Origin: a virus
DNA: 64,000 nt
Virus record (IMG/VR): IMGVR_UViG_3300045988_039444
Direction: 5' to 3' (one strand)
Part shown: piece by piece, positions 1-64,000 of the stretch
How positions within the stretch are numbered: the stretch's first letter is position 1
Layout: every line of letters starts with the position of its first letter
Program-made: the position numbers and the translations under genes
The notes under the pieces: model-generated
Database searches by the model: none
Told to the model about the DNA's origin: nothing
The model's input: the letters and a program-made list of their open reading frames with translations, nothing else

Positions 1-1
1 A

Positions 2-703
2 AAATATGATTATCTTGTTTCGCAGATAGAAGAGAATGACGGCGAGATAACGGAAGAAATTGCAGAAGAATTAGCTATTGCTGAAAGTGAACTTGAAGAT
101 AAACTTCGTGCTTATCGACAAATAATTGATGCTCAAAAAGCTAATATTGCTTATAATAAAGATGAAATCAAACGACTTCGTGATAGGAATGTAAGTTTTG
201 ATAAAATAGCTGGTAGACTTAAATCTTCAGTTGTTGATGCTTTACATATATTTGGTCAAGTTGGTAAATCTGGTAATTATAGTCTTAAATTTCCTGATTT
301 TACTGTTTATACAAAAGAGTCGGAAAGTGTTTCAATTAATGAAAATGCCTTAGACCCTATTGTTACTTCATTACTTCATATAACAGAAGCACCTCTTTCG
401 CCGGAAGATAATATTTTCGTTGAGAAACATAAAGAAGAATTAGATAAGATTGCTTCTATTAGTATTACAGTTGATGTTCCTATTAGTTTAGCAAAAGAGG
501 TAGGTAAATATATTCATGATAAATTAGGTGATGATTATATTTATACTGTTAAATTTGATAAGAAAGCTATTAAGGAACTTGATAATTGGGCTAAGGCATC
601 CAGTGAATCTGACGAAGATATTGCTCGTGCTGAACGAATAGCTCATGTTATGGATAAAATTGATATGGAGATTGTTACGTCTGAAACTGCTATATATAAG
701 TAG
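2..703 (+). CDS. Partial CDS (3' part; start upstream of window). Acidic coiled-coil protein, function unknown; sits in the replication/nucleotide-metabolism-side module.
   Basis: Frame 2 stays open from position 2 to TAG at 701-703. Codon usage is typical of the window. Heptad-like charged sequence (…ELEDKLRAYRQIIDAQKANIAYNKDEIKRLRDRN…). Absent from the ORF track only because it has no Met within the window. Confidence 0.5.
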   Translation, partial: KYDYLVSQIEENDGEITEEIAEELAIAESELEDKLRAYRQIIDAQKANIAYNKDEIKRLRDRNVSFDKIAGRLKSSVVDALHIFGQVGKSGNYSLKFPDFTVYTKESESVSINENALDPIVTSLLHITEAPLSPEDNIFVEKHKEELDKIASISITVDVPISLAKEVGKYIHDKLGDDYIYTVKFDKKAIKELDNWAKASSESDEDIARAERIAHVMDKIDMEIVTSETAIYK

Positions 704-736
704 TCTATCATTAAACAAATTAAAATTAATTAAGCT

Positions 737-952
737 ATGAGTAAAAAGTATTTGATTACAAAAGTAATCGCTGGTGAGAAACAAGGTTTTCTTAAAAATG
801 TAACCAAAGATGGTGGAGAGTGGATTAATGACCATAATGAAGCTCTTACATTTTTGAATCTTAAAGATGCTGAAAATGAGAAAGAACTTCTGTTTAGCAA
901 ACTTGGTGCTGAACATAAGGACATTGCTCATATTCGTATTATTGAATTGTAA
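737..952 (+). CDS. Hypothetical protein (71 aa).
   Basis: ORF with ATG 16 nt after a start-proximal AT-rich spacer. Co-oriented and tightly packed with neighbours. Mutually exclusive with two antisense ORFs, which are rejected. Confidence 0.45.
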   Translation: MSKKYLITKVIAGEKQGFLKNVTKDGGEWINDHNEALTFLNLKDAENEKELLFSKLGAEHKDIAHIRIIEL

Positions 953-973
953 TATAAATTAACTAATTTAATT

Positions 974-2086
974 ATGGCTGCGAATATTGAATTTAATTCT
1001 AATAGAAATACTTATTCATTCTATTCGTTGAAAGATGTTCCTTGGCATGGTCTTGGAACTGTCGTTGAAGAAGCTAAAACTCCTGACGAAATCATTCGTA
1101 TTGCTAATATGGATTATGAAGTAGCTTTAGCTCCGATGTTTGCAAGTTTTATTCCTGCTGAAGCTAAACATATAGTAAAAGAAGATAATCATTATGCTTG
1201 TCATATGTCCAATGGTGATGTTATCATTATTCCGGAAAAGGGTGCTCGCGTAAATGATGTATATGCTACATATCGTAAAGATAATTATAAAATTCTTGGT
1301 ATTGTTGGTAGTAGGTATGAACCTGTTCAGAATACAGAAGCTATGGATTTTATATATCAAGTTTGTAAAAGTCAGATGGTAATTAATCCAAAAGATGTTA
1401 TCATTCAGACTGCTGGTGTTTTAGGTATTGGTGAACGAATCTTTGTTACTGCTAAACTTCCTACTTATGAGATTGCAAAAGATGAAATGGAAAAATATAT
1501 CCTTTTCACTACAAGTCATGATGGAAGTGGTAGTATTCAGGCTTGTTTCACTGATATTCGTGTTGTATGTAACAATACGTTAAATGCTGCTTTGAATCAT
1601 TGTAAGAATATGGTTCGATTTAAGCATACTAAAAATGTTAAAGCTAATTTAGCAATAGGTGCTCAAATGATGCGTGACACTCTTAAATATTCTGAACAAG
1701 CTAAGCTGATTCTTGAAGCTGCTGAGAATATTAAGATTAATGATGATGTGATGATTGATTATATCACGGATTTAATTTGTGATGCTAATCAGAAAGAATT
1801 TATTGCTAAATGCGGTGGTATTGGTAAGATTCCTTATGAGAATGATGTTATTTCTACTCGTAAGAAGAATCAGTTACACGCTATGGTTAATTATATTGAA
1901 CGTGGCCCCGGACAAGATAGTCATCGCGGTACAATGCTTTGGCTTTATAACGGTGTTACTTCATATATTAATAATGGAATTGAATATAAAGATAATCTCA
2001 ATAAATTCGATTCTATTACGCAGGGTAATTCTTTCAAACTCGGTCAGACAGCCTTTAATAAATTAGTTCAACGTTTAAGTGCCTAA
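974..2086 (+). CDS. Hypothetical protein (370 aa). Possibly of the phage/plasmid-related (DUF932-like) class; not verifiable here.
   Basis: Long ORF with typical codon usage. The stop overlaps or abuts the next start (2086/2087). No recognisable catalytic motif by eye. Confidence 0.7.
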   Translation: MAANIEFNSNRNTYSFYSLKDVPWHGLGTVVEEAKTPDEIIRIANMDYEVALAPMFASFIPAEAKHIVKEDNHYACHMSNGDVIIIPEKGARVNDVYATYRKDNYKILGIVGSRYEPVQNTEAMDFIYQVCKSQMVINPKDVIIQTAGVLGIGERIFVTAKLPTYEIAKDEMEKYILFTTSHDGSGSIQACFTDIRVVCNNTLNAALNHCKNMVRFKHTKNVKANLAIGAQMMRDTLKYSEQAKLILEAAENIKINDDVMIDYITDLICDANQKEFIAKCGGIGKIPYENDVISTRKKNQLHAMVNYIERGPGQDSHRGTMLWLYNGVTSYINNGIEYKDNLNKFDSITQGNSFKLGQTAFNKLVQRLSA

Positions 2087-2407
2087 ATGATTACAGAAGT
2101 AGTTATATATTCTGATGGTACTGTAAATAGCTTCGATTCTGATAATTGTCAAATTCCAAGTGCTTCTGGTAGTTGGGAAATTATTCCTTTGCTTGCAAGT
2201 TGGGCTTTAGCTCAATATCCAAGTCAATTACCTGAAGAATGTAGAATGACTAATGCCAAATGTTTTATTGGTGTTAGAAAGAAAGGAGGTGACGATAGGA
2301 TGCCAATTCCTATACGTCATCTCCTTAAAATGGCAAAATATATTGGAGAAGAAGGGTATAATATTCGTACCGCAGATGTAAGTCAAATCCCACAATCTGA
2401 AGAATAA
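2087..2407 (+). CDS. Hypothetical protein (106 aa).
   Basis: ORF immediately following the previous stop; co-oriented operon packing. Confidence 0.55.
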   Translation: MITEVVIYSDGTVNSFDSDNCQIPSASGSWEIIPLLASWALAQYPSQLPEECRMTNAKCFIGVRKKGGDDRMPIPIRHLLKMAKYIGEEGYNIRTADVSQIPQSEE

Positions 2408-2413
2408 GATAGC

Positions 2414-3064
2414 ATGAAAGAAAGTCTTATAGGATTGTATGTCGATAACACGGAAGTTCCAGAGTACAAAAGTGCTGGAGCTTCCGGTTTCGATTTACGA
2501 GCCATGTTTAATCCTAATATACCTTCTCTCAATCCTGAGACTGTTGGTAAAATAGGTCTTGGAGATAAGTATATTACATCATATTTATATGATACTCAAT
2601 ATGCTGGTCTTGAATGGGTTATTGATTTTAATACGCTTCATAAATCTATTCGTCATGCAATAAGTCAACCAGTTGAAGGAAATACTCTTCTGGAATATAT
2701 GGTTATAAATAATATTGACGCAGTTAATATCATTCTCCCATATAAAACTGTTAAATTTAAAACTAATATTTATACTGAAATACCTGAAGAAGATGAAATG
2801 CAAATTCGTCCTCGTAGTGGTATTTCGAGTACTACTTTATTAGATATTAAATTTGGTACTGTAGACAATGACTGGCGTGGTAACAGTGGAATTATAGTAC
2901 AAAATCCTACACCTTTTAGTTATATTATTATTCCTAATAGTAGACTTGCACAAGGTGTAATTGTTGAAAAGAAACGTGCAGTATTTGATATTAAATCTTC
3001 TAAAGATGAATTAAGCAAAACTGAACGTGGTGAAAATGGTTTTGGAAAAAGTGGATTAATGTAA
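2414..3064 (+). CDS. dut: dUTP diphosphatase (dUTPase), with an unusually long insert between motifs 1 and 2.
   Basis: All five dUTPase motifs are present in order: SAGASGFDLRA (motif 1, AGxDL); IRPRSGISS (motif 2, PRSG); GTVDNDWRG (motif 3, GxIDxDYRG); RLAQGVI (motif 4); ERGENGFGKSG (motif 5, RGxGGFGSTG). Confidence 0.85.
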   Translation: MKESLIGLYVDNTEVPEYKSAGASGFDLRAMFNPNIPSLNPETVGKIGLGDKYITSYLYDTQYAGLEWVIDFNTLHKSIRHAISQPVEGNTLLEYMVINNIDAVNIILPYKTVKFKTNIYTEIPEEDEMQIRPRSGISSTTLLDIKFGTVDNDWRGNSGIIVQNPTPFSYIIIPNSRLAQGVIVEKKRAVFDIKSSKDELSKTERGENGFGKSGLM

Positions 3065-3067
3065 ATT

Positions 3068-3556
3068 ATGAATAACGAAGAAGTTAAACTCCAAAGTGGT
3101 CAAGGTTATTACATTGGAGTAAAAATGATTAAAGCTCGTAAAGCTTGGATGGTTAATGGTAATGATATTATTTATGACCTTAATCATAAAATTAATGATA
3201 ATGATTTTGTAGATGAAGGTTATGAAGTAGAATATTCTGATGATTATAAATCTTTTTCACCCAAAGATGTTTTCGAGAAAGCATATTATCAGATTTTAGA
3301 CCCTACTAAAATTAGTGAAGGTGATGTTCTTGGATTTATGAAACAAGGGTGTTCTCTTAGACTTGGTGAAAAGACTACCGTTGTTCTTGATACTACTATT
3401 ACTGGATTTGATACCATTGGTACGTCAGCTTGTGTAAATCCTAATAATTACGACCATGCTATTGGCGAAGGTATTGCTCGTCGTGATATTAAGGATAAGA
3501 TTTGGGGACATTTAGGTTTTGTTCTTCAATGGGCTATTAATGGTCTTAAAAGGTAG
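3068..3556 (+). CDS. Hypothetical protein (162 aa).
   Basis: ORF 4 nt after the dut stop; typical codon usage. Confidence 0.6.
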   Translation: MNNEEVKLQSGQGYYIGVKMIKARKAWMVNGNDIIYDLNHKINDNDFVDEGYEVEYSDDYKSFSPKDVFEKAYYQILDPTKISEGDVLGFMKQGCSLRLGEKTTVVLDTTITGFDTIGTSACVNPNNYDHAIGEGIARRDIKDKIWGHLGFVLQWAINGLKR

Positions 3557-3559
3557 TTT

Positions 3560-3826
3560 ATGATTAAGCGACTAAATGTAAAGAAAAATGTTAGATTATT
3601 AAGTGTACAATGGGATGGTGCTAATATCTCAGAATGTGTTAGTTTTTGTAGATATTGTCATTTTTCCGATGGTTGGATGTTTATTATGTTTAGAGAAAAT
3701 ATAATTCGACTTAATAAAGGAGATTGGATTATTGCTTTAACTGATAAAGAATTTACTGTTATTAATAATGAAACATATCAATATCTTTTTGATAAACCGA
3801 AAGATGTTGAAAACGGTGGCGAATAA
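3560..3826 (+). CDS. Hypothetical Cys-rich small protein (88 aa); last gene of the plus-strand block.
   Basis: ORF tightly following the previous one and ending at TAA 3824-3826. Contains a C-x3-C-x2-C-H cluster (CVSFCRYCH). Confidence 0.5.
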   Translation: MIKRLNVKKNVRLLSVQWDGANISECVSFCRYCHFSDGWMFIMFRENIIRLNKGDWIIALTDKEFTVINNETYQYLFDKPKDVENGGE

Positions 3827-3829
3827 AAC

Positions 3830-3890
3830 GTGACAAGTGGGCGTGCAACCTCCTGCCCCACCGGGTCAGCGAAGCCCGAAGGGCTGAGCT
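3830..3890. repeat. GC-rich repeat element, copy 1 (core plus GCCC-GAA-GGGC hairpin). Intergenic, immediately after the plus-strand block.
   Basis: Reads GTGACAAGTGGGCGTGCAACCTCCTGCCCCACCGGG followed by CAGCGAAGCCCGAAGGGCTG. The 30-bp core is identical or near-identical to copies at 28334, 31551 and 51513. Sharp GC spike in an AT-rich genome. Confidence 0.9.
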
Positions 3891-3970
3891 ATCAATGTTA
3901 CAACTTTAATTGCTACTATAATTGTTGTTATTATTAATAACGATATTACTAACATAATAAGTGATACAGA

Positions 3971-4018
3971 CAGACCGTCAGAGTGCCTATTTTCAGGCGT
4001 TCTGACGGTCTTTTTTTT
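3971..4018 (+). terminator. Rho-independent terminator for the plus-strand block.
   Basis: Perfect 11-bp stem AGACCGTCAGA…TCTGACGGTCT with an 18-nt loop, followed by T8 (4011-4018). Confidence 0.7.
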
Positions 4019-4040
4019 GTCAGTTAGACAAATGTACCAT

Positions 4041-4088
4041 TAACAAAAGATAATGCCCGTAGCAGGCTGGGAAGCACCGCCACGGGCA
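4041..4088 (-). terminator. Possible terminator for the minus-strand giant gene (convergent with the previous one).
   Basis: On the minus strand, GCCCGT…ACGGGC (6-bp GC stem, long loop) followed by ATTATCTTTTGTT, just 3' of the stop at 4114. Confidence 0.35.
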
Positions 4089-4113
4089 AATATCCGACGT
4101 TTACTCTATTAGA

Positions 4114-7100
4114 CTATTCGTCCTCGTAGTTATCACTATCTTTCGGACTAATCATTTCTCTAACACCACTAAATGTAATACCAAAAGGATTATACATATT
4201 GTAATAAGACATAGTAGCACCGAGATTATTAAACTTATTAATTTGACGAAGAACAGGAACAGCTTGACGTAATGCAACTGCACGTTTATCTTGTCCCTTA
4301 TAAATACCTCTATCATAAATAAGTTCATCATCATCAACCCAAAGACCTTGAATAGTGAGATTAACAAGTTTATATGCAGATTGTAAAGTTTTCTGACCAG
4401 CAAACAAACTATTTGCAGTTTGTTCTATTGTAGCCATCCAACCAAATACTGGCATAGGTTCAATCATTTGTTGATAATAAGTTGTTGCAGCATACATAGC
4501 GTGCTGATACAAAATATTATCTTCGTCATCATCATCTTTCTTAAATGCACCAAGTGTCATAGCAGCAAGAGCACTGAAAGCTAAAGCACCCATTAAACGA
4601 GCAAATTTCATAGTTGCTATCTGTTCATTTAAAGGAAGAGTATTATAATAGAATCCTACATTAAGTAACCAACTTGATACACCTTTGAAGAAATTACCAA
4701 TACCTTTCATATAGTCGATAACAGTATTGTTATCATTAAGACTATCTTTGAAGGCTTGACTACCACTTCTAAACATATCAAACATAGGATTAAATATAGG
4801 AACTTCATAAGAACCTAATTGTTCATTATAAAATATACGACCGAAACGACGACCGAAATAACGAACAAAGTTAGGACGAACCCATTTCTTAAATTGCATT
4901 AACAAATCACCAAATGCAGCATCTTGTAAACTATTTCTGTCTACACGATTGTAAATACCATGTAATGATTGGTTAATAGCTTTAACTCGACCACGGAACT
5001 CCGAAAGAGTTTCTTCTGTAAGACCACTTTCAGGATTAAAACTCAAACGACCATTTACAAGTTTAAGTTCCGAACGAAGAGTATTATATTTATCAAAAGC
5101 TTCACGTTGAACTTTTTTATCAGTCTTTCGAGAATCAACAATTTTCTTACGTTGTTCATCAGAAAGTAAATTATAATGTGATTTAAGATATTGAGAAGCA
5201 TAATCATGATTCCATAAATACTCTTTTGAAGTACGTTTTTCTTCACGAGCTATCTCAGCATCTAAATCTTCTTTGAAAATAAGATATTTATCATATTGTT
5301 CATTAGTAAGAACATCTTGTAATAACTTTTCAAGATTATCATTATAAAAATCATTGAAAGCCATAATTTTACCACCAACTACTCGATGAGATTGCGTAGC
5401 AGCAAGTAACATACCAAACTGCATAATGAACTCACCCATGTTATTAGGAGCATAACCAACAGTATCAACCATTCGCATAGCTTTAATCCAATAGGAAGTT
5501 CCAGTATCAGAAGATGTTACATCACGAGTATCTTGATAAATATCATCAAAGTCTTTAATGATTGCTACAAGTATATCATCAGTTCTTGTCGAATTAATAT
5601 CGCGTAAGAAATGAGGAATAGTTTTAATAACATCACGAAGACCTGATTTCATAATATCTTTGCTTTCAACAAAGTTATTAGCAGTAGATTCAACTATCAT
5701 ATCAGTAACACCTTTGAGAATATTAGTGATACCGGCAGTATAGTTGAGATACATGAAAGTCATAGAAGTATAACGTAATAATGCACCGGCAGAAACATCG
5801 AGAGCACTATTATATTTACTAAAATTAAAAATACGACGTTCCATATTATTTAACTGTTCATTCGCATTTTTAATAATATCACGAGGTGCTACACCAGAAA
5901 CTCCACGTTCATTCATTAAATATTTCGTAAGCTGATAATCAGTTTCAAAATTATTAATTGCACGAAGATTATAAAGTTCTTGTGTAAAACCTTTCATTAC
6001 ATCAACAATATCATAAGACATCACATTTGCTTTATACTTTTTATTTTCAAGCATTACAGCATCGTTATAATGTCTAATCTCACGAAGAGTTGAAGGTTTA
6101 ACTGTAACAGGAAGTTTGTTATTTTTATCAAACCATTCACTAAACAATTCTACAATTCGAGCTTCGTATTCAGTATAACTTTCAGATTTGTACTTTTTAC
6201 GAATATTAAATACAGGAATATGTTTAGGAACTTGTAAAGTTTGAGCTTTTGTAACAAATCGTTTAGTACCATCAATGTCAGTATAATACCTATCTTTATG
6301 AATCATAGGAATACTAACAAATTGTTTAGCAGATTGACCTAATGTAGCTTGAGGAATGAAAGGCATTACCTCATCCCATCTACCATAATAGTTAATCCAG
6401 TTACCGTCATATTCACGAATAGTTCGTTGAATAAGATTACGAATAGTATTGAGTAATTTTTGTTCTTTATCACTTAAAGCTGCATATTCATCTGATACTG
6501 GGGTATTACCAAAATCAAGTTTATAAAGAACGTTTTCACGCTTACCACTAATATCAGTAATAAGACTAAGTTCAATAAGGTCGTGAGTTTGTAAATAAAC
6601 AAGTTTCTCACGATTACTTAATTCAGTAAGTTCAGCAAGATGTTTAGCTGCTTCATTATCATTTAATGGAACAATGTTCCAAGTGTGATTTTCGTTATAT
6701 TTCTTTATAATATCATCAACGATTTCAAGAGTTTTTTCAGCAGTAGCCCTTGTAACAAATCCACTGTCAGTATAGAGATTCTGATAAATAGCATCACGAA
6801 TATCTTTTCGTAAAGTACCAGTCGAATCTCCAAGACCTTCAGTTTTATAACTACCGATTAAATCTCCATATTCATTAATGAATTTGTGCATTAACTTTTC
6901 ACGAGCACGAGCATTTTTAGAAAGTCCCGGTTGGAACTCTTCAAGTGCACTTTCAAGTTCATCATTAATGCGTTGAGCTGCTTTCTTAGCTTTATAATTA
7001 GCTTCATCCCATGCTTTACCAGTAATATCAATCAGAGTAATACCAGTTGTAAAAGCAGAATCAAGCCAAAGTTGTGTCTTATTAATATCTTTATCAAGTT

Positions 7101-10100
7101 CAAATAACAAATGCTGAATTTCTAACCATTCATCTTCTGTTATTTCAACACTATTAACATCAAATCCTTCAAGGCTACCATTATGTGAAGCAAGATACTC
7201 TTTAATCTTACTAAACGCGGTAATATATTTAGGATTACGGCTCTTATCAATTACAGCCCAAGTTACCACATCTTTAACAGATTGAATAACATTAGACCGT
7301 ATTCCAGCAACTTTTGTTGCAAGAGATTTAAGTCGAGCTATATTATTATTTAATTCACCAAATTCTTTAGTAAATAATTCTTTACCTTCTTCACTTTCAG
7401 CGTCATAAACTGTATCTTGAATTTTTATTTCTTCAAGTGTAAGATATGGACTAAAATGAGAAGCAAGTTTTAACATCATTACAAGTCTATCTTTGTAATC
7501 AAGAGCCGCACCATAATTTGAACGAATCTCTTCATAATTCAAATCCTTAGTAATAGCCCACAATTGCTTAATAGCATCATAAACAGAACTACTCAAATTA
7601 GCCAAACGACTATAAGTAGCTTTCATTGCAGCAATATCTCGTTCTTCAAGAGCACTTTGAATACCACCTTCAAAACTTTCATCATCGAAGGATTTTAAGA
7701 TATTCATAAATTCCTCACGATTTCCAACATTGTTATTATTCAAAAATTTCTGGATTCTATCCATAATTTTCAAAGTTTCAATAGCAATATTAGAATCGAC
7801 AACAAGAGAATTTCGTAAACCATCTCTTGTAGGAACATCAGCATGAACAACACGAGAATATAATTTTTCATTATCACCATAAATATTAATATTCCTACGA
7901 GGAACATCAATATATGTTTCTGCAACTATTCGACCAACACCATCATTTAAGACAGTACTAACCGACGTCATAATGGGATTAATTCTGTAAAGATTACTAA
8001 TAAATGTTTTTGTCCAATCATCTAAATAATTGAAATCTCTATTAGCATCAATCAGAACATCACCATTAATATAAAGATTACCATTCTTTAACATAGGAGC
8101 TATACGAAGAGCTTCTTCGTAAGCAGACTTATTATAATCTACTTGAATTGCAGATTTATGATAACCTTTATAGAAAGAATGAGTTGCTTGTGTAGTAATA
8201 AAAATAGATGTAGCAGAAGATTCTAATTCATTATAAATAACATCGCTTGCAGAAGAATGTGTATGTTCAATATTAATGAATGTAGGAGTAGTAACTTCAA
8301 CTGAATTTAATACTTCAAAATCTGTATCAGATACAGAAGCAACATCAGTATCAATTACATCTTCTGTTTCAGCATCAACAGTGCTATCAATAGCATCTTC
8401 TGTTTCAATCATATTAGCATCATTGAAATCTGAATTTTCATCCATTTGGACTGATTCATTATCATCAATAGCTAACATGAATTTATGAATAGTATCAGAA
8501 TCTATAATAACCGATAATCTATCAGTTACAATAGTTTCACCATCTTTTTGAACTTGTGCCATCATACCTTCTTGATAAGTAGGTATAATACTAATGTCAC
8601 CAGTCATTAAAGACGCTTCATTACGAAGTAAAGGATTAACAGGTAAGAATACATAAATATCTTTTAATGGATTATTAGTATTCGTAGTAATTTTATATCG
8701 TTTATATACACGATTCTTACTACGAGTAATCCTTTCAGTTACATATTCTGCATTAGCATATTCAGAATTAATTAATCGAGCTTCAGTTTCAATATAGAAA
8801 TTCTGAGTATTACCATTTTCGTCAATATAAGAACCAATACCAACATTTTCGCCGTTAGCATTTTGAACATAACCAATAGTAGCTTTATTCTTATTTGCTT
8901 CCCAACGATAACGTTTTTGTATATCACTTAATAATACTGGATTCATATCTGATTTCATACGAGATATTAAACTCATAACAGGTGTAATATCTACATTTCC
9001 ATCAAATACAGCTTTTTCAGCATTTCTTAAATTCTCTGCGTAATTACCAAGATTAACAGAAGGGTCAGGATAATGAACTTCACGGCATAAAGCATCGTAT
9101 TCTGCATTAAGTCGATTAGTACTTATAAGTTCAATCGGAATATATTTTGAAACATTATAAGCATAATTAAAACCTTCTGTAACATAAGTATAAACTAATA
9201 ACTGACGTATCGTATGAGCAATGTAAGGAATTTTACTATCCCACATACGAAGAATACTATCAGTCATATTAGACCAAGAATTGACATCATTATCATCACG
9301 TTGGATTCTAATAACATCATAAGGTACAGAACGATTATTCTTACGAACTGTTAAATACTTAAATATGTTATCGCCTCTAAATTCAGGTGATTTCTCAATA
9401 TAATCTCTTAATGTACTATCTTTTTGAATAAATTGAATTTGTTGAGCAAGTGAAAGTTTAGTGTATTGAGTAAAACTTTCAGGTGTATAACCATCTTTAA
9501 CAGTATTCAAAAGAGTCTTAAAGATAAGTTTTTGTTCTTTAAGTTGTTCCTCTGTATGAATACCTAACGTAGTAAGAACTTCGGGAGTATTATCAGGTGT
9601 TAAAATAGGAAGAACTTTAACAAGTCCATTATCTAATCCACCGTTAATACTTACGAGATAGTTCATAATACTATCAGTAACATATTTATAAGTAGATTCA
9701 TCAATCGAATTTTTACGTTGAAGTATCTGACCTAAAATCGTATTAGTAATGTGATGATTTCGAGTAATGAAAACATCGCCGAAACCATTAGCCATTAACC
9801 AATGTGCATACTGATAACGAGCTTGAATTACTCCGTAAGCACTTTGATTTTCAGTATCATTAAATTTGTTGCCATCAAGATAACCTTCAAATGAACCAAC
9901 AAATATACTTTCAATAATGTCTTTACCATTATCAAGAATTACCTTATTAGGAGTTTCATATCCAACAGCTAAATCCTCAATGAGTTCACGACGTGTCATA
10001 ATATCATTTCGTTTCGGAAGTTCCGCACGAAATCTTTTCATATCAGAATAAGTAATCGCAGCAAGAGGATTACCTTTAACATCTTTTGGTTTATAATGCC

Positions 10101-13100
10101 GTCTAAAAGCATCAGAACTTTCACGAGTAAAAGCAGCTTTAATCGCATCTATTGCTTTAGGATTACCAGCATTTTCTTCGATATATTCATCAATAAATCG
10201 AAGTGTTTGATTATACTTATCATTTACAAGTTCTTTTAAAGCTTTTACTGGATAATAATATTCAGCAAGTTTACGTTCTTTTTGGTCAGCCTTAAAGAAA
10301 CTATCAACCCTACTTTCACTTTTAAGCATAAAGTTAAGGTCAATCAAATTAGTAGCAATTTCATTATATTCAACAAAATTACCAAGAACGCTAATCTGAC
10401 GTAATAACCAATCTGCTGTACGATTATCACGATTTTTAATATTATCTAATAACTCTTCAGTAGTTTGATAACCATATTTACCACTGATTTCATTAATAGT
10501 TATATTCGGTAATTTATCTTTCAGTTCGTTAAGCTGTCCAACAGTAAGAGTTTTAGTTTTACTTTTACCACTTGCGACAGTCATTATGGCATCATGAGAT
10601 TCAACAGGAGTAATTTCTTTTTTAACAATTAAATCAGCATAAATCTTAGCAAGTTCTACACTATAATCAGAACGAATTGCTTCGACAGCATCAAGAATTG
10701 TAAAATTGCCACGACTTAATGATTGAACTTCCATTCGATTAACTGCTTCAACAATAGCAGGTTGATGAATAAAAGCATCCTCATTAGTAAACCTATTAGC
10801 TTTACCATTATAAAGTTCAATAGTAACACCAGATGATATAGCACGAGCTACACTTAAAGTATGAACATTAAGATTAAATCCAAGTCCAGCTTTAAGAACA
10901 TCAAGAATACCAGAAGTAAACTGATTCATTTGAAGTTCAACTCGCTCACCACTAATATCCAAATGTTCATTAAGTGCATCATTATTAATCCAAACATCAT
11001 TAACCCAAAGAGCATTTTCTTTTGGCAATAATTGGATATTTTCAGCACCATATCGTTTAGCTAAAAACTCTTTATATTTACTTGTTAATCGAGGTACACC
11101 TTTATCACTTACAGTGTACATTTCACTTCTATCAGTAAAACCTTTAGGTATCGGTAAAGAATTAAGACTAATTTTACGACGAATACCTTTAAGTAATCTA
11201 CCATGTAAAGTAGAAATTGTTGCGATTAAAGTATCGAAATTAACAGAGTGACCTTTAAGAACTGTTGAACCCATACTCATGTTATTAAGAGTAATCTTAT
11301 CCATGAGATTATTAGGATTCAAAGTTTTAAGAGTATAATTCCAAAAAGCATTATCACGGTCAGATACGGCTTGAATTTCAGCCATACCATTGGGTTTATT
11401 TACTTCTTCAGCATGATTTGGATTAGAAAGAACAGCTGTAATAATATCAATCAAATGATTATCACGAGCTTCTCTACTATTCAATTCATAAATACTCTCG
11501 TTTTGAACAAAGTCTTTTGTAAAAGCATTAAATGCCTTATCAATATTACTTTGAATAGCACTTAAATGAGGAATAATAGTTTTATCAGTATCTTCAACAA
11601 GATATTGGAATTTTGATTTAATAGTATCAAAATTACTAATTGTATCAGGAGAAATATTAATAGTAGCTAACTGACTATTAACATTCTTAACAAACTTAAT
11701 TAAATCATTGATTGCTTTATGAGCACGAATTAATAAATCCGAAGTATAAGCACGTTGAGTTTGAGTGTAATTACCAAAATCTTCAGTAACACCATCTCGC
11801 TTATTAGCAAGATACTCTCGAACTAAACTATTTACATCACCGTAATTCTTTGCAAATCCATACTGTAAATTATGCAGAATAGATTTAAGAATCTTAGTAT
11901 ATTCCGGATTACTTTTAACATCTTGCAAATCCTCTTTAATTAATTCAATTATATTATTAAGAGGAGATTGATTTGTATTAGTAGGTACTAAATTAGGATT
12001 ATAATATCGGCTAATCCACTTAATAATAGCATTAAAATTATGACTTGTTAAATTAGTAAATTTTTGCGGAGTAGTGGCTAATTCGATATACTTTTGCTTA
12101 AATACCGACCGTGTGAATTTACCCCCTACTTGGGCCTGCGAGGCATCAAATTTCGACTTAAATTCGACAGGTATATATTTGTCTTGCTCAAAAATTACAT
12201 TGCGATAGTAGGCGTAAATCGAGTCAATATCGAAGTCCCAGCCAGTACGAGTAATAAGACTTTGTGGGAATATAGCTTGTGTAGCATTATTATTAAGAAA
12301 ACCAACAACTTCAAATACAACCATTGATTGTTTACCCTCGGTAGGAATACGAATACCTATCATCCGACGAGCTTTGACATCAAGTTTGTCAATATCAACA
12401 GTTATAATATCCTTAGTTGTACCATCTTCATTAGTAATAGTTTTAACAGTACCAATATTTTTATAGAAATCCATTTTCCACGGATTAACTATAACTTCTG
12501 CATAATGATAATTTCCATCCTCACGATATTCAGCTTGTAATTCAAGACTTCTACCAGTTCGTTTACATTCTTTAATAAAACTTGAAGCGTATGTAATAGA
12601 ACCATTAGCAACAAGTTCATCAATCGTTTTATTATAAAGTTCTTTATCAGAATAGAACTCTTTATGTTTGATTAACTCATTACTTGCAGTAAATATGTCA
12701 GCTCGAATAGGAGCATGGAATCCGGGAAGATATTTATTAATAACTTGTTTACTTAACATAGAAGCAAGTATCTTCTCTAACTTACCTTTAATAACAGGAT
12801 AAGATAAAGGCATAATAGGAAGACCATCTTCTTTAATTTCAAGAGCTTTTCGAATAGTTATAGCATCAACATCATCCGATATAATTTCTTGAAAACGATT
12901 AACAAGTTTATTTATATCAATTTGAATAGCACCGCGAGCATCAGTTCGAATTTCACCATTCTCATCGATACCACCAATATCGTAAAGTAATTGCATAGCA
13001 TCTTCACGAATATTAGTAGCTAATGTCTTTTGAAATTCATCAAACAGTTCTTTACCAGTAACATTTTTGCCATCTAATTCATAAATAGCATTATTCCAAT

Positions 13101-16100
13101 CAAGACCTTCCATAATCTGCTTAACTAACTGACCACCTAAAATAGTAGTTTCATCAAGCAAATCAGCTTTAATATCTTGTTGAATAACAAAATCACTATC
13201 TCGCATATAAAGAATAGACCTATCATCTACTCGATTTAGTGCTTCAATATCAAGACCACCTTGGTCATTATGAATTTTAACTGGTGTAATACCAGATACT
13301 TTAACAGCAGAAATAGGACTAACTTGGTCAATATTATTTTGAATCATCCAATCATATAATTGACCAATAGCACTACCTCGTGTCATACTTTCAAAAAGAA
13401 CAACAGTTGAGTCTTTTATTTGAACACTATCTACTTCATCAGCAAATATATCAACTTCATTACCAGTTACAGCCGGAGCATGATAAAAATCACCACGGCG
13501 ACGACGAGTTGTACCAAACAATTTAACTTGTTCTACAACCTTAGCGTAAGATGTAGGATTAAATGTTTTAGTCGGGTCTTGTAAATCAGTAATATATTGA
13601 TACAAAGGTTCACTTGGATTCCAACGACCAGTGGCTTTCAAAAGTTTAATAAGACCTGCATCAGTCATAATAGACTGAGAATCATTAATAGTAGCAGTAG
13701 CACGATAAGCATCCAAAATAGCTTCATTTTGAATACCCATTTTATCAAGAATATTGCTATTGAAATTCATATCTTCCATAACAACAACCTTACGAGGAGT
13801 ATCATTATGAATTAAATCAATAGAATTAAGACCATTCTTAATAACTTGTGCTACACGTTTATTGAGGTCTACTGTATCTTTATATTCTTCAATATCACCA
13901 TTAAATATAGCGTTCATACTATGATTATAGATAGTATGATTAAGTAATACTTTAAGTAAACTTAATCGAACACCATCATTATCCATAATATCATAAGTAG
14001 CAAGAACGTGCTGACGAGCGCTATTTAACAAACTTTCTTTCTTTAATGTAGGGATAGTATCAAGAGTATATTCTTTACCATCAGCTTTGCGACGTTTAAT
14101 CCAATCATTAGCTTTCTGATTATATACTTCTTGAACTAAATCTGCTAAATAACTATCGAAAGTAGTAACGACACTTGTATCAGTTTTGATATTAGTATCG
14201 TAAATACTTTTAGCAATATTTTCAAAACTATCAACACCAGTTGTAGCATTCCAACGAATGTAAGCAGCTACAAAATCTCGAATATTACCAGTATTAGCAA
14301 CAAGATTTTCATCGTAAGGTTCATTACGAACTTGTGCAATCATATTACGATAAACTTCTGTAACATCTACATTATTTATCTTTGCAATATGAGCAGGTAA
14401 TGTGATATTCTTACCATTCTCAATATAAGTAATATTCAAGAACTGAAACGCCTTACCAGTCGGAATACCTTTTGCATCATAAATAGCTCTACCATTCCAA
14501 TACTTTCGATTATGACGAGTTTTCATTTGAGCAAAATTCTCGTCGCTATTATCTCTTAATTGGAATATAATTTGTCCAAAAGTATTAAACTTAAAGACAT
14601 CACTATTTACAATCTTTTCGATAGAATGAAAAACATTGGATTCTTCATTTATCGGATTATCTGTTATACGAACAAACTTATTTCGTGCAACAATATTATC
14701 TAAATATTCAGTTACATAAGAATATATACGAGGAGCATGAGTAGCTAACCTACTACTAATACCATTCATCGGAAGATAAATATTTAATCCACGAGAAATA
14801 GCATCATTAATAAATGGAACTACTCGACTTTCAAAATCTTTTACATAGGCATCATAATCTGCATCAGTAAAATAATCTGTTGTCGTAGGTTTATTCGGAG
14901 TAATATTCTCACCCTTAAAACCATCAATTTCGATAGTATTTTTAAGACCTCGAATAGATTCTTGTCCAGATGTTGCTGGAGCACCTATCGCACGACTTTT
15001 AGTATTACCTGAGAAAATAAATACCGATTTAGGATGTGCTGCAACAGCGGCAGGTGTATAATTAGAACCAAAAGTCTTAACGTGAATTGAAGTACGAGGC
15101 TTAGAAGAATCTTTAATAAATAAATCATCAACTTCAAGTCGTTTTGTAGTCATCATATAACTACGAGGACTATCAGATGTTAAAAATACATATTGACCAA
15201 ACATATTAAGAATAACTTCGGTATATGTATAAAGAGCACCTTGTACTTCACGATATTTCAAACCTTTATTTCCAATCTTAACACCATTAAATGCAGATAA
15301 TGCAAACTGATAACGACGTTCAACATCAGAAATAAATACAGGATTTACTTCGTATTCACCAATACTATTTTTAGTGAATATACCAAGACCAGTCTTTTCA
15401 TCATAAATAAGAATATTATCTTCTGCACCCGGAGCAGTTAAAGTTGGGTCATTGAGATAATCCTTAAATATATGTTTAATATATTCAGTATTTACACCAG
15501 TACGAGTAACAAATCCACGAAGGAACTTTGTAAGCATACTATCATACTGAGGTGAATAATTAAGTTTACCTTGAACATCAAGATAACTCATATTCGTAAA
15601 ACTGTTAAAATCATAAGTAGCAATTTGTGCTAATGAATATAAATATCCATTAATATTATGTGCAGGAATTTCTTTGCCACGATATGTATTAACACGATGT
15701 TTAGTATCGTTAACTACATTTTCAAGAAGAGAATTAACTCTTGAATATACTTCATTAGCATTATCGTTCGCATTATAATATTGAGTAAGAGCATCACGAG
15801 TAATTGCTAATCCTAAATAATTAATTACAGACATCTGTTTATCTAACAGAGCTGCTTTATCAATCTTACTACGTCTTGAAATAGGTTCAAAAATACGTTT
15901 AGATTTAGGATTAGTATAAAGTACATCATTCAGATTATTATATAATCCAAATTCAATATTTGTACTTAAAATACTTTCAAATCTATCAATATATGTTTTA
16001 ACACCAAATGATTCTCGATTATTCTGATAAATCGTAGCATTATTACCACCTTCTAATGCCATAATATTTACAGGAATAACAGCAAGTTTAATTCCAGAAA

Positions 16101-17292
16101 TATAAGCATTTACAAAAGAATTATCATAATCAGAAGCAGCAGAACCATCATCTTCAAATACTCGTTGGAATATTTCAAGAATAGGAGTAAACTCATCATT
16201 TATAGCTGCAAGTTGTTGCAATCTATTATATACATCTTGAGGTTGAATATCGTAAAGATGTGCCTCAATAAGTTTATTCCATAAAACATTAATATCAATA
16301 GGAGCAGGAATATACGCTTTGTTAGCAGTTCTATTTTTGAAATTACTCGAACCTACAAGAAGAGCTATTTGAGCTTTAACATGAGATGCTAACGTATTCT
16401 TTCTGTCAATACGTTCTTTTTGCAAATCATCCCACATTACCTCAATATCTTCAATAACATCACGTTGTCCTTCTTCTGTACTTTCATCATCAACAATCCG
16501 ATTATTCTGATAAGCACGCTTACGATTAATACCATAGTTCTTATCAATATAATCAAGAAAATAATTAAAGATTTGACTATTACCTTTATTCAAATCAGTA
16601 AGTACATTTGCTACAAAAATATCGTTGAATCTTGTAGGAATAAAATTAGGTCGAGCTTTATACTCTTCAAGTTCTTTATTAAACTCAGCAAGAATTAAAG
16701 CCTTAAATCCACTACGAGAAACATCTCGATAATTAGCTCCAAAACGAGCTTGTCTTTGTTCCGCAGTAAGACCTTTTAACTTAAAGTAAGCAGCAGTTAA
16801 AACACGAGCCATATAAGCATAATCCATCTCATCAAATGTAGCAGTATTTACAATAGACGGATTAAAAGCGTGTTTAATATCAAGACCTAATGCGTTACCA
16901 AGAGATTCAAAATCTTTACGAATATCTTCACTATAAGTTTCATCTGTCGAAAGAGCAGCTAATACAGATTCTAATTTAAGTTCTCCACTTGTATAAACGG
17001 GATAACCCGTAGCTCCATAAGGAGTACGGGCATCCGCTTCTGCATATAAAAACGCTGTAAGAATACGACGCTTAAAAGCATTTTCTAATGACACATCAGC
17101 ATTATCTTCAGCATAACCTCGAATATTATTATAATCTTTAATAGTAGGTAAAACACCTTTTCCCATTAAAGATGTAATAATATCTTCAATAGGCTTAGTC
17201 TTAAAAGACTTCATTTGATGATAAAGACCAGATTTCTCAAGTCTTCCATCAGCAGTTAAACGATAAGGTTCAGGACTACATTGTGCATTCAT
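4114..17292 (-). CDS. Giant virion-type protein (4392 aa). Candidate crAss-like virion-packaged RNA polymerase, carrying a DFDID motif resembling the DxDGD/DbDGD catalytic loop of double-psi beta-barrel RNAPs.
   Basis: Uninterrupted 13.2-kb ORF in AT-rich DNA. Contains …TRTGWDFDIDSIYAYY… (encoded about 12222-12236). Sits at the distal end of the structural array, as giant RNAP-like proteins do in Crassvirales. The assignment is inference. Confidence 0.8.
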   Translation of the reverse strand: MNAQCSPEPYRLTADGRLEKSGLYHQMKSFKTKPIEDIITSLMGKGVLPTIKDYNNIRGYAEDNADVSLENAFKRRILTAFLYAEADARTPYGATGYPVYTSGELKLESVLAALSTDETYSEDIRKDFESLGNALGLDIKHAFNPSIVNTATFDEMDYAYMARVLTAAYFKLKGLTAEQRQARFGANYRDVSRSGFKALILAEFNKELEEYKARPNFIPTRFNDIFVANVLTDLNKGNSQIFNYFLDYIDKNYGINRKRAYQNNRIVDDESTEEGQRDVIEDIEVMWDDLQKERIDRKNTLASHVKAQIALLVGSSNFKNRTANKAYIPAPIDINVLWNKLIEAHLYDIQPQDVYNRLQQLAAINDEFTPILEIFQRVFEDDGSAASDYDNSFVNAYISGIKLAVIPVNIMALEGGNNATIYQNNRESFGVKTYIDRFESILSTNIEFGLYNNLNDVLYTNPKSKRIFEPISRRSKIDKAALLDKQMSVINYLGLAITRDALTQYYNANDNANEVYSRVNSLLENVVNDTKHRVNTYRGKEIPAHNINGYLYSLAQIATYDFNSFTNMSYLDVQGKLNYSPQYDSMLTKFLRGFVTRTGVNTEYIKHIFKDYLNDPTLTAPGAEDNILIYDEKTGLGIFTKNSIGEYEVNPVFISDVERRYQFALSAFNGVKIGNKGLKYREVQGALYTYTEVILNMFGQYVFLTSDSPRSYMMTTKRLEVDDLFIKDSSKPRTSIHVKTFGSNYTPAAVAAHPKSVFIFSGNTKSRAIGAPATSGQESIRGLKNTIEIDGFKGENITPNKPTTTDYFTDADYDAYVKDFESRVVPFINDAISRGLNIYLPMNGISSRLATHAPRIYSYVTEYLDNIVARNKFVRITDNPINEESNVFHSIEKIVNSDVFKFNTFGQIIFQLRDNSDENFAQMKTRHNRKYWNGRAIYDAKGIPTGKAFQFLNITYIENGKNITLPAHIAKINNVDVTEVYRNMIAQVRNEPYDENLVANTGNIRDFVAAYIRWNATTGVDSFENIAKSIYDTNIKTDTSVVTTFDSYLADLVQEVYNQKANDWIKRRKADGKEYTLDTIPTLKKESLLNSARQHVLATYDIMDNDGVRLSLLKVLLNHTIYNHSMNAIFNGDIEEYKDTVDLNKRVAQVIKNGLNSIDLIHNDTPRKVVVMEDMNFNSNILDKMGIQNEAILDAYRATATINDSQSIMTDAGLIKLLKATGRWNPSEPLYQYITDLQDPTKTFNPTSYAKVVEQVKLFGTTRRRRGDFYHAPAVTGNEVDIFADEVDSVQIKDSTVVLFESMTRGSAIGQLYDWMIQNNIDQVSPISAVKVSGITPVKIHNDQGGLDIEALNRVDDRSILYMRDSDFVIQQDIKADLLDETTILGGQLVKQIMEGLDWNNAIYELDGKNVTGKELFDEFQKTLATNIREDAMQLLYDIGGIDENGEIRTDARGAIQIDINKLVNRFQEIISDDVDAITIRKALEIKEDGLPIMPLSYPVIKGKLEKILASMLSKQVINKYLPGFHAPIRADIFTASNELIKHKEFYSDKELYNKTIDELVANGSITYASSFIKECKRTGRSLELQAEYREDGNYHYAEVIVNPWKMDFYKNIGTVKTITNEDGTTKDIITVDIDKLDVKARRMIGIRIPTEGKQSMVVFEVVGFLNNNATQAIFPQSLITRTGWDFDIDSIYAYYRNVIFEQDKYIPVEFKSKFDASQAQVGGKFTRSVFKQKYIELATTPQKFTNLTSHNFNAIIKWISRYYNPNLVPTNTNQSPLNNIIELIKEDLQDVKSNPEYTKILKSILHNLQYGFAKNYGDVNSLVREYLANKRDGVTEDFGNYTQTQRAYTSDLLIRAHKAINDLIKFVKNVNSQLATINISPDTISNFDTIKSKFQYLVEDTDKTIIPHLSAIQSNIDKAFNAFTKDFVQNESIYELNSREARDNHLIDIITAVLSNPNHAEEVNKPNGMAEIQAVSDRDNAFWNYTLKTLNPNNLMDKITLNNMSMGSTVLKGHSVNFDTLIATISTLHGRLLKGIRRKISLNSLPIPKGFTDRSEMYTVSDKGVPRLTSKYKEFLAKRYGAENIQLLPKENALWVNDVWINNDALNEHLDISGERVELQMNQFTSGILDVLKAGLGFNLNVHTLSVARAISSGVTIELYNGKANRFTNEDAFIHQPAIVEAVNRMEVQSLSRGNFTILDAVEAIRSDYSVELAKIYADLIVKKEITPVESHDAIMTVASGKSKTKTLTVGQLNELKDKLPNITINEISGKYGYQTTEELLDNIKNRDNRTADWLLRQISVLGNFVEYNEIATNLIDLNFMLKSESRVDSFFKADQKERKLAEYYYPVKALKELVNDKYNQTLRFIDEYIEENAGNPKAIDAIKAAFTRESSDAFRRHYKPKDVKGNPLAAITYSDMKRFRAELPKRNDIMTRRELIEDLAVGYETPNKVILDNGKDIIESIFVGSFEGYLDGNKFNDTENQSAYGVIQARYQYAHWLMANGFGDVFITRNHHITNTILGQILQRKNSIDESTYKYVTDSIMNYLVSINGGLDNGLVKVLPILTPDNTPEVLTTLGIHTEEQLKEQKLIFKTLLNTVKDGYTPESFTQYTKLSLAQQIQFIQKDSTLRDYIEKSPEFRGDNIFKYLTVRKNNRSVPYDVIRIQRDDNDVNSWSNMTDSILRMWDSKIPYIAHTIRQLLVYTYVTEGFNYAYNVSKYIPIELISTNRLNAEYDALCREVHYPDPSVNLGNYAENLRNAEKAVFDGNVDITPVMSLISRMKSDMNPVLLSDIQKRYRWEANKNKATIGYVQNANGENVGIGSYIDENGNTQNFYIETEARLINSEYANAEYVTERITRSKNRVYKRYKITTNTNNPLKDIYVFLPVNPLLRNEASLMTGDISIIPTYQEGMMAQVQKDGETIVTDRLSVIIDSDTIHKFMLAIDDNESVQMDENSDFNDANMIETEDAIDSTVDAETEDVIDTDVASVSDTDFEVLNSVEVTTPTFINIEHTHSSASDVIYNELESSATSIFITTQATHSFYKGYHKSAIQVDYNKSAYEEALRIAPMLKNGNLYINGDVLIDANRDFNYLDDWTKTFISNLYRINPIMTSVSTVLNDGVGRIVAETYIDVPRRNINIYGDNEKLYSRVVHADVPTRDGLRNSLVVDSNIAIETLKIMDRIQKFLNNNNVGNREEFMNILKSFDDESFEGGIQSALEERDIAAMKATYSRLANLSSSVYDAIKQLWAITKDLNYEEIRSNYGAALDYKDRLVMMLKLASHFSPYLTLEEIKIQDTVYDAESEEGKELFTKEFGELNNNIARLKSLATKVAGIRSNVIQSVKDVVTWAVIDKSRNPKYITAFSKIKEYLASHNGSLEGFDVNSVEITEDEWLEIQHLLFELDKDINKTQLWLDSAFTTGITLIDITGKAWDEANYKAKKAAQRINDELESALEEFQPGLSKNARAREKLMHKFINEYGDLIGSYKTEGLGDSTGTLRKDIRDAIYQNLYTDSGFVTRATAEKTLEIVDDIIKKYNENHTWNIVPLNDNEAAKHLAELTELSNREKLVYLQTHDLIELSLITDISGKRENVLYKLDFGNTPVSDEYAALSDKEQKLLNTIRNLIQRTIREYDGNWINYYGRWDEVMPFIPQATLGQSAKQFVSIPMIHKDRYYTDIDGTKRFVTKAQTLQVPKHIPVFNIRKKYKSESYTEYEARIVELFSEWFDKNNKLPVTVKPSTLREIRHYNDAVMLENKKYKANVMSYDIVDVMKGFTQELYNLRAINNFETDYQLTKYLMNERGVSGVAPRDIIKNANEQLNNMERRIFNFSKYNSALDVSAGALLRYTSMTFMYLNYTAGITNILKGVTDMIVESTANNFVESKDIMKSGLRDVIKTIPHFLRDINSTRTDDILVAIIKDFDDIYQDTRDVTSSDTGTSYWIKAMRMVDTVGYAPNNMGEFIMQFGMLLAATQSHRVVGGKIMAFNDFYNDNLEKLLQDVLTNEQYDKYLIFKEDLDAEIAREEKRTSKEYLWNHDYASQYLKSHYNLLSDEQRKKIVDSRKTDKKVQREAFDKYNTLRSELKLVNGRLSFNPESGLTEETLSEFRGRVKAINQSLHGIYNRVDRNSLQDAAFGDLLMQFKKWVRPNFVRYFGRRFGRIFYNEQLGSYEVPIFNPMFDMFRSGSQAFKDSLNDNNTVIDYMKGIGNFFKGVSSWLLNVGFYYNTLPLNEQIATMKFARLMGALAFSALAAMTLGAFKKDDDDEDNILYQHAMYAATTYYQQMIEPMPVFGWMATIEQTANSLFAGQKTLQSAYKLVNLTIQGLWVDDDELIYDRGIYKGQDKRAVALRQAVPVLRQINKFNNLGATMSYYNMYNPFGITFSGVREMISPKDSDNYEDE

Positions 17293-17295
17293 AAA

Positions 17296-20200
17296 CTAAC
17301 AAATTTTGTTATTATTGTCATCAATATATTTATCAATAAATTCGATTACATATCCACCGTTTGAAGATACAACATTTTTCTGATTATTCAAAACATTTTC
17401 AGAACTATTTGAAAAAACCTGACCAGTGGGCGTCAAACCCACTCCCCCACCGGGTATTACTATGTTCGGGCCAATATCAGAAACATCAAGACTATTAAGT
17501 GTTTCAGAATTATTGTCATCAAACGTAATTTCACCGTCATCATCAAGGAAATCCAATTCAGCTTGAGCTGCTCTTTGATTTTCTGTCAGAGGTACATCAG
17601 ATGTTTTAATAGGTTCCGTAACTGATAAATTATCATGTGTTGCATCATTTGTAACATTAGTTTGATTAGTTGTAACTGAGGTTGGCTCCGCTGCTGGGCT
17701 TCGCCCAGCGCTCCGCTCCCCGGTGGGAGAGGAGGTTGCACGCCCACTGGTCGGACTTTTTGCGCGTCGGCTATTCACACTATCCAAACTATTAATTACT
17801 ATATTTCGTACATTACTAAGTAAACTATTATCTGTAATTGTATCTATACCAATAACAGAAAGAATTGCATCAATAATTTTATCCCAAAGACTTTTACGTT
17901 TCTTGATCTTCGGAGCTTCTTCTACGATAATTCTATTTGCCAAATTAGCAAACTGTTTATTTGTAAAAGCATAAGTAACTATTTCAGCAGGAGTTTCACT
18001 TAATATTTTAAGATATGTACGAAGATAACCAAGTTCAAGTTCAGTTAAATCGCTCTTATATTTAGCATTAAATTCTTTAGCGTCAACCTTAAATGCGGTA
18101 TCATTAATATCGCTAATTAATGTAGCAAGTTTATCGTATAATTCTTTAGAATTAGCTTGTTGTTCAAAATACTTATGAAGAGATTCATGAGTAATATTAA
18201 CACCTAAATCAGTAGCAGTAAAATCACGTTTAGTAAGTTTATTACTATTGATAACGATAGTTTCAGTACCTTTATCATATTGAGCAATTATGAAATCTTG
18301 TTTACTCGATAGTTTCTTAATACTGAAATTAGTTTTACCATCAGCATAAATTCTATCATATAATTCAGCGATTCTGTTAGCAACATCTTCAGATACAAAA
18401 TCAGGTATAACACCTAATACCCTAAGACCTGCTACTTTATCATCTGTAATATTAACAAGTTTTTGATACCAGTTTGTTTCAGTATCACTTGTCATTGAAC
18501 TTAATGTTGTAATTGCTTTAACAGCAAATTCTTTCGTCATATCTTCTGATTCTCGAATAGGATTATCAGAACTTTCAGATTTAAGTTCAAAGAACATTGC
18601 AGGTTGAATAGAATCAATAGTATAATTGGTAACAACATTACCATTGGTATCTCTAATTCCAATAACACTTGTTGTTAAAGCGCCGGTGTCAAGAATAAAA
18701 TCTTGCATCGAATCAAATGTTGAAGAAACAGATTTATCAACGATACCTTGTTGTTTAGCCCAATCAAGTATTTTAGATTTATATTGACCTTTAACTGCTG
18801 CGTAACCATCATCTGTTTTAACACCATAAGTATAATGGTCGCCTTGCAATGCAGTAGTAACACTACGTTGCATATTACCATACAGTTTACGGAATAGATT
18901 ATGATTAAGTAAATCAGTTAAATCTTTACCAGTAATACCTCTTGCTTGCAAATCAATTACAGCGTAAGTTCCTTTGTTAGATTTACTCTTTTCAATAATA
19001 CCATTTAATTGAGCAAGTTCTCGTGCTGTAAAAGGACTCTTAGCAATACGAACTTTTGAAGTAGTTCTATTAACTGGAATTACTCTACGACTTAATCGAA
19101 GTTTAACAGGAGTAAATTTATCACCAGATTTAGTATATTCAATACTAATTCTATTGATATAACTTATTCCATTTCCAAGTATATTCTTTTTACGAACAAC
19201 TGTTTGGAAATCTAAATGTTTAATATAACGAGTTTTTCCAGTAGCAGGGTCTGTATTTTCGTAAAGAGAACTAATGTTAAACCATTCAGCTCCCGGAACT
19301 CCACGATTATAACTTGTAATGATAGCTTCTGATAAAGGAGCTAATCGACTACGAATATTAGCATTGTGAGCTTTAGTTCGAGTCTTATTAGTATCATCTA
19401 CAAGAGTATACAGACCAGATTTAGCATCAGTCGGAAGAGATGTAAACGTAGCATCTGAAATAATATCACTCATAGTTTGAGTAACAAATTCCATAGCAGC
19501 TACATTAAACGGTGTATCTGCAACATCACTTACTAAATTACCACGATGTAACGGAACATAACTTTTTCCATTTTCACCAGCATTAGCTTGAATTTCAGCA
19601 TACATTTGGAAATGCCTATCAGATGAAGTAATTTTATCTTCAACAATAGGATTATTAAATGCAGTGTCAGTAGTAAGTGATGAAACTAACATTAAACCAT
19701 CAGCATCAGGCTGACGTTGAATAATATTAACAGCAGGTTTACCATTAACTGTAACAGTACGTTGCATCTCTTCATTTACATTAGCTCGATAACCACTTGA
19801 ATCGGCAAATGTAATAGGAGATTTATTAATACCTTTTAATACTAAAATTGCAGAACCTTTTTCTTTAATTTCAGTAACAAGTTTTTGACTTTGAATAAAG
19901 TCATTTCCAAGTTTAGTATTTAGATTCTGATAAGCGTTCTTGATTCTAAGTCCATAACGAACATAATCATTAAGATTTTTAAGTCTTACGTTATAAAACA
20001 TAGGACTAATAAGATAATAAACCTTATTTAAATCAAGAGCTTCAATATCAAACGCTTCAGGACTAACACCTTCGACTTCGGTATTATATTGGATAGCTCC
20101 AATAAAAGCATTGATTATTTCAGAATGTTCAGTTTTTGATGTATTACCATATTTATCTAATTCTTTAATAATTGATTTCAGTTTTGAAACAACTGAATCA

Positions 20201-23200
20201 GAATTTTGTTGTTCACGAGTTAAGGCTTCAGTATATACTTTATAAAACTCTTTTGTTAAGTTAAATATTGTATCACTTCCACCAGCTTTTCTGATAATAG
20301 TATCTATAAATTTAGATGTTCCATAAGAATTACCAAAAGCAGAATCATATTGATTAACTCCACTTTCATCAATTCTACCTAATTGGATTCCATGATAAGT
20401 TTCACTATCACCTAAACCAATTCGTTCAATTAATAGTTTCTTACCATTTACATCTAAATTGACATCGACATTACCATCTTTATAAATAACTTCAAATTCC
20501 TGACCTTCGTGTAAAGTTCTTAAAGCATCAAATAATTCAGTAGCCTTGAATTTAACACCATTAACTGTAATGTTGTTCTTAATAACACGAGTTTTAGGAT
20601 TATAATATTCAGGACTTGTGATAATCTTATAAACTTCAGGTGTAAGACGACGTAAACCTTTGAAACCATTAGTTTCAAATTCACGTTGAATATGAGTTTT
20701 GAAGAAATCACTTAAAAACTTACCACGAAGATTTAAGTTACTATCAAGATAAGCACCGTCTGTTGTTTGAATAGGATTAGCAATTCGTTTATTAATAATA
20801 TCAAACAAACGTTTAAGAGCATCAAGTTGTTCTTGTGGAACACCATTCTTACTCATTTGTTGATATATTGTATTAACATTTACATCATTTTTAAAATATT
20901 TAAGTGCATACCAGATAGGTTCATAATATTTGATAACATCATTACGACCATCTGTTTGCTGATATATAGAATCAAGAATATCTTCGTAAGTATAAACGTG
21001 ATTATCAGTAAATATCTGACGACCATCGAGTTTTACAATAGTATTTTCAATAGCATCAAGAGCATTACGCATTGAATCACTAATATAATAACGATAGTCA
21101 TTAGTATTAAACTCATCTCTCGATTCAGTATCATCTATAAAGTCAGAAACACTGTTAGCAAGTACATCAAGACTATTAAGAATAGATACATCATCGTTTA
21201 ATTCAGTACCACTTTCAAAATTATAATATCTCGAAAGAATAGAATAAGCCATTCGAGCATTTCTTAATAAATCAAGAACATTACTTTGACGAACAGCAGT
21301 AATAACATCCACACCAGTAAGATTCAAAGCATCAACATCAGATACCAAATAAGGTTGAATTGATTGAGCTAATGTATGAAGTCTTGTACGAGCAGGAAGA
21401 TTAGGAACAGCACCATATTCTAAAAACTCTTTTGCTAAATTATTTACGGCAGTAGCAAATTCCATAATTTTAGAAGTTTGACTACCAAAGCCATCATCAT
21501 TTACAAGAGCATCATGTAACGGACTATCTTCATCTTGTCTAATAGCACGAATTTTACTAATAAATCTATTCATCACACTATTAATATATGCGATATTAGT
21601 TTTGTAAAATTCAGTTGTACTTTTAGCTACTTCATTAATAATACTATTTTTGAATAGAGTTATCTTATGATAGAAATTTGAATATCTAACAGTATCAAAA
21701 TTACTATTAAGATTTTCAAATTTAATTTGAGTAAGACCTTCAATTTGTGCTCGAATTACATTATGGTCTACATTAATATTCTTAAGAGTTAATTTACCAT
21801 CAGTTATAATATAATTATTGTTAAGAACATTAGCAACGTTAGCAATATAGTCAGTAATAGCTTCACGCATTTTAGCATTTTCCTCTTCACTATAACCAAC
21901 TATATCACCACCGTAAAGATTCCAAATCCAATCTTTGAAAAGATTAGATTTAAGATTATTTGCAATACGGATATTGCTATCTGATAATAACTGTTTTACA
22001 CGATTAGTTTTTTCTAAATTTTCATTACTAATTTCAGTAGGTTGATATTCATTTATCCAACCAATAAAATTACCAATAATAGTAGTTCGTAACGTATTAA
22101 GTTCAGTATTATCAATAGGAGATAATAATGCTTTATAAGTATCACTATTAGAATCAGATAATTCTTTATACAGATTTATAATAGTATCTAAATAATGATT
22201 CTCAAATTTATCTGCTGAAAGTTTATCTTGAATACTATAAAGTGTTTTATAAATAGCATCAAATTTAGTTTGAACTTCACTTCGAATTTCAGTAATATCC
22301 ATACCTGCAAGTTCTTTTGCAGAATATGTATCTTCTTTACCAGTCGAATCATCTTTTATAGTAACCATTACAGCATTAAAATCGGTTTCGTCGTCGGTTA
22401 CGACCTCGATTCTTTGCACGGTTTTGGGCGATTCTGCGACATTAAATTTTGAGCCTACCGAATATACCTTATTTTTAATATCGACGGTATTTGGGGCCTC
22501 GCTGTCATCGAGAGAGTACGAAATCCCGTTACTGTCTGTTAGCACCTCGGTAGTAACATTTTCGGGTTCTTGACTTGCTTCTTGATTAGTAGTTTCAGTA
22601 GTTTCTTCTACTTTATCTTTAGCTTTTTCAATCTCTTCTTGTTTATCATAAACTTCTTTAAGTAACTTACTTCGTTCAGCCATAATCTCATCTCGATTAT
22701 TAACATTTTCTTCGAGAGCCATTACAGCCATACTCAGTTGAGTTCGAGCTTCTTCAAGAGATTTATATGTTTGATTATTGTTATTGCGAGTTTCACGCAA
22801 ACGTTTTGCAGCTTCATTATATTCAGCTACATTGTTATTTTCACGTTCACTCTGTTTTGCAATATCGCTATTAATTCTATTAAGTCTTGCATCGTAATCA
22901 GCTAAATCATTTTCAAATAATTCAATCTTCCTACGAGTATCAGCAATCTCACCATTATGAATAGCAAGTTCTTGTTCGTATTGAAGTTTACCAACTTCTA
23001 ATTCTGCAATAGCTTGACGAGCATTTGCAATTTGTTGTTGAAGACTTAAAATAGATTTCTTACTATTTTTAATTTCAAGAAGATAAGGTTTACGAGCTTT
23101 ACGATTAGGTTGTTTTGTACTAATAGCACCTTGATTAGCAATATAAGTATTTAACTCATCAATTTGAGATTGTAAACCATTGATTGTATCTTCAATAGTT

Positions 23201-25272
23201 TTAATCTTATTTACTAATCGAGTACGCTTACCTTTAAGTGTACTAATCGCTTTATTACGAGTTTTATCTTCAAGCTGAGTTTTATAATCTTCAATAACTT
23301 TTTGCAGTTCTTCACGTTCTTGTTCAAGAACAGTTTTTTCTACATTTAAACTATGAAGTTTACTATCAATAGCTTTAAGGGCTTCATCTCGTTGCTTACG
23401 AAGATTAGACGCTTCAATATCGAAAGTTTGAATATCAGTATCAACGATAGCTAATTGACGACGATAATAGTCAAGTAAATAATCATCAGTTGATGCCTGA
23501 ACTTTAAGAACATTGTCGAAAGGATTACCCCAACTTAAACCCATATTACGAGCATGAATATCTCGCATAATAGTAAATTCTCTACGAAGAGCATCTACGA
23601 CAGGTCGTTTATTAGCACCGTAAACTTCTTCAAGTTGAGCATCTGATAATTTACTTAATTCATCAAAATATTCAACAGCATAATTGAATCCATTAGCAGA
23701 ACCAATTCTACCCATAATACCAACAAGTAAATTTGAAGCAGGGTCAGTAATAGTTCTATTAACTTTCGGAGTACCATCATTATTCATAACTTGATTACCA
23801 GCTTCATCTAAAACTGGTATTTCAGTTACTTTAATATTCATATCACCGTCAAAATCAGCAATAGCTGCGGCAGTATCTTGAATACCATTTATAATGTTAG
23901 TAGCTCGCTTATTTTCAGCTTCTTGTTGAGCTTTACCATTAAGTATTCGTGTAACACCACTACGTCCAGCAGACATTACACCACCACCGATAGCACCCCA
24001 AATAAAACTATCCCATGAAGAAGCTTGTTCAACAAGTCTTCCCATACGAGCTAACGGAGTTAAATCAGCAGTTTCATCTTCAATTCCAAGTTCTTTCTTT
24101 GCGGCAACGACACCTTCATTAAGTGCCATATCAACTCGCATTTCTTCAAGACCTTCAGATAAAGCAACAGAAAAGAAATCTTTTGTTTTACGAAGTCCAA
24201 TACTCGGAATAAGTTTACGATTAAGTTTAGATGCTTCACTATCTAAAACAAAAGTCTTACCTTGTTGTGCAAGACCTTTTATATTACTTCTTAAACCCTT
24301 TTCAATAGAAATACTATTAACTGGAGCTTCTCTAATACCACGAAGCATACTATTGAGTTCAATAGCATTAAATAATACTCCATAAGCCCAAGCATCATTG
24401 TAACTTTCAGAAGCATAAACAGATGCAAACTTACGAGCATCATCTTCACTGAAACCTAAATCGAGAGCATATTGATATTGTTCATCATAACCACGAACAA
24501 TTTCTTCCATACTATCGAGATGTGCTCCGTATAAAGTACCAATTATCTGTTGAGTATAAGGATTTTGTAATGCACGACCTGCTTTATTCAATGCAGAACC
24601 TAAACGGCCAACACCGTTAATCATGGTTCCTAATTTACCAACAGCTTGTAAAGCTCGCATTTGTCCAATAACAGGAAGCATAGATGCGGCCGCAGAACCT
24701 ACGGTAGGAAACATACTTGCCCACCAAGTAGCATCACCCATACCACCAGCAAAACCACCTTTTTGAGCTTGTTCTGTTTGATAAATAGGAATTGCTTTAC
24801 GACCCCAATTTTCAATATCTTTACCTATTCTCTGCCATTCAGAACCAAGACCTTCGTTGATAGCTTTGTCCCATTTATATTTGGCATTATCATCCCATAT
24901 TTGACTAATAGCACGATATGTAGTAGGAAAGAAATTAAGAATACTACCAATACCAGTAATAGTACCACCGAAAATAGTAGTTCCTAATTGACCAATAGCA
25001 TTTTTAGTTAAATACCAACCACTTTGATTTTGTGCTCTATTTTCGTTAAGAACACTTAAATCAAGATTAGGATTAACTTGACCTCGACCTAATATATTTT
25101 CGTATTCAGAAATATTAAAAGGTCGAATTGAAGATTGTTTTGCACCACGAGCTTTTTCTATTTCCATGCTCGGTAAAACAGGAGTAGCTCCTACTCCAGA
25201 AACTTGTGTTTCAACCGGAGTAAGAGCTTGAGAACCTGTAATAGGAATCTTAATATCTGTTAAATTTGGCAT
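17296..25272 (-). CDS. Giant virion/ejection-type protein (2658 aa) with an N-terminal Gly-rich hydrophobic region and a long coiled-coil. Tape-measure- or internal-cargo-like.
   Basis: Uninterrupted 8-kb ORF. Gly-rich segments (GGFAGGMGDATWWASMF…, VGKLGTMINGVGRLGSALNKAG) and a ~400-aa heptad-rich coiled coil. The C-terminal region carries one full and one partial in-frame copy of the GC-rich element. Confidence 0.8.
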   Translation of the reverse strand: MPNLTDIKIPITGSQALTPVETQVSGVGATPVLPSMEIEKARGAKQSSIRPFNISEYENILGRGQVNPNLDLSVLNENRAQNQSGWYLTKNAIGQLGTTIFGGTITGIGSILNFFPTTYRAISQIWDDNAKYKWDKAINEGLGSEWQRIGKDIENWGRKAIPIYQTEQAQKGGFAGGMGDATWWASMFPTVGSAAASMLPVIGQMRALQAVGKLGTMINGVGRLGSALNKAGRALQNPYTQQIIGTLYGAHLDSMEEIVRGYDEQYQYALDLGFSEDDARKFASVYASESYNDAWAYGVLFNAIELNSMLRGIREAPVNSISIEKGLRSNIKGLAQQGKTFVLDSEASKLNRKLIPSIGLRKTKDFFSVALSEGLEEMRVDMALNEGVVAAKKELGIEDETADLTPLARMGRLVEQASSWDSFIWGAIGGGVMSAGRSGVTRILNGKAQQEAENKRATNIINGIQDTAAAIADFDGDMNIKVTEIPVLDEAGNQVMNNDGTPKVNRTITDPASNLLVGIMGRIGSANGFNYAVEYFDELSKLSDAQLEEVYGANKRPVVDALRREFTIMRDIHARNMGLSWGNPFDNVLKVQASTDDYLLDYYRRQLAIVDTDIQTFDIEASNLRKQRDEALKAIDSKLHSLNVEKTVLEQEREELQKVIEDYKTQLEDKTRNKAISTLKGKRTRLVNKIKTIEDTINGLQSQIDELNTYIANQGAISTKQPNRKARKPYLLEIKNSKKSILSLQQQIANARQAIAELEVGKLQYEQELAIHNGEIADTRRKIELFENDLADYDARLNRINSDIAKQSERENNNVAEYNEAAKRLRETRNNNNQTYKSLEEARTQLSMAVMALEENVNNRDEIMAERSKLLKEVYDKQEEIEKAKDKVEETTETTNQEASQEPENVTTEVLTDSNGISYSLDDSEAPNTVDIKNKVYSVGSKFNVAESPKTVQRIEVVTDDETDFNAVMVTIKDDSTGKEDTYSAKELAGMDITEIRSEVQTKFDAIYKTLYSIQDKLSADKFENHYLDTIINLYKELSDSNSDTYKALLSPIDNTELNTLRTTIIGNFIGWINEYQPTEISNENLEKTNRVKQLLSDSNIRIANNLKSNLFKDWIWNLYGGDIVGYSEEENAKMREAITDYIANVANVLNNNYIITDGKLTLKNINVDHNVIRAQIEGLTQIKFENLNSNFDTVRYSNFYHKITLFKNSIINEVAKSTTEFYKTNIAYINSVMNRFISKIRAIRQDEDSPLHDALVNDDGFGSQTSKIMEFATAVNNLAKEFLEYGAVPNLPARTRLHTLAQSIQPYLVSDVDALNLTGVDVITAVRQSNVLDLLRNARMAYSILSRYYNFESGTELNDDVSILNSLDVLANSVSDFIDDTESRDEFNTNDYRYYISDSMRNALDAIENTIVKLDGRQIFTDNHVYTYEDILDSIYQQTDGRNDVIKYYEPIWYALKYFKNDVNVNTIYQQMSKNGVPQEQLDALKRLFDIINKRIANPIQTTDGAYLDSNLNLRGKFLSDFFKTHIQREFETNGFKGLRRLTPEVYKIITSPEYYNPKTRVIKNNITVNGVKFKATELFDALRTLHEGQEFEVIYKDGNVDVNLDVNGKKLLIERIGLGDSETYHGIQLGRIDESGVNQYDSAFGNSYGTSKFIDTIIRKAGGSDTIFNLTKEFYKVYTEALTREQQNSDSVVSKLKSIIKELDKYGNTSKTEHSEIINAFIGAIQYNTEVEGVSPEAFDIEALDLNKVYYLISPMFYNVRLKNLNDYVRYGLRIKNAYQNLNTKLGNDFIQSQKLVTEIKEKGSAILVLKGINKSPITFADSSGYRANVNEEMQRTVTVNGKPAVNIIQRQPDADGLMLVSSLTTDTAFNNPIVEDKITSSDRHFQMYAEIQANAGENGKSYVPLHRGNLVSDVADTPFNVAAMEFVTQTMSDIISDATFTSLPTDAKSGLYTLVDDTNKTRTKAHNANIRSRLAPLSEAIITSYNRGVPGAEWFNISSLYENTDPATGKTRYIKHLDFQTVVRKKNILGNGISYINRISIEYTKSGDKFTPVKLRLSRRVIPVNRTTSKVRIAKSPFTARELAQLNGIIEKSKSNKGTYAVIDLQARGITGKDLTDLLNHNLFRKLYGNMQRSVTTALQGDHYTYGVKTDDGYAAVKGQYKSKILDWAKQQGIVDKSVSSTFDSMQDFILDTGALTTSVIGIRDTNGNVVTNYTIDSIQPAMFFELKSESSDNPIRESEDMTKEFAVKAITTLSSMTSDTETNWYQKLVNITDDKVAGLRVLGVIPDFVSEDVANRIAELYDRIYADGKTNFSIKKLSSKQDFIIAQYDKGTETIVINSNKLTKRDFTATDLGVNITHESLHKYFEQQANSKELYDKLATLISDINDTAFKVDAKEFNAKYKSDLTELELGYLRTYLKILSETPAEIVTYAFTNKQFANLANRIIVEEAPKIKKRKSLWDKIIDAILSVIGIDTITDNSLLSNVRNIVINSLDSVNSRRAKSPTSGRATSSPTGERSAGRSPAAEPTSVTTNQTNVTNDATHDNLSVTEPIKTSDVPLTENQRAAQAELDFLDDDGEITFDDNNSETLNSLDVSDIGPNIVIPGGGVGLTPTGQVFSNSSENVLNNQKNVVSSNGGYVIEFIDKYIDDNNNKIC
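17421..17454. repeat. GC-rich repeat element, partial/degenerate core-only copy. Lies inside the 2658-aa CDS, in frame.
   Basis: GACCAGTGGGCGTCAAACCCACTCCCCCACCGGG versus consensus GACAAGTGGGCGTGCAACCTCCTGCCCCACCGGG, about 85% identity. Translated as …GVGLTPTGQ… within the ORF. Confidence 0.7.
17684..17752. repeat. GC-rich repeat element, full copy with a CTGGGC-TTC-GCCCAG hairpin. Inserted in frame within the 2658-aa CDS.
   Basis: GGCTCCGCTGCTGGGCTTCGCCCAGCGCTCCGCTCCCCGGTGGGAGAGGAGGTTGCACGCCCACTGGTCGG. Encodes …SPTSGRATSSPTGERSAGRSPAAEP… on the minus strand. The ORF continues about 390 nt beyond it, so the insertion is within coding sequence. Confidence 0.85.
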
Positions 25273-25276
25273 ATGT

Positions 25277-28200
25277 TTAATATCCTATATTAGCATTATT
25301 AATTCTATTGTTTTGAATAGCTTCTGCTGCTTCTTGCATATCAAGAAGTATTCCATATTGTGTTAATACATATTCAGAAATAGGTCTTAATGCTTCATTA
25401 ATTGTATCATAATATTGAATATTGTTAGTGGTAATACCATTTATAGTATAAAGACTATTCGGAATAGCATTATATCCAAACTGACCATAATGAACAGAAC
25501 CGTCAGTATATGTTAATCCACTAATATCTTTTATATAATAACCTTGCGTAGTTCTACCGATTTCAACTTTACGACTATTTCCATCAATAGAATTATTAAA
25601 AGGTTCGTGAATATTCAAATTATATTCAACTTTACCTAAATCATCAACAGTTCTTTGAAGGTCTGCGATATTTGCAACAGCAGGACTATTGTTAGCACCA
25701 GTGGTATCGAAATCAATAAATCCCGAAGCGTATTGAGATTCAATCATTCCAGCACTACGTTGTAAACCTTCACCACCAATTTTAGCATAAGGTTTAATAT
25801 TACGGTAATTATCAAGAATTTGACGAGCAATAGTAGATGGGTCTATTTGTTCAGAGAAAATAATATTACCACGAGCAGCACCGGTTTCATCGAAAAGAGT
25901 AATCGCATATTCATTACGGCCTTCACGAGCTGCAATTCCATTAGCAATTGGACTAACCTCAGTCTTATAAATATCATAATCAAGACCAAGTTCTTTACCC
26001 GAAAGAGGTTTAGAATTTTTAGTAGCATTACTCTGACGAGTTACACTTGTACCTTTCGAATTAATAGTAGTCGAAGTAGGGAACGCATCAAAGTTCATGT
26101 ACTTAGCTAATTGCATTCCGGTAAGACCAATACCTTCTCCAGACGAAGTTTGAACAACGCTAATATTACCAGCACCTTTTTTCCAATTTACCATAGCAGC
26201 TGCCATGTAATTTTGTTGGAATCTTGAAGGATTAGCAATAATCTCACGAGTTGCTGTAAATTCAAGAGGTGCATCAGCAATAGCTTTACGATAACGATTT
26301 GAAACATTATCTGCTGCATTAGACAAAGTAGATTCAAACTCTTCTTTTGTCAGCATATCACCAAGATATTTAGCTCCAGTTGTTACACCATCTTTTCGTA
26401 CCCAAGTACTACTATATGTTTCAGGATTATAAAGTTCTTTATAATTTTGATTTATATAATCAACATATTTATCATAACTATCAAGTCTGTTATCAAGAAT
26501 AATTTTAGCTTCTTCGTTATTAACTCGATACCAACCTATACCACCTTCAATCTTATCTCGATGTTTATTCCAAGTATCAAATATAGAATTAAGTTGAATT
26601 TCGTCAGAACGAAGTTTAGCTTGAAGATTATTATAATTACGTTGAGCAGTCTGAACTTGTAAGAGTTTACCTTTAAGATTAGCTGCTGTTTCTTCATCAA
26701 GACCTGCTGAATCAACTAATCTTTCAGCAGTAGAAATATTTAGTGTTTTAACAATATTACCATCTCCCGGATTAAGACCTAAAATTCCAAGTTCATCAGA
26801 TGTAAATATCTGATTCATAGAATTTGAAAGTTTAGTCATTTGGTCAGTAATTTCATTACGACGATTAATGTTTTCTGCAACACTATCACCAGTAACTTCA
26901 AAACCACCTAATGTATCAAGATACGGAGCATATTGTTGAAGAGTTTCAAGTTCTTGTTGCTTACCTTTTGCACGAGCTTTAACATAAGCTGTATAACCGG
27001 GATTAGCAATTAAACCAACCGTAGTCTTAATATCTTGATAAGAATATAAACCTGCGGCAGCACCAGCTAAACTTTGAATATTATTGTTAATAAATTGACC
27101 AGACAAAACACTTTGTGTAAAAGCTGTTCTATCAAGATTCTCAATATCATCAGTAGCACCAAGTACACCCTTAGCGTAACTTTCAAACATTTTATCTACA
27201 TAATTCTGTAAACCAGCTTGAATAAGTTCAGGTGGAACTTGAACTTTATTCTGTAATATATCGAGAACATTAACTCCATATTCCTTATTAACAGTATCTA
27301 ACAAAGTTTTAACTTCAGCAGGTAATTTAGAATTAACAGTAAACTTACCGTCTTTTGTAGGAGCACCAAGTTCATTTACGTTAATACCTAAACCATTAAG
27401 AGCGAACATTGTAGGATTACCAGCGAATAAAGGAGCATAATCTTCTAATTCATAATCTCTTAAATGTCCACCAGCAGAACTATCATCTTTTACAAATCGA
27501 GTAAGAGCATCTTGATTCTGCCAAATAGTAGTAAGATAATTAGTATAATCAGGATTAGATTTGAGTAATGACATAGCATAACTCATAATCTCTTGCTCTG
27601 TAATACCTTCTCTTTCACTACCAGTTTTAACAAAGTGACTTGCTAACTTTTCACCATCGAAACCTGTTGCAACATCTAATCCATACTGACGTATCATATC
27701 AGGATTAGTAACAAGATTTTCAAATGATACTTTATCAGCTTTAGCTTTTGAAAGAATATCAAATACGTCTTTTTGATATTTATTTACATCGAACTTTTTA
27801 CCGATTTGAACTCCGTTAAAACCACCGCTTACAACAGTATTAGTTTCTGCATCATAAACAATATCAGAAGATTGTAAACGACTACGAAGCAAGAAAGCAT
27901 TTTGATTTTGAGTATCCCAATCACTCTTTTTCAAATCTTCTATATATTGCTGTTCTAAAGCGTAATCAGCTTGAACAGCTTTAAGACCTTCATTAGTCAG
28001 AATATTCTCAGTTTGCTTATAAATATAATCATCTGCTGCAAACCAATTATCTTGTTCCTTAAATTCATTAGCACCTTCAACAATCTTAGCTCTTTCAGAA
28101 TCAAGGACTTTTTGTCCACGAGAAGTTACTTTAATTTGACTTAAAGGATTAGCAATTCTGTTAATATATGCTTCACGATTTTGGTAATACTTTTGATTCA

Positions 28201-28297
28201 AAGCATTTCCAACAGCAGCATATACACTTCCATAATCTTGTAATTGTGGAGTTTTTAATGTATTAGTATCGTATCGACCTATTGCAATTTCTGCCAT
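25277..28297 (-). CDS. Large virion/tail-associated protein (about 1006 aa from the internal Met; the ORF track extends it to 28405 through the GC element).
   Basis: Long ORF. The start is placed at ATG 28297-28295 (MAEIAIGRY…), because the upstream 36 codons (MGVQPPAPPGSGAAGRSPAGG…) are the stop-free GC-rich element read in frame. The longer start cannot be excluded. Confidence 0.7.
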   Translation of the reverse strand: MAEIAIGRYDTNTLKTPQLQDYGSVYAAVGNALNQKYYQNREAYINRIANPLSQIKVTSRGQKVLDSERAKIVEGANEFKEQDNWFAADDYIYKQTENILTNEGLKAVQADYALEQQYIEDLKKSDWDTQNQNAFLLRSRLQSSDIVYDAETNTVVSGGFNGVQIGKKFDVNKYQKDVFDILSKAKADKVSFENLVTNPDMIRQYGLDVATGFDGEKLASHFVKTGSEREGITEQEIMSYAMSLLKSNPDYTNYLTTIWQNQDALTRFVKDDSSAGGHLRDYELEDYAPLFAGNPTMFALNGLGINVNELGAPTKDGKFTVNSKLPAEVKTLLDTVNKEYGVNVLDILQNKVQVPPELIQAGLQNYVDKMFESYAKGVLGATDDIENLDRTAFTQSVLSGQFINNNIQSLAGAAAGLYSYQDIKTTVGLIANPGYTAYVKARAKGKQQELETLQQYAPYLDTLGGFEVTGDSVAENINRRNEITDQMTKLSNSMNQIFTSDELGILGLNPGDGNIVKTLNISTAERLVDSAGLDEETAANLKGKLLQVQTAQRNYNNLQAKLRSDEIQLNSIFDTWNKHRDKIEGGIGWYRVNNEEAKIILDNRLDSYDKYVDYINQNYKELYNPETYSSTWVRKDGVTTGAKYLGDMLTKEEFESTLSNAADNVSNRYRKAIADAPLEFTATREIIANPSRFQQNYMAAAMVNWKKGAGNISVVQTSSGEGIGLTGMQLAKYMNFDAFPTSTTINSKGTSVTRQSNATKNSKPLSGKELGLDYDIYKTEVSPIANGIAAREGRNEYAITLFDETGAARGNIIFSEQIDPSTIARQILDNYRNIKPYAKIGGEGLQRSAGMIESQYASGFIDFDTTGANNSPAVANIADLQRTVDDLGKVEYNLNIHEPFNNSIDGNSRKVEIGRTTQGYYIKDISGLTYTDGSVHYGQFGYNAIPNSLYTINGITTNNIQYYDTINEALRPISEYVLTQYGILLDMQEAAEAIQNNRINNANIGY

Positions 28298-28333
28298 AAT
28301 TTTATAATGATTAGTTTGTAAATTAGTTGTAAC

Positions 28334-28412
28334 TCGTATGGCTCCGCCTGCTGGGCTTCGCCCAGCGGCTCCGCTCCCCGGTGGGGCAGGAGGTTGCACG
28401 CCCACTTGTCGC
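28334..28412. repeat. GC-rich repeat element, full copy (CTGGGC-TTC-GCCCAG hairpin flanked by direct GCTCCGC). Intergenic between the 1005-aa and 1042-aa genes.
   Basis: …CTCGTATGGCTCCGCCTGCTGGGCTTCGCCCAGCGGCTCCGCTCCCCGGTGGGGCAGGAGGTTGCACGCCCACTTGTCGCG. Confidence 0.9.
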
Positions 28413-28510
28413 GCGTGTTTGTACCACTATTTGTATCATTACAAATATACAAAAAATCGTGAATATCGGACTATCCTATAAAAGAATAATCCGATATATC
28501 ACGCATCATA

Positions 28511-31500
28511 TTAAGCTCTTTTACGTCTTGCAAGACCACCACAAGCAAAACCACTTCTCATGTGATTAGTTACTCCACGAGGCCATAATTTCTCGTATAA
28601 GCGGGCACTTGCGTAATTATTAACTGCTCCGGCAAGACCTTCAACTCCTTGTAACATTCCTTGTAATCCTTGCGTTCTGACTGCCATTAACTGTTGATTC
28701 AAGCCGACAGCTTTGTTATATTCATTAATAGCGTCTTGATACATAATTTGACTATTAACATTTCGAGCATTAACTCGTTCTTGCCTATTCAAATCATATC
28801 TTTGACGTTGATAATCTTTCTTAGCTCCATACAATTTATTTCGAGCAAGTTGAGCATTAATTGCAAGATTTGCTACACTATTTCGAGCAGTTTGAACATT
28901 ACTTGTGTTATCAGTAATATATCGAGCAGCTCTACGTTCTTGTGTGCCAAGTTCTTGTAATTCCTCACTAATATCATAATCTGTACTATATTGGACAGCA
29001 TCTACTTTATTACCTTTCGGAACATGAAGTGTAGATTCAAATTCAATAGCCTTTCGATTAGCACGAGTATTAAGAGCGTTACCTACAATTCCAAACAGTG
29101 AACTTGCAAGATTCATACCAAGTCCAAATTCATTAAATCCGAACTTAAATGCAGAACCACCGCCAGCACTTGCAGTAGTTTGAATTGGAGGTAAAGTAGT
29201 AAGTTTAGGAGCTGAAACTCCTGTAAGACTATAAGGTGAAGCATATCCACCAAAAGGTCTTTTCTTTCTTACCATTCCACCACAACGCATAATCGGAGCA
29301 TCATCACGAAGTCCTAAAGCAGTGGCATAAAGTTCTTGAGCTTCAAACAAATCTGCTGTTTTAGTATCAATAGCTTCAGATTCACCACGAGCTTTATTCA
29401 TTTTATAAACTAATTTTTCAATATTACGAATATTTGTTCCAGTTTGTAATTTGTTAGTTTTACTCTTATCTAATGCAGATAAAGATAATGTAACTCCATC
29501 AGCAAGTTGAATGACTTGAGCTTCTTTTTTACCTTTCATATCAGTAAGTTTCTTTGCGTAATCAGCGAAAGTACGATTTGTTCCGGGAACTTTAATTGTA
29601 TCACTGAATACTTGACCACCTTCAGAAGTTTCACGAACAACTTCACCAGCATACATTCGACCATTTTTAGCGCCGCCGCCTTCAATTTCCGAATCACCAT
29701 ATATGATTCCAGTTTCACCAGTAGCAGGATTATATTGTTCATGAGTTTGACCATAAGCAACAACACTATTAGATGAATTAGGAACTACTTGACCACCGGT
29801 GTTTAACTTTCTACGACCAACCATTCCACCTAATTTAGCATAAAATCCTGTACCTTCGGAGTAATTGCCAAGATTACTTTGTCGAATAGTTGCAACATCA
29901 TTTTCAACTTTATCTTGCATATTACCCAAAGTCTGCTGACGTTCCATTTCAGCTTGTTCAGCTAAAAGTTCTTGACGACGACGTTCTTCTTGACGCTTTT
30001 TCTTACGTCCAGTAAACAGACCAACAATGCCACCAATTAATGCGCCGATACCAGCACCGATAGGGCCAAGCCAAGAACCAGCAGCTGCACCAGTAGCAAG
30101 CGCCGCGGTTCCACCAACAGCAGCTCCAATTCCTAATCCAGTTCCAGCTCCACTTAAAGCGCTACCACCTACGATACCTTCGCCATCAGCACTATATTTA
30201 GATTCGTCAATATCACTGGTTTGAACTCGTGTACCCCATTGAACACTACCGGGGTCATTAATACTTGTTCCACCCCAATAAAATTTCCTACGAGGAGTTC
30301 CAACAAGTCCACCGAATTTAGCAGTAATACCACGAGAAGTTAAAACTTCATTATTAATCTTATTTTGCATATTAGCATAAATAGCTGAATCACGAGCCAT
30401 CAATTGATTTGCCTTTGCAATACCTTGGGCATTCAAATCAAGGTTGCCGTATTCATAAACATCACTAAGATGTTTTCGTTTAATACCAACACCTTCATTT
30501 TCAAAATAATCTCGATTGTTTTTACCAGCGATTATACTACGATAAGCATCACCAGACATAACGCCACCGAAATCTTTTCGCTTACGTCTTACAAGACCAC
30601 CACAACGAGCAACTCCACGAGCAGTAACAATTTCATTATTGATTTTGTTCTGCATATTTGCATAAATAAGTTTATCATTAGCAATCAACTTATCTACATA
30701 GTTCTTAACTGGGATTCCAGTATCATCATTCTTTCCGCCATGATATAATAAATCAATCATACCATTACCGAAAAAACTATTACCGGAATTACGAGCCATT
30801 CCTAAATAATCAGCGGTAGCGTCATGTGTAGAACGAATACCACCGAAATTATATTTTTTACGATTAGTTTTACTCATATCTTCAACATAGTTATCAGGAT
30901 TATCATCAGTATTAAAATTAGAAAATAATTTATTTCTAATCATATCATAATCATTAGAACTATTAGTTTTAAATATTTCTAATTCAGATTTATCTCTTCT
31001 TTTATTACCAGTAGTATATTCTTTAATAATACTATCTGTATTACGTTCATTAGCACCTTTTAACAATTTCTTATATTGTCTAAAACCAGTTCGACCTACT
31101 CGATATGCAAGATTAGACATAAGATTAACAATAGGTTGAGGTAAGGTATTGAAATCATCAATACCATATTTCTCAGAATAAATATCACGAACATCATTGT
31201 AGGCTTTCGCCATACGACGATTCAATTCAGCATCAATTTGTTTTCTTGTTGCTTTACCTTTCGCTTTAACAGATTTAGTAAAATCAGAAGTATCATTTAA
31301 CTTAAAACCGGGACCAATAGTTTTAGCACCACCTTCATATGAAGCATAAGGATAATAATATTTACCATCTTTTGAACGTGAACGAACAGTTTTAAGTTTA
31401 TTATTTTCTTTAACACGAACAAATTCTTTATCACCAGTCAATTCGTTATCCCAAATATGTTGAGAATACTCATTAATATAACGAGTAACTTGACGAAGAC

Positions 31501-31528
31501 TATCAGGATTAACTTTACGATTAGACAT
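28511..31528 (-). CDS. Virion-associated protein (1005 aa) with an N-terminal lysozyme-like (GH24/T4-lysozyme-like) segment, a Gly-zipper transmembrane-like region and five basic GG(L/M)V-x-RRKR…GG repeats. Candidate ejection/cell-wall-penetration protein.
   Basis: Lysozyme-like N-terminus: …YEGGAKTIGPGFKL…AELNRRMAKAYNDVR…IVNLMSNLAYRVGRTGF resembles the T4-lysozyme E…TIGIGHLL…ALINMVFQMGETG pattern. Gly-zipper: GAGTGLGIGAAVGGTAALATGAAAGSWLGPIGAGIGALIGGIVGLF. Basic repeats: ARCGGLVRRKRKDFGG, AKFGGLVGTPRRKFYWGG, AKLGGMVGRRKLNTGG, MRCGGMVRKKRPFGG, ACGGLARRKRA. There is an internal ~40-aa duplication around IYANMQNKINNE. Confidence 0.8.
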   Translation of the reverse strand: MSNRKVNPDSLRQVTRYINEYSQHIWDNELTGDKEFVRVKENNKLKTVRSRSKDGKYYYPYASYEGGAKTIGPGFKLNDTSDFTKSVKAKGKATRKQIDAELNRRMAKAYNDVRDIYSEKYGIDDFNTLPQPIVNLMSNLAYRVGRTGFRQYKKLLKGANERNTDSIIKEYTTGNKRRDKSELEIFKTNSSNDYDMIRNKLFSNFNTDDNPDNYVEDMSKTNRKKYNFGGIRSTHDATADYLGMARNSGNSFFGNGMIDLLYHGGKNDDTGIPVKNYVDKLIANDKLIYANMQNKINNEIVTARGVARCGGLVRRKRKDFGGVMSGDAYRSIIAGKNNRDYFENEGVGIKRKHLSDVYEYGNLDLNAQGIAKANQLMARDSAIYANMQNKINNEVLTSRGITAKFGGLVGTPRRKFYWGGTSINDPGSVQWGTRVQTSDIDESKYSADGEGIVGGSALSGAGTGLGIGAAVGGTAALATGAAAGSWLGPIGAGIGALIGGIVGLFTGRKKKRQEERRRQELLAEQAEMERQQTLGNMQDKVENDVATIRQSNLGNYSEGTGFYAKLGGMVGRRKLNTGGQVVPNSSNSVVAYGQTHEQYNPATGETGIIYGDSEIEGGGAKNGRMYAGEVVRETSEGGQVFSDTIKVPGTNRTFADYAKKLTDMKGKKEAQVIQLADGVTLSLSALDKSKTNKLQTGTNIRNIEKLVYKMNKARGESEAIDTKTADLFEAQELYATALGLRDDAPIMRCGGMVRKKRPFGGYASPYSLTGVSAPKLTTLPPIQTTASAGGGSAFKFGFNEFGLGMNLASSLFGIVGNALNTRANRKAIEFESTLHVPKGNKVDAVQYSTDYDISEELQELGTQERRAARYITDNTSNVQTARNSVANLAINAQLARNKLYGAKKDYQRQRYDLNRQERVNARNVNSQIMYQDAINEYNKAVGLNQQLMAVRTQGLQGMLQGVEGLAGAVNNYASARLYEKLWPRGVTNHMRSGFACGGLARRKRA

Positions 31529-31550
31529 ACCATTAAAAGTTTGAGTAACA

Positions 31551-31617
31551 CGACAAGTGGGCGTGCAACCTCCTGCCCCACCGGGGAGCGAGGCCGAAGG
31601 CCGAGCCGCACAAGTTG
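31551..31617. repeat. GC-rich repeat element, full copy in opposite orientation (GGCC-GAA-GGCC hairpin), flanked by direct ACAAGT. Intergenic between the 1424-aa and 1005-aa genes.
   Basis: CGACAAGTGGGCGTGCAACCTCCTGCCCCACCGGGGAGCGAGGCCGAAGGCCGAGCCGCACAAGTTG. Confidence 0.9.
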
Positions 31618-31624
31618 TTACAAA

Positions 31625-34600
31625 TTATCTTTGATTATTACGATTATCAAGAATCCATTCGGGATTAACATCAATAAGTTCCCAAAGTCTGTTATTATCA
31701 CTATTATTAAACTTCATTATACAATAAATATATTGACAAATGAATTTATTAATATCATACCATTTAGCTTTACGTTTTAGTGCAGATTCATCTACAACTA
31801 AATCAGTAATCATAAAAGGTATTTGTTTGTGTATATCATTAACACTATTAAATCTCCAAAGATTTACTTTATTAACACCAGTTGTACCATTATACCATTT
31901 ATCATTAAATTTAACAATTTTATAACCAGTACATTGGTCATCATTATGAACCAATATTTCATTAATAGTTTTATAAAATTCATTAACAGTAGGTAATAAA
32001 TTATTAACAATATCAACTCTATCTTTCCAAGCGATATTATTTAATAACTTATTATAACTATTATTATCATTAAGAATAAATTTAATATATGATTCTTTAA
32101 TAAGTTGATTACCATTATCATCTTTTAAGAATCGACCATAATTATTTTTAGATATTGCATAAATGCCATGTTTATCAAACCAGAATAATCCATTTCGATT
32201 GGTAATACCTACAATAGGATTATAGTCATGAAATGAAATCCAAGCATTAGCAATAGGACTAAAACTAATTGTGAATTGTTTATTATCAACATTTTGGACT
32301 AAATATAAGATATTAGTATCTTCATTAAATGCCCAAATTCTACCATTATTCTTAAACGGATTAATTACATCTTTTGCAAGATTACCATCAAACCATTTAA
32401 GAGCATTAAGAGCAGTCATATTACTTACTTTATCTCCATTGATATTGAAGATACGTCTATGAACTGCATCAATAACAAAATAACCAATAACATTAACGTG
32501 AGTATCAAAATAACTTTGACAACCTATATAACCACTGGGACTATATGTAACCTCTTGAGGTTCCATATTAAATATATCAGCTGTACCTAAATACGAAGTA
32601 CCTTCATCCGTATTAGAAAGTGTATCACGAAGTTGTAATAAATGTAGACCATATGTTTGTTGAATATAAAGATTTTTATTGTCAGTTTTTAATGCAATAA
32701 TTTCACCTCGATTAAAAGGCATATCTTTATAATCATCACTTCTAAATAATCGCCAATTAAGATTAGCATTTTCAGCACTCTGTAATTGACTACGAATTAT
32801 ACGATAAGGATGGTCTTGAGTTCCGGGAATTTCTTCAAAATAAGTAAATGTTTCAATACCATTCTCATTGTAAACAGGAGAATAACCTTTACCAACACTA
32901 CTATTTATAAAATTATCAACTTGATAACTTAATTGATAAAATTCGCGTAATTCATTACCACGTTTACCGTGATATTTAAAAGATTTATCTACATTATTAA
33001 TACTAAATCGAGCAAGAATATTGAATTTACTTTCAAGAGGAACAGTAAATATCCAACGATAAACAGTGGCGTTACTGTCTAATTCTTTTGCTTGAGCATC
33101 ACCATAACGATAATCAGATGATGGAGCAGTAGCTCGAAGGGTTATATATCCAATAAATGTATCACCAACTAATGAAGTTATTATTTCAGAAGAACCTTTA
33201 ATATTAATTACATTAGATGCAATTTGAAGTTTCTGATTATTAACATCAGAATAAAGTGTTTCAGAATTATTAATTAAATCGGCAATATATCCTCTTGCCC
33301 ATTCTTCATTATCTGTACCTTTATTAAATCCATCAAAACCTTTTTCAATACGATAATAACTATCGCCAGCAATATTGTTTTGAGAACTAATATTAGCATT
33401 GATATATTCAAGTGAAACATCTTTAGTTGCACGAGAAGTATCAATAGTAAGACTATTAATGTCAGCATCTAAGAATCGAGTTCCAGATTCATTAGGATTT
33501 GTATCAAATCCATCAAAATCTTCACCTTTCCATTTAGCTGGAAATACTTTTATATCATCATCAAGTTCTTCATTTTTAACAAATTTAAGAACATCAGTTT
33601 CAAAGCATAGAGGTTTAAGTTTACCTCGAATACTATTTATCTTATTATAGAGATATTCAAATGTATAAAATCTTGCATTATCTCCACCAAAAGGATTTTT
33701 ATAAGTTTGATTCTTACCAAAATTATTAGTTTCAGTATCTCGCATTGCGAAACCTTGTGTAACAATTCGAGAATTATTAATATTATGTTCAACAAAGAAA
33801 TAAACTATTGAACTAATATATTTATTCATTAAATCTGTTTTACCAGCAAGATTAGCTTTGATATTAATATTAGGACTTAATGTATAAGTAGGATTCCATT
33901 CAGAAGAAGTAGAATATAATTGGGTTAACCAATTAAATGTCGGAGCAGTTGAACCATTAACTTTATAACTTAATCGAGCTTCAATTAAAATATATTTAGT
34001 TTCTTTTGCATCAAGATTAATTACGAAATTAGTTTTGGTATTAATTGTATTACCAATAAATGTAGCTTTACTATCAGATGCTAAAAGATTAGATTCAGAA
34101 ACTTCATAATACCCAGTTTCAACTTCAGATTCTTCTGAATCAATCTGTTTAACTACCGATGTAGCATCATAAACTTTTGTAGTTAAATTTATACCAGCAG
34201 GTATTAAACTATCTCCACCAAATGTAGGACTACATTTAACACCAATTAATTGACTTGATGTACTCTCACTTGTTATCTCCAATACTACAACTTGATAATC
34301 AGAAGGATTAACTCCACCTTCAGAATCTTCAGTTGTATACGGTAATGGAAGACTTGGTAATTTCAGTTTACCTTTTGTTAAAGAACGACCTTTTGCTTTA
34401 ACTGTTGTATGTCCAGTCGAAACTCCGTATAAAGTAAAATAACGATTACGAGCTATTGTAGGTTTTTCACTACCAACACCAATTTTAACAATTTCATCTA
34501 CTTGTTCAGCAGCATCAATATCAGGTAAACTCTTCCAACTCGGACTTATAATCTTACTAATACTTTCAGATTTATAAGGAATTTTATGAGCATTTTGATT

Positions 34601-35899
34601 AGTAGAACCTACAGGATAAGCTTCAACATCATAATTGTTAGCTTTCCAAGGAATATGATGTATATTTACAAGGTCACCTTTATAATCATAATATCCAGCA
34701 TAAAGAACATAAACTTCACCACTCTTAAAATAACGTCGAGTACTATTAATATAAGAAGAACTTGGATTCCAACTTAATTGAACATCAAGATTGTTCTTTG
34801 TAAACTCTTTAAGTTCACTATCAAGTTTACTATAATCAAGAGTTTTTACATTACCTCGAATAAGTCTATTATTGAAATTAACAAGAGTATTATCTCGAAT
34901 ATATGATATGTTTTTAATAAAAATATCATCAAGACTTATAGTAGATAAATATGAAACATCACTTACAATATGAGTAGTACTTACACCACTAATTGAAATG
35001 TCATCAGTTTCATATGATAATTGAGCTTCGTCAGTAATATAAACAATAGCAAATCTACAATGTTTATATTTAATACCACTATTTCTAAAACTAATAGTAA
35101 TATTCTTATTGATTTCGATACCTAACGCATAATCTTCTTCGTAATTACCACAAACAATAAGTGATGTACTCAAAGGAGAATAGTTTGTATAAGTACCATC
35201 ATCAAGACGATATTTAATTGCTATTTGATAAGCACCAGTTTTAAGATTACCACCGTCTTTAACTTCTAATTGAAGTTCAGGATAAGTAACATTTGGAATA
35301 AGATTAAACGAATCAACTTCATCAACAGTGATGTCATATCCTATCGCAGTATCATCTCCATTGTTACCATCATAAAACGGGTCAGTCATATTAATAATTC
35401 TTGTTTCATTTGCTGATTCATCAGTTCCCTCAGTAAATGTAACAATCAAATTTTCTTTATAATTATATATATAATCTCCATGAATTGGTCTATCAATACT
35501 GAATCCAAATGCACCCGATGTACTATACAAACAACGTTTTACAGTTGGGTTATTATCATCAAGATTAAGATATATAATAGCGTCGTTAGTTTGTAAATCA
35601 GATTTATCTGCATTATTCCAGTGTTCTACAACGCAAAAAAGTACAACACCAACATTAGTTGGAATTGTACCTATAATATTATATTTGTGATTATTGGCAT
35701 CACTATAAATATAAGGAATGATATGCCGATTTGTCGGATGATTTTCAAGAATATCATCTAATTCACCTATGAAATCAAATCCTCTTTCATTAAAATAACT
35801 TTGACCTTTATTATCAATAGTTATATTTTTAGCATATCGTAAAGATTTATCTTGTGCAATATGAGGTGAATTATCTAAATCAAGACCTAAAACTTTCAT
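31625..35899 (-). CDS. Large beta-rich tail/structural protein (1424 aa).
   Basis: Uninterrupted 4.3-kb ORF with Asn/Tyr/Gly/Thr-rich composition typical of phage tail and fibre proteins. No catalytic motifs recognised. Confidence 0.8.
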   Translation of the reverse strand: MKVLGLDLDNSPHIAQDKSLRYAKNITIDNKGQSYFNERGFDFIGELDDILENHPTNRHIIPYIYSDANNHKYNIIGTIPTNVGVVLFCVVEHWNNADKSDLQTNDAIIYLNLDDNNPTVKRCLYSTSGAFGFSIDRPIHGDYIYNYKENLIVTFTEGTDESANETRIINMTDPFYDGNNGDDTAIGYDITVDEVDSFNLIPNVTYPELQLEVKDGGNLKTGAYQIAIKYRLDDGTYTNYSPLSTSLIVCGNYEEDYALGIEINKNITISFRNSGIKYKHCRFAIVYITDEAQLSYETDDISISGVSTTHIVSDVSYLSTISLDDIFIKNISYIRDNTLVNFNNRLIRGNVKTLDYSKLDSELKEFTKNNLDVQLSWNPSSSYINSTRRYFKSGEVYVLYAGYYDYKGDLVNIHHIPWKANNYDVEAYPVGSTNQNAHKIPYKSESISKIISPSWKSLPDIDAAEQVDEIVKIGVGSEKPTIARNRYFTLYGVSTGHTTVKAKGRSLTKGKLKLPSLPLPYTTEDSEGGVNPSDYQVVVLEITSESTSSQLIGVKCSPTFGGDSLIPAGINLTTKVYDATSVVKQIDSEESEVETGYYEVSESNLLASDSKATFIGNTINTKTNFVINLDAKETKYILIEARLSYKVNGSTAPTFNWLTQLYSTSSEWNPTYTLSPNINIKANLAGKTDLMNKYISSIVYFFVEHNINNSRIVTQGFAMRDTETNNFGKNQTYKNPFGGDNARFYTFEYLYNKINSIRGKLKPLCFETDVLKFVKNEELDDDIKVFPAKWKGEDFDGFDTNPNESGTRFLDADINSLTIDTSRATKDVSLEYINANISSQNNIAGDSYYRIEKGFDGFNKGTDNEEWARGYIADLINNSETLYSDVNNQKLQIASNVINIKGSSEIITSLVGDTFIGYITLRATAPSSDYRYGDAQAKELDSNATVYRWIFTVPLESKFNILARFSINNVDKSFKYHGKRGNELREFYQLSYQVDNFINSSVGKGYSPVYNENGIETFTYFEEIPGTQDHPYRIIRSQLQSAENANLNWRLFRSDDYKDMPFNRGEIIALKTDNKNLYIQQTYGLHLLQLRDTLSNTDEGTSYLGTADIFNMEPQEVTYSPSGYIGCQSYFDTHVNVIGYFVIDAVHRRIFNINGDKVSNMTALNALKWFDGNLAKDVINPFKNNGRIWAFNEDTNILYLVQNVDNKQFTISFSPIANAWISFHDYNPIVGITNRNGLFWFDKHGIYAISKNNYGRFLKDDNGNQLIKESYIKFILNDNNSYNKLLNNIAWKDRVDIVNNLLPTVNEFYKTINEILVHNDDQCTGYKIVKFNDKWYNGTTGVNKVNLWRFNSVNDIHKQIPFMITDLVVDESALKRKAKWYDINKFICQYIYCIMKFNNSDNNRLWELIDVNPEWILDNRNNQR

Positions 35900-35907
35900 A
35901 ATTTCTA

Positions 35908-36657
35908 TTATTCTAATGTACGAAGAATAGTAGCAATATTCTCTCGACGGTCGTTACTAAATTTATTACAAGAAACTCGAACTTGTATTCTCATTCTATC
36001 GAGTTCTATCGCAGGATTTGTATAAGGATTGTTTGCTGTAAGACTTACAACTGGATGTTTATAACCTCTTAATAACATTTGTTTAAGAACATAAAGTTTA
36101 AGATATTTTTTAAGAGGGCCATTATTATAAATAAGAGGAACATCCATATTTATAATACTGTCATAAACAACAGGCAAAGCTCTATATCTTAAATGAATAG
36201 TTCCATAATCAATGTTAGTATGAATCCAGTTATTACTAATGTAATAATAAGGTTGCTCTTTATCAACAGAAGCATGATTAAAACTATCATTTTTATCACC
36301 GGGACTTGTTATATCTGCATTTGGAATACCGGGATAAGGAGTATATGTCGGAACAGTTGTTACCTTTTCAGTAATAGTATCTTTGTTAAACTCAGCTGAA
36401 TTTTTAAGAACAGCTTTTTTATTATTTATAATGACATCAATTACACCTCGGAAATCCCACGGTAATTGGCAACGATGGTCATCAAATTCAATATCTTTTT
36501 CTACATTAGCATAAGCCTGAATAAATTTAAGTTCTTCCAAAGCATTTGCAACCCAAATAGGAAAACGACTTACAAAGTCATCACTTTGTATATTATAATC
36601 GTTATACATATCTGGAATTAATGTAGCACTACTAATGAATATATTATTATCAATCAT
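35908..36657 (-). CDS. Hypothetical structural-module protein (249 aa).
   Basis: ORF packed 8 nt from the neighbouring gene; typical codon usage. Confidence 0.65.
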   Translation of the reverse strand: MIDNNIFISSATLIPDMYNDYNIQSDDFVSRFPIWVANALEELKFIQAYANVEKDIEFDDHRCQLPWDFRGVIDVIINNKKAVLKNSAEFNKDTITEKVTTVPTYTPYPGIPNADITSPGDKNDSFNHASVDKEQPYYYISNNWIHTNIDYGTIHLRYRALPVVYDSIINMDVPLIYNNGPLKKYLKLYVLKQMLLRGYKHPVVSLTANNPYTNPAIELDRMRIQVRVSCNKFSNDRRENIATILRTLE

Positions 36658-37526
36658 AAAGCATTATTTTGTTTAGGAAGATTATTTCGATATAGTTTAA
36701 TAGCTTCGTCAGGATGATTAAAACAAATTGCAAGAATTTTATTGAAACAATTAAGTCTTCGATTTGTTGCAATTTCATCGACAGTTTTACCTTTCATTGC
36801 AAAAGGTGTTCTGTCAATAGTTTTTTCACCATTTTCATAAGCACTACTTGTGTGACCAAATTTGAATTTGTAATAAACACTTTGCGGTATTCGACCTTTA
36901 ACTTTATGATATACAGCTTTTATGCACCAGTCATAATCATAATATATGAAATAAGGAATACCATTTGGATTATCAGCAGTTCGTATATTAATACCTTGTT
37001 CTAACAATTTCTTTTTTAAGTCTTTTGTAGCACCCCAATCGACAACACTACATACATCTCCTGGCATTGTCTTTTTATAGTAAACATAAACGTAACCTAC
37101 GGAACTACCAAAAGAATAATTATTACCTTTGCATAGTAAATTAGCTATCTCATTATTAACTTCATCTTGCATATAAGTATACATTTCAGAAGGTAATTCT
37201 TTAAGAGCAGCAAGAGTTTCTATATCATCATCGAGTTTATCAAGACGTTCATAAACTAAGTAATTATAACTACGAATATAACTCATTAGTTTAGTACCAA
37301 GTAAAGCATCTTGTTTCTTATTAAAATAAATCTTACTACGATTATCAATATCGAATACTACTGAAACATCAACACCGGCTTCTTGATATTTAGCAAGATT
37401 ATCTTTGATATTATAAATACAATCATTGCGTCGTTCATAAGCAAGATGTAATTGTTTAATTAAAGAATTAAGTTGTATTTGAACTTCTTTAACGAAATCT
37501 CTCCAATAATATTCGTTATCAACCAT
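36654..37526 (-). CDS. Hypothetical protein (290 aa).
   Basis: ORF with a 4-nt ATGA-type overlap with the downstream gene (translational-coupling arrangement). Confidence 0.65.
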   Translation of the reverse strand: MVDNEYYWRDFVKEVQIQLNSLIKQLHLAYERRNDCIYNIKDNLAKYQEAGVDVSVVFDIDNRSKIYFNKKQDALLGTKLMSYIRSYNYLVYERLDKLDDDIETLAALKELPSEMYTYMQDEVNNEIANLLCKGNNYSFGSSVGYVYVYYKKTMPGDVCSVVDWGATKDLKKKLLEQGINIRTADNPNGIPYFIYYDYDWCIKAVYHKVKGRIPQSVYYKFKFGHTSSAYENGEKTIDRTPFAMKGKTVDEIATNRRLNCFNKILAICFNHPDEAIKLYRNNLPKQNNAL

Positions 37527-37544
37527 AATGATAGAAACATGATG

Positions 37545-38258
37545 TTAATCTTGACCATTACCACGTTGAGCAATAGTAGGATTATTATTATTTGTTTTAA
37601 TATCCAAATCTTGAGGATAAATACCAAATTCAGTTTTAAGTATTTCTTGAATTATACTTTCAAGCATATCATTAGGTAAAGGTAATTCAATATCTTGACC
37701 ATCTTCATTCTTAAAGAACGAAAGAACTTCATCAGGATTTTCAAATATACCTGTAATCATTACTTCATTAATTGGTCGTCTATCATCAATATCTTTTGTA
37801 CCAACTTTTTCAGCAATAATTATATGACCGTTTAATATAATATAAGCTCGTGGATACCCGGTGGGAGAGCAGGTTGGACGCCCACTTTGACGTAGTTTAA
37901 GAGATGTAATAGAACTCTCATACATATATCCATTACCAACAGTATCACCTACAAACGCAAAAGGCGCATCACTTTGTATGCGCACGGGTGTAGGAACTTT
38001 GTACTTTGTTCCTAACAATCTAATTTTATTAGCAACTCGATATTCAGTAGGAAGAATATCACTATATTTCAACTCTTCAACAGGAGCAATAAAAGTAAGT
38101 TTAAGAATATCATCTATTCCATTTTTCTCAACGCTTTGTCGGATACGATTTGCAAACATAGTTTTAATCATATCTTTAACACGTTCTTTAAGTTCGTGAT
38201 TATTAGGTTGATTAACCATGTTTGCAATACGAGCTGCATATTGATTAAGTGTTCCCAT
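37545..38258 (-). CDS. Hypothetical protein (237 aa) carrying an in-frame degenerate copy of the GC-rich element.
   Basis: ORF. The element core at 37857-37888 is translated as …QSGRPTCSPTGYPRAY…. Confidence 0.65.
   Translation of the reverse strand: MGTLNQYAARIANMVNQPNNHELKERVKDMIKTMFANRIRQSVEKNGIDDILKLTFIAPVEELKYSDILPTEYRVANKIRLLGTKYKVPTPVRIQSDAPFAFVGDTVGNGYMYESSITSLKLRQSGRPTCSPTGYPRAYIILNGHIIIAEKVGTKDIDDRRPINEVMITGIFENPDEVLSFFKNEDGQDIELPLPNDMLESIIQEILKTEFGIYPQDLDIKTNNNNPTIAQRGNGQD
37857..37888. repeat. GC-rich repeat element, degenerate core-only copy inside the 237-aa CDS (in frame).
   Basis: CCCGGTGGGAGAGCAGGTTGGACGCCCACTTT versus consensus CCCGGTGGGGCAGGAGGTTGCACGCCCACTTG, about 85% identity. 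Confidence 0.7.
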
Positions 38259-38261
38259 ATC

Positions 38262-38939
38262 TTACTTATTTAGATTCAAAAGATTAGCAATAGTATTTTG
38301 TTTTTTCCAAATATATTTTTCATCATCAGGATTAAATCCTTCTACGATATTATATTCAAGAGAAATAAAACCAATAGGTGTTTCTTTAATAGGGTCTTTA
38401 ATAAGAAAAGTATAAGCAGACTTCATACCTCTACTTTCAAGTTCATCTTTATAACATCTATCTTGAAACTTATATTTACTAACATCATTACAATAATGAC
38501 GATTTCTAACAAGAAGATTATGAAATAAATAAGGAAAATTATTAACAAGAACATCCTTAAAAGATTTCTTATAAGATACTACACAACAATCATAATCTTC
38601 ACCAACAACAGTGTATTTATCCATTTCTACACCATTAATGAAATGACCGCCATTATGAAAATAAGCAATATAAACAGCATTAGCGTGAATAGTATCTCGA
38701 ATAGAAGCACATATCTTATCAAGTTCTATATAACAATTACTTTTTTCAATAGTGAGTTTTTGTTCTTTACGCTTAGGAAATAACCATTCTTTTAGATAAA
38801 TACCAGCAATCGTACTTATGGATGTTATTATAGCTACTATAATAGCTGTATAATCGAACATAGATAGGCGTATAAGAGGATTAATATTAATAGGTATATT
38901 ATATTGGGCTACTAACAAATATACGTTAAAATCCCCCAT
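38262..38939 (-). CDS. Membrane-anchored hypothetical protein (225 aa; one N-terminal TM helix).
   Basis: ORF with N-terminal hydrophobic segment YTAIIVAIITSISTIAGIYL. Confidence 0.65.
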   Translation of the reverse strand: MGDFNVYLLVAQYNIPININPLIRLSMFDYTAIIVAIITSISTIAGIYLKEWLFPKRKEQKLTIEKSNCYIELDKICASIRDTIHANAVYIAYFHNGGHFINGVEMDKYTVVGEDYDCCVVSYKKSFKDVLVNNFPYLFHNLLVRNRHYCNDVSKYKFQDRCYKDELESRGMKSAYTFLIKDPIKETPIGFISLEYNIVEGFNPDDEKYIWKKQNTIANLLNLNK

Positions 38940-38955
38940 TTCCAGCCGTAATTAC

Positions 38956-38990
38956 ATGAAAAAAGACGTGCTAATCTAATAGCACGTCTT
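38956..38990 (-). terminator. Rho-independent terminator between the 172-aa and 225-aa genes.
   Basis: On the minus strand: AAGACGTGCTA-TTAGAT-TAGCACGTCTT (11-bp stem) followed by TTTTTCATG. Confidence 0.6.
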
Positions 38991-39013
38991 ACCAAACAAA
39001 TTACAATAGCCCA

Positions 39014-39532
39014 TTAAATAACCCTAAAATATTCCCAAACCTTATCACTACTTGCATCTTCATCCTCAAACCAATTAGCAATAGTAGCTTCAATAATCTT
39101 TTCTTCTATTTCACTATCATTTGCATTTGAGAACCATTTTTCATATAAATCAATATTATCGTGATATTGTGCATTAAGAGCTACATAAACATCCCACATA
39201 GTAACATCCTTATCCAAAGGACGTATTCTCCTATCATATATCTTTTTAGCGTTTTCAATACTGAATAAAGGAGTATCAATCTTAACACCTTTATTATTAG
39301 TATGATACATTTGAGAAACTTGATATATAGCATAAGGTTCATTAAAATGTTTACCAGCTAAACGTTCATGGAAATCTTTCATTATTTCGAATAAATCTTC
39401 TTCATCAATATCTGTATTTTCACAAACAGCTTCTTTGAAATGACAAACTAAATCCCAAGCATTAGAAGAATCAATACGAATAGTTTGTTTATAATGTTCA
39501 ATTAATTTATTCAGATTTTCCATATTTTTCAA
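39014..39532 (-). CDS. Hypothetical acidic protein (172 aa).
   Basis: ORF ending 24 nt upstream of the terminator hairpin. Confidence 0.6.
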   Translation of the reverse strand: MKNMENLNKLIEHYKQTIRIDSSNAWDLVCHFKEAVCENTDIDEEDLFEIMKDFHERLAGKHFNEPYAIYQVSQMYHTNNKGVKIDTPLFSIENAKKIYDRRIRPLDKDVTMWDVYVALNAQYHDNIDLYEKWFSNANDSEIEEKIIEATIANWFEDEDASSDKVWEYFRVI

Positions 39533-39884
39533 TATTAGTTTTCAGTTCATTAAAATCATCTTTATCAAAAATAACAGTTTTATTCATAAATGGAATAGTT
39601 ACTTTTATAGAACCTTCACCAATAGTTACACCATTAATTGTATTAGCTTTTGAAACAATCAATCGATCAATCATATCAGTAAGTAAACCATCTCCATCAA
39701 TCATGCCTTTTTCATCTGTAATTAACGAAAGAGCTTTATCTAATTTTGATACATTAGTATCTACAATTTTAGATAAATAAGGTTTGGCTACAATATCAAA
39801 AAGAGGATTACTACTCGAAATATCTGCAATTTTACTATTTATAAATTTCAGAATCTCTTCAATTAAATTATCTTTATTAATCAT
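39507..39884 (-). CDS. Hypothetical protein (125 aa).
   Basis: ORF with a 26-nt overlap with the downstream gene. Confidence 0.55.
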   Translation of the reverse strand: MINKDNLIEEILKFINSKIADISSSNPLFDIVAKPYLSKIVDTNVSKLDKALSLITDEKGMIDGDGLLTDMIDRLIVSKANTINGVTIGEGSIKVTIPFMNKTVIFDKDDFNELKTNIEKYGKSE

Positions 39885-39887
39885 AAT

Positions 39888-40379
39888 TTACTTATTAATA
39901 GATTCACAAAATTCTTTATATGTAAGATTAGGATTGGCTTTAGCTGCAATTTGGAACTTTTCAAAAAGTTCAAGTTTCTTATTGGATTCAGCAATTATTG
40001 CATTCTTACTCGACTTAACATAATTAAGTTGTTGAGTAAGTAATTCTTTTCCATTAGGAGATTGTTCAATAACATTTTTAACAGAATTAATTAATGCTTC
40101 TTGAATAAGTTGTTTAAGTTGGTTATCTATTTGAATATATTTAGCGTCACTAAATAATATATTTCGTTGTTCATCGTTTAAGCTACCAATTTCAGAATCA
40201 ATAGCCGACCAAAGAGAGTTATTAGGATTATTAGCTGGTTGAACAGTATTTGACATACGTTCTTTCATAGCTTGAAGATACTGAACTCTCTCATCTATTT
40301 CTTTACTATAATCAACCATTTGAGGAAAAGGATTAGAAAGAATAGGGTCGTATCCAATATTAAATGTAGGGCCATTCAT
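39888..40379 (-). CDS. Hypothetical protein (163 aa).
   Basis: ORF tightly packed with neighbours. Confidence 0.6.
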   Translation of the reverse strand: MNGPTFNIGYDPILSNPFPQMVDYSKEIDERVQYLQAMKERMSNTVQPANNPNNSLWSAIDSEIGSLNDEQRNILFSDAKYIQIDNQLKQLIQEALINSVKNVIEQSPNGKELLTQQLNYVKSSKNAIIAESNKKLELFEKFQIAAKANPNLTYKEFCESINK

Positions 40380-40454
40380 AGTTGTAAGAATTTAATTAAA
40401 AGGAGAAGCACTCCGATTTTTATATCGGAATACTTCTCGAATTGAAAGAGTAAA

Positions 40455-41081
40455 TTAATTAGCAGGAGCCGGAGCACTTTGTGCAGGGCACGAGTAAGGA
40501 TTATAAGCAGGATAACCAGTTACAGTCGGAGTGTTAGGAAGAACAACTTCACCAGTAATCATACGGCAAGTACGACGGAACAGATTGAAATCAGCCTGTT
40601 CAGCAACTCGCGTAATAGCTGCTTGAATAAGAGCATCCTGATAAGGACGAGTTGCACGAAGAACAGCAACTTCTTTCTCAAGTTCACTAACACGAGCATT
40701 CGTAACATCAAAACCATCACGCTGACTTTTGTACAGACCAAAATCTGCATCAATCTGACTCTTATAAAGACCAAACATTTCAGCTTCAATTTGATGACGG
40801 TCATTGCAACGAGCCGTTTGACCATTAAAAGCAAGAGACCACATACCATTAATAAGTTCACACTTATCTTCCTTTTCAACATCTGCGGCGACAGCACCAG
40901 CTGCTCCCATTCGATTACCGAATAAACCACCGCCAAGACCACCGCTTAACAACCATAAAGCCGTACCTGCAATACCAAGTCCAAGACCAGTACCAGCAAC
41001 GCCTTTCGAAGCATACTCTTTCTTGTCATGTCCAGAAACTTCAACCATCTCATGGCCAGTTTCAGTATCAATCATTTTCAT
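40455..41081 (-). CDS. Gly-zipper membrane protein (208 aa).
   Basis: ORF with GLGLGIAGTALWLLSGGLGGGLFGNRMGAAGAVAA glycine-zipper hydrophobic segment. C-terminus is Pro/Ala-rich. Confidence 0.65.
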   Translation of the reverse strand: MKMIDTETGHEMVEVSGHDKKEYASKGVAGTGLGLGIAGTALWLLSGGLGGGLFGNRMGAAGAVAADVEKEDKCELINGMWSLAFNGQTARCNDRHQIEAEMFGLYKSQIDADFGLYKSQRDGFDVTNARVSELEKEVAVLRATRPYQDALIQAAITRVAEQADFNLFRRTCRMITGEVVLPNTPTVTGYPAYNPYSCPAQSAPAPAN

Positions 41082-41171
41082 ACAATTATTGATATTAGTT
41101 TGTTTGTTATTAAATGATAGAGTAATCGACTACACTACAAACTTACAACTAATATCTCCAATAACATAAGG

Positions 41172-41211
41172 ATATGAAAAATCCCGTAACCTATTAAGAT
41201 TACGGGATTTA
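41172..41211 (-). terminator. Rho-independent terminator after the 117-aa gene.
   Basis: On the minus strand: AAATCCCGTAA-loop-TTACGGGATTT (11-bp stem) followed by TTTTCAT. Confidence 0.55.
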
Positions 41212-41227
41212 CAAGCGCAAAAGGTTA

Positions 41228-41581
41228 TTAATCATTATTATTAGCCAAATAACGTTTAGCTTCATCTAAATCTTTAAGAACCCAACTAAGTTCATTAAAT
41301 ACTAAACGTTTACGACCATGAGGAATAATACCTTTTCTGACAAGATAATCAAATTTATTAGATGTAATATGAAGAACATGTTCACAAGCATAAGCTTTTG
41401 AAACAGTAGCTACACCTTTATTGAGCATTGTAAGATGGTCTATAATAACAGAAGCTTCTTCCTCAGTTATATTAGTATTTCCAGCATTAACATTCTCAAG
41501 AGTATTTTCGAGAATTGCTACAAGAGCTTTCTTATAATCCACCATCTTTTTAATCAGTAATTTTACACCTTTTCTTAACAT
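41228..41581 (-). CDS. Hypothetical protein (117 aa).
   Basis: ORF followed by a terminator hairpin. Confidence 0.55.
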   Translation of the reverse strand: MLRKGVKLLIKKMVDYKKALVAILENTLENVNAGNTNITEEEASVIIDHLTMLNKGVATVSKAYACEHVLHITSNKFDYLVRKGIIPHGRKRLVFNELSWVLKDLDEAKRYLANNND

Positions 41582-41930
41582 ACCAAATTAGTGCTATAAA
41601 TATACCTGCAAGAATATAATGAATTGTAAGTAATAAACCGTCACTACACTCACCAATATTAGTATAACGAATTAGCAGAATATATGATAGCACAAATAGG
41701 TCATAAGTTATAACAATTTTATGCCAATAACAAAAGTTAAATACATAACTACAAGCATACATCATTATAACGAAAGCTAACGAACTACCAACAGTAATAT
41801 CAAATAAATCTAATATTACATCTTTGACATCTAACATTGCAAGTGTATTATTAATCAGAATACCCGCAGCAACAGCTACGGGTATCCATTTAGCAATTAA
41901 TAAGAACACTTTGTGCTTAAAGTTTGCCAT
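41550..41930 (-). CDS. Multi-pass membrane protein (126 aa; 3-4 TM helices).
   Basis: ORF with hydrophobic stretches FLLIAKWIPVAVAAGILI, LAFVIMMYACSYVF, FVLSYILLI and LAGIFIALIWYV. Confidence 0.6.
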   Translation of the reverse strand: MANFKHKVFLLIAKWIPVAVAAGILINNTLAMLDVKDVILDLFDITVGSSLAFVIMMYACSYVFNFCYWHKIVITYDLFVLSYILLIRYTNIGECSDGLLLTIHYILAGIFIALIWYVKKRCKITD

Positions 41931-41936
41931 AATGTT

Positions 41937-42023
41937 TTATTTCTTTTTAGAACCTTTCTTAATCTTCTTAACATCACCAGATTTAATGCCAGCCGTACCA
42001 GCACCACGAGTTACTTTTGCCAT
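41937..42023 (-). CDS. Small basic peptide gene (28 aa: MAKVTRGAGTAGIKSGDVKKIKKGSKKK). Not in the ORF track.
   Basis: ATG at 42023-42021 and TAA at 41939-41937. It fits exactly the 96-nt gap between two co-oriented membrane-protein genes, which is a tight-packing argument. Confidence 0.4.
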   Translation of the reverse strand: MAKVTRGAGTAGIKSGDVKKIKKGSKKK

Positions 42024-42026
42024 AAC

Positions 42027-42362
42027 TTAATTAGTTTTAGTAGTTTTATCAATTTTCTTATAATCAACACCAATCTTTTTTAGAATCGGTTTGAATATCC
42101 AACTCCAAGCAACTGGTGCAAGAATAGCAGAATTAATAAGAATTGTAGTATTCTCGTATCCACCTGCTACATATCCTGCGGCAATAGCAAAACAACTAAT
42201 TAACATAACCAGTCGTTTAGTCCATGTGCCAACAGATTTATCACCATTAATATCATCTATTGCTTTAATAAGTATATATGTTAAAACATTCACACAAAGC
42301 ATAAATGATAAATCGAAATGAGTACTGAATAACTCAACGAAATGTCCTACGAGTTGTTCCAT
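42027..42362 (-). CDS. Small membrane protein (111 aa; 2-3 TM). Holin-like topology, function unproven.
   Basis: ORF with TM segments LSFMLCVNVLTYILI, LVMLISCFAIAAGYVAGG and ILAPVAWSWIFKPIL, and a charged C-terminus. Confidence 0.6.
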   Translation of the reverse strand: MEQLVGHFVELFSTHFDLSFMLCVNVLTYILIKAIDDINGDKSVGTWTKRLVMLISCFAIAAGYVAGGYENTTILINSAILAPVAWSWIFKPILKKIGVDYKKIDKTTKTN

Positions 42363-42378
42363 TTACCATTCATCAATT

Positions 42379-42801
42379 TCATCGACCACCATATTTCTTA
42401 TTTGGAATATATTTTAAGAAACTAAAAGGAAACAATTTCTTTCTAAAATCTTTATCAGATTCTAAAGTTCTTGCTTCACCTTCAAAACAAATATCTTTAT
42501 AAGCTCGATTATAAGGAGGTAATATAATTTCAATTATCCAACTAATAACATAAGCTAATAAAGAAAATATTGGAGTAGCAAGCAAAGCCCACCAAGAATA
42601 ACTTGTAGTAAGACTTAATATAATACTAACCAACAAACTTGTAATAAAAAGAGTAATTTGTTGATAACTATGAACGGTTTCATGTCGTTCAACAGTTTCA
42701 GTAATTTTATCTTTGTATTCAGTTCGTATGATTAACCACCATAATATCGTCATACATAAATACCCTTTGAACGGTAGGAATTTACAATAGACTTTAATCA
42801 T
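42379..42801 (-). CDS. Membrane protein (140 aa; 3 TM) with an H-E-T-V-H motif.
   Basis: ORF with hydrophobic segments and the motif ERHETVHSYQQ. Confidence 0.6.
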   Translation of the reverse strand: MIKVYCKFLPFKGYLCMTILWWLIIRTEYKDKITETVERHETVHSYQQITLFITSLLVSIILSLTTSYSWWALLATPIFSLLAYVISWIIEIILPPYNRAYKDICFEGEARTLESDKDFRKKLFPFSFLKYIPNKKYGGR

Positions 42802-42805
42802 GATT

Positions 42806-43606
42806 TTATTTTAATTGAATTTGTTTATAACAATTAGCGTGTATAGTATTCATAAAATTTTCAGCAACTCCGCTATCATCAATAACTAAACCATCTTCAT
42901 AACCTTGTAACTTCATTATCTTTTCCCATTCAGATTTTACTGTCATATAATTATAAACAGTTCTTTGTAAAATACTCATAGCACCTGAATAATTATCATC
43001 TTCAACATCGCTTAATTTAATAAGACTATGAATACAAATTGGTACTATAAAATCAATATTCACCATACCCATAATGCAATTATATACATAAGTGATATAA
43101 TCAGAATCAGTATATATAATTGTTACAATGGAAGGTTTCTTTACTTCTTTTTCTTTAGGTACTAAATCATAATATGTAATCTTAAGAGCAGTAAATCTTC
43201 GAATGATAACATCCAAACTTGCAGTGAGATAATCCAAATTATCATCTGTCATACTTTTAAGTAAGGTGACATTCGGAACAGCATACTTAATATTAGCATT
43301 TGCAGAATTAGTTAAATTATTTATAGTACTAAATATGATAAATACTGGAACTGGTTTTGTACCATTTTTAATATCATTATTAAAAAATAAATGAAGACTA
43401 ACAGATAATTGAGACATATATACACCATGTAAACTTCTATAATTCTTTATAGAAAGTTTAATGTTATTTTCATCACCATTTATATTCAAACTACCATCAG
43501 GTGAACCAATAATATTAAATATAGAATCTATAAGATTACCGAATTGAGCTTGTGTAGGTATTTTACCTGTTTCAAAATATTGTTTAAGCTGACTTTTAGT
43601 TGCCAT
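42806..43606 (-). CDS. Tail-fibre/receptor-binding-like protein, paralog A (266 aa), with the shared N-terminal anchor motif.
   Basis: N-terminus MATKSQLKQYFETGKIPTQAQFGNLIDSI matches the N-termini of the two genes immediately upstream. The C-terminal part is divergent. Confidence 0.7.
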   Translation of the reverse strand: MATKSQLKQYFETGKIPTQAQFGNLIDSIFNIIGSPDGSLNINGDENNIKLSIKNYRSLHGVYMSQLSVSLHLFFNNDIKNGTKPVPVFIIFSTINNLTNSANANIKYAVPNVTLLKSMTDDNLDYLTASLDVIIRRFTALKITYYDLVPKEKEVKKPSIVTIIYTDSDYITYVYNCIMGMVNIDFIVPICIHSLIKLSDVEDDNYSGAMSILQRTVYNYMTVKSEWEKIMKLQGYEDGLVIDDSGVAENFMNTIHANCYKQIQLK

Positions 43607-43653
43607 AAATTTAATTGTATTGTTTACATCAACAATACAATTAAATCAAATAA

Positions 43654-44390
43654 CTATATTGTTGATACATTTACATTATCAAAATAAGTATTACAGATTT
43701 CAGCACAAACATCGTAAGTCATACCAAAATCTTGAGTAAATAAATCTTTACTCAAATCTATAAGATTCGCACTCTCTTTTAATACACCAAAATTATGATG
43801 CGTTACTAGACCTTGGATATTAGAAGCAAACCATTCGTATGTAGTAGGAACATAGATTTCTCTAATATCTATAGCTAAATCCCAAGCAACTTTAGTTTTT
43901 ACACACTTAAAAGTAAAAGTATGAAATTCATTACCTTGGTCTATATAAACTGTTTTAACAAACGTATTACCTATATAATTCCATTGACAAGTTGCAGGAA
44001 TAGCATTTACTAAATCATTATCTGATACATCGTGTATAGATGCACCAGACAATGTATTATTCATTTCTAAAAGTTGTGCATCATTAAGAATTGTATATCT
44101 AAAATAAGCACCACCTTCTAATGGTCTACCACCATTAACTTCGAGAATAATATAAGGAACTATAATACCATTAGATGCATCATAAACACCTAAAAAGATA
44201 TATGTATAATTATCATCAAGAGCTACAAATCTATAACCCCAAACATAAGGAGTACTCGGATTATACAGTTTTAATGTACTGTCCCCCCTGTTAAATCACT
44301 ATTTGGAATTTTATTTATTAAATTTTCAAAATCAGCTTATGTAGGAATTTTCCCAGTTTGAAACAAGTCTTTAATTTGTGCAATAGTCAT
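43654..44390 (-). pseudogene. Disrupted tail-fibre-like gene, paralog C. Either a pseudogene or a phase-variable OFF state.
   Basis: The conserved N-terminus MTIAQIKDLFQTGKIPT is interrupted by in-frame TAA (44339-44337) at the position of the conserved Gln (IPTQ) in paralogs A and B. Beyond that, a frameshift at a G6 tract (44288-44283) separates it from the 136-aa ORF 43654..44064. The sequence after the tract in the +1 frame (DSTLKLY…YIFLGVYDASNG) is homologous to paralog B (DSTDRLY…YFLIGAWDDEIGG). Confidence 0.7.
44283..44288. repeat. Poly-G tract (G6 on the coding strand, C6 on the plus strand) at the frameshift site of paralog C.
   Basis: gtCCCCCCtg. G7 or G10 would restore the frame shared with the downstream 136-aa ORF. 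Confidence 0.8.
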
Positions 44391-44459
44391 AGTAATAATA
44401 GTTAAAGTTTGACATATATTGATTAAACTCTAACTATTATTACTAATAACAGTCAGAGT

Positions 44460-45152
44460 TTAATATAGTAGTTTTTTACTAAATTTACCAGCGTTTTTTA
44501 AATCATTTGCGACAACACTGTCAATAGCAGTCCATTTAGTTTGAGAATTACCAGTACAACGATAAACATATAAATCATTGGAACCACCCATATCAACATC
44601 CATTGCGAAAGCATAACCAACATACCATATACCATTTTGCAATACAGGATAAATACGATATGTTATATTGTTTGATTGAATGGTTCGAGGTGACGGATTA
44701 TTATTAGTAGGTTGTGTGATATTAAACCACGTCCAACCAGAACCTTTAATATTATTAATTAAATCTATTTCATCAGCAGTATTAATATCGCCAACTTCAG
44801 ATTCAAAACGCGCTCTATCTGTTTTATCTAATAAATGATAAGTTATATTAAAATTGGCACCGCTAACAGCATTATCTTGAAAACAAATAACTGCTACAAG
44901 ATAATTACCTCCAATTTCATCATCCCAAGCACCAATTAAAAAATAACTACAATAATCATTATAAATATATCTAAGAGATTTAACATATAGTCTATCGGTA
45001 CTATCTCCATTTCCGAAACCTATTGTTGTATCACCATTCCCCCCCCCCAATGGCATACTCAACATACCATCAATAAGGTTGGCAAAATCAGTTTGAGTTG
45101 GTATAGCACCAGCAACAAATTTTGCTTTTAAAGCAGATTTAGATAAAGCCAT
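44460..45152 (-). CDS. Tail-fibre/receptor-binding-like protein, paralog B (230 aa), containing an in-frame G10 tract.
   Basis: N-terminus MALSKSALKAKFVAGAIPTQTDFANLIDGM. The G10 tract (45048-45039) encodes the GGG of …MPLGGGNGD…. Confidence 0.75.
   Translation of the reverse strand: MALSKSALKAKFVAGAIPTQTDFANLIDGMLSMPLGGGNGDTTIGFGNGDSTDRLYVKSLRYIYNDYCSYFLIGAWDDEIGGNYLVAVICFQDNAVSGANFNITYHLLDKTDRARFESEVGDINTADEIDLINNIKGSGWTWFNITQPTNNNPSPRTIQSNNITYRIYPVLQNGIWYVGYAFAMDVDMGGSNDLYVYRCTGNSQTKWTAIDSVVANDLKNAGKFSKKLLY
45039..45048. repeat. Poly-G homopolymer (G10 on the coding strand) inside paralog B. Candidate slipped-strand contingency tract.
   Basis: ccattCCCCCCCCCCaatgg on the plus strand. It is by far the longest G/C run in a window of about 30% GC. 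Confidence 0.85.
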
Positions 45153-45161
45153 AACTTTTAA

Positions 45162-46877
45162 TTAATTAAGATTAGTAACAATACGTTTAATTTTAGCAAA
45201 CAAACTTTCAGATTTAGTTTCTACTGCAACTTCAACAGGTTCTTCTGATAAAGTTTGAACATCATTAGAACGAGTATTTGGTGTACGACCAACTTGGAAA
45301 ATATAGTGGTCAACACCATCACCTTGTATCTGCATATACCCAATACCATCCGGGCCAGCTGCTTGTGTAACACTAACTGACTTAGAAGTAGCACCAGAAT
45401 AACTTGCAGTTACAGTAGCAGTTTTTGCTCCAATAGGATTATTAGCTGCTGTTAATTTATTACCACTTAATGTAAAACCTCCCGGATTAGTTGTTAAAGC
45501 TAACGTAGGAGTTGCAGATTCAGTAATAGCTGTTCCAATAGAACCAGATGTATAAACAGGAATTTTAGTTCTCGTACAACTTGCTGTAATAGTAGAAGTT
45601 CCACCTGATGCAGCAATAGTTGTAGGATTTGCCGAAATAGCAATATTCCAACTACCGTAATTATAAGATTCAATTTTGTTAGCCGCTTGATAAATATATA
45701 TTGTTCCACTTGCAGATTTACCATTAGCCGACCAAGTAACAGCTTGACTTTTAACAGTAGTTTGAGCTGAAACAGTTGTACCCTTCGAAGAAGCAGTAGC
45801 AGTAATGGAAGATACATTCGGAACAACATTAGCAGTTCCACTTGAAGCAGCTTCAGTAGTAACATCTTTTGTAGCACCAGATGTATATTCGTAAGTAGTA
45901 ATTGTAGCAGATTTATTCCAAGTTTGACTACCATTTCCGGCAGTTGCAGTAGCAGAACCTCCAGATGCAGGAATAGTTTTATTTGAAATAGTACCAGCTA
46001 CAATATTACCGTAAGTATAAATTCCACCAGATATAGACTTAACACTTTCAAGATTTTTCTCTTGATATAAATAATATGTTGTCTTTTTAGAACCCCAAGT
46101 TACTTTAATAGAAGCACTTCTATTGTTTGAATAAATAGTTGTTCCAGCAGAAGGACAAGTCCATGTATGTTTTGCAGAATCCCATGTACCAAAAGTAACA
46201 TTACCAAAGGTACATTCATCACTAACATTAGTTTCAGAACTATCTCCGCTGGTATAATCATATATAGCAAAAGTATAAACCCAAACCGTACCACCGTTAG
46301 CTTTAACAGTATTTTGTCCAGTTAAAGGATTAGAACTTGTATATCTATTAGTTATTTCTCGTAATGTTTGAGAATTAGCTTCTTGTTTAATAACAATATT
46401 TGCAGAAACAGTTTGACCATCGAACGTATTAGAGAACTTGCCAGTTACATTAATACTCCGTTCAGTTCCTACAATAGTAGTTCGATTGCTTGCAGTAACT
46501 GTAACACCAGATATAGAAAATCCAGTAGCACTTCCTGATAGAACTGGAGTAACATTATCTGTACTAACTAAATTACCATTACGATACGTTTTAAGTACAG
46601 CTGTAATATTTGCAGTTCCACCTTTTGCGGCAATTTCAGTATTATCACTACTTAATATTAAATCATATGTATAAACAGATGCTTCTTGTTCAACAGTAAG
46701 AATAACTTGTTTACTGGAATCTTTTTTACACTTTCCAATAAACTGCATACTTCTCTTAGAAGTACCTTTTTGAACAGGTGATGAAATTTTAACAGTCTGA
46801 TTTCCTTGAAAAGAGGGAGATTCAATACTAATTGAATCTCCACTTCCGTCATTCCATTTATTAGTGATAACACTCAT
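45162..46877 (-). CDS. Ser/Thr-rich beta-repeat protein (571 aa) with a BACON-like N-terminal domain and tandem Ig-like repeats. Tail-fibre or decoration candidate.
   Basis: N-terminal …KWNDGSGDSISIESPSFQGNQTVKISS…KQVILTVEQEAS fits the BACON pattern. Repeated A/T/S/G-rich beta segments follow. The C-terminal motif DGIGYMQIQGDGVDHYIFQVG is shared with the 1024-aa protein. Confidence 0.7.
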   Translation of the reverse strand: MSVITNKWNDGSGDSISIESPSFQGNQTVKISSPVQKGTSKRSMQFIGKCKKDSSKQVILTVEQEASVYTYDLILSSDNTEIAAKGGTANITAVLKTYRNGNLVSTDNVTPVLSGSATGFSISGVTVTASNRTTIVGTERSINVTGKFSNTFDGQTVSANIVIKQEANSQTLREITNRYTSSNPLTGQNTVKANGGTVWVYTFAIYDYTSGDSSETNVSDECTFGNVTFGTWDSAKHTWTCPSAGTTIYSNNRSASIKVTWGSKKTTYYLYQEKNLESVKSISGGIYTYGNIVAGTISNKTIPASGGSATATAGNGSQTWNKSATITTYEYTSGATKDVTTEAASSGTANVVPNVSSITATASSKGTTVSAQTTVKSQAVTWSANGKSASGTIYIYQAANKIESYNYGSWNIAISANPTTIAASGGTSTITASCTRTKIPVYTSGSIGTAITESATPTLALTTNPGGFTLSGNKLTAANNPIGAKTATVTASYSGATSKSVSVTQAAGPDGIGYMQIQGDGVDHYIFQVGRTPNTRSNDVQTLSEEPVEVAVETKSESLFAKIKRIVTNLN

Positions 46878-46892
46878 AAATGATTAATTAAT

Positions 46893-47531
46893 TTATTCAG
46901 CAGGTTCGAATGTCCATTCGTCATTCGACAGAATCTTCAGAGTCTGCTCACCACCACCCTTCGGAATAGTAACAGTTGCAGTAGTTGTACCCTGCGAATT
47001 GAGATACAAATAGCTGTCACCAAGAGCCTGAGTAATAGTAATAGTTTTAACAACAGTCGAACCCTCACCCTTGATTTCAAGAGTTGCAGAACGAGCTGTG
47101 ATAGTTTCATTCTTCGGTACAACAACAGTAACATCATAAGTATATTCTCCAGTAGCACCGGGGTCACCAGCAATAGCAGTACCAGATGTAGCTGTTTTAC
47201 TACTATTAACCTTAAATGATGTTACATTTGCAATACCGAAGTTAGTTTTCCATGTAAACGTAAGAAGTTTCGAGTTAGACTTACCAGTTACATGAATTGT
47301 TTCACCACCTTTAGCAACATTAATAGTTAAACCATCGGGAGTGATAAATTCGTCAGCAGCCTTTTCAGTAACTATGACTCTAACTGTGTTAGTCTTTCCG
47401 ACAATCTTACCGGAAATTGCAGTACTTCTATCAGTACGACCAGTATAAGGATTCACAGAATTAATCTTAATCTGTGCATTTCCAGTACCAGTTTTAGGAA
47501 CCCATGATAAATAACTCGGAATAGTTGCCAT
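46893..47531 (-). CDS. BACON/Ig-like domain protein (212 aa).
   Basis: Beta-rich. Two …R(S/T)A(T/I)…G…V(V/R)…ITITQ-type segments (…TVRVIVTEKAA…, …ARSATLEIKGEGSTVVKTITITQALG). Confidence 0.65.
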   Translation of the reverse strand: MATIPSYLSWVPKTGTGNAQIKINSVNPYTGRTDRSTAISGKIVGKTNTVRVIVTEKAADEFITPDGLTINVAKGGETIHVTGKSNSKLLTFTWKTNFGIANVTSFKVNSSKTATSGTAIAGDPGATGEYTYDVTVVVPKNETITARSATLEIKGEGSTVVKTITITQALGDSYLYLNSQGTTTATVTIPKGGGEQTLKILSNDEWTFEPAE

Positions 47532-47566
47532 TTGTTTTTTTTTGGTCGATTAATTATAATAACAAA

Positions 47567-47800
47567 CTAATTACCAAATTCCCATTCAGCTGTATCACTT
47601 GCGAAAACAGTTATGGTATCATGATAATTATTATCTTTATTTAGAATAACAAGAGTTTTATTAACAGCTAATTCTACAACAGGTTCATCTATTGGCCAAA
47701 CTTTTTTACCATTAAGCCACATATCAAGAACCTGCCGACGATTACCATTAAGCATTACGACAGCTTCCGTAGCTCGTTCAAGAAGATTAAGTTGTGCCAT
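47567..47800 (-). CDS. Hypothetical small protein (77 aa).
   Basis: ORF packed between neighbours. Confidence 0.5.
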   Translation of the reverse strand: MAQLNLLERATEAVVMLNGNRRQVLDMWLNGKKVWPIDEPVVELAVNKTLVILNKDNNYHDTITVFASDTAEWEFGN

Positions 47801-47815
47801 AGTTGTAGAATTTTA

Positions 47816-48094
47816 TTAACTTTGTGGTGTTTCAAGAGCAGTCACACGACTTTCCAAAGAAGTATAATTACTCTCTAATGTACTTACTTTACCACTTAAA
47901 GTAGTAACAGTTTCTTGTAATGTATTAACAGTACCTTCAAGAGTTTCTACTTTTGTTTGTAATTCTTGAACAGTTGAAGATTCAGCCTTAGTGGCTAAAC
48001 CTTCAACTACAAAAGTAATTAACTTCTGAAAAGCACCAGTTTTCGGAGGCCAGTTTAAGGCACAAAATACTTTGCGAATTACTGATTCTTTCAT
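47816..48094 (-). CDS. Small coiled-coil protein (92 aa). Fibre-associated/assembly candidate.
   Basis: Heptad pattern …VETLEGTVNTLQETVTTLSGKVSTLESNYTSLESRVTALE. Confidence 0.55.
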   Translation of the reverse strand: MKESVIRKVFCALNWPPKTGAFQKLITFVVEGLATKAESSTVQELQTKVETLEGTVNTLQETVTTLSGKVSTLESNYTSLESRVTALETPQS

Positions 48095-48106
48095 ATCATT
48101 AAACCG

Positions 48107-51100
48107 TTAATTAGATTCGACATTACCAACCCTAAATATAGGATGTTCAATACCATTACCTTCTATTTGCATATAGTCAATACCATCATTTTCAAATACT
48201 GGTTCAGGTACTAATTCAATAGTTGTAACACTATGATTTGCAAGATTATCATAACTTTGATTATATTCAGTGTAGCCATCACGTCTAACCAAAATTACAA
48301 CCTTTGAATCATAAGTACCACTAATATGAGCTATACCTTGATAATCAGTAACGATAGTTTTAACAGAAGAACTAAACCAACAACTAATACCTGTGGTAAT
48401 AGGAGCTTTAGTAACAGAATCTACAAATTTAAGAGCTATATAATCTTGACCTTCTTTCGGATGTAAATCAATATAATTGACAACAGCTTCAGAAGGTTTA
48501 GCTGCAATAAACAATGCAGGTTCAGTAGCTTCATAACGAGTATCGCCTAAAGTCTTATAATTACGTTCGAAACCAATCGGATTAGCTTCACTAACATAAC
48601 CATCTTCTGATGAATCACAGTTACCTATCTTTTTACCAGTTTCATCATAAATGGTATCACTAATCATGCAACCAGTTAAAGCATCCCGTGTACGAACTTT
48701 AATAAGGCCGTTATTATTACGAAGACATAATATCTCAACTGTTTTATCAGTATCAAATACTACTTCTTCACTACCAATATTATACCAATCAGAAGATAAC
48801 GGTAAAGCATAATAAGTTATAACACTATTTTTATTCTTTGTGATTACCAAAGGTTCATCAGGTCTGGTTGTACCAACAGTAGTTCCAGTACTTGATATTT
48901 CTTTAATATCAGCAGCTAAATAAAGTTTATTACTATCATAAATTTCATAAGCCTTGATGGTTACAGAAACCTCTTCGGGTTCAGGCGGTAACTCTTCAAG
49001 TACAATAGTAACACTATGTTCACCAGTAGAATTAATCGTACCAGTTCCAGTGTTAGTTATATAACCAGTTTTAGAAGCTCGGAAATCAACACTTGTTCCA
49101 ACTGGAGCTGTAATAGCCTCAGATTTACCAGCAGTCAATTCATCATTATTGAGAGGTTTCCAATCACTTTCAGTACTGAGTTTATACTCAAACGTAACAC
49201 CGTCTAAAGCAGTAGATTCAGTATTTACAGCAGTTGCATAGATAGTACCAGATTGAACTGGAACTTTATCCATTTCAACAGTAACTTCTGCGGTAGGAAT
49301 TGCATAAGTTACCAGTTGTTCAACCTCTATATAACCCGACGAAACAAACCTTAAAATTCGGCTCGTATTGACATCTCCGATGAGTTGTAATGGCGTATCT
49401 TTTGTAACTTGACCTAATATACCACCCGTGTCTTTATCATAGACGTATGCGGCTATTTTGGCCTTTGTTTCGCTATCAACTACCGTAAGACTTACAGCAC
49501 CTTGTTCAACCGGTAGAGCAATAAGAGTAATATCACGAATTATATTCTCATCCAACGTAATACGCTCTTCATAAGTTTCATATCCACTTGCACCAACTTG
49601 AATTAAAATATCACGCGGGTCATAAGTTTCATATGTAAGAGTACCAGTACCTTGAGCAATAACTACATTAGAAGGTTTATCAGTAAATATAATTAAAGCA
49701 TTATCAGGAGTTGCATTTACAGTTAATGTCTTTTTAGTCTTAGGTGTAAGAACAACATTAATTGTCGTATCTTCAGCACCTACATCGACATAAACATCTT
49801 TTGTAATGTAATTCTCTTTTTCTACAATATAATGTAAACGACTTTGAATTAAACATTCAAGACTTGCACTGCCAACACCTACCGATTCTTTACCTTCCGA
49901 ATTAATCATTCGTATAGTAGAATCAAACGGAACAGCTTCAATCTTAATTGTTATATAATCTTCTTCATTTCGAGGAATACGAATCCAAAGTGTACCATCT
50001 TCAAACGTAGTAGGAATTTCGCTTGTAACTTCAATTTGATTAATACTGTTGCTACGAACATGATTATTATGTTCTACAACAATACCATAAATCTCATTAA
50101 TAGCATCTACAATACGTTTGTTATCAGTAACAAGTTCTTCAGAAGTTTTATCTTGCTTATTAATAAGCAAACCTTGAAGTTCTTGAGCTTTTTGTTTTAA
50201 TTTCTCAATATCACTTGCGGCTGTTGGTAAACCAACTTGTGCGGCAGTAACTCTATGAGGATTATCATAATTACGAATATGAGCATTGAAATTATCTTTG
50301 TCATTCTCGTAATCTTCTTTATCAAGTTTCTTGTTTATAGCAGCCCAAACATCTTGAAACTTTTTATTAACTTCTGTAACATGATTGTTAATCCAAACAT
50401 TCAACTGTTTGAACCAACCTTTAACCCTATTTTCAAGAGCATCAATGTACTCTTTTTGAGGTCGAGATACAGGTTTATCCATATCGGCAGTGTTATCAAC
50501 ATTGCCAAGACCAACTTGTTCTTTTGTTACCTCATGAGGATTAAACTTATTATTAATATGTTCAAATAAAAGTTTTGTAAGTTGTTCAACAGGATTTAAG
50601 TCCTCAGCTGTAAGCTCACGAACATATACTTGAACATCAAGAATCTCATTAACAGCATCATTAAAATCAAAATTGGTCTTTACATTCGTCCGATAAATCC
50701 ACCAAGATTTACCTTCATGAACATAAATACCAGTAAGAGTAAATATCTGATTACTTATGATACCTTGTACTGTAATTGTATGTATAGAACGAACAATTGG
50801 TACAAGTATATAAAGATATTGTTGAGTTGATTTAACCCACGGAACTTTATATTCATAATGTCCTACATCAATATTTCGAGATTCAAACTCGGTAATCTTT
50901 GCAGAACTAATATCAGATTTTTCAGTTAGCTTAAATAGAGCACTATTATCGTAAGCAGTTACATTAGTTAAGTCTATTTCAATCCTCTCCTTTGTCCTAT
51001 ATAAATATAGGTGGCCGTTTTTTCGATAGTACATATATAATGTAGGAACTGTTTTAACACCAGCACCTTCACCATCTACTGTACCAATATATTCTCCGGT

Positions 51101-51181
51101 TTGGCCATTATAAACACTCGGATATACACCATCTTCAAGCACACCGAGCGCTACAACATTTCGAAGATTAATTACTGCCAT
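48107..51181 (-). CDS. Tail fibre / receptor-binding protein (1024 aa).
   Basis: Two copies of the tail-fibre-type motif NPH-VT-x2-QVGL (NPHEVTKEQVGLGNVDNTADMDKPVS and NPHRVTAAQVGLPTAASDIE). Ig-like beta repeats. The C-terminal motif DGIDYMQIEGNGIEHPIFRVG is shared with the 571-aa protein. Confidence 0.75.
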   Translation of the reverse strand: MAVINLRNVVALGVLEDGVYPSVYNGQTGEYIGTVDGEGAGVKTVPTLYMYYRKNGHLYLYRTKERIEIDLTNVTAYDNSALFKLTEKSDISSAKITEFESRNIDVGHYEYKVPWVKSTQQYLYILVPIVRSIHTITVQGIISNQIFTLTGIYVHEGKSWWIYRTNVKTNFDFNDAVNEILDVQVYVRELTAEDLNPVEQLTKLLFEHINNKFNPHEVTKEQVGLGNVDNTADMDKPVSRPQKEYIDALENRVKGWFKQLNVWINNHVTEVNKKFQDVWAAINKKLDKEDYENDKDNFNAHIRNYDNPHRVTAAQVGLPTAASDIEKLKQKAQELQGLLINKQDKTSEELVTDNKRIVDAINEIYGIVVEHNNHVRSNSINQIEVTSEIPTTFEDGTLWIRIPRNEEDYITIKIEAVPFDSTIRMINSEGKESVGVGSASLECLIQSRLHYIVEKENYITKDVYVDVGAEDTTINVVLTPKTKKTLTVNATPDNALIIFTDKPSNVVIAQGTGTLTYETYDPRDILIQVGASGYETYEERITLDENIIRDITLIALPVEQGAVSLTVVDSETKAKIAAYVYDKDTGGILGQVTKDTPLQLIGDVNTSRILRFVSSGYIEVEQLVTYAIPTAEVTVEMDKVPVQSGTIYATAVNTESTALDGVTFEYKLSTESDWKPLNNDELTAGKSEAITAPVGTSVDFRASKTGYITNTGTGTINSTGEHSVTIVLEELPPEPEEVSVTIKAYEIYDSNKLYLAADIKEISSTGTTVGTTRPDEPLVITKNKNSVITYYALPLSSDWYNIGSEEVVFDTDKTVEILCLRNNNGLIKVRTRDALTGCMISDTIYDETGKKIGNCDSSEDGYVSEANPIGFERNYKTLGDTRYEATEPALFIAAKPSEAVVNYIDLHPKEGQDYIALKFVDSVTKAPITTGISCWFSSSVKTIVTDYQGIAHISGTYDSKVVILVRRDGYTEYNQSYDNLANHSVTTIELVPEPVFENDGIDYMQIEGNGIEHPIFRVGNVESN

Positions 51182-51462
51182 ACCAAGAACAATAACGAAA
51201 TAAATACTCCAACTACAAAGTTAATAATAATAGGATGAATTTTAAGACCAGTTATTGCTTTCTTTCTTACAGCTTGGATACCACAAGTAATGATTTGATA
51301 AGCTAATGTAATCCATAAACTCATAAACCAAGTAGCAACAGTAGCCTTAAATAAAATACCTACGACAGTAGCAATGACGAAACCAATAATAATATCGTCT
51401 TTATGTTCTGAATAATAACCACTTAAAAAAGTAGTTATTTTATTCCATATTTTCTTTATCAT
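51172..51462 (-). CDS. Small membrane protein (about 97 aa from the internal Met; the ORF track extends it to 51579 through the GC element).
   Basis: Start at ATG 51462-51460 (MIKKIWNKITTF…). Three hydrophobic helices (IIIGFVIATVVGILF, WFMSLWITLAYQII, IINFVVGVFISLLFLVW). The upstream extension (MTSGRATSCPTGERGRRPS…) is the GC element read in frame. Confidence 0.55.
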   Translation of the reverse strand: MIKKIWNKITTFLSGYYSEHKDDIIIGFVIATVVGILFKATVATWFMSLWITLAYQIITCGIQAVRKKAITGLKIHPIIINFVVGVFISLLFLVWQ

Positions 51463-51512
51463 AATACTAATCGTATTTATTGTTATATGACGATTAATAA
51501 TAATAATGGTGC

Positions 51513-51579
51513 AACTTGTATGGCTCGGCCTGCGGCCTCGCTCCCCGGTGGGGCAGGAGGTTGCACGCCCACTTGTCAC
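51513..51579. repeat. GC-rich repeat element, full copy (GGCC-TGC-GGCC hairpin), flanked by direct ACTTGT. Intergenic.
   Basis: AACTTGTATGGCTCGGCCTGCGGCCTCGCTCCCCGGTGGGGCAGGAGGTTGCACGCCCACTTGTCAC. Its left flank ACTTGTATGGCTC is shared with copy 28334. Confidence 0.9.
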
Positions 51580-51673
51580 ATAACATTAGCATCATTAAGA
51601 GAATAACTCCTAACACCACAATTAATAGCATTAGGAGTTATCCTTGTGGTTACATTTTTAACAAATCAATTTC

Positions 51674-52570
51674 TTACTTAATGAGTGCCAATACCCCTTC
51701 AAGTGCAGTAATTGCAGAAGTTTTAGTATTGTCAATAGCAATAAATTGAGTAACCTGTAAACCCTCTGTATGTAAATTAAAGGGATGTGTGAAATCAGCA
51801 CGAGAAGTAATTACATAAGTGTCATACATAACATCCTCGGTAGCTGTAAAAATATCACCATAAACACGGTCATATTCCTTGAAATTAGGATTATAACCTA
51901 CGCCGGCAACATCTGCTTCTTTCTCAAGTTTAGCAACTTGAACATAAGTACCAACAGGAGTTTGATTCTCAGTACCCTCTTCAAGCGTAGCACGAAGAAT
52001 ACCATCAAACGTCACATAATACTCAAAACCTGCGGCGCCAGTAAACGTAACACTTGCTTCGGTGAAATCATCAATCGTAATGCTATCAGTACCAAAACGA
52101 GCGTTAATCTTAGTTAAAGTCTTTTCAACTTCAACTTTCAGACGAGCAATAATATCAGCACTTGCTTCGTCAATTCCGTTGATAGTTACGCTAGCATTGT
52201 AAACTTCCAGAGGATAACCACCAAAAGAATTAATAGGCTTGCACGAGATGATAACCTCAGCATCGAAACCTTGATAACCAATACCACGATTAGCTACGAG
52301 ATTCGTAAACTTATACGTTTTACCAGCAGGAGCAAGATACTTTTCCTTATGTTGCTTCGACCACTTAGGATTAATCCAAACGCCGCGTTTAACCTTGCCA
52401 TCACCAAGACCAAGAACAAACTGCAACATCTCATCATCCTTGACATCCGAAGCAGCTGCAACGACTTTACCAGCCGAATTAAGAAGAACAGCTTGTCCGC
52501 GAGTCAGCTTGCTAACATCATTATTAGCAAGTGTTGTCAGAAAATCATTTGCGACAATTACACTTTTCAT
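51674..52570 (-). CDS. Head-module protein (298 aa). Capsid-associated candidate.
   Basis: ORF in the block between the portal-like gene and the tail genes. Beta-rich and Gly/Ala/Val-rich. Confidence 0.6.
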   Translation of the reverse strand: MKSVIVANDFLTTLANNDVSKLTRGQAVLLNSAGKVVAAASDVKDDEMLQFVLGLGDGKVKRGVWINPKWSKQHKEKYLAPAGKTYKFTNLVANRGIGYQGFDAEVIISCKPINSFGGYPLEVYNASVTINGIDEASADIIARLKVEVEKTLTKINARFGTDSITIDDFTEASVTFTGAAGFEYYVTFDGILRATLEEGTENQTPVGTYVQVAKLEKEADVAGVGYNPNFKEYDRVYGDIFTATEDVMYDTYVITSRADFTHPFNLHTEGLQVTQFIAIDNTKTSAITALEGVLALIK

Positions 52571-52573
52571 TTT

Positions 52574-53650
52574 CTATTCTAAATTTGATTGTTGTTTAAC
52601 AGCACTAAAACTGTCATCTTTAAGAACAAGAAGAATATCGCTAACTACACTATCTATGAAATCAGGTGTAACTTCCATATCTGACATTTGGTTAATATCA
52701 ATATTAAAAAGACGTGGCTTCTTAATATATGAAATCTTAACCGCATCAACACAAAAATCATCACCGTAATAAACAAACAGCCTATCATCAACAAGCTCAC
52801 TTATTGGATTAAGATGTCTGTTTTTATTACCATAGAAGTTATTTAGAGTAGCTCGAATATTTTCGGTAGCAATTAAATCATTTTCAGAAAACTTATTTCC
52901 TATATTTACGAACTCGTCATAAGTAGTATTATAAGTAATAACAGGAATGTCTATATCATTAACTTTCAATGCAATTTCATCTTTTGCATTAGAAGTAATA
53001 ATAATACAATCTTTATAATAACGACCAATCAGATTCTCCCAATAAACATTATATTCATTAGAAAGAGCTTGACGTAATCTATCACAAGTCAAACCTGCGA
53101 TTTCATACAAATCAATCTTATCTGAATCACTATCATAAAGAGAAAGAATATCTGAAATATCAATCTCATTCCCATTAACAATAATTTGTCCATTAAATTC
53201 ATCACCAGTTAAAGCGATTTTAGACAAATCAATTAGATGATAATATAAATTCTTAACTTCATCATCAGGATAAACTTCATGTAAATTCTCAACAAGTCGA
53301 GCTTTGCCATAAGTTAATCGAGAAGTAGAAGAAATAAGTTTTAGATAATCACCTGGAAGAATAACGAAAGCTCTATTTGGATAATCCGCATCTTGCTTAT
53401 CACGTTTAAGTTTAAGCCACGGTGTTTCACGTTTTAATGATTGAATATCATCTACACGTTTTTTACTATCTTCAAGACCTTCGCCTTTATAATTAGTTTT
53501 CCTATTTGATTTAGTTTGTATATATTTAACGGCAGCTCGATTCAGCATCATATCAATAAACTGAGGAGCAATACTCCGATGTCTATTAGATGTTATCTGC
53601 TGTATTCGTTGCTCTATTTCGATGTGTAACTCTTTTACCGTTTCATACAT
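52574..53650 (-). CDS. Head-module hypothetical protein (358 aa).
   Basis: ORF tightly packed with neighbours (3-nt gaps). Confidence 0.6.
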   Translation of the reverse strand: MYETVKELHIEIEQRIQQITSNRHRSIAPQFIDMMLNRAAVKYIQTKSNRKTNYKGEGLEDSKKRVDDIQSLKRETPWLKLKRDKQDADYPNRAFVILPGDYLKLISSTSRLTYGKARLVENLHEVYPDDEVKNLYYHLIDLSKIALTGDEFNGQIIVNGNEIDISDILSLYDSDSDKIDLYEIAGLTCDRLRQALSNEYNVYWENLIGRYYKDCIIITSNAKDEIALKVNDIDIPVITYNTTYDEFVNIGNKFSENDLIATENIRATLNNFYGNKNRHLNPISELVDDRLFVYYGDDFCVDAVKISYIKKPRLFNIDINQMSDMEVTPDFIDSVVSDILLVLKDDSFSAVKQQSNLE

Positions 53651-53652
53651 GA

Positions 53653-54660
53653 CTAACCTTTCAAACTACGATACTTCGCGTTCCACTCGGCAACAATACC
53701 TTTGTTGTTATCATTCGAGAAATACGAGATAGCATCATTAATATTATTACCAATAACATTTTCCGGATTAGAAGCATCGACAATGATAGAACTATTTGGA
53801 AGTTGTCGAATAATATTCATCCAAAGATAAATAGTAATCTTAGCTTTCATCTCCAGATGTTTATCATCAACAATACTAATAAACTTCTGTGGGTCACTGT
53901 CAATAAGTTCAAGAAGAACAGATTGCTTATCATCGGCAGTCATTGCCATAAATTCCGAATAATCGCCTACGCTACCTGTCGATACAACAACATTGTCGAT
54001 AAGTGCGCTATTCGGATTATTAATAAGTTCTGTATATTTCTTGAGAGCATCAGTGCGAAGTTTCGTCCGAGCAGCTTTGAGTGCTTTACGCTCACTATCC
54101 GAAGTAAGATAAAATTGAATATTGACGCTCTTATTAATGTCTTCAACCTTATTAGCAACTTTGCTACTTAAAAGGCAATATCTCCAACTAATATAATCGG
54201 GAATATTAACAAAAGTAACATACTTATAAAGTTCCGTTTCATCAAGTTCCTTAATCCGTTTCAGAACAATAGCTTCAAGTTCTGAACCAGTTTCATTCTT
54301 AATCTTATCAGCTTTTTTAAGTTTACCAATAAGTTCGTCGATATTACTTTTCAGAGCAGGATTACCTAAATCTAAAACGTAAGAAGTATCGAACTCTAAG
54401 CCATGAACAGGAATCTCAAGAAGAAAATCATTTAAGTATGTAGTGATTCGTTCTTGCCAAGAACTATCAATAGGAGATACACCAACAACAGTAGGAAGAA
54501 GAACTCGCATTTCCTCACTACGGCTCAGCAATTCATTAACAGGACGAATAGCAGAACCAAGACGAAGAAAGTCAGTTTTGAAAGCATCTTTATTCCGAAG
54601 TTCAAAAGAAGAAGGATTGTTCCTCCATTCAATACGAACTGAACGATTAACTTTAATCAT
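53653..54660 (-). CDS. Head-module hypothetical protein (335 aa).
   Basis: ORF tightly packed with neighbours. Confidence 0.6.
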   Translation of the reverse strand: MIKVNRSVRIEWRNNPSSFELRNKDAFKTDFLRLGSAIRPVNELLSRSEEMRVLLPTVVGVSPIDSSWQERITTYLNDFLLEIPVHGLEFDTSYVLDLGNPALKSNIDELIGKLKKADKIKNETGSELEAIVLKRIKELDETELYKYVTFVNIPDYISWRYCLLSSKVANKVEDINKSVNIQFYLTSDSERKALKAARTKLRTDALKKYTELINNPNSALIDNVVVSTGSVGDYSEFMAMTADDKQSVLLELIDSDPQKFISIVDDKHLEMKAKITIYLWMNIIRQLPNSSIIVDASNPENVIGNNINDAISYFSNDNNKGIVAEWNAKYRSLKG

Positions 54661-54701
54661 ATTTTTAACATTTTAAGTTATTCAATCTTTTATATGTTAA
54701 T

Positions 54702-54733
54702 GAGTAGTAATAACCTTTCGATTATTACTACTC
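54702..54733 (-). promoter_or_regulatory. Perfect 12-bp hairpin immediately 3' of the capsid-like gene. Possible attenuator or RNA-stabilising stem-loop.
   Basis: GAGTAGTAATAA-cctttcga-TTATTACTACTC, 12 nt after the stop at 54745. No U-run follows, so it is not a canonical intrinsic terminator. Confidence 0.4.
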
Positions 54734-54744
54734 AAATTGGGTGT

Positions 54745-56217
54745 TTAGTTCAGAGCTAAATCAAGCCAGAACGAAGTAGTAGGATTATCAATATTGATAC
54801 CCTGCGAACCAAGAACTTCATAAGAAGCAATATCCTTCGTATCCGACAGTTGAGTACCACTTGCAAGTCCCCACGAAGCAGGCAGTTCAGCCATACCTTT
54901 ATAGACACCTACTTTATACTCACGACCCTCTTCACAAACAAACTTAATATTACGCTCACCATTCGAACCCATAGTATGGTCAAGGAATACAGCACTATAA
55001 GAAGTAATAGGCAGACCTTGATACATATTACCGGCTTCACGATCACGACGAGCACGAATACCGTGGTCAAACATATCAACAATCTTGACAGTAAGAATCT
55101 TACCATTAAACATCTTATAACGGTTAAAATACTTACCATAAGACATCATTTCACCATCGCTCTTAATCTCGTTATCACCAAGAGTTACAAAGTAATTCTT
55201 AAGACGAGCATCATAGTAAATAGCATCATTGAACATTCGTGCAAAACCTTTACCGCAATAAAGAACAAGTTCCTCAACGGTAGAATCAATACGATTGTCA
55301 AAGATACGAGTGATGATACGGTCGAAACGATTAAGTGTCAGAACGGAATACGTTTCATAATTACCAACAGCTTTGAGAATATCAAGAACACCAGCACCAC
55401 GAGGAATTGCCTCACCAGTCTTTTCATCCTTTAAGTGGATAATACCATTCGAATCGCGGTTGTACTCCGAGAACCACAAGTCCTCTTCGAGCATCTCGCG
55501 TCGCATGATTTCCCACATCTTCATTTCGTAAGGCATCCACAGACTACGCTCACCACCTGATGCAGTATCAAAGGCAATATTAACAACCTTATTACCCATG
55601 TTACCAGCAATCTCTTTCGAGAAACGGTAGTAACCATACTGGTTAGTTGCCTTGCTGAACGACTGGTTATTCGAGCGGTTTCCGTCAGACTTGCTACCCG
55701 GAATAGTCGAAGCACCTAATGCCCAAATAGCACCACTAATGAAGTCTTTTGCAACAGCATCAGCCGAGATAGGAGCACCTGACATATTGGTAAAACGATA
55801 AACGTATCCACCAGTCGAAGTAGCAATACCCTCATTCTGAATACGCCATTGCATACCAGACGGAGCAATAGCCGTGTGCTGATAAATAAACCAATTATCC
55901 TCCATTTCAACCTCAACAGTTCCATAAGGCTGAATAGCAGTTTTATCAGATACCAGCTTTTTCAGACGAGAAGTAACACGCTGACGAGGAGCAATTTCCC
56001 AAGTATATTGAGTATCACCACCATTCAGCTTAACTTTTGTTGTAACAGCACCTTGACCCTCAGTAAGAGTAAGAAGAGGATACTTGTCACTATCCTTACC
56101 CCAAAGATAAGTAAGATTACGATTAAGTTTAACAGGGTCAATCAAATCAAAATTCAGAAGCATATTAGCATCTGTATATTGATTCGAGTCAAATTTTACA
56201 GTTCCAATTTCACGCAT
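54745..56217 (-). CDS. Major capsid protein candidate (490 aa).
   Basis: Size and position (after portal-like and scaffold-like genes) fit the Crassvirales MCP. It is followed by a strong hairpin. No diagnostic motif can be verified by eye. Confidence 0.5.
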   Translation of the reverse strand: MREIGTVKFDSNQYTDANMLLNFDLIDPVKLNRNLTYLWGKDSDKYPLLTLTEGQGAVTTKVKLNGGDTQYTWEIAPRQRVTSRLKKLVSDKTAIQPYGTVEVEMEDNWFIYQHTAIAPSGMQWRIQNEGIATSTGGYVYRFTNMSGAPISADAVAKDFISGAIWALGASTIPGSKSDGNRSNNQSFSKATNQYGYYRFSKEIAGNMGNKVVNIAFDTASGGERSLWMPYEMKMWEIMRREMLEEDLWFSEYNRDSNGIIHLKDEKTGEAIPRGAGVLDILKAVGNYETYSVLTLNRFDRIITRIFDNRIDSTVEELVLYCGKGFARMFNDAIYYDARLKNYFVTLGDNEIKSDGEMMSYGKYFNRYKMFNGKILTVKIVDMFDHGIRARRDREAGNMYQGLPITSYSAVFLDHTMGSNGERNIKFVCEEGREYKVGVYKGMAELPASWGLASGTQLSDTKDIASYEVLGSQGINIDNPTTSFWLDLALN

Positions 56218-56268
56218 TGTAAATTAGATTTTTGGTTAAGTTATTATTATAAGGCAAGAACATTTGCT

Positions 56269-57564
56269 TTATTTAATAGGTAAAACAATTTTATCATCCT
56301 TTGCAGTCTTTTGGACTCTGGGATTACCATTGTTTTTACCAGTCTTACTTGCTAATGAACGAAGACGTTTAACTTCTTTTTTAGCAAGTTCAGCTTTAAT
56401 CAGTTGGTCAACTCCACCATCAAGATTCATAATAAATCGCATAGCCAATTCAGCAGGATTAGAAAGACGATTAATCTCATCAATCTGCGCTTGACTATAA
56501 ACCATTCCATTAATCTCTTGAACAGGACGAGAGAAATAATCAAATAACTCTTGACGAGAAACAAGTTTCTCACCATCAGTTGTCTTAATTCTCAGACCTT
56601 CTTTCGGAAGAGCGTATTCTCCAATCTGACCTTTAACAACAATTAAATCATAAAGACTACCCGGTGCATTATGAACTTTGACAGTACCGTCATCTTCATA
56701 AGAAACACCAAAGTATTTAATTTCCTTTTCAAGTTCAGCCTGCATTTCTTTGGCCTCACGTTCACGAATTGCTTTAATCTCACTCTCTTGAGTTTTACGC
56801 AACCAGTTAAGACTTTCAGTTGCATCATCTTTAAGAGTATTATTTGCTTTTGCAAACTCAACAATTCGTTTGGCACGTTCCGGGGAAGTACCTTTTTGAA
56901 TTTCAGCTTTATAGATTAAATCAGCAAGTAAGTTATCATCATCTTTGATTTCAACTTTGCTATAATCTACATTTGCCGAATAACCTTCGATTGTACCGAA
57001 CTTACTCTTATATTCAACAAGAGCTGCAATATCAGGATTGTTAGCTAAAAACTCATTAAAACCTTTTGCAAAACCCTCTCGTTCACCAAGAGCTTTTACA
57101 GCAGCTTCACGTTTAGCAAAACCCTCAATCGTAGGTTCAAACTTAACAGGTTCACCTTTCTCATCTTTAATAACAATGCCACTGGCTTTTGAAATAGCTT
57201 CGATATAATCACCGTCTAATTCATTAGCACCTTCATCAGACATTGCATCAATCTGTTCTTTTGTAAACTTAATTTCACCGTTATCATCTACGGCGTTTCC
57301 GTTATCATCAAGTGTGTAAAGAGTACCATCAATTTCTACTTGTTCCGGTTCAGTTTTTTCTTCGCCATTACCAGTAGAACCACCCTTATCACCTTCTTCT
57401 TCAGCTTTCTTACGAGCAGCTTCCTCTTCAGCTTTACGTCGTTCTTCAGCTTCTTGAGCTTCTTTAGCTTCCTTAGCTTTACGTTCTTCTAATTCTTTAC
57501 GAAGACGTTCTTGTTTTTGCTCCTGAGTTTCATCATCAGGTATAACAACTTTTTCAACAGCCAT
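56269..57564 (-). CDS. Highly charged Lys/Glu-rich coiled-coil protein (431 aa). Scaffolding-like candidate.
   Basis: N-terminal …QERLRKELEERKAKEAKEAQEAEERRKAEEEAARKKAEEE… low-complexity charged helix. Located between the portal-like and capsid-like genes. Confidence 0.5.
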   Translation of the reverse strand: MAVEKVVIPDDETQEQKQERLRKELEERKAKEAKEAQEAEERRKAEEEAARKKAEEEGDKGGSTGNGEEKTEPEQVEIDGTLYTLDDNGNAVDDNGEIKFTKEQIDAMSDEGANELDGDYIEAISKASGIVIKDEKGEPVKFEPTIEGFAKREAAVKALGEREGFAKGFNEFLANNPDIAALVEYKSKFGTIEGYSANVDYSKVEIKDDDNLLADLIYKAEIQKGTSPERAKRIVEFAKANNTLKDDATESLNWLRKTQESEIKAIREREAKEMQAELEKEIKYFGVSYEDDGTVKVHNAPGSLYDLIVVKGQIGEYALPKEGLRIKTTDGEKLVSRQELFDYFSRPVQEINGMVYSQAQIDEINRLSNPAELAMRFIMNLDGGVDQLIKAELAKKEVKRLRSLASKTGKNNGNPRVQKTAKDDKIVLPIK

Positions 57565-57690
57565 ATTAGTATTTATTTATAGTTGAATATTATTACATGA
57601 ACAAAGATATACTATATATAATATATTATCAATAATTATAGTAGTATTATCTTGCAGGTTCTCTTGCTCGCCGTCGATAATTCTCGGTCA

Positions 57691-60015
57691 TCATTGCTTT
57701 AACTCTTTTTGTAACTTTATTCTATTAACATCAGAAGCAGTGTAACCAGATTGAGCAGCCATAGCTTCATCTTTATCTATATTACCATTTCCATTGGTAT
57801 CGACTTTAAGTCGCATATTCCAAATCTCTTTTTCACCTTCTTGTTTAAGAATCTCAAGATTAACATCATGTTCTCTATCAAGAGCATTTTGTTGAGCTTC
57901 AAATTCTTGTTTAGCTGCTTCACGCTGACTAACAATTTGTTCAACTTCTGCTTGAGCTTGTTGTTGAACTTGTTGCATTTGAAGTTCATAATCTCGACGA
58001 GCTTGAATAGCTTTCTTAATATTCTTAGCAATAGAAGTAATATTATTATTTTCAATAGCTTCAATAGCAACTTCCAGTTGGTCATTCTGACCTGCGCTAA
58101 AAGCAAGTTCTTTCATCATATTCAGCTTATTCTGAACATCGGCATTATTACGAATATAAATTCCAATATTACCAGAGAAATCAGAAGAACCATCAATATC
58201 AACTACAACAACTTTATTAGTTGTCGGGTCTACATAAGAACCTCGTTTACCGTCAATCCAAGCAAACTTACTGTAATCAATATTTGCAACATAATCACGT
58301 TCACGGAAGAGATTAAAACATTCAAGACTCCAAACACTTCCGGTCATTGCTTGAGAATAATTCGATTCATTAACAGCCTTACCTGCATAATCTTTAGCAT
58401 CACCAAAGCGAGCATTATTCATATTAGCTGCTTCCCAAGCTTCTGCTTTCAAACCTTGCTTAAGATTATCAAGCATTTGAATATAATTCGTAATAGCACT
58501 TGTAGCTACTTCTCGAATAGATTGTAAAGCATTAGGTTGTGCATCAGAATCATCAAACGGTAAGAAACTATCTTTATTCGCAACAGCAAGACGTTCCTCG
58601 GTAGTCATGTCACTACTATCAGCGAGAATACTTTCAGGGAATAATAGCCAAGACTTAAACTTAGCTACTGCACGTTCTTGTTGTAAAGTATAAATACGAT
58701 AAAGAGCAAGATAAGGTAAAACACGGAAAGGAATAGGATTACGAAGATTATCTTTATGTAAACCTACAATACCATTATAAGGTAATTTACAATCACTATA
58801 ATTGTTAAATCTTTCACGTTGAACTTCGATAGGTCGCGGCTTAATATAAATACCACTATGACAACCACCTATACGCCAACCTTCCCAAACTTGATTTATC
58901 CATTCCCATTCAATTTCAATATCACCAGCGGAAGTATCAAATTCATAATTTTCGTCTACAACACTTTCAACGATATTTCCTAATAAATCTCGATGTTTAA
59001 GAATACCTTGTTTAATTTCAGTTTTCCAAACATAATGATAAATATCAATTTCTTTACCATATAATCGAGCTTCACTACGAAGTGCTTCTGCGTTAGTATG
59101 TAAGATAGCTTTACGTTCAGCAAAATCTGTTTTATTGAAGATTTGAACTATACCATCGGGAGCATCATATTTAGGAGATACAGTATAAATATCTTTAAGA
59201 TAATTCATTTCTGCATCTGTAAGTTCATCACGAAATCTATCAATGATTTGAGGAATAGTCATTCGATAGACACGAAGTCCTGCATCATCATCTTCAATAT
59301 ATCGTTGACCACTTTCAATACGATAATATTCGAGAGGAGATATTACTTGAAGATAAACATCACCTTTATAAACTTCTCGATAAGTATAAACCTCTTCACA
59401 AGCCCACCAATAGAAATAGCATTGTTGATATTTGTCTTTTGCTTCAACAATAGTATTGATAAGTTCAAGACGCTTTTGAGTTGTAATAGTTACATCATCA
59501 ATCCAATCGTTAAGAACTTCCTCAATAATATCGTTAAGTTCACCTTGCTTAATTGTCTTTTGACCAGTATTAAATCCTGCTTCATTAAGACGATTAATAA
59601 TTTCTTGATTACAATAAGCCATTACTTTATCAGCAAGAACTTTATTGCGAGCAAGAGTTACAGAAGGGTCATTATTAAATACTTGATAATTAGAGAACAT
59701 ATTAATAAATTCTCCCATATATCGTTCTTTAATAGGAGTGAGAAAATCTACATCACGTATCTCACCATACATGACAGCTTTCTCACCAACCTTATCAATA
59801 TAATTCCGAAGAACATATTCATAAGTTTTAGGGTCTACTAAACCATTAGCAGCATCAAGAAATTTCTGCGTAACAGTTTTATCATTCTGACCAATAGCAA
59901 GATTAATCCAATAATTACAATTAGGAATGTACCAAGCTTTCGTTTGTTTTGTAGCAGTACTTGCACGCTGGTCAGGCATAACAAGTGGAGTTGCTCTTAA
60001 ATCACGTTCACTCAT
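57691..60015 (-). CDS. Portal protein candidate (774 aa).
   Basis: Size, a Q-rich helical C-terminus (…QMQQVQQQAQAEVEQIVSQREAAKQEFEAQQ…) and position directly downstream of the terminase-like gene, with a 4-nt overlap. Confidence 0.5.
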   Translation of the reverse strand: MSERDLRATPLVMPDQRASTATKQTKAWYIPNCNYWINLAIGQNDKTVTQKFLDAANGLVDPKTYEYVLRNYIDKVGEKAVMYGEIRDVDFLTPIKERYMGEFINMFSNYQVFNNDPSVTLARNKVLADKVMAYCNQEIINRLNEAGFNTGQKTIKQGELNDIIEEVLNDWIDDVTITTQKRLELINTIVEAKDKYQQCYFYWWACEEVYTYREVYKGDVYLQVISPLEYYRIESGQRYIEDDDAGLRVYRMTIPQIIDRFRDELTDAEMNYLKDIYTVSPKYDAPDGIVQIFNKTDFAERKAILHTNAEALRSEARLYGKEIDIYHYVWKTEIKQGILKHRDLLGNIVESVVDENYEFDTSAGDIEIEWEWINQVWEGWRIGGCHSGIYIKPRPIEVQRERFNNYSDCKLPYNGIVGLHKDNLRNPIPFRVLPYLALYRIYTLQQERAVAKFKSWLLFPESILADSSDMTTEERLAVANKDSFLPFDDSDAQPNALQSIREVATSAITNYIQMLDNLKQGLKAEAWEAANMNNARFGDAKDYAGKAVNESNYSQAMTGSVWSLECFNLFRERDYVANIDYSKFAWIDGKRGSYVDPTTNKVVVVDIDGSSDFSGNIGIYIRNNADVQNKLNMMKELAFSAGQNDQLEVAIEAIENNNITSIAKNIKKAIQARRDYELQMQQVQQQAQAEVEQIVSQREAAKQEFEAQQNALDREHDVNLEILKQEGEKEIWNMRLKVDTNGNGNIDKDEAMAAQSGYTASDVNRIKLQKELKQ

Positions 60016-63000
60016 TTTAGGAATCTATTAACTTTACGACCAGTGTTATTAGTTTTACTTTTCGAGTTAGCTTCTCGTTCAAGTAAAAGAGAATCTTTAC
60101 GAAATTCAAACATTGCAACGATAGCCGAACTTAATCGGTCTGCATTACGTCCAAATATAAATCTATCCAACTCTAATAAGAAACTTATATCATAAATTTG
60201 ATTAAATCTATATATTGGTGTATCGTCGGACGTTTTTCCGACAATTTCGTATAAGAAATCCCGCACCATACGCATACCTTCCAACTTAATATCGCCATCA
60301 CCAATGACAATACCATAACCTGTAATACGAGGGCCATCAACACTACGATTAATATAACTACTTGGGTCTTTTAATAACTTATCTCTATAACCCCATTTCT
60401 TGAAATTAGTAACAAGTTCACCAGTACCAGCCTCATAAAGAACTTTACAATTCCAACGTAAACAAGCATAAAGAACAAGTTTATCGACAGCTTCCATAGT
60501 ATCAAGACGACCACAATAAGAAGCAACAAGTCGTTTACCCATGTAAGGAGTTTTGCTGTTAGTACGCATCCACACTTGAAAACTTGCAAGTGAATTTTTT
60601 GTACTAACTTCTTCTTTATTTTTATCTACACGATATGGGTCATAAGAAATAAAATAAAGACTACCATCATTTGGAATAGGAGAATAAAATTCTCTTATAC
60701 AACCATGAACATCAGTCTTTGAATTATGAGGTACATCAGTTATATATTCATGGAATCTATCGGAACCAAATATAGTTCGTTCAATACATTCCTGTTTAGT
60801 AATAAATCTAACACGTCCATCATCAAGTATATACCAACCATCTTCATAAAAATGATTAGACTTATCATATTTAATAGCGTTAATATGATTAGTAAGTTCC
60901 GGACTGTGAAAAATGTTCTCTTGTGTGTTCGTAAATGCCTCATTAGGACTGTTAGCACGTTGACCTACATAAATATTATATTCACCAGCATCTTTCTCTT
61001 TTTCTGCACCACGTTTCTTATCATAATCATCCTTCCAAGAAGCAAACAGTAAAGAATTACCATCTTCTATAAAAGGTTCATAATCCCATATCTGCGGAAA
61101 AAAGAAACCACAAACAGCATGTCTACTATTAGCATCCCAGATATTTTCCATAGGAAGCATATCATTCTTTCCGGGATTATAAAAACAATTACTGAAAGCT
61201 TCCCAGTTAGCACCTTTTGTACCACCCGTACCATATACACGAATAGTACCAATTCGCATTGCACCTGATTCACTATTAGACATCATAACATCTAATGCCT
61301 TTTGAAGATTAGGACAGTTATGAGTAATAGTAAAATCTTCTAATAATACAAGATTATCACCATCTACTTCAAATCCATAATATCTACCTCGACCAATAGG
61401 TTTAATATCAAATCGAGTTTCCAATACATTCTTTTGTAATGAAATATAATTTTCTGCTTTTTTACGATTTATTTTAGTAGGAATTAAATGACAACCAGAT
61501 AAAATAAAAATTCTATAATAAGTAACACCTCTTATAATCTTTTCTGAAACAGTGGTTTTCAATCCAAGACTTCTACAAATATAAACAATATCATAAACAA
61601 TTGCAGGGTCTTTTTGAGCTATTTCAAAATTATGTTTTTTAGAATTATAAGAACCATCAGTGTCAATAATACCAGCTAAAAATTCTAATCTACTTTGTTT
61701 ATCAGTATAAATGTACTCTTTTGGAATATATTTATTATGAAGAACTCCCATATTAAAAAGTTCTTGTCTAAACCAATTATCCGAAGCATCTTCACATTTT
61801 ACTAATGTAATTCTTTTAGCATTAGAATTAGTATCTGCAATCGAATAATCAAGATTATTATTTTTTGAATATTCTTTTAAATAATCAATTACTTCACTAT
61901 CTTCATTGGTAAATCTACATGTATCTTTATCTCCATCACCAATCCATAATCCAAAAACATAAGGTTCAATTTTAACATTCTTTTTATCAAAATCAATACA
62001 TGTTTTTATAAGAGCATGATTATCTTTCCAGCGAGGATGTTCTTTAATCATATTTATATAATCTGGAGCAGTCATAGTAATCGGTTTACATATATTACCA
62101 TAACTTTTCCTATAAATCATATAAATATCATGCTTACTATTTACAACATGAGATTCACCATTTAAAGGAGTAACTTCGTATAAATCATCTTCACCATTTA
62201 TAGTAGCTAATACTGTACGAGGATTTCCGTCAGGTCCCATAAGTTTATCACCTACTTTAATATCTTGAACAAATTTAATTTGTCCATCAGACATTATAAA
62301 ACCAGTATTTTCCCCAAAACATTTACCTGCTTCCTCAAAATCAGTTTCAATAGCTTTCTTACCTACTGCGGCACTTTCATTTTTACCAATAGCAACACTT
62401 AAAAGTTTACTACGAAATCCGAAAGCCTTTTGACCTTCTTTTGATTTCTTATATCCAAGTTCAATACCTTTATCAAAGTTCTCACTTAGATAACCTCTTC
62501 GCCAATAAGTTTTATCTTCATACCAATCAAGATTAACTTTAACCATATAAGATGTAGCACCTTTTTCAGTTAAGTAATCCATTTGGTCAGCAGCAAGTGT
62601 AACGGTTACATTCTTATTTGCGTTAATAGTATTAGCTGCTTGACTACCACGTTTATATGAAAAACCTTTACGACGAGCTTTTGCCTTACATAAGTTACAA
62701 CTATTGTTAGCAATCAGCTCGTCAATCTTAAAGTTCCAATAATCTCCATCCCAAAATCGAGGAAAGCCTTCAACAGTATTAACCTTAAATCTTCCCTCTT
62801 TATCTAACTGTTTACGTTCCTTTTCATTAGGAGCACGTTCGATACGACCATAATTGAGATAATTATAATGGTCGCCAGTTATACGAACTTTATGAAGTAA
62901 AGACTTACGTTCAGCATCAGATTTGGCTGCTAAATAAGCAGGAATATCTTTAATGTATAATTTACAATATGCTTGAACACCTTTAACTCGTCTATCCATT

Positions 63001-63380
63001 TCACGTTGCCAAAACTTTATGGCATTAGGACTATCATCAGGTTCAAGACAATAACATCCATGTTTTTCATAAAAGTCTGCAACACGACTAAATATTTCAG
63101 TACCTACGAAAACAAAGTCTATTTTCATAAGTACACCACCACTTTCACCTATAAGAAAATCGTTATCTCTGTCAATCCAAGGTTTACCAGTAAAACGACA
63201 AATACTTGAAGATAAAGGCTTGTAACTTTCTTTATCTTCAAGTATATAATCTATAAACGGACTTCGACCAGTTTCATAACCATAACGATTGTCTTTACGA
63301 TAATGTTTCTGTTTCGTTAGGAGCGTTAGATGCTCTATCATTTGTTCCGTCATAGCTATCTCTATATTCAGCTCCACCAC
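60012..63380 (-). CDS. Terminase large subunit-like protein (1122 aa precursor) interrupted by a 335-aa intein.
   Basis: Position next to the portal-like gene. The C-terminal region has RNase-H-like acidic motifs (LYFISYDPYRVD…, KVLYEAGTGE). Removing the intein gives about 787 aa. The ATPase Walker A motif was not confidently located by eye. Confidence 0.5.
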   Translation of the reverse strand: MVELNIEIAMTEQMIEHLTLLTKQKHYRKDNRYGYETGRSPFIDYILEDKESYKPLSSSICRFTGKPWIDRDNDFLIGESGGVLMKIDFVFVGTEIFSRVADFYEKHGCYCLEPDDSPNAIKFWQREMDRRVKGVQAYCKLYIKDIPAYLAAKSDAERKSLLHKVRITGDHYNYLNYGRIERAPNEKERKQLDKEGRFKVNTVEGFPRFWDGDYWNFKIDELIANNSCNLCKAKARRKGFSYKRGSQAANTINANKNVTVTLAADQMDYLTEKGATSYMVKVNLDWYEDKTYWRRGYLSENFDKGIELGYKKSKEGQKAFGFRSKLLSVAIGKNESAAVGKKAIETDFEEAGKCFGENTGFIMSDGQIKFVQDIKVGDKLMGPDGNPRTVLATINGEDDLYEVTPLNGESHVVNSKHDIYMIYRKSYGNICKPITMTAPDYINMIKEHPRWKDNHALIKTCIDFDKKNVKIEPYVFGLWIGDGDKDTCRFTNEDSEVIDYLKEYSKNNNLDYSIADTNSNAKRITLVKCEDASDNWFRQELFNMGVLHNKYIPKEYIYTDKQSRLEFLAGIIDTDGSYNSKKHNFEIAQKDPAIVYDIVYICRSLGLKTTVSEKIIRGVTYYRIFILSGCHLIPTKINRKKAENYISLQKNVLETRFDIKPIGRGRYYGFEVDGDNLVLLEDFTITHNCPNLQKALDVMMSNSESGAMRIGTIRVYGTGGTKGANWEAFSNCFYNPGKNDMLPMENIWDANSRHAVCGFFFPQIWDYEPFIEDGNSLLFASWKDDYDKKRGAEKEKDAGEYNIYVGQRANSPNEAFTNTQENIFHSPELTNHINAIKYDKSNHFYEDGWYILDDGRVRFITKQECIERTIFGSDRFHEYITDVPHNSKTDVHGCIREFYSPIPNDGSLYFISYDPYRVDKNKEEVSTKNSLASFQVWMRTNSKTPYMGKRLVASYCGRLDTMEAVDKLVLYACLRWNCKVLYEAGTGELVTNFKKWGYRDKLLKDPSSYINRSVDGPRITGYGIVIGDGDIKLEGMRMVRDFLYEIVGKTSDDTPIYRFNQIYDISFLLELDRFIFGRNADRLSSAIVAMFEFRKDSLLLEREANSKSKTNNTGRKVNRFLK
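61317..62321 (-). other. Intein (Hint domain plus a double-LAGLIDADG homing endonuclease) inside the terminase-like gene.
   Basis: Starts with Cys (…EEAGK|CFGENTGFIMSDGQIKFVQDIKVGDKL, block A) and has a block B T/H segment (EVTPLNGESHVV). Two LAGLIDADG motifs (YVFGLWIGDGD and EFLAGIIDTDGS). Ends …LLEDFTITHN|C with His-Asn followed by a +1 Cys. Confidence 0.8.
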
Positions 63381-63927
63381 GAATTGACGTTACACCTTTT
63401 TCAATCTTATCCCACTTATCATTAAGCTCAGTAAGACTTTCAACTCGTGCAGGAATTTCATTAGCAATTTTAATAATCTGTTTAAGAGTATCTTCACAAA
63501 GAGCTAAATCTTTCATTTCAAGTTCTTTCGACATTAAATCTTCTATACCATCAGTTAATGTACGAACTAACTTACTTGAAAGATTCAAAGATTTAATAGT
63601 AGAATTAATTAAATCTTCAACAGCTGTAATATTAAGATTTGATTTTACAAATTCAATAGCAGATAAAACAACTTTATCCGGTAGATAAGATTCATCTAAA
63701 CCAGCATTAGACTTAGCATAAGCATAAGCTTCTTTTTTAGTAAGTCCTGCTTTCGTTACATAACCTTTTCTATCGGATAAATATAATATAAATCTAAATT
63801 CTTTTTCTGCAAAAGATTTATCTTTACTATCATCACGAGCATATATCTGTTGAAGTAAAGGATATTGAAGTATCTCTTCTACATCAAGAATTAGTTTATC
63901 ATTTTCTATCTTAAATCCATGTACCAT
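63295..63927 (-). CDS. Hypothetical protein (210 aa) upstream of the terminase-like gene. Small-terminase candidate by position only.
   Basis: ORF whose 3' end overlaps the first 86 nt of the 1122-aa ORF. Confidence 0.45.
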   Translation of the reverse strand: MVHGFKIENDKLILDVEEILQYPLLQQIYARDDSKDKSFAEKEFRFILYLSDRKGYVTKAGLTKKEAYAYAKSNAGLDESYLPDKVVLSAIEFVKSNLNITAVEDLINSTIKSLNLSSKLVRTLTDGIEDLMSKELEMKDLALCEDTLKQIIKIANEIPARVESLTELNDKWDKIEKGVTSIRGGAEYRDSYDGTNDRASNAPNETETLS

Positions 63928-64000
63928 ATATCATCGACTTGATATAAATATTAATACAGCGTTCAAAGCAATAGAACCAGCTGCAATCCAACCATTTCTA

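Follow-up and report, generated by a model that had tools for sequence, protein, structure and literature searches.

A PI-SceI-like intein beside the Walker B motif in the large terminase of a crAss-like phage

An open frame at 60012-63380 on the minus strand of an IMG/VR virus record (IMGVR_UViG_3300045988_039444; the whole stretch analysed, termed here the window, is 64,000 nucleotides long) encodes a terminase-like protein interrupted by 335 residues that resemble an intein. This locus raises the question of whether these residues belong to an element that excises itself from the protein and still moves between phage genomes, to a splicing element whose homing endonuclease has ceased to function, or simply to the terminase itself. 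An earlier note, made from the nucleotide sequence without database searches, had favored an active mobile intein. The analysis described here supports this view: very probably the segment is a class-1 intein of canonical type that contains a double-LAGLIDADG homing endonuclease like that of PI-SceI, resides in a crAss-like large terminase (TerL) and would be homing within the phage population.

The host gene and the point of insertion

The interrupted gene codes for the large terminase of a crAss-like phage that is abundant in the human gut. The gene, which the earlier note had called terminase-like, matches phrog_6681 (terminase large subunit; 1.4e-82) and overlaps by 4 nt the portal gene (57691-60015; phrog_6547, 3.5e-68) directly downstream, two genes beyond which relatives encode Crass_capsid; it also overlaps an upstream ORF (63295-63927) by 59 nt. 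The open frame reaches a GTG at 63380, and the exact 1113-residue precursor that starts at the likely ATG (Table 1) is found in public collections. In Foldseek searches, a model of the spliced protein matches T4 gp17 (E = 4.2e-12) and then the Sf6, D6E, P74-26 and HK97 large terminases. Moreover, the ASCE ATPase motifs fit the strand and loop positions of the AF2 extein model (pLDDT 89.4): the P-loop lies between a strand (residues 220-225) and a helix (231-245), and residues 336-339 form the Walker B strand. The patterns K-x-R-x-x-G-[FY]-S, hhhh[DE]E and G-T-G-G (with G373 and T374 invariant) are conserved in 60 homologues, where Walker B reads LIIIDEAGK, VVVDEAGN and the like. The Walker A motif is deviant and similar to that of lambda gpA.

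Sequence searches with the spliced protein found no Pfam family at E <= 10, no terminase in NCBIfam, and no PDB terminase either by phmmer or with a 60-member profile. Because crAss-like TerL is too divergent for Pfam and PDB sequence searches, its membership in this family is based on PHROGs and on its fold. A megablast search of the gene against GenBank phages likewise returned no match; by tblastn the neighbor of the protein is cr127_1, and its nearest GenBank relative is in the Crevaviridae, which a review equates with the gamma group. Contigs bearing the matching locus, both with the intein (OHKK01000062, OLNN01000114, CEAR01029167) and without it (OLGH01000138), are listed as gamma_5 by Yutin et al. 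(2021, PMC7886860), whose tables give Alistipes as the CRISPR-spacer host.

Translation of the insertion meets no stop and gives CFGENTGFIMSDGQ...LLEDFTITHN, with ...DFEEAGK ahead of it and CPNLQKALDV behind; on the plus strand, this interval contains many stops. The earlier note had proposed an alignment with intein-less homologues, expecting the insertion at a conserved catalytic motif, and this is where it lies: between K344 and C345, in a loop three residues past the invariant Walker B glutamate (hhhh[D/E]E-A-G-K/C, where the slash marks the junction). Excision of exactly these 1005 nt makes the gene collinear with intein-free alleles, without a gap and with 29-36 mismatches over 2337 nt. 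The clean boundaries claimed earlier are borne out by these homologues, which are 98-99% identical and have contiguous flanks; the product spliced in silico (the precursor minus residues 345-679) is ~100% identical to intein-free TerL alleles of 778 aa, one of which (P0052) is present on 407 contigs. In diverse crAss-like TerLs of 650-800 aa, EEAGK-x-PNL is likewise contiguous. The intein boundaries are exact to the nucleotide.

Table 1. Features of the interrupted terminase gene; residue numbers are those of the spliced protein for the exteins and of the intein for its parts
Feature	Position in window	Strand	Remarks
TerL precursor gene	60012..63353	(-)	1113 aa from likely ATG 63353
N-extein	62322..63353	(-)	344 aa, end ...AIETDFEEAGK; 344/345 identical to residues 1-345 of intein-free P0052
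Walker A-like P-loop KARRKGFS	62658..62681	(-)	K225, R227, G230 invariant, S232 is S/T (60 diverse crAss-like TerLs)
Walker B strand and acidic pair ETDFEE	62331..62348	(-)	[E/D]340, invariant E341
Intein	61317..62321	(-)	335 aa, 1005 nt; GC 26.7% vs 34.0% in exteins
Cys1, N-terminal splicing nucleophile (block A)	62319..62321	(-)	invariant in 41 complete alleles
Block B, N61-S-K-H64	62130..62141	(-)	invariant in 41 alleles
LAGLIDADG homing endonuclease domain	61467..61991	(-)	~residues 111-285; Pfam, AF2, Foldseek
LAGLIDADG motif 1, FGLWIGDGD	61929..61955	(-)	residues 123-131; D129 aligned with PI-SceI D218
LAGLIDADG motif 2, LAGIIDTDGS	61650..61679	(-)	residues 215-224; D222 aligned with PI-SceI D326
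Blocks F and G, YYGFEVDGDNLVLLEDFTITHN	61317..61382	(-)	last residues H334-N335; family consensus YYGF..D...FLL.DFT.THN
+1 Cys, second splicing nucleophile	61314..61316	(-)	first C-extein residue
C-extein, CPNLQKALDV...RFLK	60015..61316	(-)	434 aa; remaining ATPase domain and nuclease domain
C-motif GTGG	61221-61232	(-)	within C-extein

The splicing and endonuclease domains and their relatives

The intein has all the features, in sequence and in fold alike, that mark a splicing-competent Hint domain and a LAGLIDADG enzyme of the active type, and its motifs are far above chance expectation. Cys1, blocks A and B, the His-Asn pair and the +1 Cys, together comprising all the class-1 splicing residues, were quoted correctly in the earlier note; they are on the minus strand, which the note had not specified. 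The Asn and His of block B are kept in the consensus of a 33-sequence intein alignment (A2), and the C-terminal ...FTITHN/C (His-Asn and then the +1 Cys) is invariant in 41 alleles. This Cys also occurs in intein-free alleles and in cr127_1, whose site is 48/60 identical; as a terminase residue it is not conserved, the position being Phe in 34 of 60 relatives.

The profile check that the earlier note called for succeeded in part: Pfam Hom_end_hint (PF05203) matches well above its cut-off (8.4e-17; 62.3 bits versus 32.1), whereas the generic NCBIfam models of intein N- and C-termini find nothing at E <= 0.1, the NCBIfam matches being confined to an intein-bearing V-ATPase A model (3.1e-8) and, weakly, an rSAM-intein model (0.018). 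The missing generic match reflects the sensitivity of the models, and such a match does not count among the biochemical features that define an intein. Because Hom_end_hint covers the N-terminal 59 residues of the intein only, the C-terminal splicing blocks are assigned by motif inspection, by the family alignment and by the structure match; searched alone against the PDB, blocks F and G give a non-significant match to the C-terminus of the Prp8 intein (E 0.9).

The endonuclease domain matches both Hom_end (PF05204; 3e-11, 43.8 bits, cut-off 21.1) and LAGLIDADG_3 (PF14528; 2.2e-9, 37.9 bits, cut-off 22.5). It consists of two alpha-beta-beta-alpha-beta-beta-alpha halves (AF2 elements H120-129/E/H/E/E/H and H208-222/E/E/H/E/E) and its Foldseek matches are PI-SceI, PI-PfuI, I-DmoI and I-Tsp061I. 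Both of the LAGLIDADG motifs reported earlier are there, 92 residues apart (~90-100 are expected) and each with its terminal acidic residue; K197, which is the equivalent of PI-SceI K301, is kept in the window allele along with D129 and D222.

For the intein as a whole (AF2 model pLDDT 94.6, pTM 0.91), PI-SceI is the best PDB match both in structure (Foldseek 1ef0/1vde, E ~1e-25, TM 0.77-0.80, full length) and in sequence (2.3e-18). Like it, PI-SceI (the Saccharomyces cerevisiae VMA1 intein; PDB 1VDE, 1EF0, 1LWS) combines Hom_end_hint with Hom_end, begins with Cys1, has a block B of the form N-x-x-H (its N76 and H79 being the equivalents of N61 and H64), carries the motifs GLWIGDG and LAG(L/I)ID(S/T)DG, whose catalytic Asp residues align, along with the corresponding Lys, ends in YYG...FLL...HN/C, and is inserted in an ATPase. 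On the other hand, the two are only ~20% identical, PI-SceI is longer (454 aa versus 335 aa, the extra length including a DNA-recognition region in its Hint domain), and its host is a eukaryotic V-ATPase instead of a phage terminase, where the site is after Walker B. An HMM derived from alignment A2 detected no second intein of this family within the window, and no tRNA genes were found there.

Terminase inteins, including crAss-like ones, have already been described (PMC5050341, PMC7886860), and there is nothing conceptually new in this one. For mycobacteriophage terminase inteins, one of them in the Walker B motif, splicing has been shown, as has cleavage of intein-free alleles by two at other sites (Kelley et al. 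2016, PMC5050341). As here, these inteins (the Walker B intein TerL1-e especially) lie beside catalytic motifs of a phage large-terminase ATPase domain, and occur in intein-bearing phages with intein-free partners and conserved target sites (PMC5050341). Mycobacteriophage terminases, however, belong to the Terminase_1/6 families, to which crAss-like TerL (without a Pfam match) is unrelated in sequence; TerL1-e is of a class 3, DnaB-b-like intein lineage (PMC5050341); and the hosts are Actinobacteria instead of Bacteroidota.

Closer at hand, in the same phage order and the same host gene, are the crAss-like TerL inteins of Yutin et al. (2021, PMC7886860), who report that in the Delta group 'TerL typically contains an intein' and that Zeta phages have up to 3 inteins per genome. 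Representatives of these are inserted near Walker A, Walker B and the C-motif; a Delta example is of the 'Hint-Hop' type (PMC7886860), in contrast to the Hint plus LAGLIDADG type found here. The gamma_5 intein qualifies the statement in that study that mobile-element insertions are absent from alpha-gamma genomes (PMC7886860). At the very same site, a different crAss-like phage (P0173, a 96 kb contig) has a 335-aa intein that is 56% identical (IDYEEAGK/CFGKGT...VVHN/CPNLEQ), although its extein is only ~47% identical; and directly after the EE of Walker B another TerL (P0255) carries a mini-intein of 148 aa whose Hint parts are 43-52% identical, but which is without an endonuclease domain and within an extein that is only ~29% identical. 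Diverged intein variants (P0158, 76%; P0160, 85%) have recombined with the type in the window.

Occupied and empty alleles in the phage population

Alleles with the intein (occupied) and without it (empty) coexist in the phage population. Direct DNA pattern scans found 54 occupied and 26 empty alleles among 80 metagenome contigs that share the left flank, and 11 occupied and 8 empty among IMG/VR contigs; both states are seen on genomes of 88-93 kb. (A comparison of cluster sizes is uninformative in this regard, since each empty allele forms a cluster of its own.) In the extein tree occupied and empty alleles are interspersed, the extein distance between the two classes being 0.0154 versus 0.0163 and 0.0141 within them. 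Linkage of intein state with extein SNPs was not detected, even at +17 and +26 nt, nor was a co-conversion tract around the junction; pervasive homologous recombination alone, without any action of the endonuclease, could explain the lack of linkage. At synonymous sites the intein is ~7-fold less diverse (0.009) than the exteins (0.075 and 0.063), a sign of horizontal spread in recent times. It is far younger than the variation of the exteins around it and is not linked to that variation.

All 41 complete inteins are 335 aa long and stop-free, with C1, N61, H64, H334 and N335 invariant, and the window allele is 2 nt from the population consensus. Within the population, pN/pS is 0.38 for the intein and 0.43 for its endonuclease part versus 0.04-0.06 for the exteins, a contrast that would fit relaxed constraint. 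Comparison of diverged intein lineages gives a dN/dS of 0.13-0.27 (0.23 for the endonuclease part), values obtained from one partial sequence (L017) and mosaic tracts only; no complete allele of the P0158 or P0160 type was found in IMG/VR. A few alleles have changes within the endonuclease motifs, namely D129N (L082), D222N with G130V (L080) and G130E (L011, L013, L081); these may be endonuclease-dead copies, such as a homing-cycle model expects. Three other inteins that look disrupted (L096, L105, L132), with scattered single-base indels or unrelated sequence and on contigs of 1.1-4 kb for which coverage is recorded for L132 only (1.6x), were taken for sequencing or assembly errors rather than for pseudogenes.

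Homing and the competing explanations

Following translation, Cys1 would attack the K344-C1 peptide bond, the resulting thioester would be handed to Cys+1, and cyclisation of Asn335, aided by His334, would free a 778-aa TerL with an intact ATPase center. Because TerL is expected to be essential for packaging, splicing presumably must work in the many near-complete genomes that bear the intein. The released intein (or the precursor) would then cut the empty site (...GAGGAAGCAGGTAAA/TGTCCTAATCTTCAA...) of an intein-free genome in the same cell, and recombinational repair from the occupied allele would copy the intein into the cut genome. The occupied allele would be immune, its target site being split by the intein.

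The population data indirectly support an intein that is likely both active and mobile; yet the same data must be weighed against an unlikely, though the most serious, alternative: that splicing has been retained while the endonuclease is inactive in this allele or lineage, so that presence and absence are the relic of a past invasion, shuffled by ordinary homologous recombination among phages. The elevated within-population pN/pS of the endonuclease domain, the minority of alleles with motif substitutions, and a junction near which no co-conversion or linkage signal was detected speak for such a relic. Under neutral shuffling of an old indel, however, one would not expect the depressed synonymous diversity of the intein, which suggests recent and rapid spread; and loss of endonuclease activity fits poorly with the intact D129, D222 and K197 of a window allele so close to the consensus, with the low endonuclease dN/dS between diverged lineages, and with the retention of both LAGLIDADG motifs in variants down to 56% identity.

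It is very improbable that the intein serves in addition as a conditional switch, whereby splicing (governed, for example, by the redox state of Cys1 and Cys+1) gates assembly of the packaging ATPase and thereby times DNA packaging. An unspliced precursor, being interrupted in a loop of the ATPase active center, should be inactive, both nucleophiles are cysteines, and it has been suggested that ATPase inteins may act as regulators (PMC5050341, in its discussion); but complete genomes commonly carry an intein-free allele with the same extein sequence, implying that the phage can dispense with the intein, and nothing that points specifically to conditional splicing was detected. That the 335 residues are a native, non-excised accessory domain of the terminase, or an assembly artefact, is hardly conceivable: an uninterrupted reading frame is all that speaks for it, and it is refuted by the 778-aa homologues that lack exactly this segment, besides which stand the contiguous junction in diverse crAss-like TerLs, the intein and endonuclease families and fold of the segment, and the occurrence of the same allele on dozens of independent contigs from different studies. 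The intein is genuine, then, and has probably not stopped spreading. A further, tentative reading, to which we give less than even credence, is that the gamma_5 population is in the middle of a homing cycle, in which a young intein lineage is sweeping through an older, freely recombining terminase pool and has reached roughly two-thirds occupancy, while older diverged lineages enter it by recombination and endonuclease-dead alleles (D129N, D222N) make their first appearance.

For annotation, the TerL of these phages should be regarded as a protein of 778 aa after splicing, and the 335-aa intein should be removed before this Crassvirales marker is aligned or clustered; in a 90%-identity protein collection, occupied and empty alleles fall into separate clusters. 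Compact, similar to PI-SceI and provided with a defined natural target, this LAGLIDADG intein might also serve as a scaffold in the engineering of splicing or of meganucleases. For phage biology, presence and absence of the intein are well sampled at this locus, each state being represented by dozens of near-complete genomes, and intein homing, recombination between lineages and endonuclease decay can be followed here in nature. If the population is indeed in mid-cycle, then the endonuclease would be a weapon of competition directed at the packaging gene of co-infecting intein-free strains, and longitudinal public gut metagenomes would provide a natural, trackable test of homing-cycle dynamics.

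The intein and its host gene

On the minus strand the insertion consists of 335 stop-free codons, running from CFGENTGFIMSDGQ to LLEDFTITHN and flanked by ...IETDFEEAGK and CPNLQKALDV; the plus strand of the same interval contains many stops and gives no meaningful reading. Every motif quoted in the earlier note is found on the minus-strand translation (see the table), and the precursor has a verbatim match in public collections.

Features of the intein, the terminase gene and other reading frames in the window
Feature	Window position (strand)	Residues	Remarks
TerL precursor ORF	60012-63380 (-)		single ORF enclosing the whole intein; probable start ATG at 63353, product 1113 aa
Intein	61317-62321 (-)	intein 1-335
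Block B		intein 61-64	N61-S-K-H64
LAGLIDADG motif		intein 123-131	FGLWIGDGD
LAGLIDADG motif		intein 215-224	LAGIIDTDGS
Blocks F/G			YYGFEVDGDNLVLLEDFTITHN
Intein codon 30	62232-62234 (-)	intein 30	most variable intein codon (41 alleles)
+1 Cys	61314-61316	TerL 345
ORF directly upstream of TerL	63295-63927 (-)	210 aa	59-nt overlap with TerL start; no PHROG match
Muzzle-family ORF	31625-35899 (-)	1424 aa	Crassvirus muzzle protein family PF25731, 4.8e-11
Giant ORF	4114-17292 (-)	4392 aa	no Pfam or PHROG match
Giant ORF	17296-25272 (-)	2658 aa	no Pfam or PHROG match
ORF	25277-28405		no PHROG match
ORF	28511-31528		no PHROG match
ORF	48107-51181		no Pfam match

The earlier note had proposed aligning the exteins with intein-less homologues, and this alignment yields clean boundaries and an exact 1005-nt insertion at K344/C345 (a slash marks a junction throughout). 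Thousands of proteins of 778 aa turn up in a protein search with 99-100% identity to the in-silico spliced TerL; the intein-free protein P0052 alone occurs on 407 contigs, and in BLASTP the precursor aligns with it as two collinear blocks meeting exactly at this junction. In DNA comparisons, four loci free of the intein, with the empty site ...GAGGAAGCAGGTAAA/TGTCCTAATCTTCAA..., equal the window gene minus exactly 1005 nt (0 gaps and 29-36 mismatches over 2337 nt). Because intein-free proteins and loci are collinear with the window gene in this exact manner, the alternative that the segment is a native, non-excised domain of the terminase is excluded.

The host gene, previously described as packaging-ATPase/nuclease-like, is indeed a large terminase: the sequence flanking the intein matches PHROG 6681 (terminase large subunit; 1.4e-82), the portal gene is the next one downstream, and an AlphaFold model of the spliced protein (pLDDT 89.4) matches T4 gp17 (E 4.2e-12) and then the Sf6, D6E, P74-26 and HK97 large terminases. 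No Pfam family matches the spliced sequence, nor does any sequence in the PDB, searches with a 60-member profile included. By tblastn its nearest relative is the TerL of the uncultured crAss-like phage cr127_1 (Crassvirales, Crevaviridae; 68% identity), other crAss-like phages being 31-34% identical; the muzzle-family match agrees with this crAss-like assignment. In their supplementary tables, Yutin et al. 2021 assign four contigs carrying the TerL locus (OHKK01000062, OLNN01000114, OLGH01000138 and CEAR01029167) to alpha_gamma, subgroup gamma_5, and give an Alistipes sp. as the host indicated by CRISPR spacer (PMC7886860); according to a review, the gamma group corresponds to the Crevaviridae. 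CEAR01029167 (106,584 bp) contains the locus twice (L102 and L119, both occupied), which likely reflects terminal redundancy in an assembled concatemer of a genome of about 92 kb. Elsewhere in the window, the position of the ORF directly upstream of TerL would suit a candidate small terminase subunit. The large ORFs without matches, including the two giant ones, may be counterparts of the very large proteins, virion or RNA-polymerase-like, that other crAss-like phages encode.

Conservation mapped over 60 diverse crAss-like TerLs (20-51% identical) singles out three sets of invariant columns: a P-loop, K-x-R-x-x-G-[FY]-S, in which K225, R227 and G230 are invariant and position 232 is S or T; a stretch of four hydrophobic positions, then an acidic residue (E or D) at 340 and the invariant E341 (LIIIDEAGK or VVVDEAGN in relatives), which by its sequence is a textbook Walker B motif; and a C-motif with G373 and T374 invariant and G376 nearly so. 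The TerL model places a strand (336-339) ahead of the acidic pair and a helix (348-358) behind it. Together, the conserved columns and modelled elements put the intein in a loop three residues past the presumed catalytic glutamate, E341, in keeping with the expectation that it would lie at a conserved catalytic motif. The acidic pair would be the counterpart of D255/E256 in T4 gp17. Because a 38-kDa insert would occupy the ATPase centre, the unspliced precursor should be inactive. Position 345 itself is not conserved, being Phe in 34 of the 60 relatives and Cys in five intein-free ones as well as in cr127_1. The Cys that the intein requires is thus already present in several intein-free members of the same broad clade (cr127_1, P0178, P0181 and P0183), and it is found in P0216; it could be either a pre-adaptation or a footprint of former intein occupancy.

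Fold and proposed activities

Pfam matches above curated cut-offs are Hom_end_hint (8.4e-17), Hom_end (3e-11) and LAGLIDADG_3 (2.2e-9), and among solved structures the yeast VMA1 intein PI-SceI is closest in sequence (2.3e-18); its catalytic aspartates D218 and D326, one per LAGLIDADG motif, align with D129 and D222, and its Lys at position 301 corresponds to K197. A confident AlphaFold model built from 33 homologues (pLDDT 94.6, pTM 0.91) shows a Hint beta-domain interrupted by two alpha-beta-beta-alpha-beta-beta-alpha halves; its top Foldseek match is again PI-SceI (E about 1e-25, TM 0.77-0.80 on the query), followed by archaeal VMA and PI-PfuI inteins, fungal Prp8 inteins and I-DmoI. Because the Pfam Hint match stops at residue 59 and the generic intein models of NCBIfam give no match, the C-terminal splicing blocks are assigned by motif, family consensus and structural match.

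Splicing would follow the class-1 pathway: an N-S acyl shift at Cys1, trans-thioesterification onto Cys+1, cyclisation of Asn335 assisted by His334, and an S-N shift yielding the 778-aa TerL. In homing, the LAGLIDADG domain would cut the empty site of a co-infecting intein-free genome, into which the intein would then be copied with the occupied allele as repair template. Splicing has been demonstrated for mycobacteriophage terminase inteins, one of them located in the Walker B motif, as has cleavage of intein-free partner alleles for two at other sites (PMC5050341).

Polymorphism and constraint

Exact-pattern scans of IMG/VR found the junction empty on eight contigs and occupied on 11, and a metagenome-contig scan, using a 26-mer probe from the left flank common to both states, found 80 loci (54 occupied, 26 empty); both states are present on near-complete genomes of 88-93 kb. 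The two are intermingled in an extein distance tree, and even a divergent extein sub-lineage has both (L015 occupied, L022 empty). Extein distances average 0.0154 between the classes, equal to those within each class (0.0163 and 0.0141), and extein SNPs, those at +17 and +26 nt included, show no association with intein state (mean r2 0.09). The 27 complete occupied genes have a synonymous diversity of 0.075 in the N-extein, 0.063 in the C-extein and 0.009 in the intein (0.094, 0.076 and 0.033 in the smaller IMG/VR set), a contrast that is subject to a difference in GC content (26.7% in the intein vs 34.0% in the exteins). Homing would be expected to produce such a pattern, a young element spread across an older pool of recombining genes; ordinary recombination of an old indel would not cut diversity inside the element.

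All 41 complete metagenome inteins are 335 aa long, lack stops and retain C1, N61, H64, H334 and N335. Within the population, pN/pS is 0.38 for the intein, 0.43 for its endonuclease part and 0.04-0.06 for the exteins; comparing diverged intein lineages gives a dN/dS of 0.21 over residues 150-335 (partial L017) and 0.23 in the endonuclease part. On the L017 contig, dS is 0.059 in the C-extein vs 0.32 in the intein. In a minority of alleles the catalytic Asp or adjacent Gly of a LAGLIDADG motif is altered (codons 129, 130 and 222): D129N in L082, D222N with G130V in L080, and G130E in L011, L013 and L081. Judged from these substitutions, the five may be endonuclease-dead copies; the window allele, two nucleotides off the population consensus, has none of these changes. 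L080 and L082, both on 90 kb contigs, have 4-5 private amino-acid changes apiece, and Y292C is common to the two. At codon 30, Pro is replaced by A, H, L or S in nine of 41 alleles, which may reflect a mutational hotspot or diversifying selection.

Related inteins and earlier reports

The precursor belongs to a 90%-identity cluster of 8030 members; among 15 aligned, the inteins of P0158 and P0160 are 76% and 85% identical to the window's and keep all key residues. Short tracts of the P0158 type have recombined into otherwise window-type inteins (nt 9-129 in L015 and L016, nt 820-900 in L014). P0173, from a different crAss-like phage (96 kb contig on which TerL, portal and capsid genes follow in the same order), contains an intein of 335 aa that is 56% identical and occupies the identical site (IDYEEAGK/C...HN/CPNLEQ), within exteins only about 47% identical to the window TerL. 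P0255, a TerL only about 29% identical, bears directly after its Walker B EE a 148-aa mini-intein (residues 321-468) that lacks the endonuclease domain and whose Hint parts are 43-52% identical to the window's; it is probably an endonuclease-deleted descendant of this lineage. The intein family at the Walker B site is thus old. Other crAss-like TerLs (P0260, P0261, P0285, P0293, P0298, P0315 and P0318) contain insertions of roughly 220-400 aa, some close to Walker A (query about 232-249), some close to the C-motif (about 370-378) and others at further sites; several are weakly similar to the window intein. In crAss-like phages, as in mycobacteriophages, the TerL ATPase domain appears to be targeted by inteins at multiple sites. 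More distant relatives (32-37% identity) occur in P-loop proteins, in RNA polymerase Rpb1-like proteins (junctions ...NLMGKR/C...HN/CDQTGRTVIGPDPT) and on IMG/VR contigs labelled giant-virus MAGs (L052, L058, L060 and L065); the proteins P0126, P0132 and P0140 also belong here. This distribution suggests a PI-SceI-like intein lineage common to phages and eukaryotic large DNA viruses.

Inteins are a familiar feature of phage terminases (PMC5050341). For crAss-like phages, Yutin et al. 2021 state that the Delta-group crAss-like TerL 'typically contains an intein', that Zeta genomes are intein-rich and that mobile-element insertions are absent from alpha-gamma genomes (PMC7886860); contrary to this last statement, the window-type intein is found in the gamma_5 genomes of that very study. 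A full-text literature search for inteins with Crevaviridae returned two reviews and nothing else. Since terminase inteins, crAss-like ones included, have already been reported, this is a known kind of element rather than a new one; what it adds is modest, namely a natural polymorphism with good sampling.
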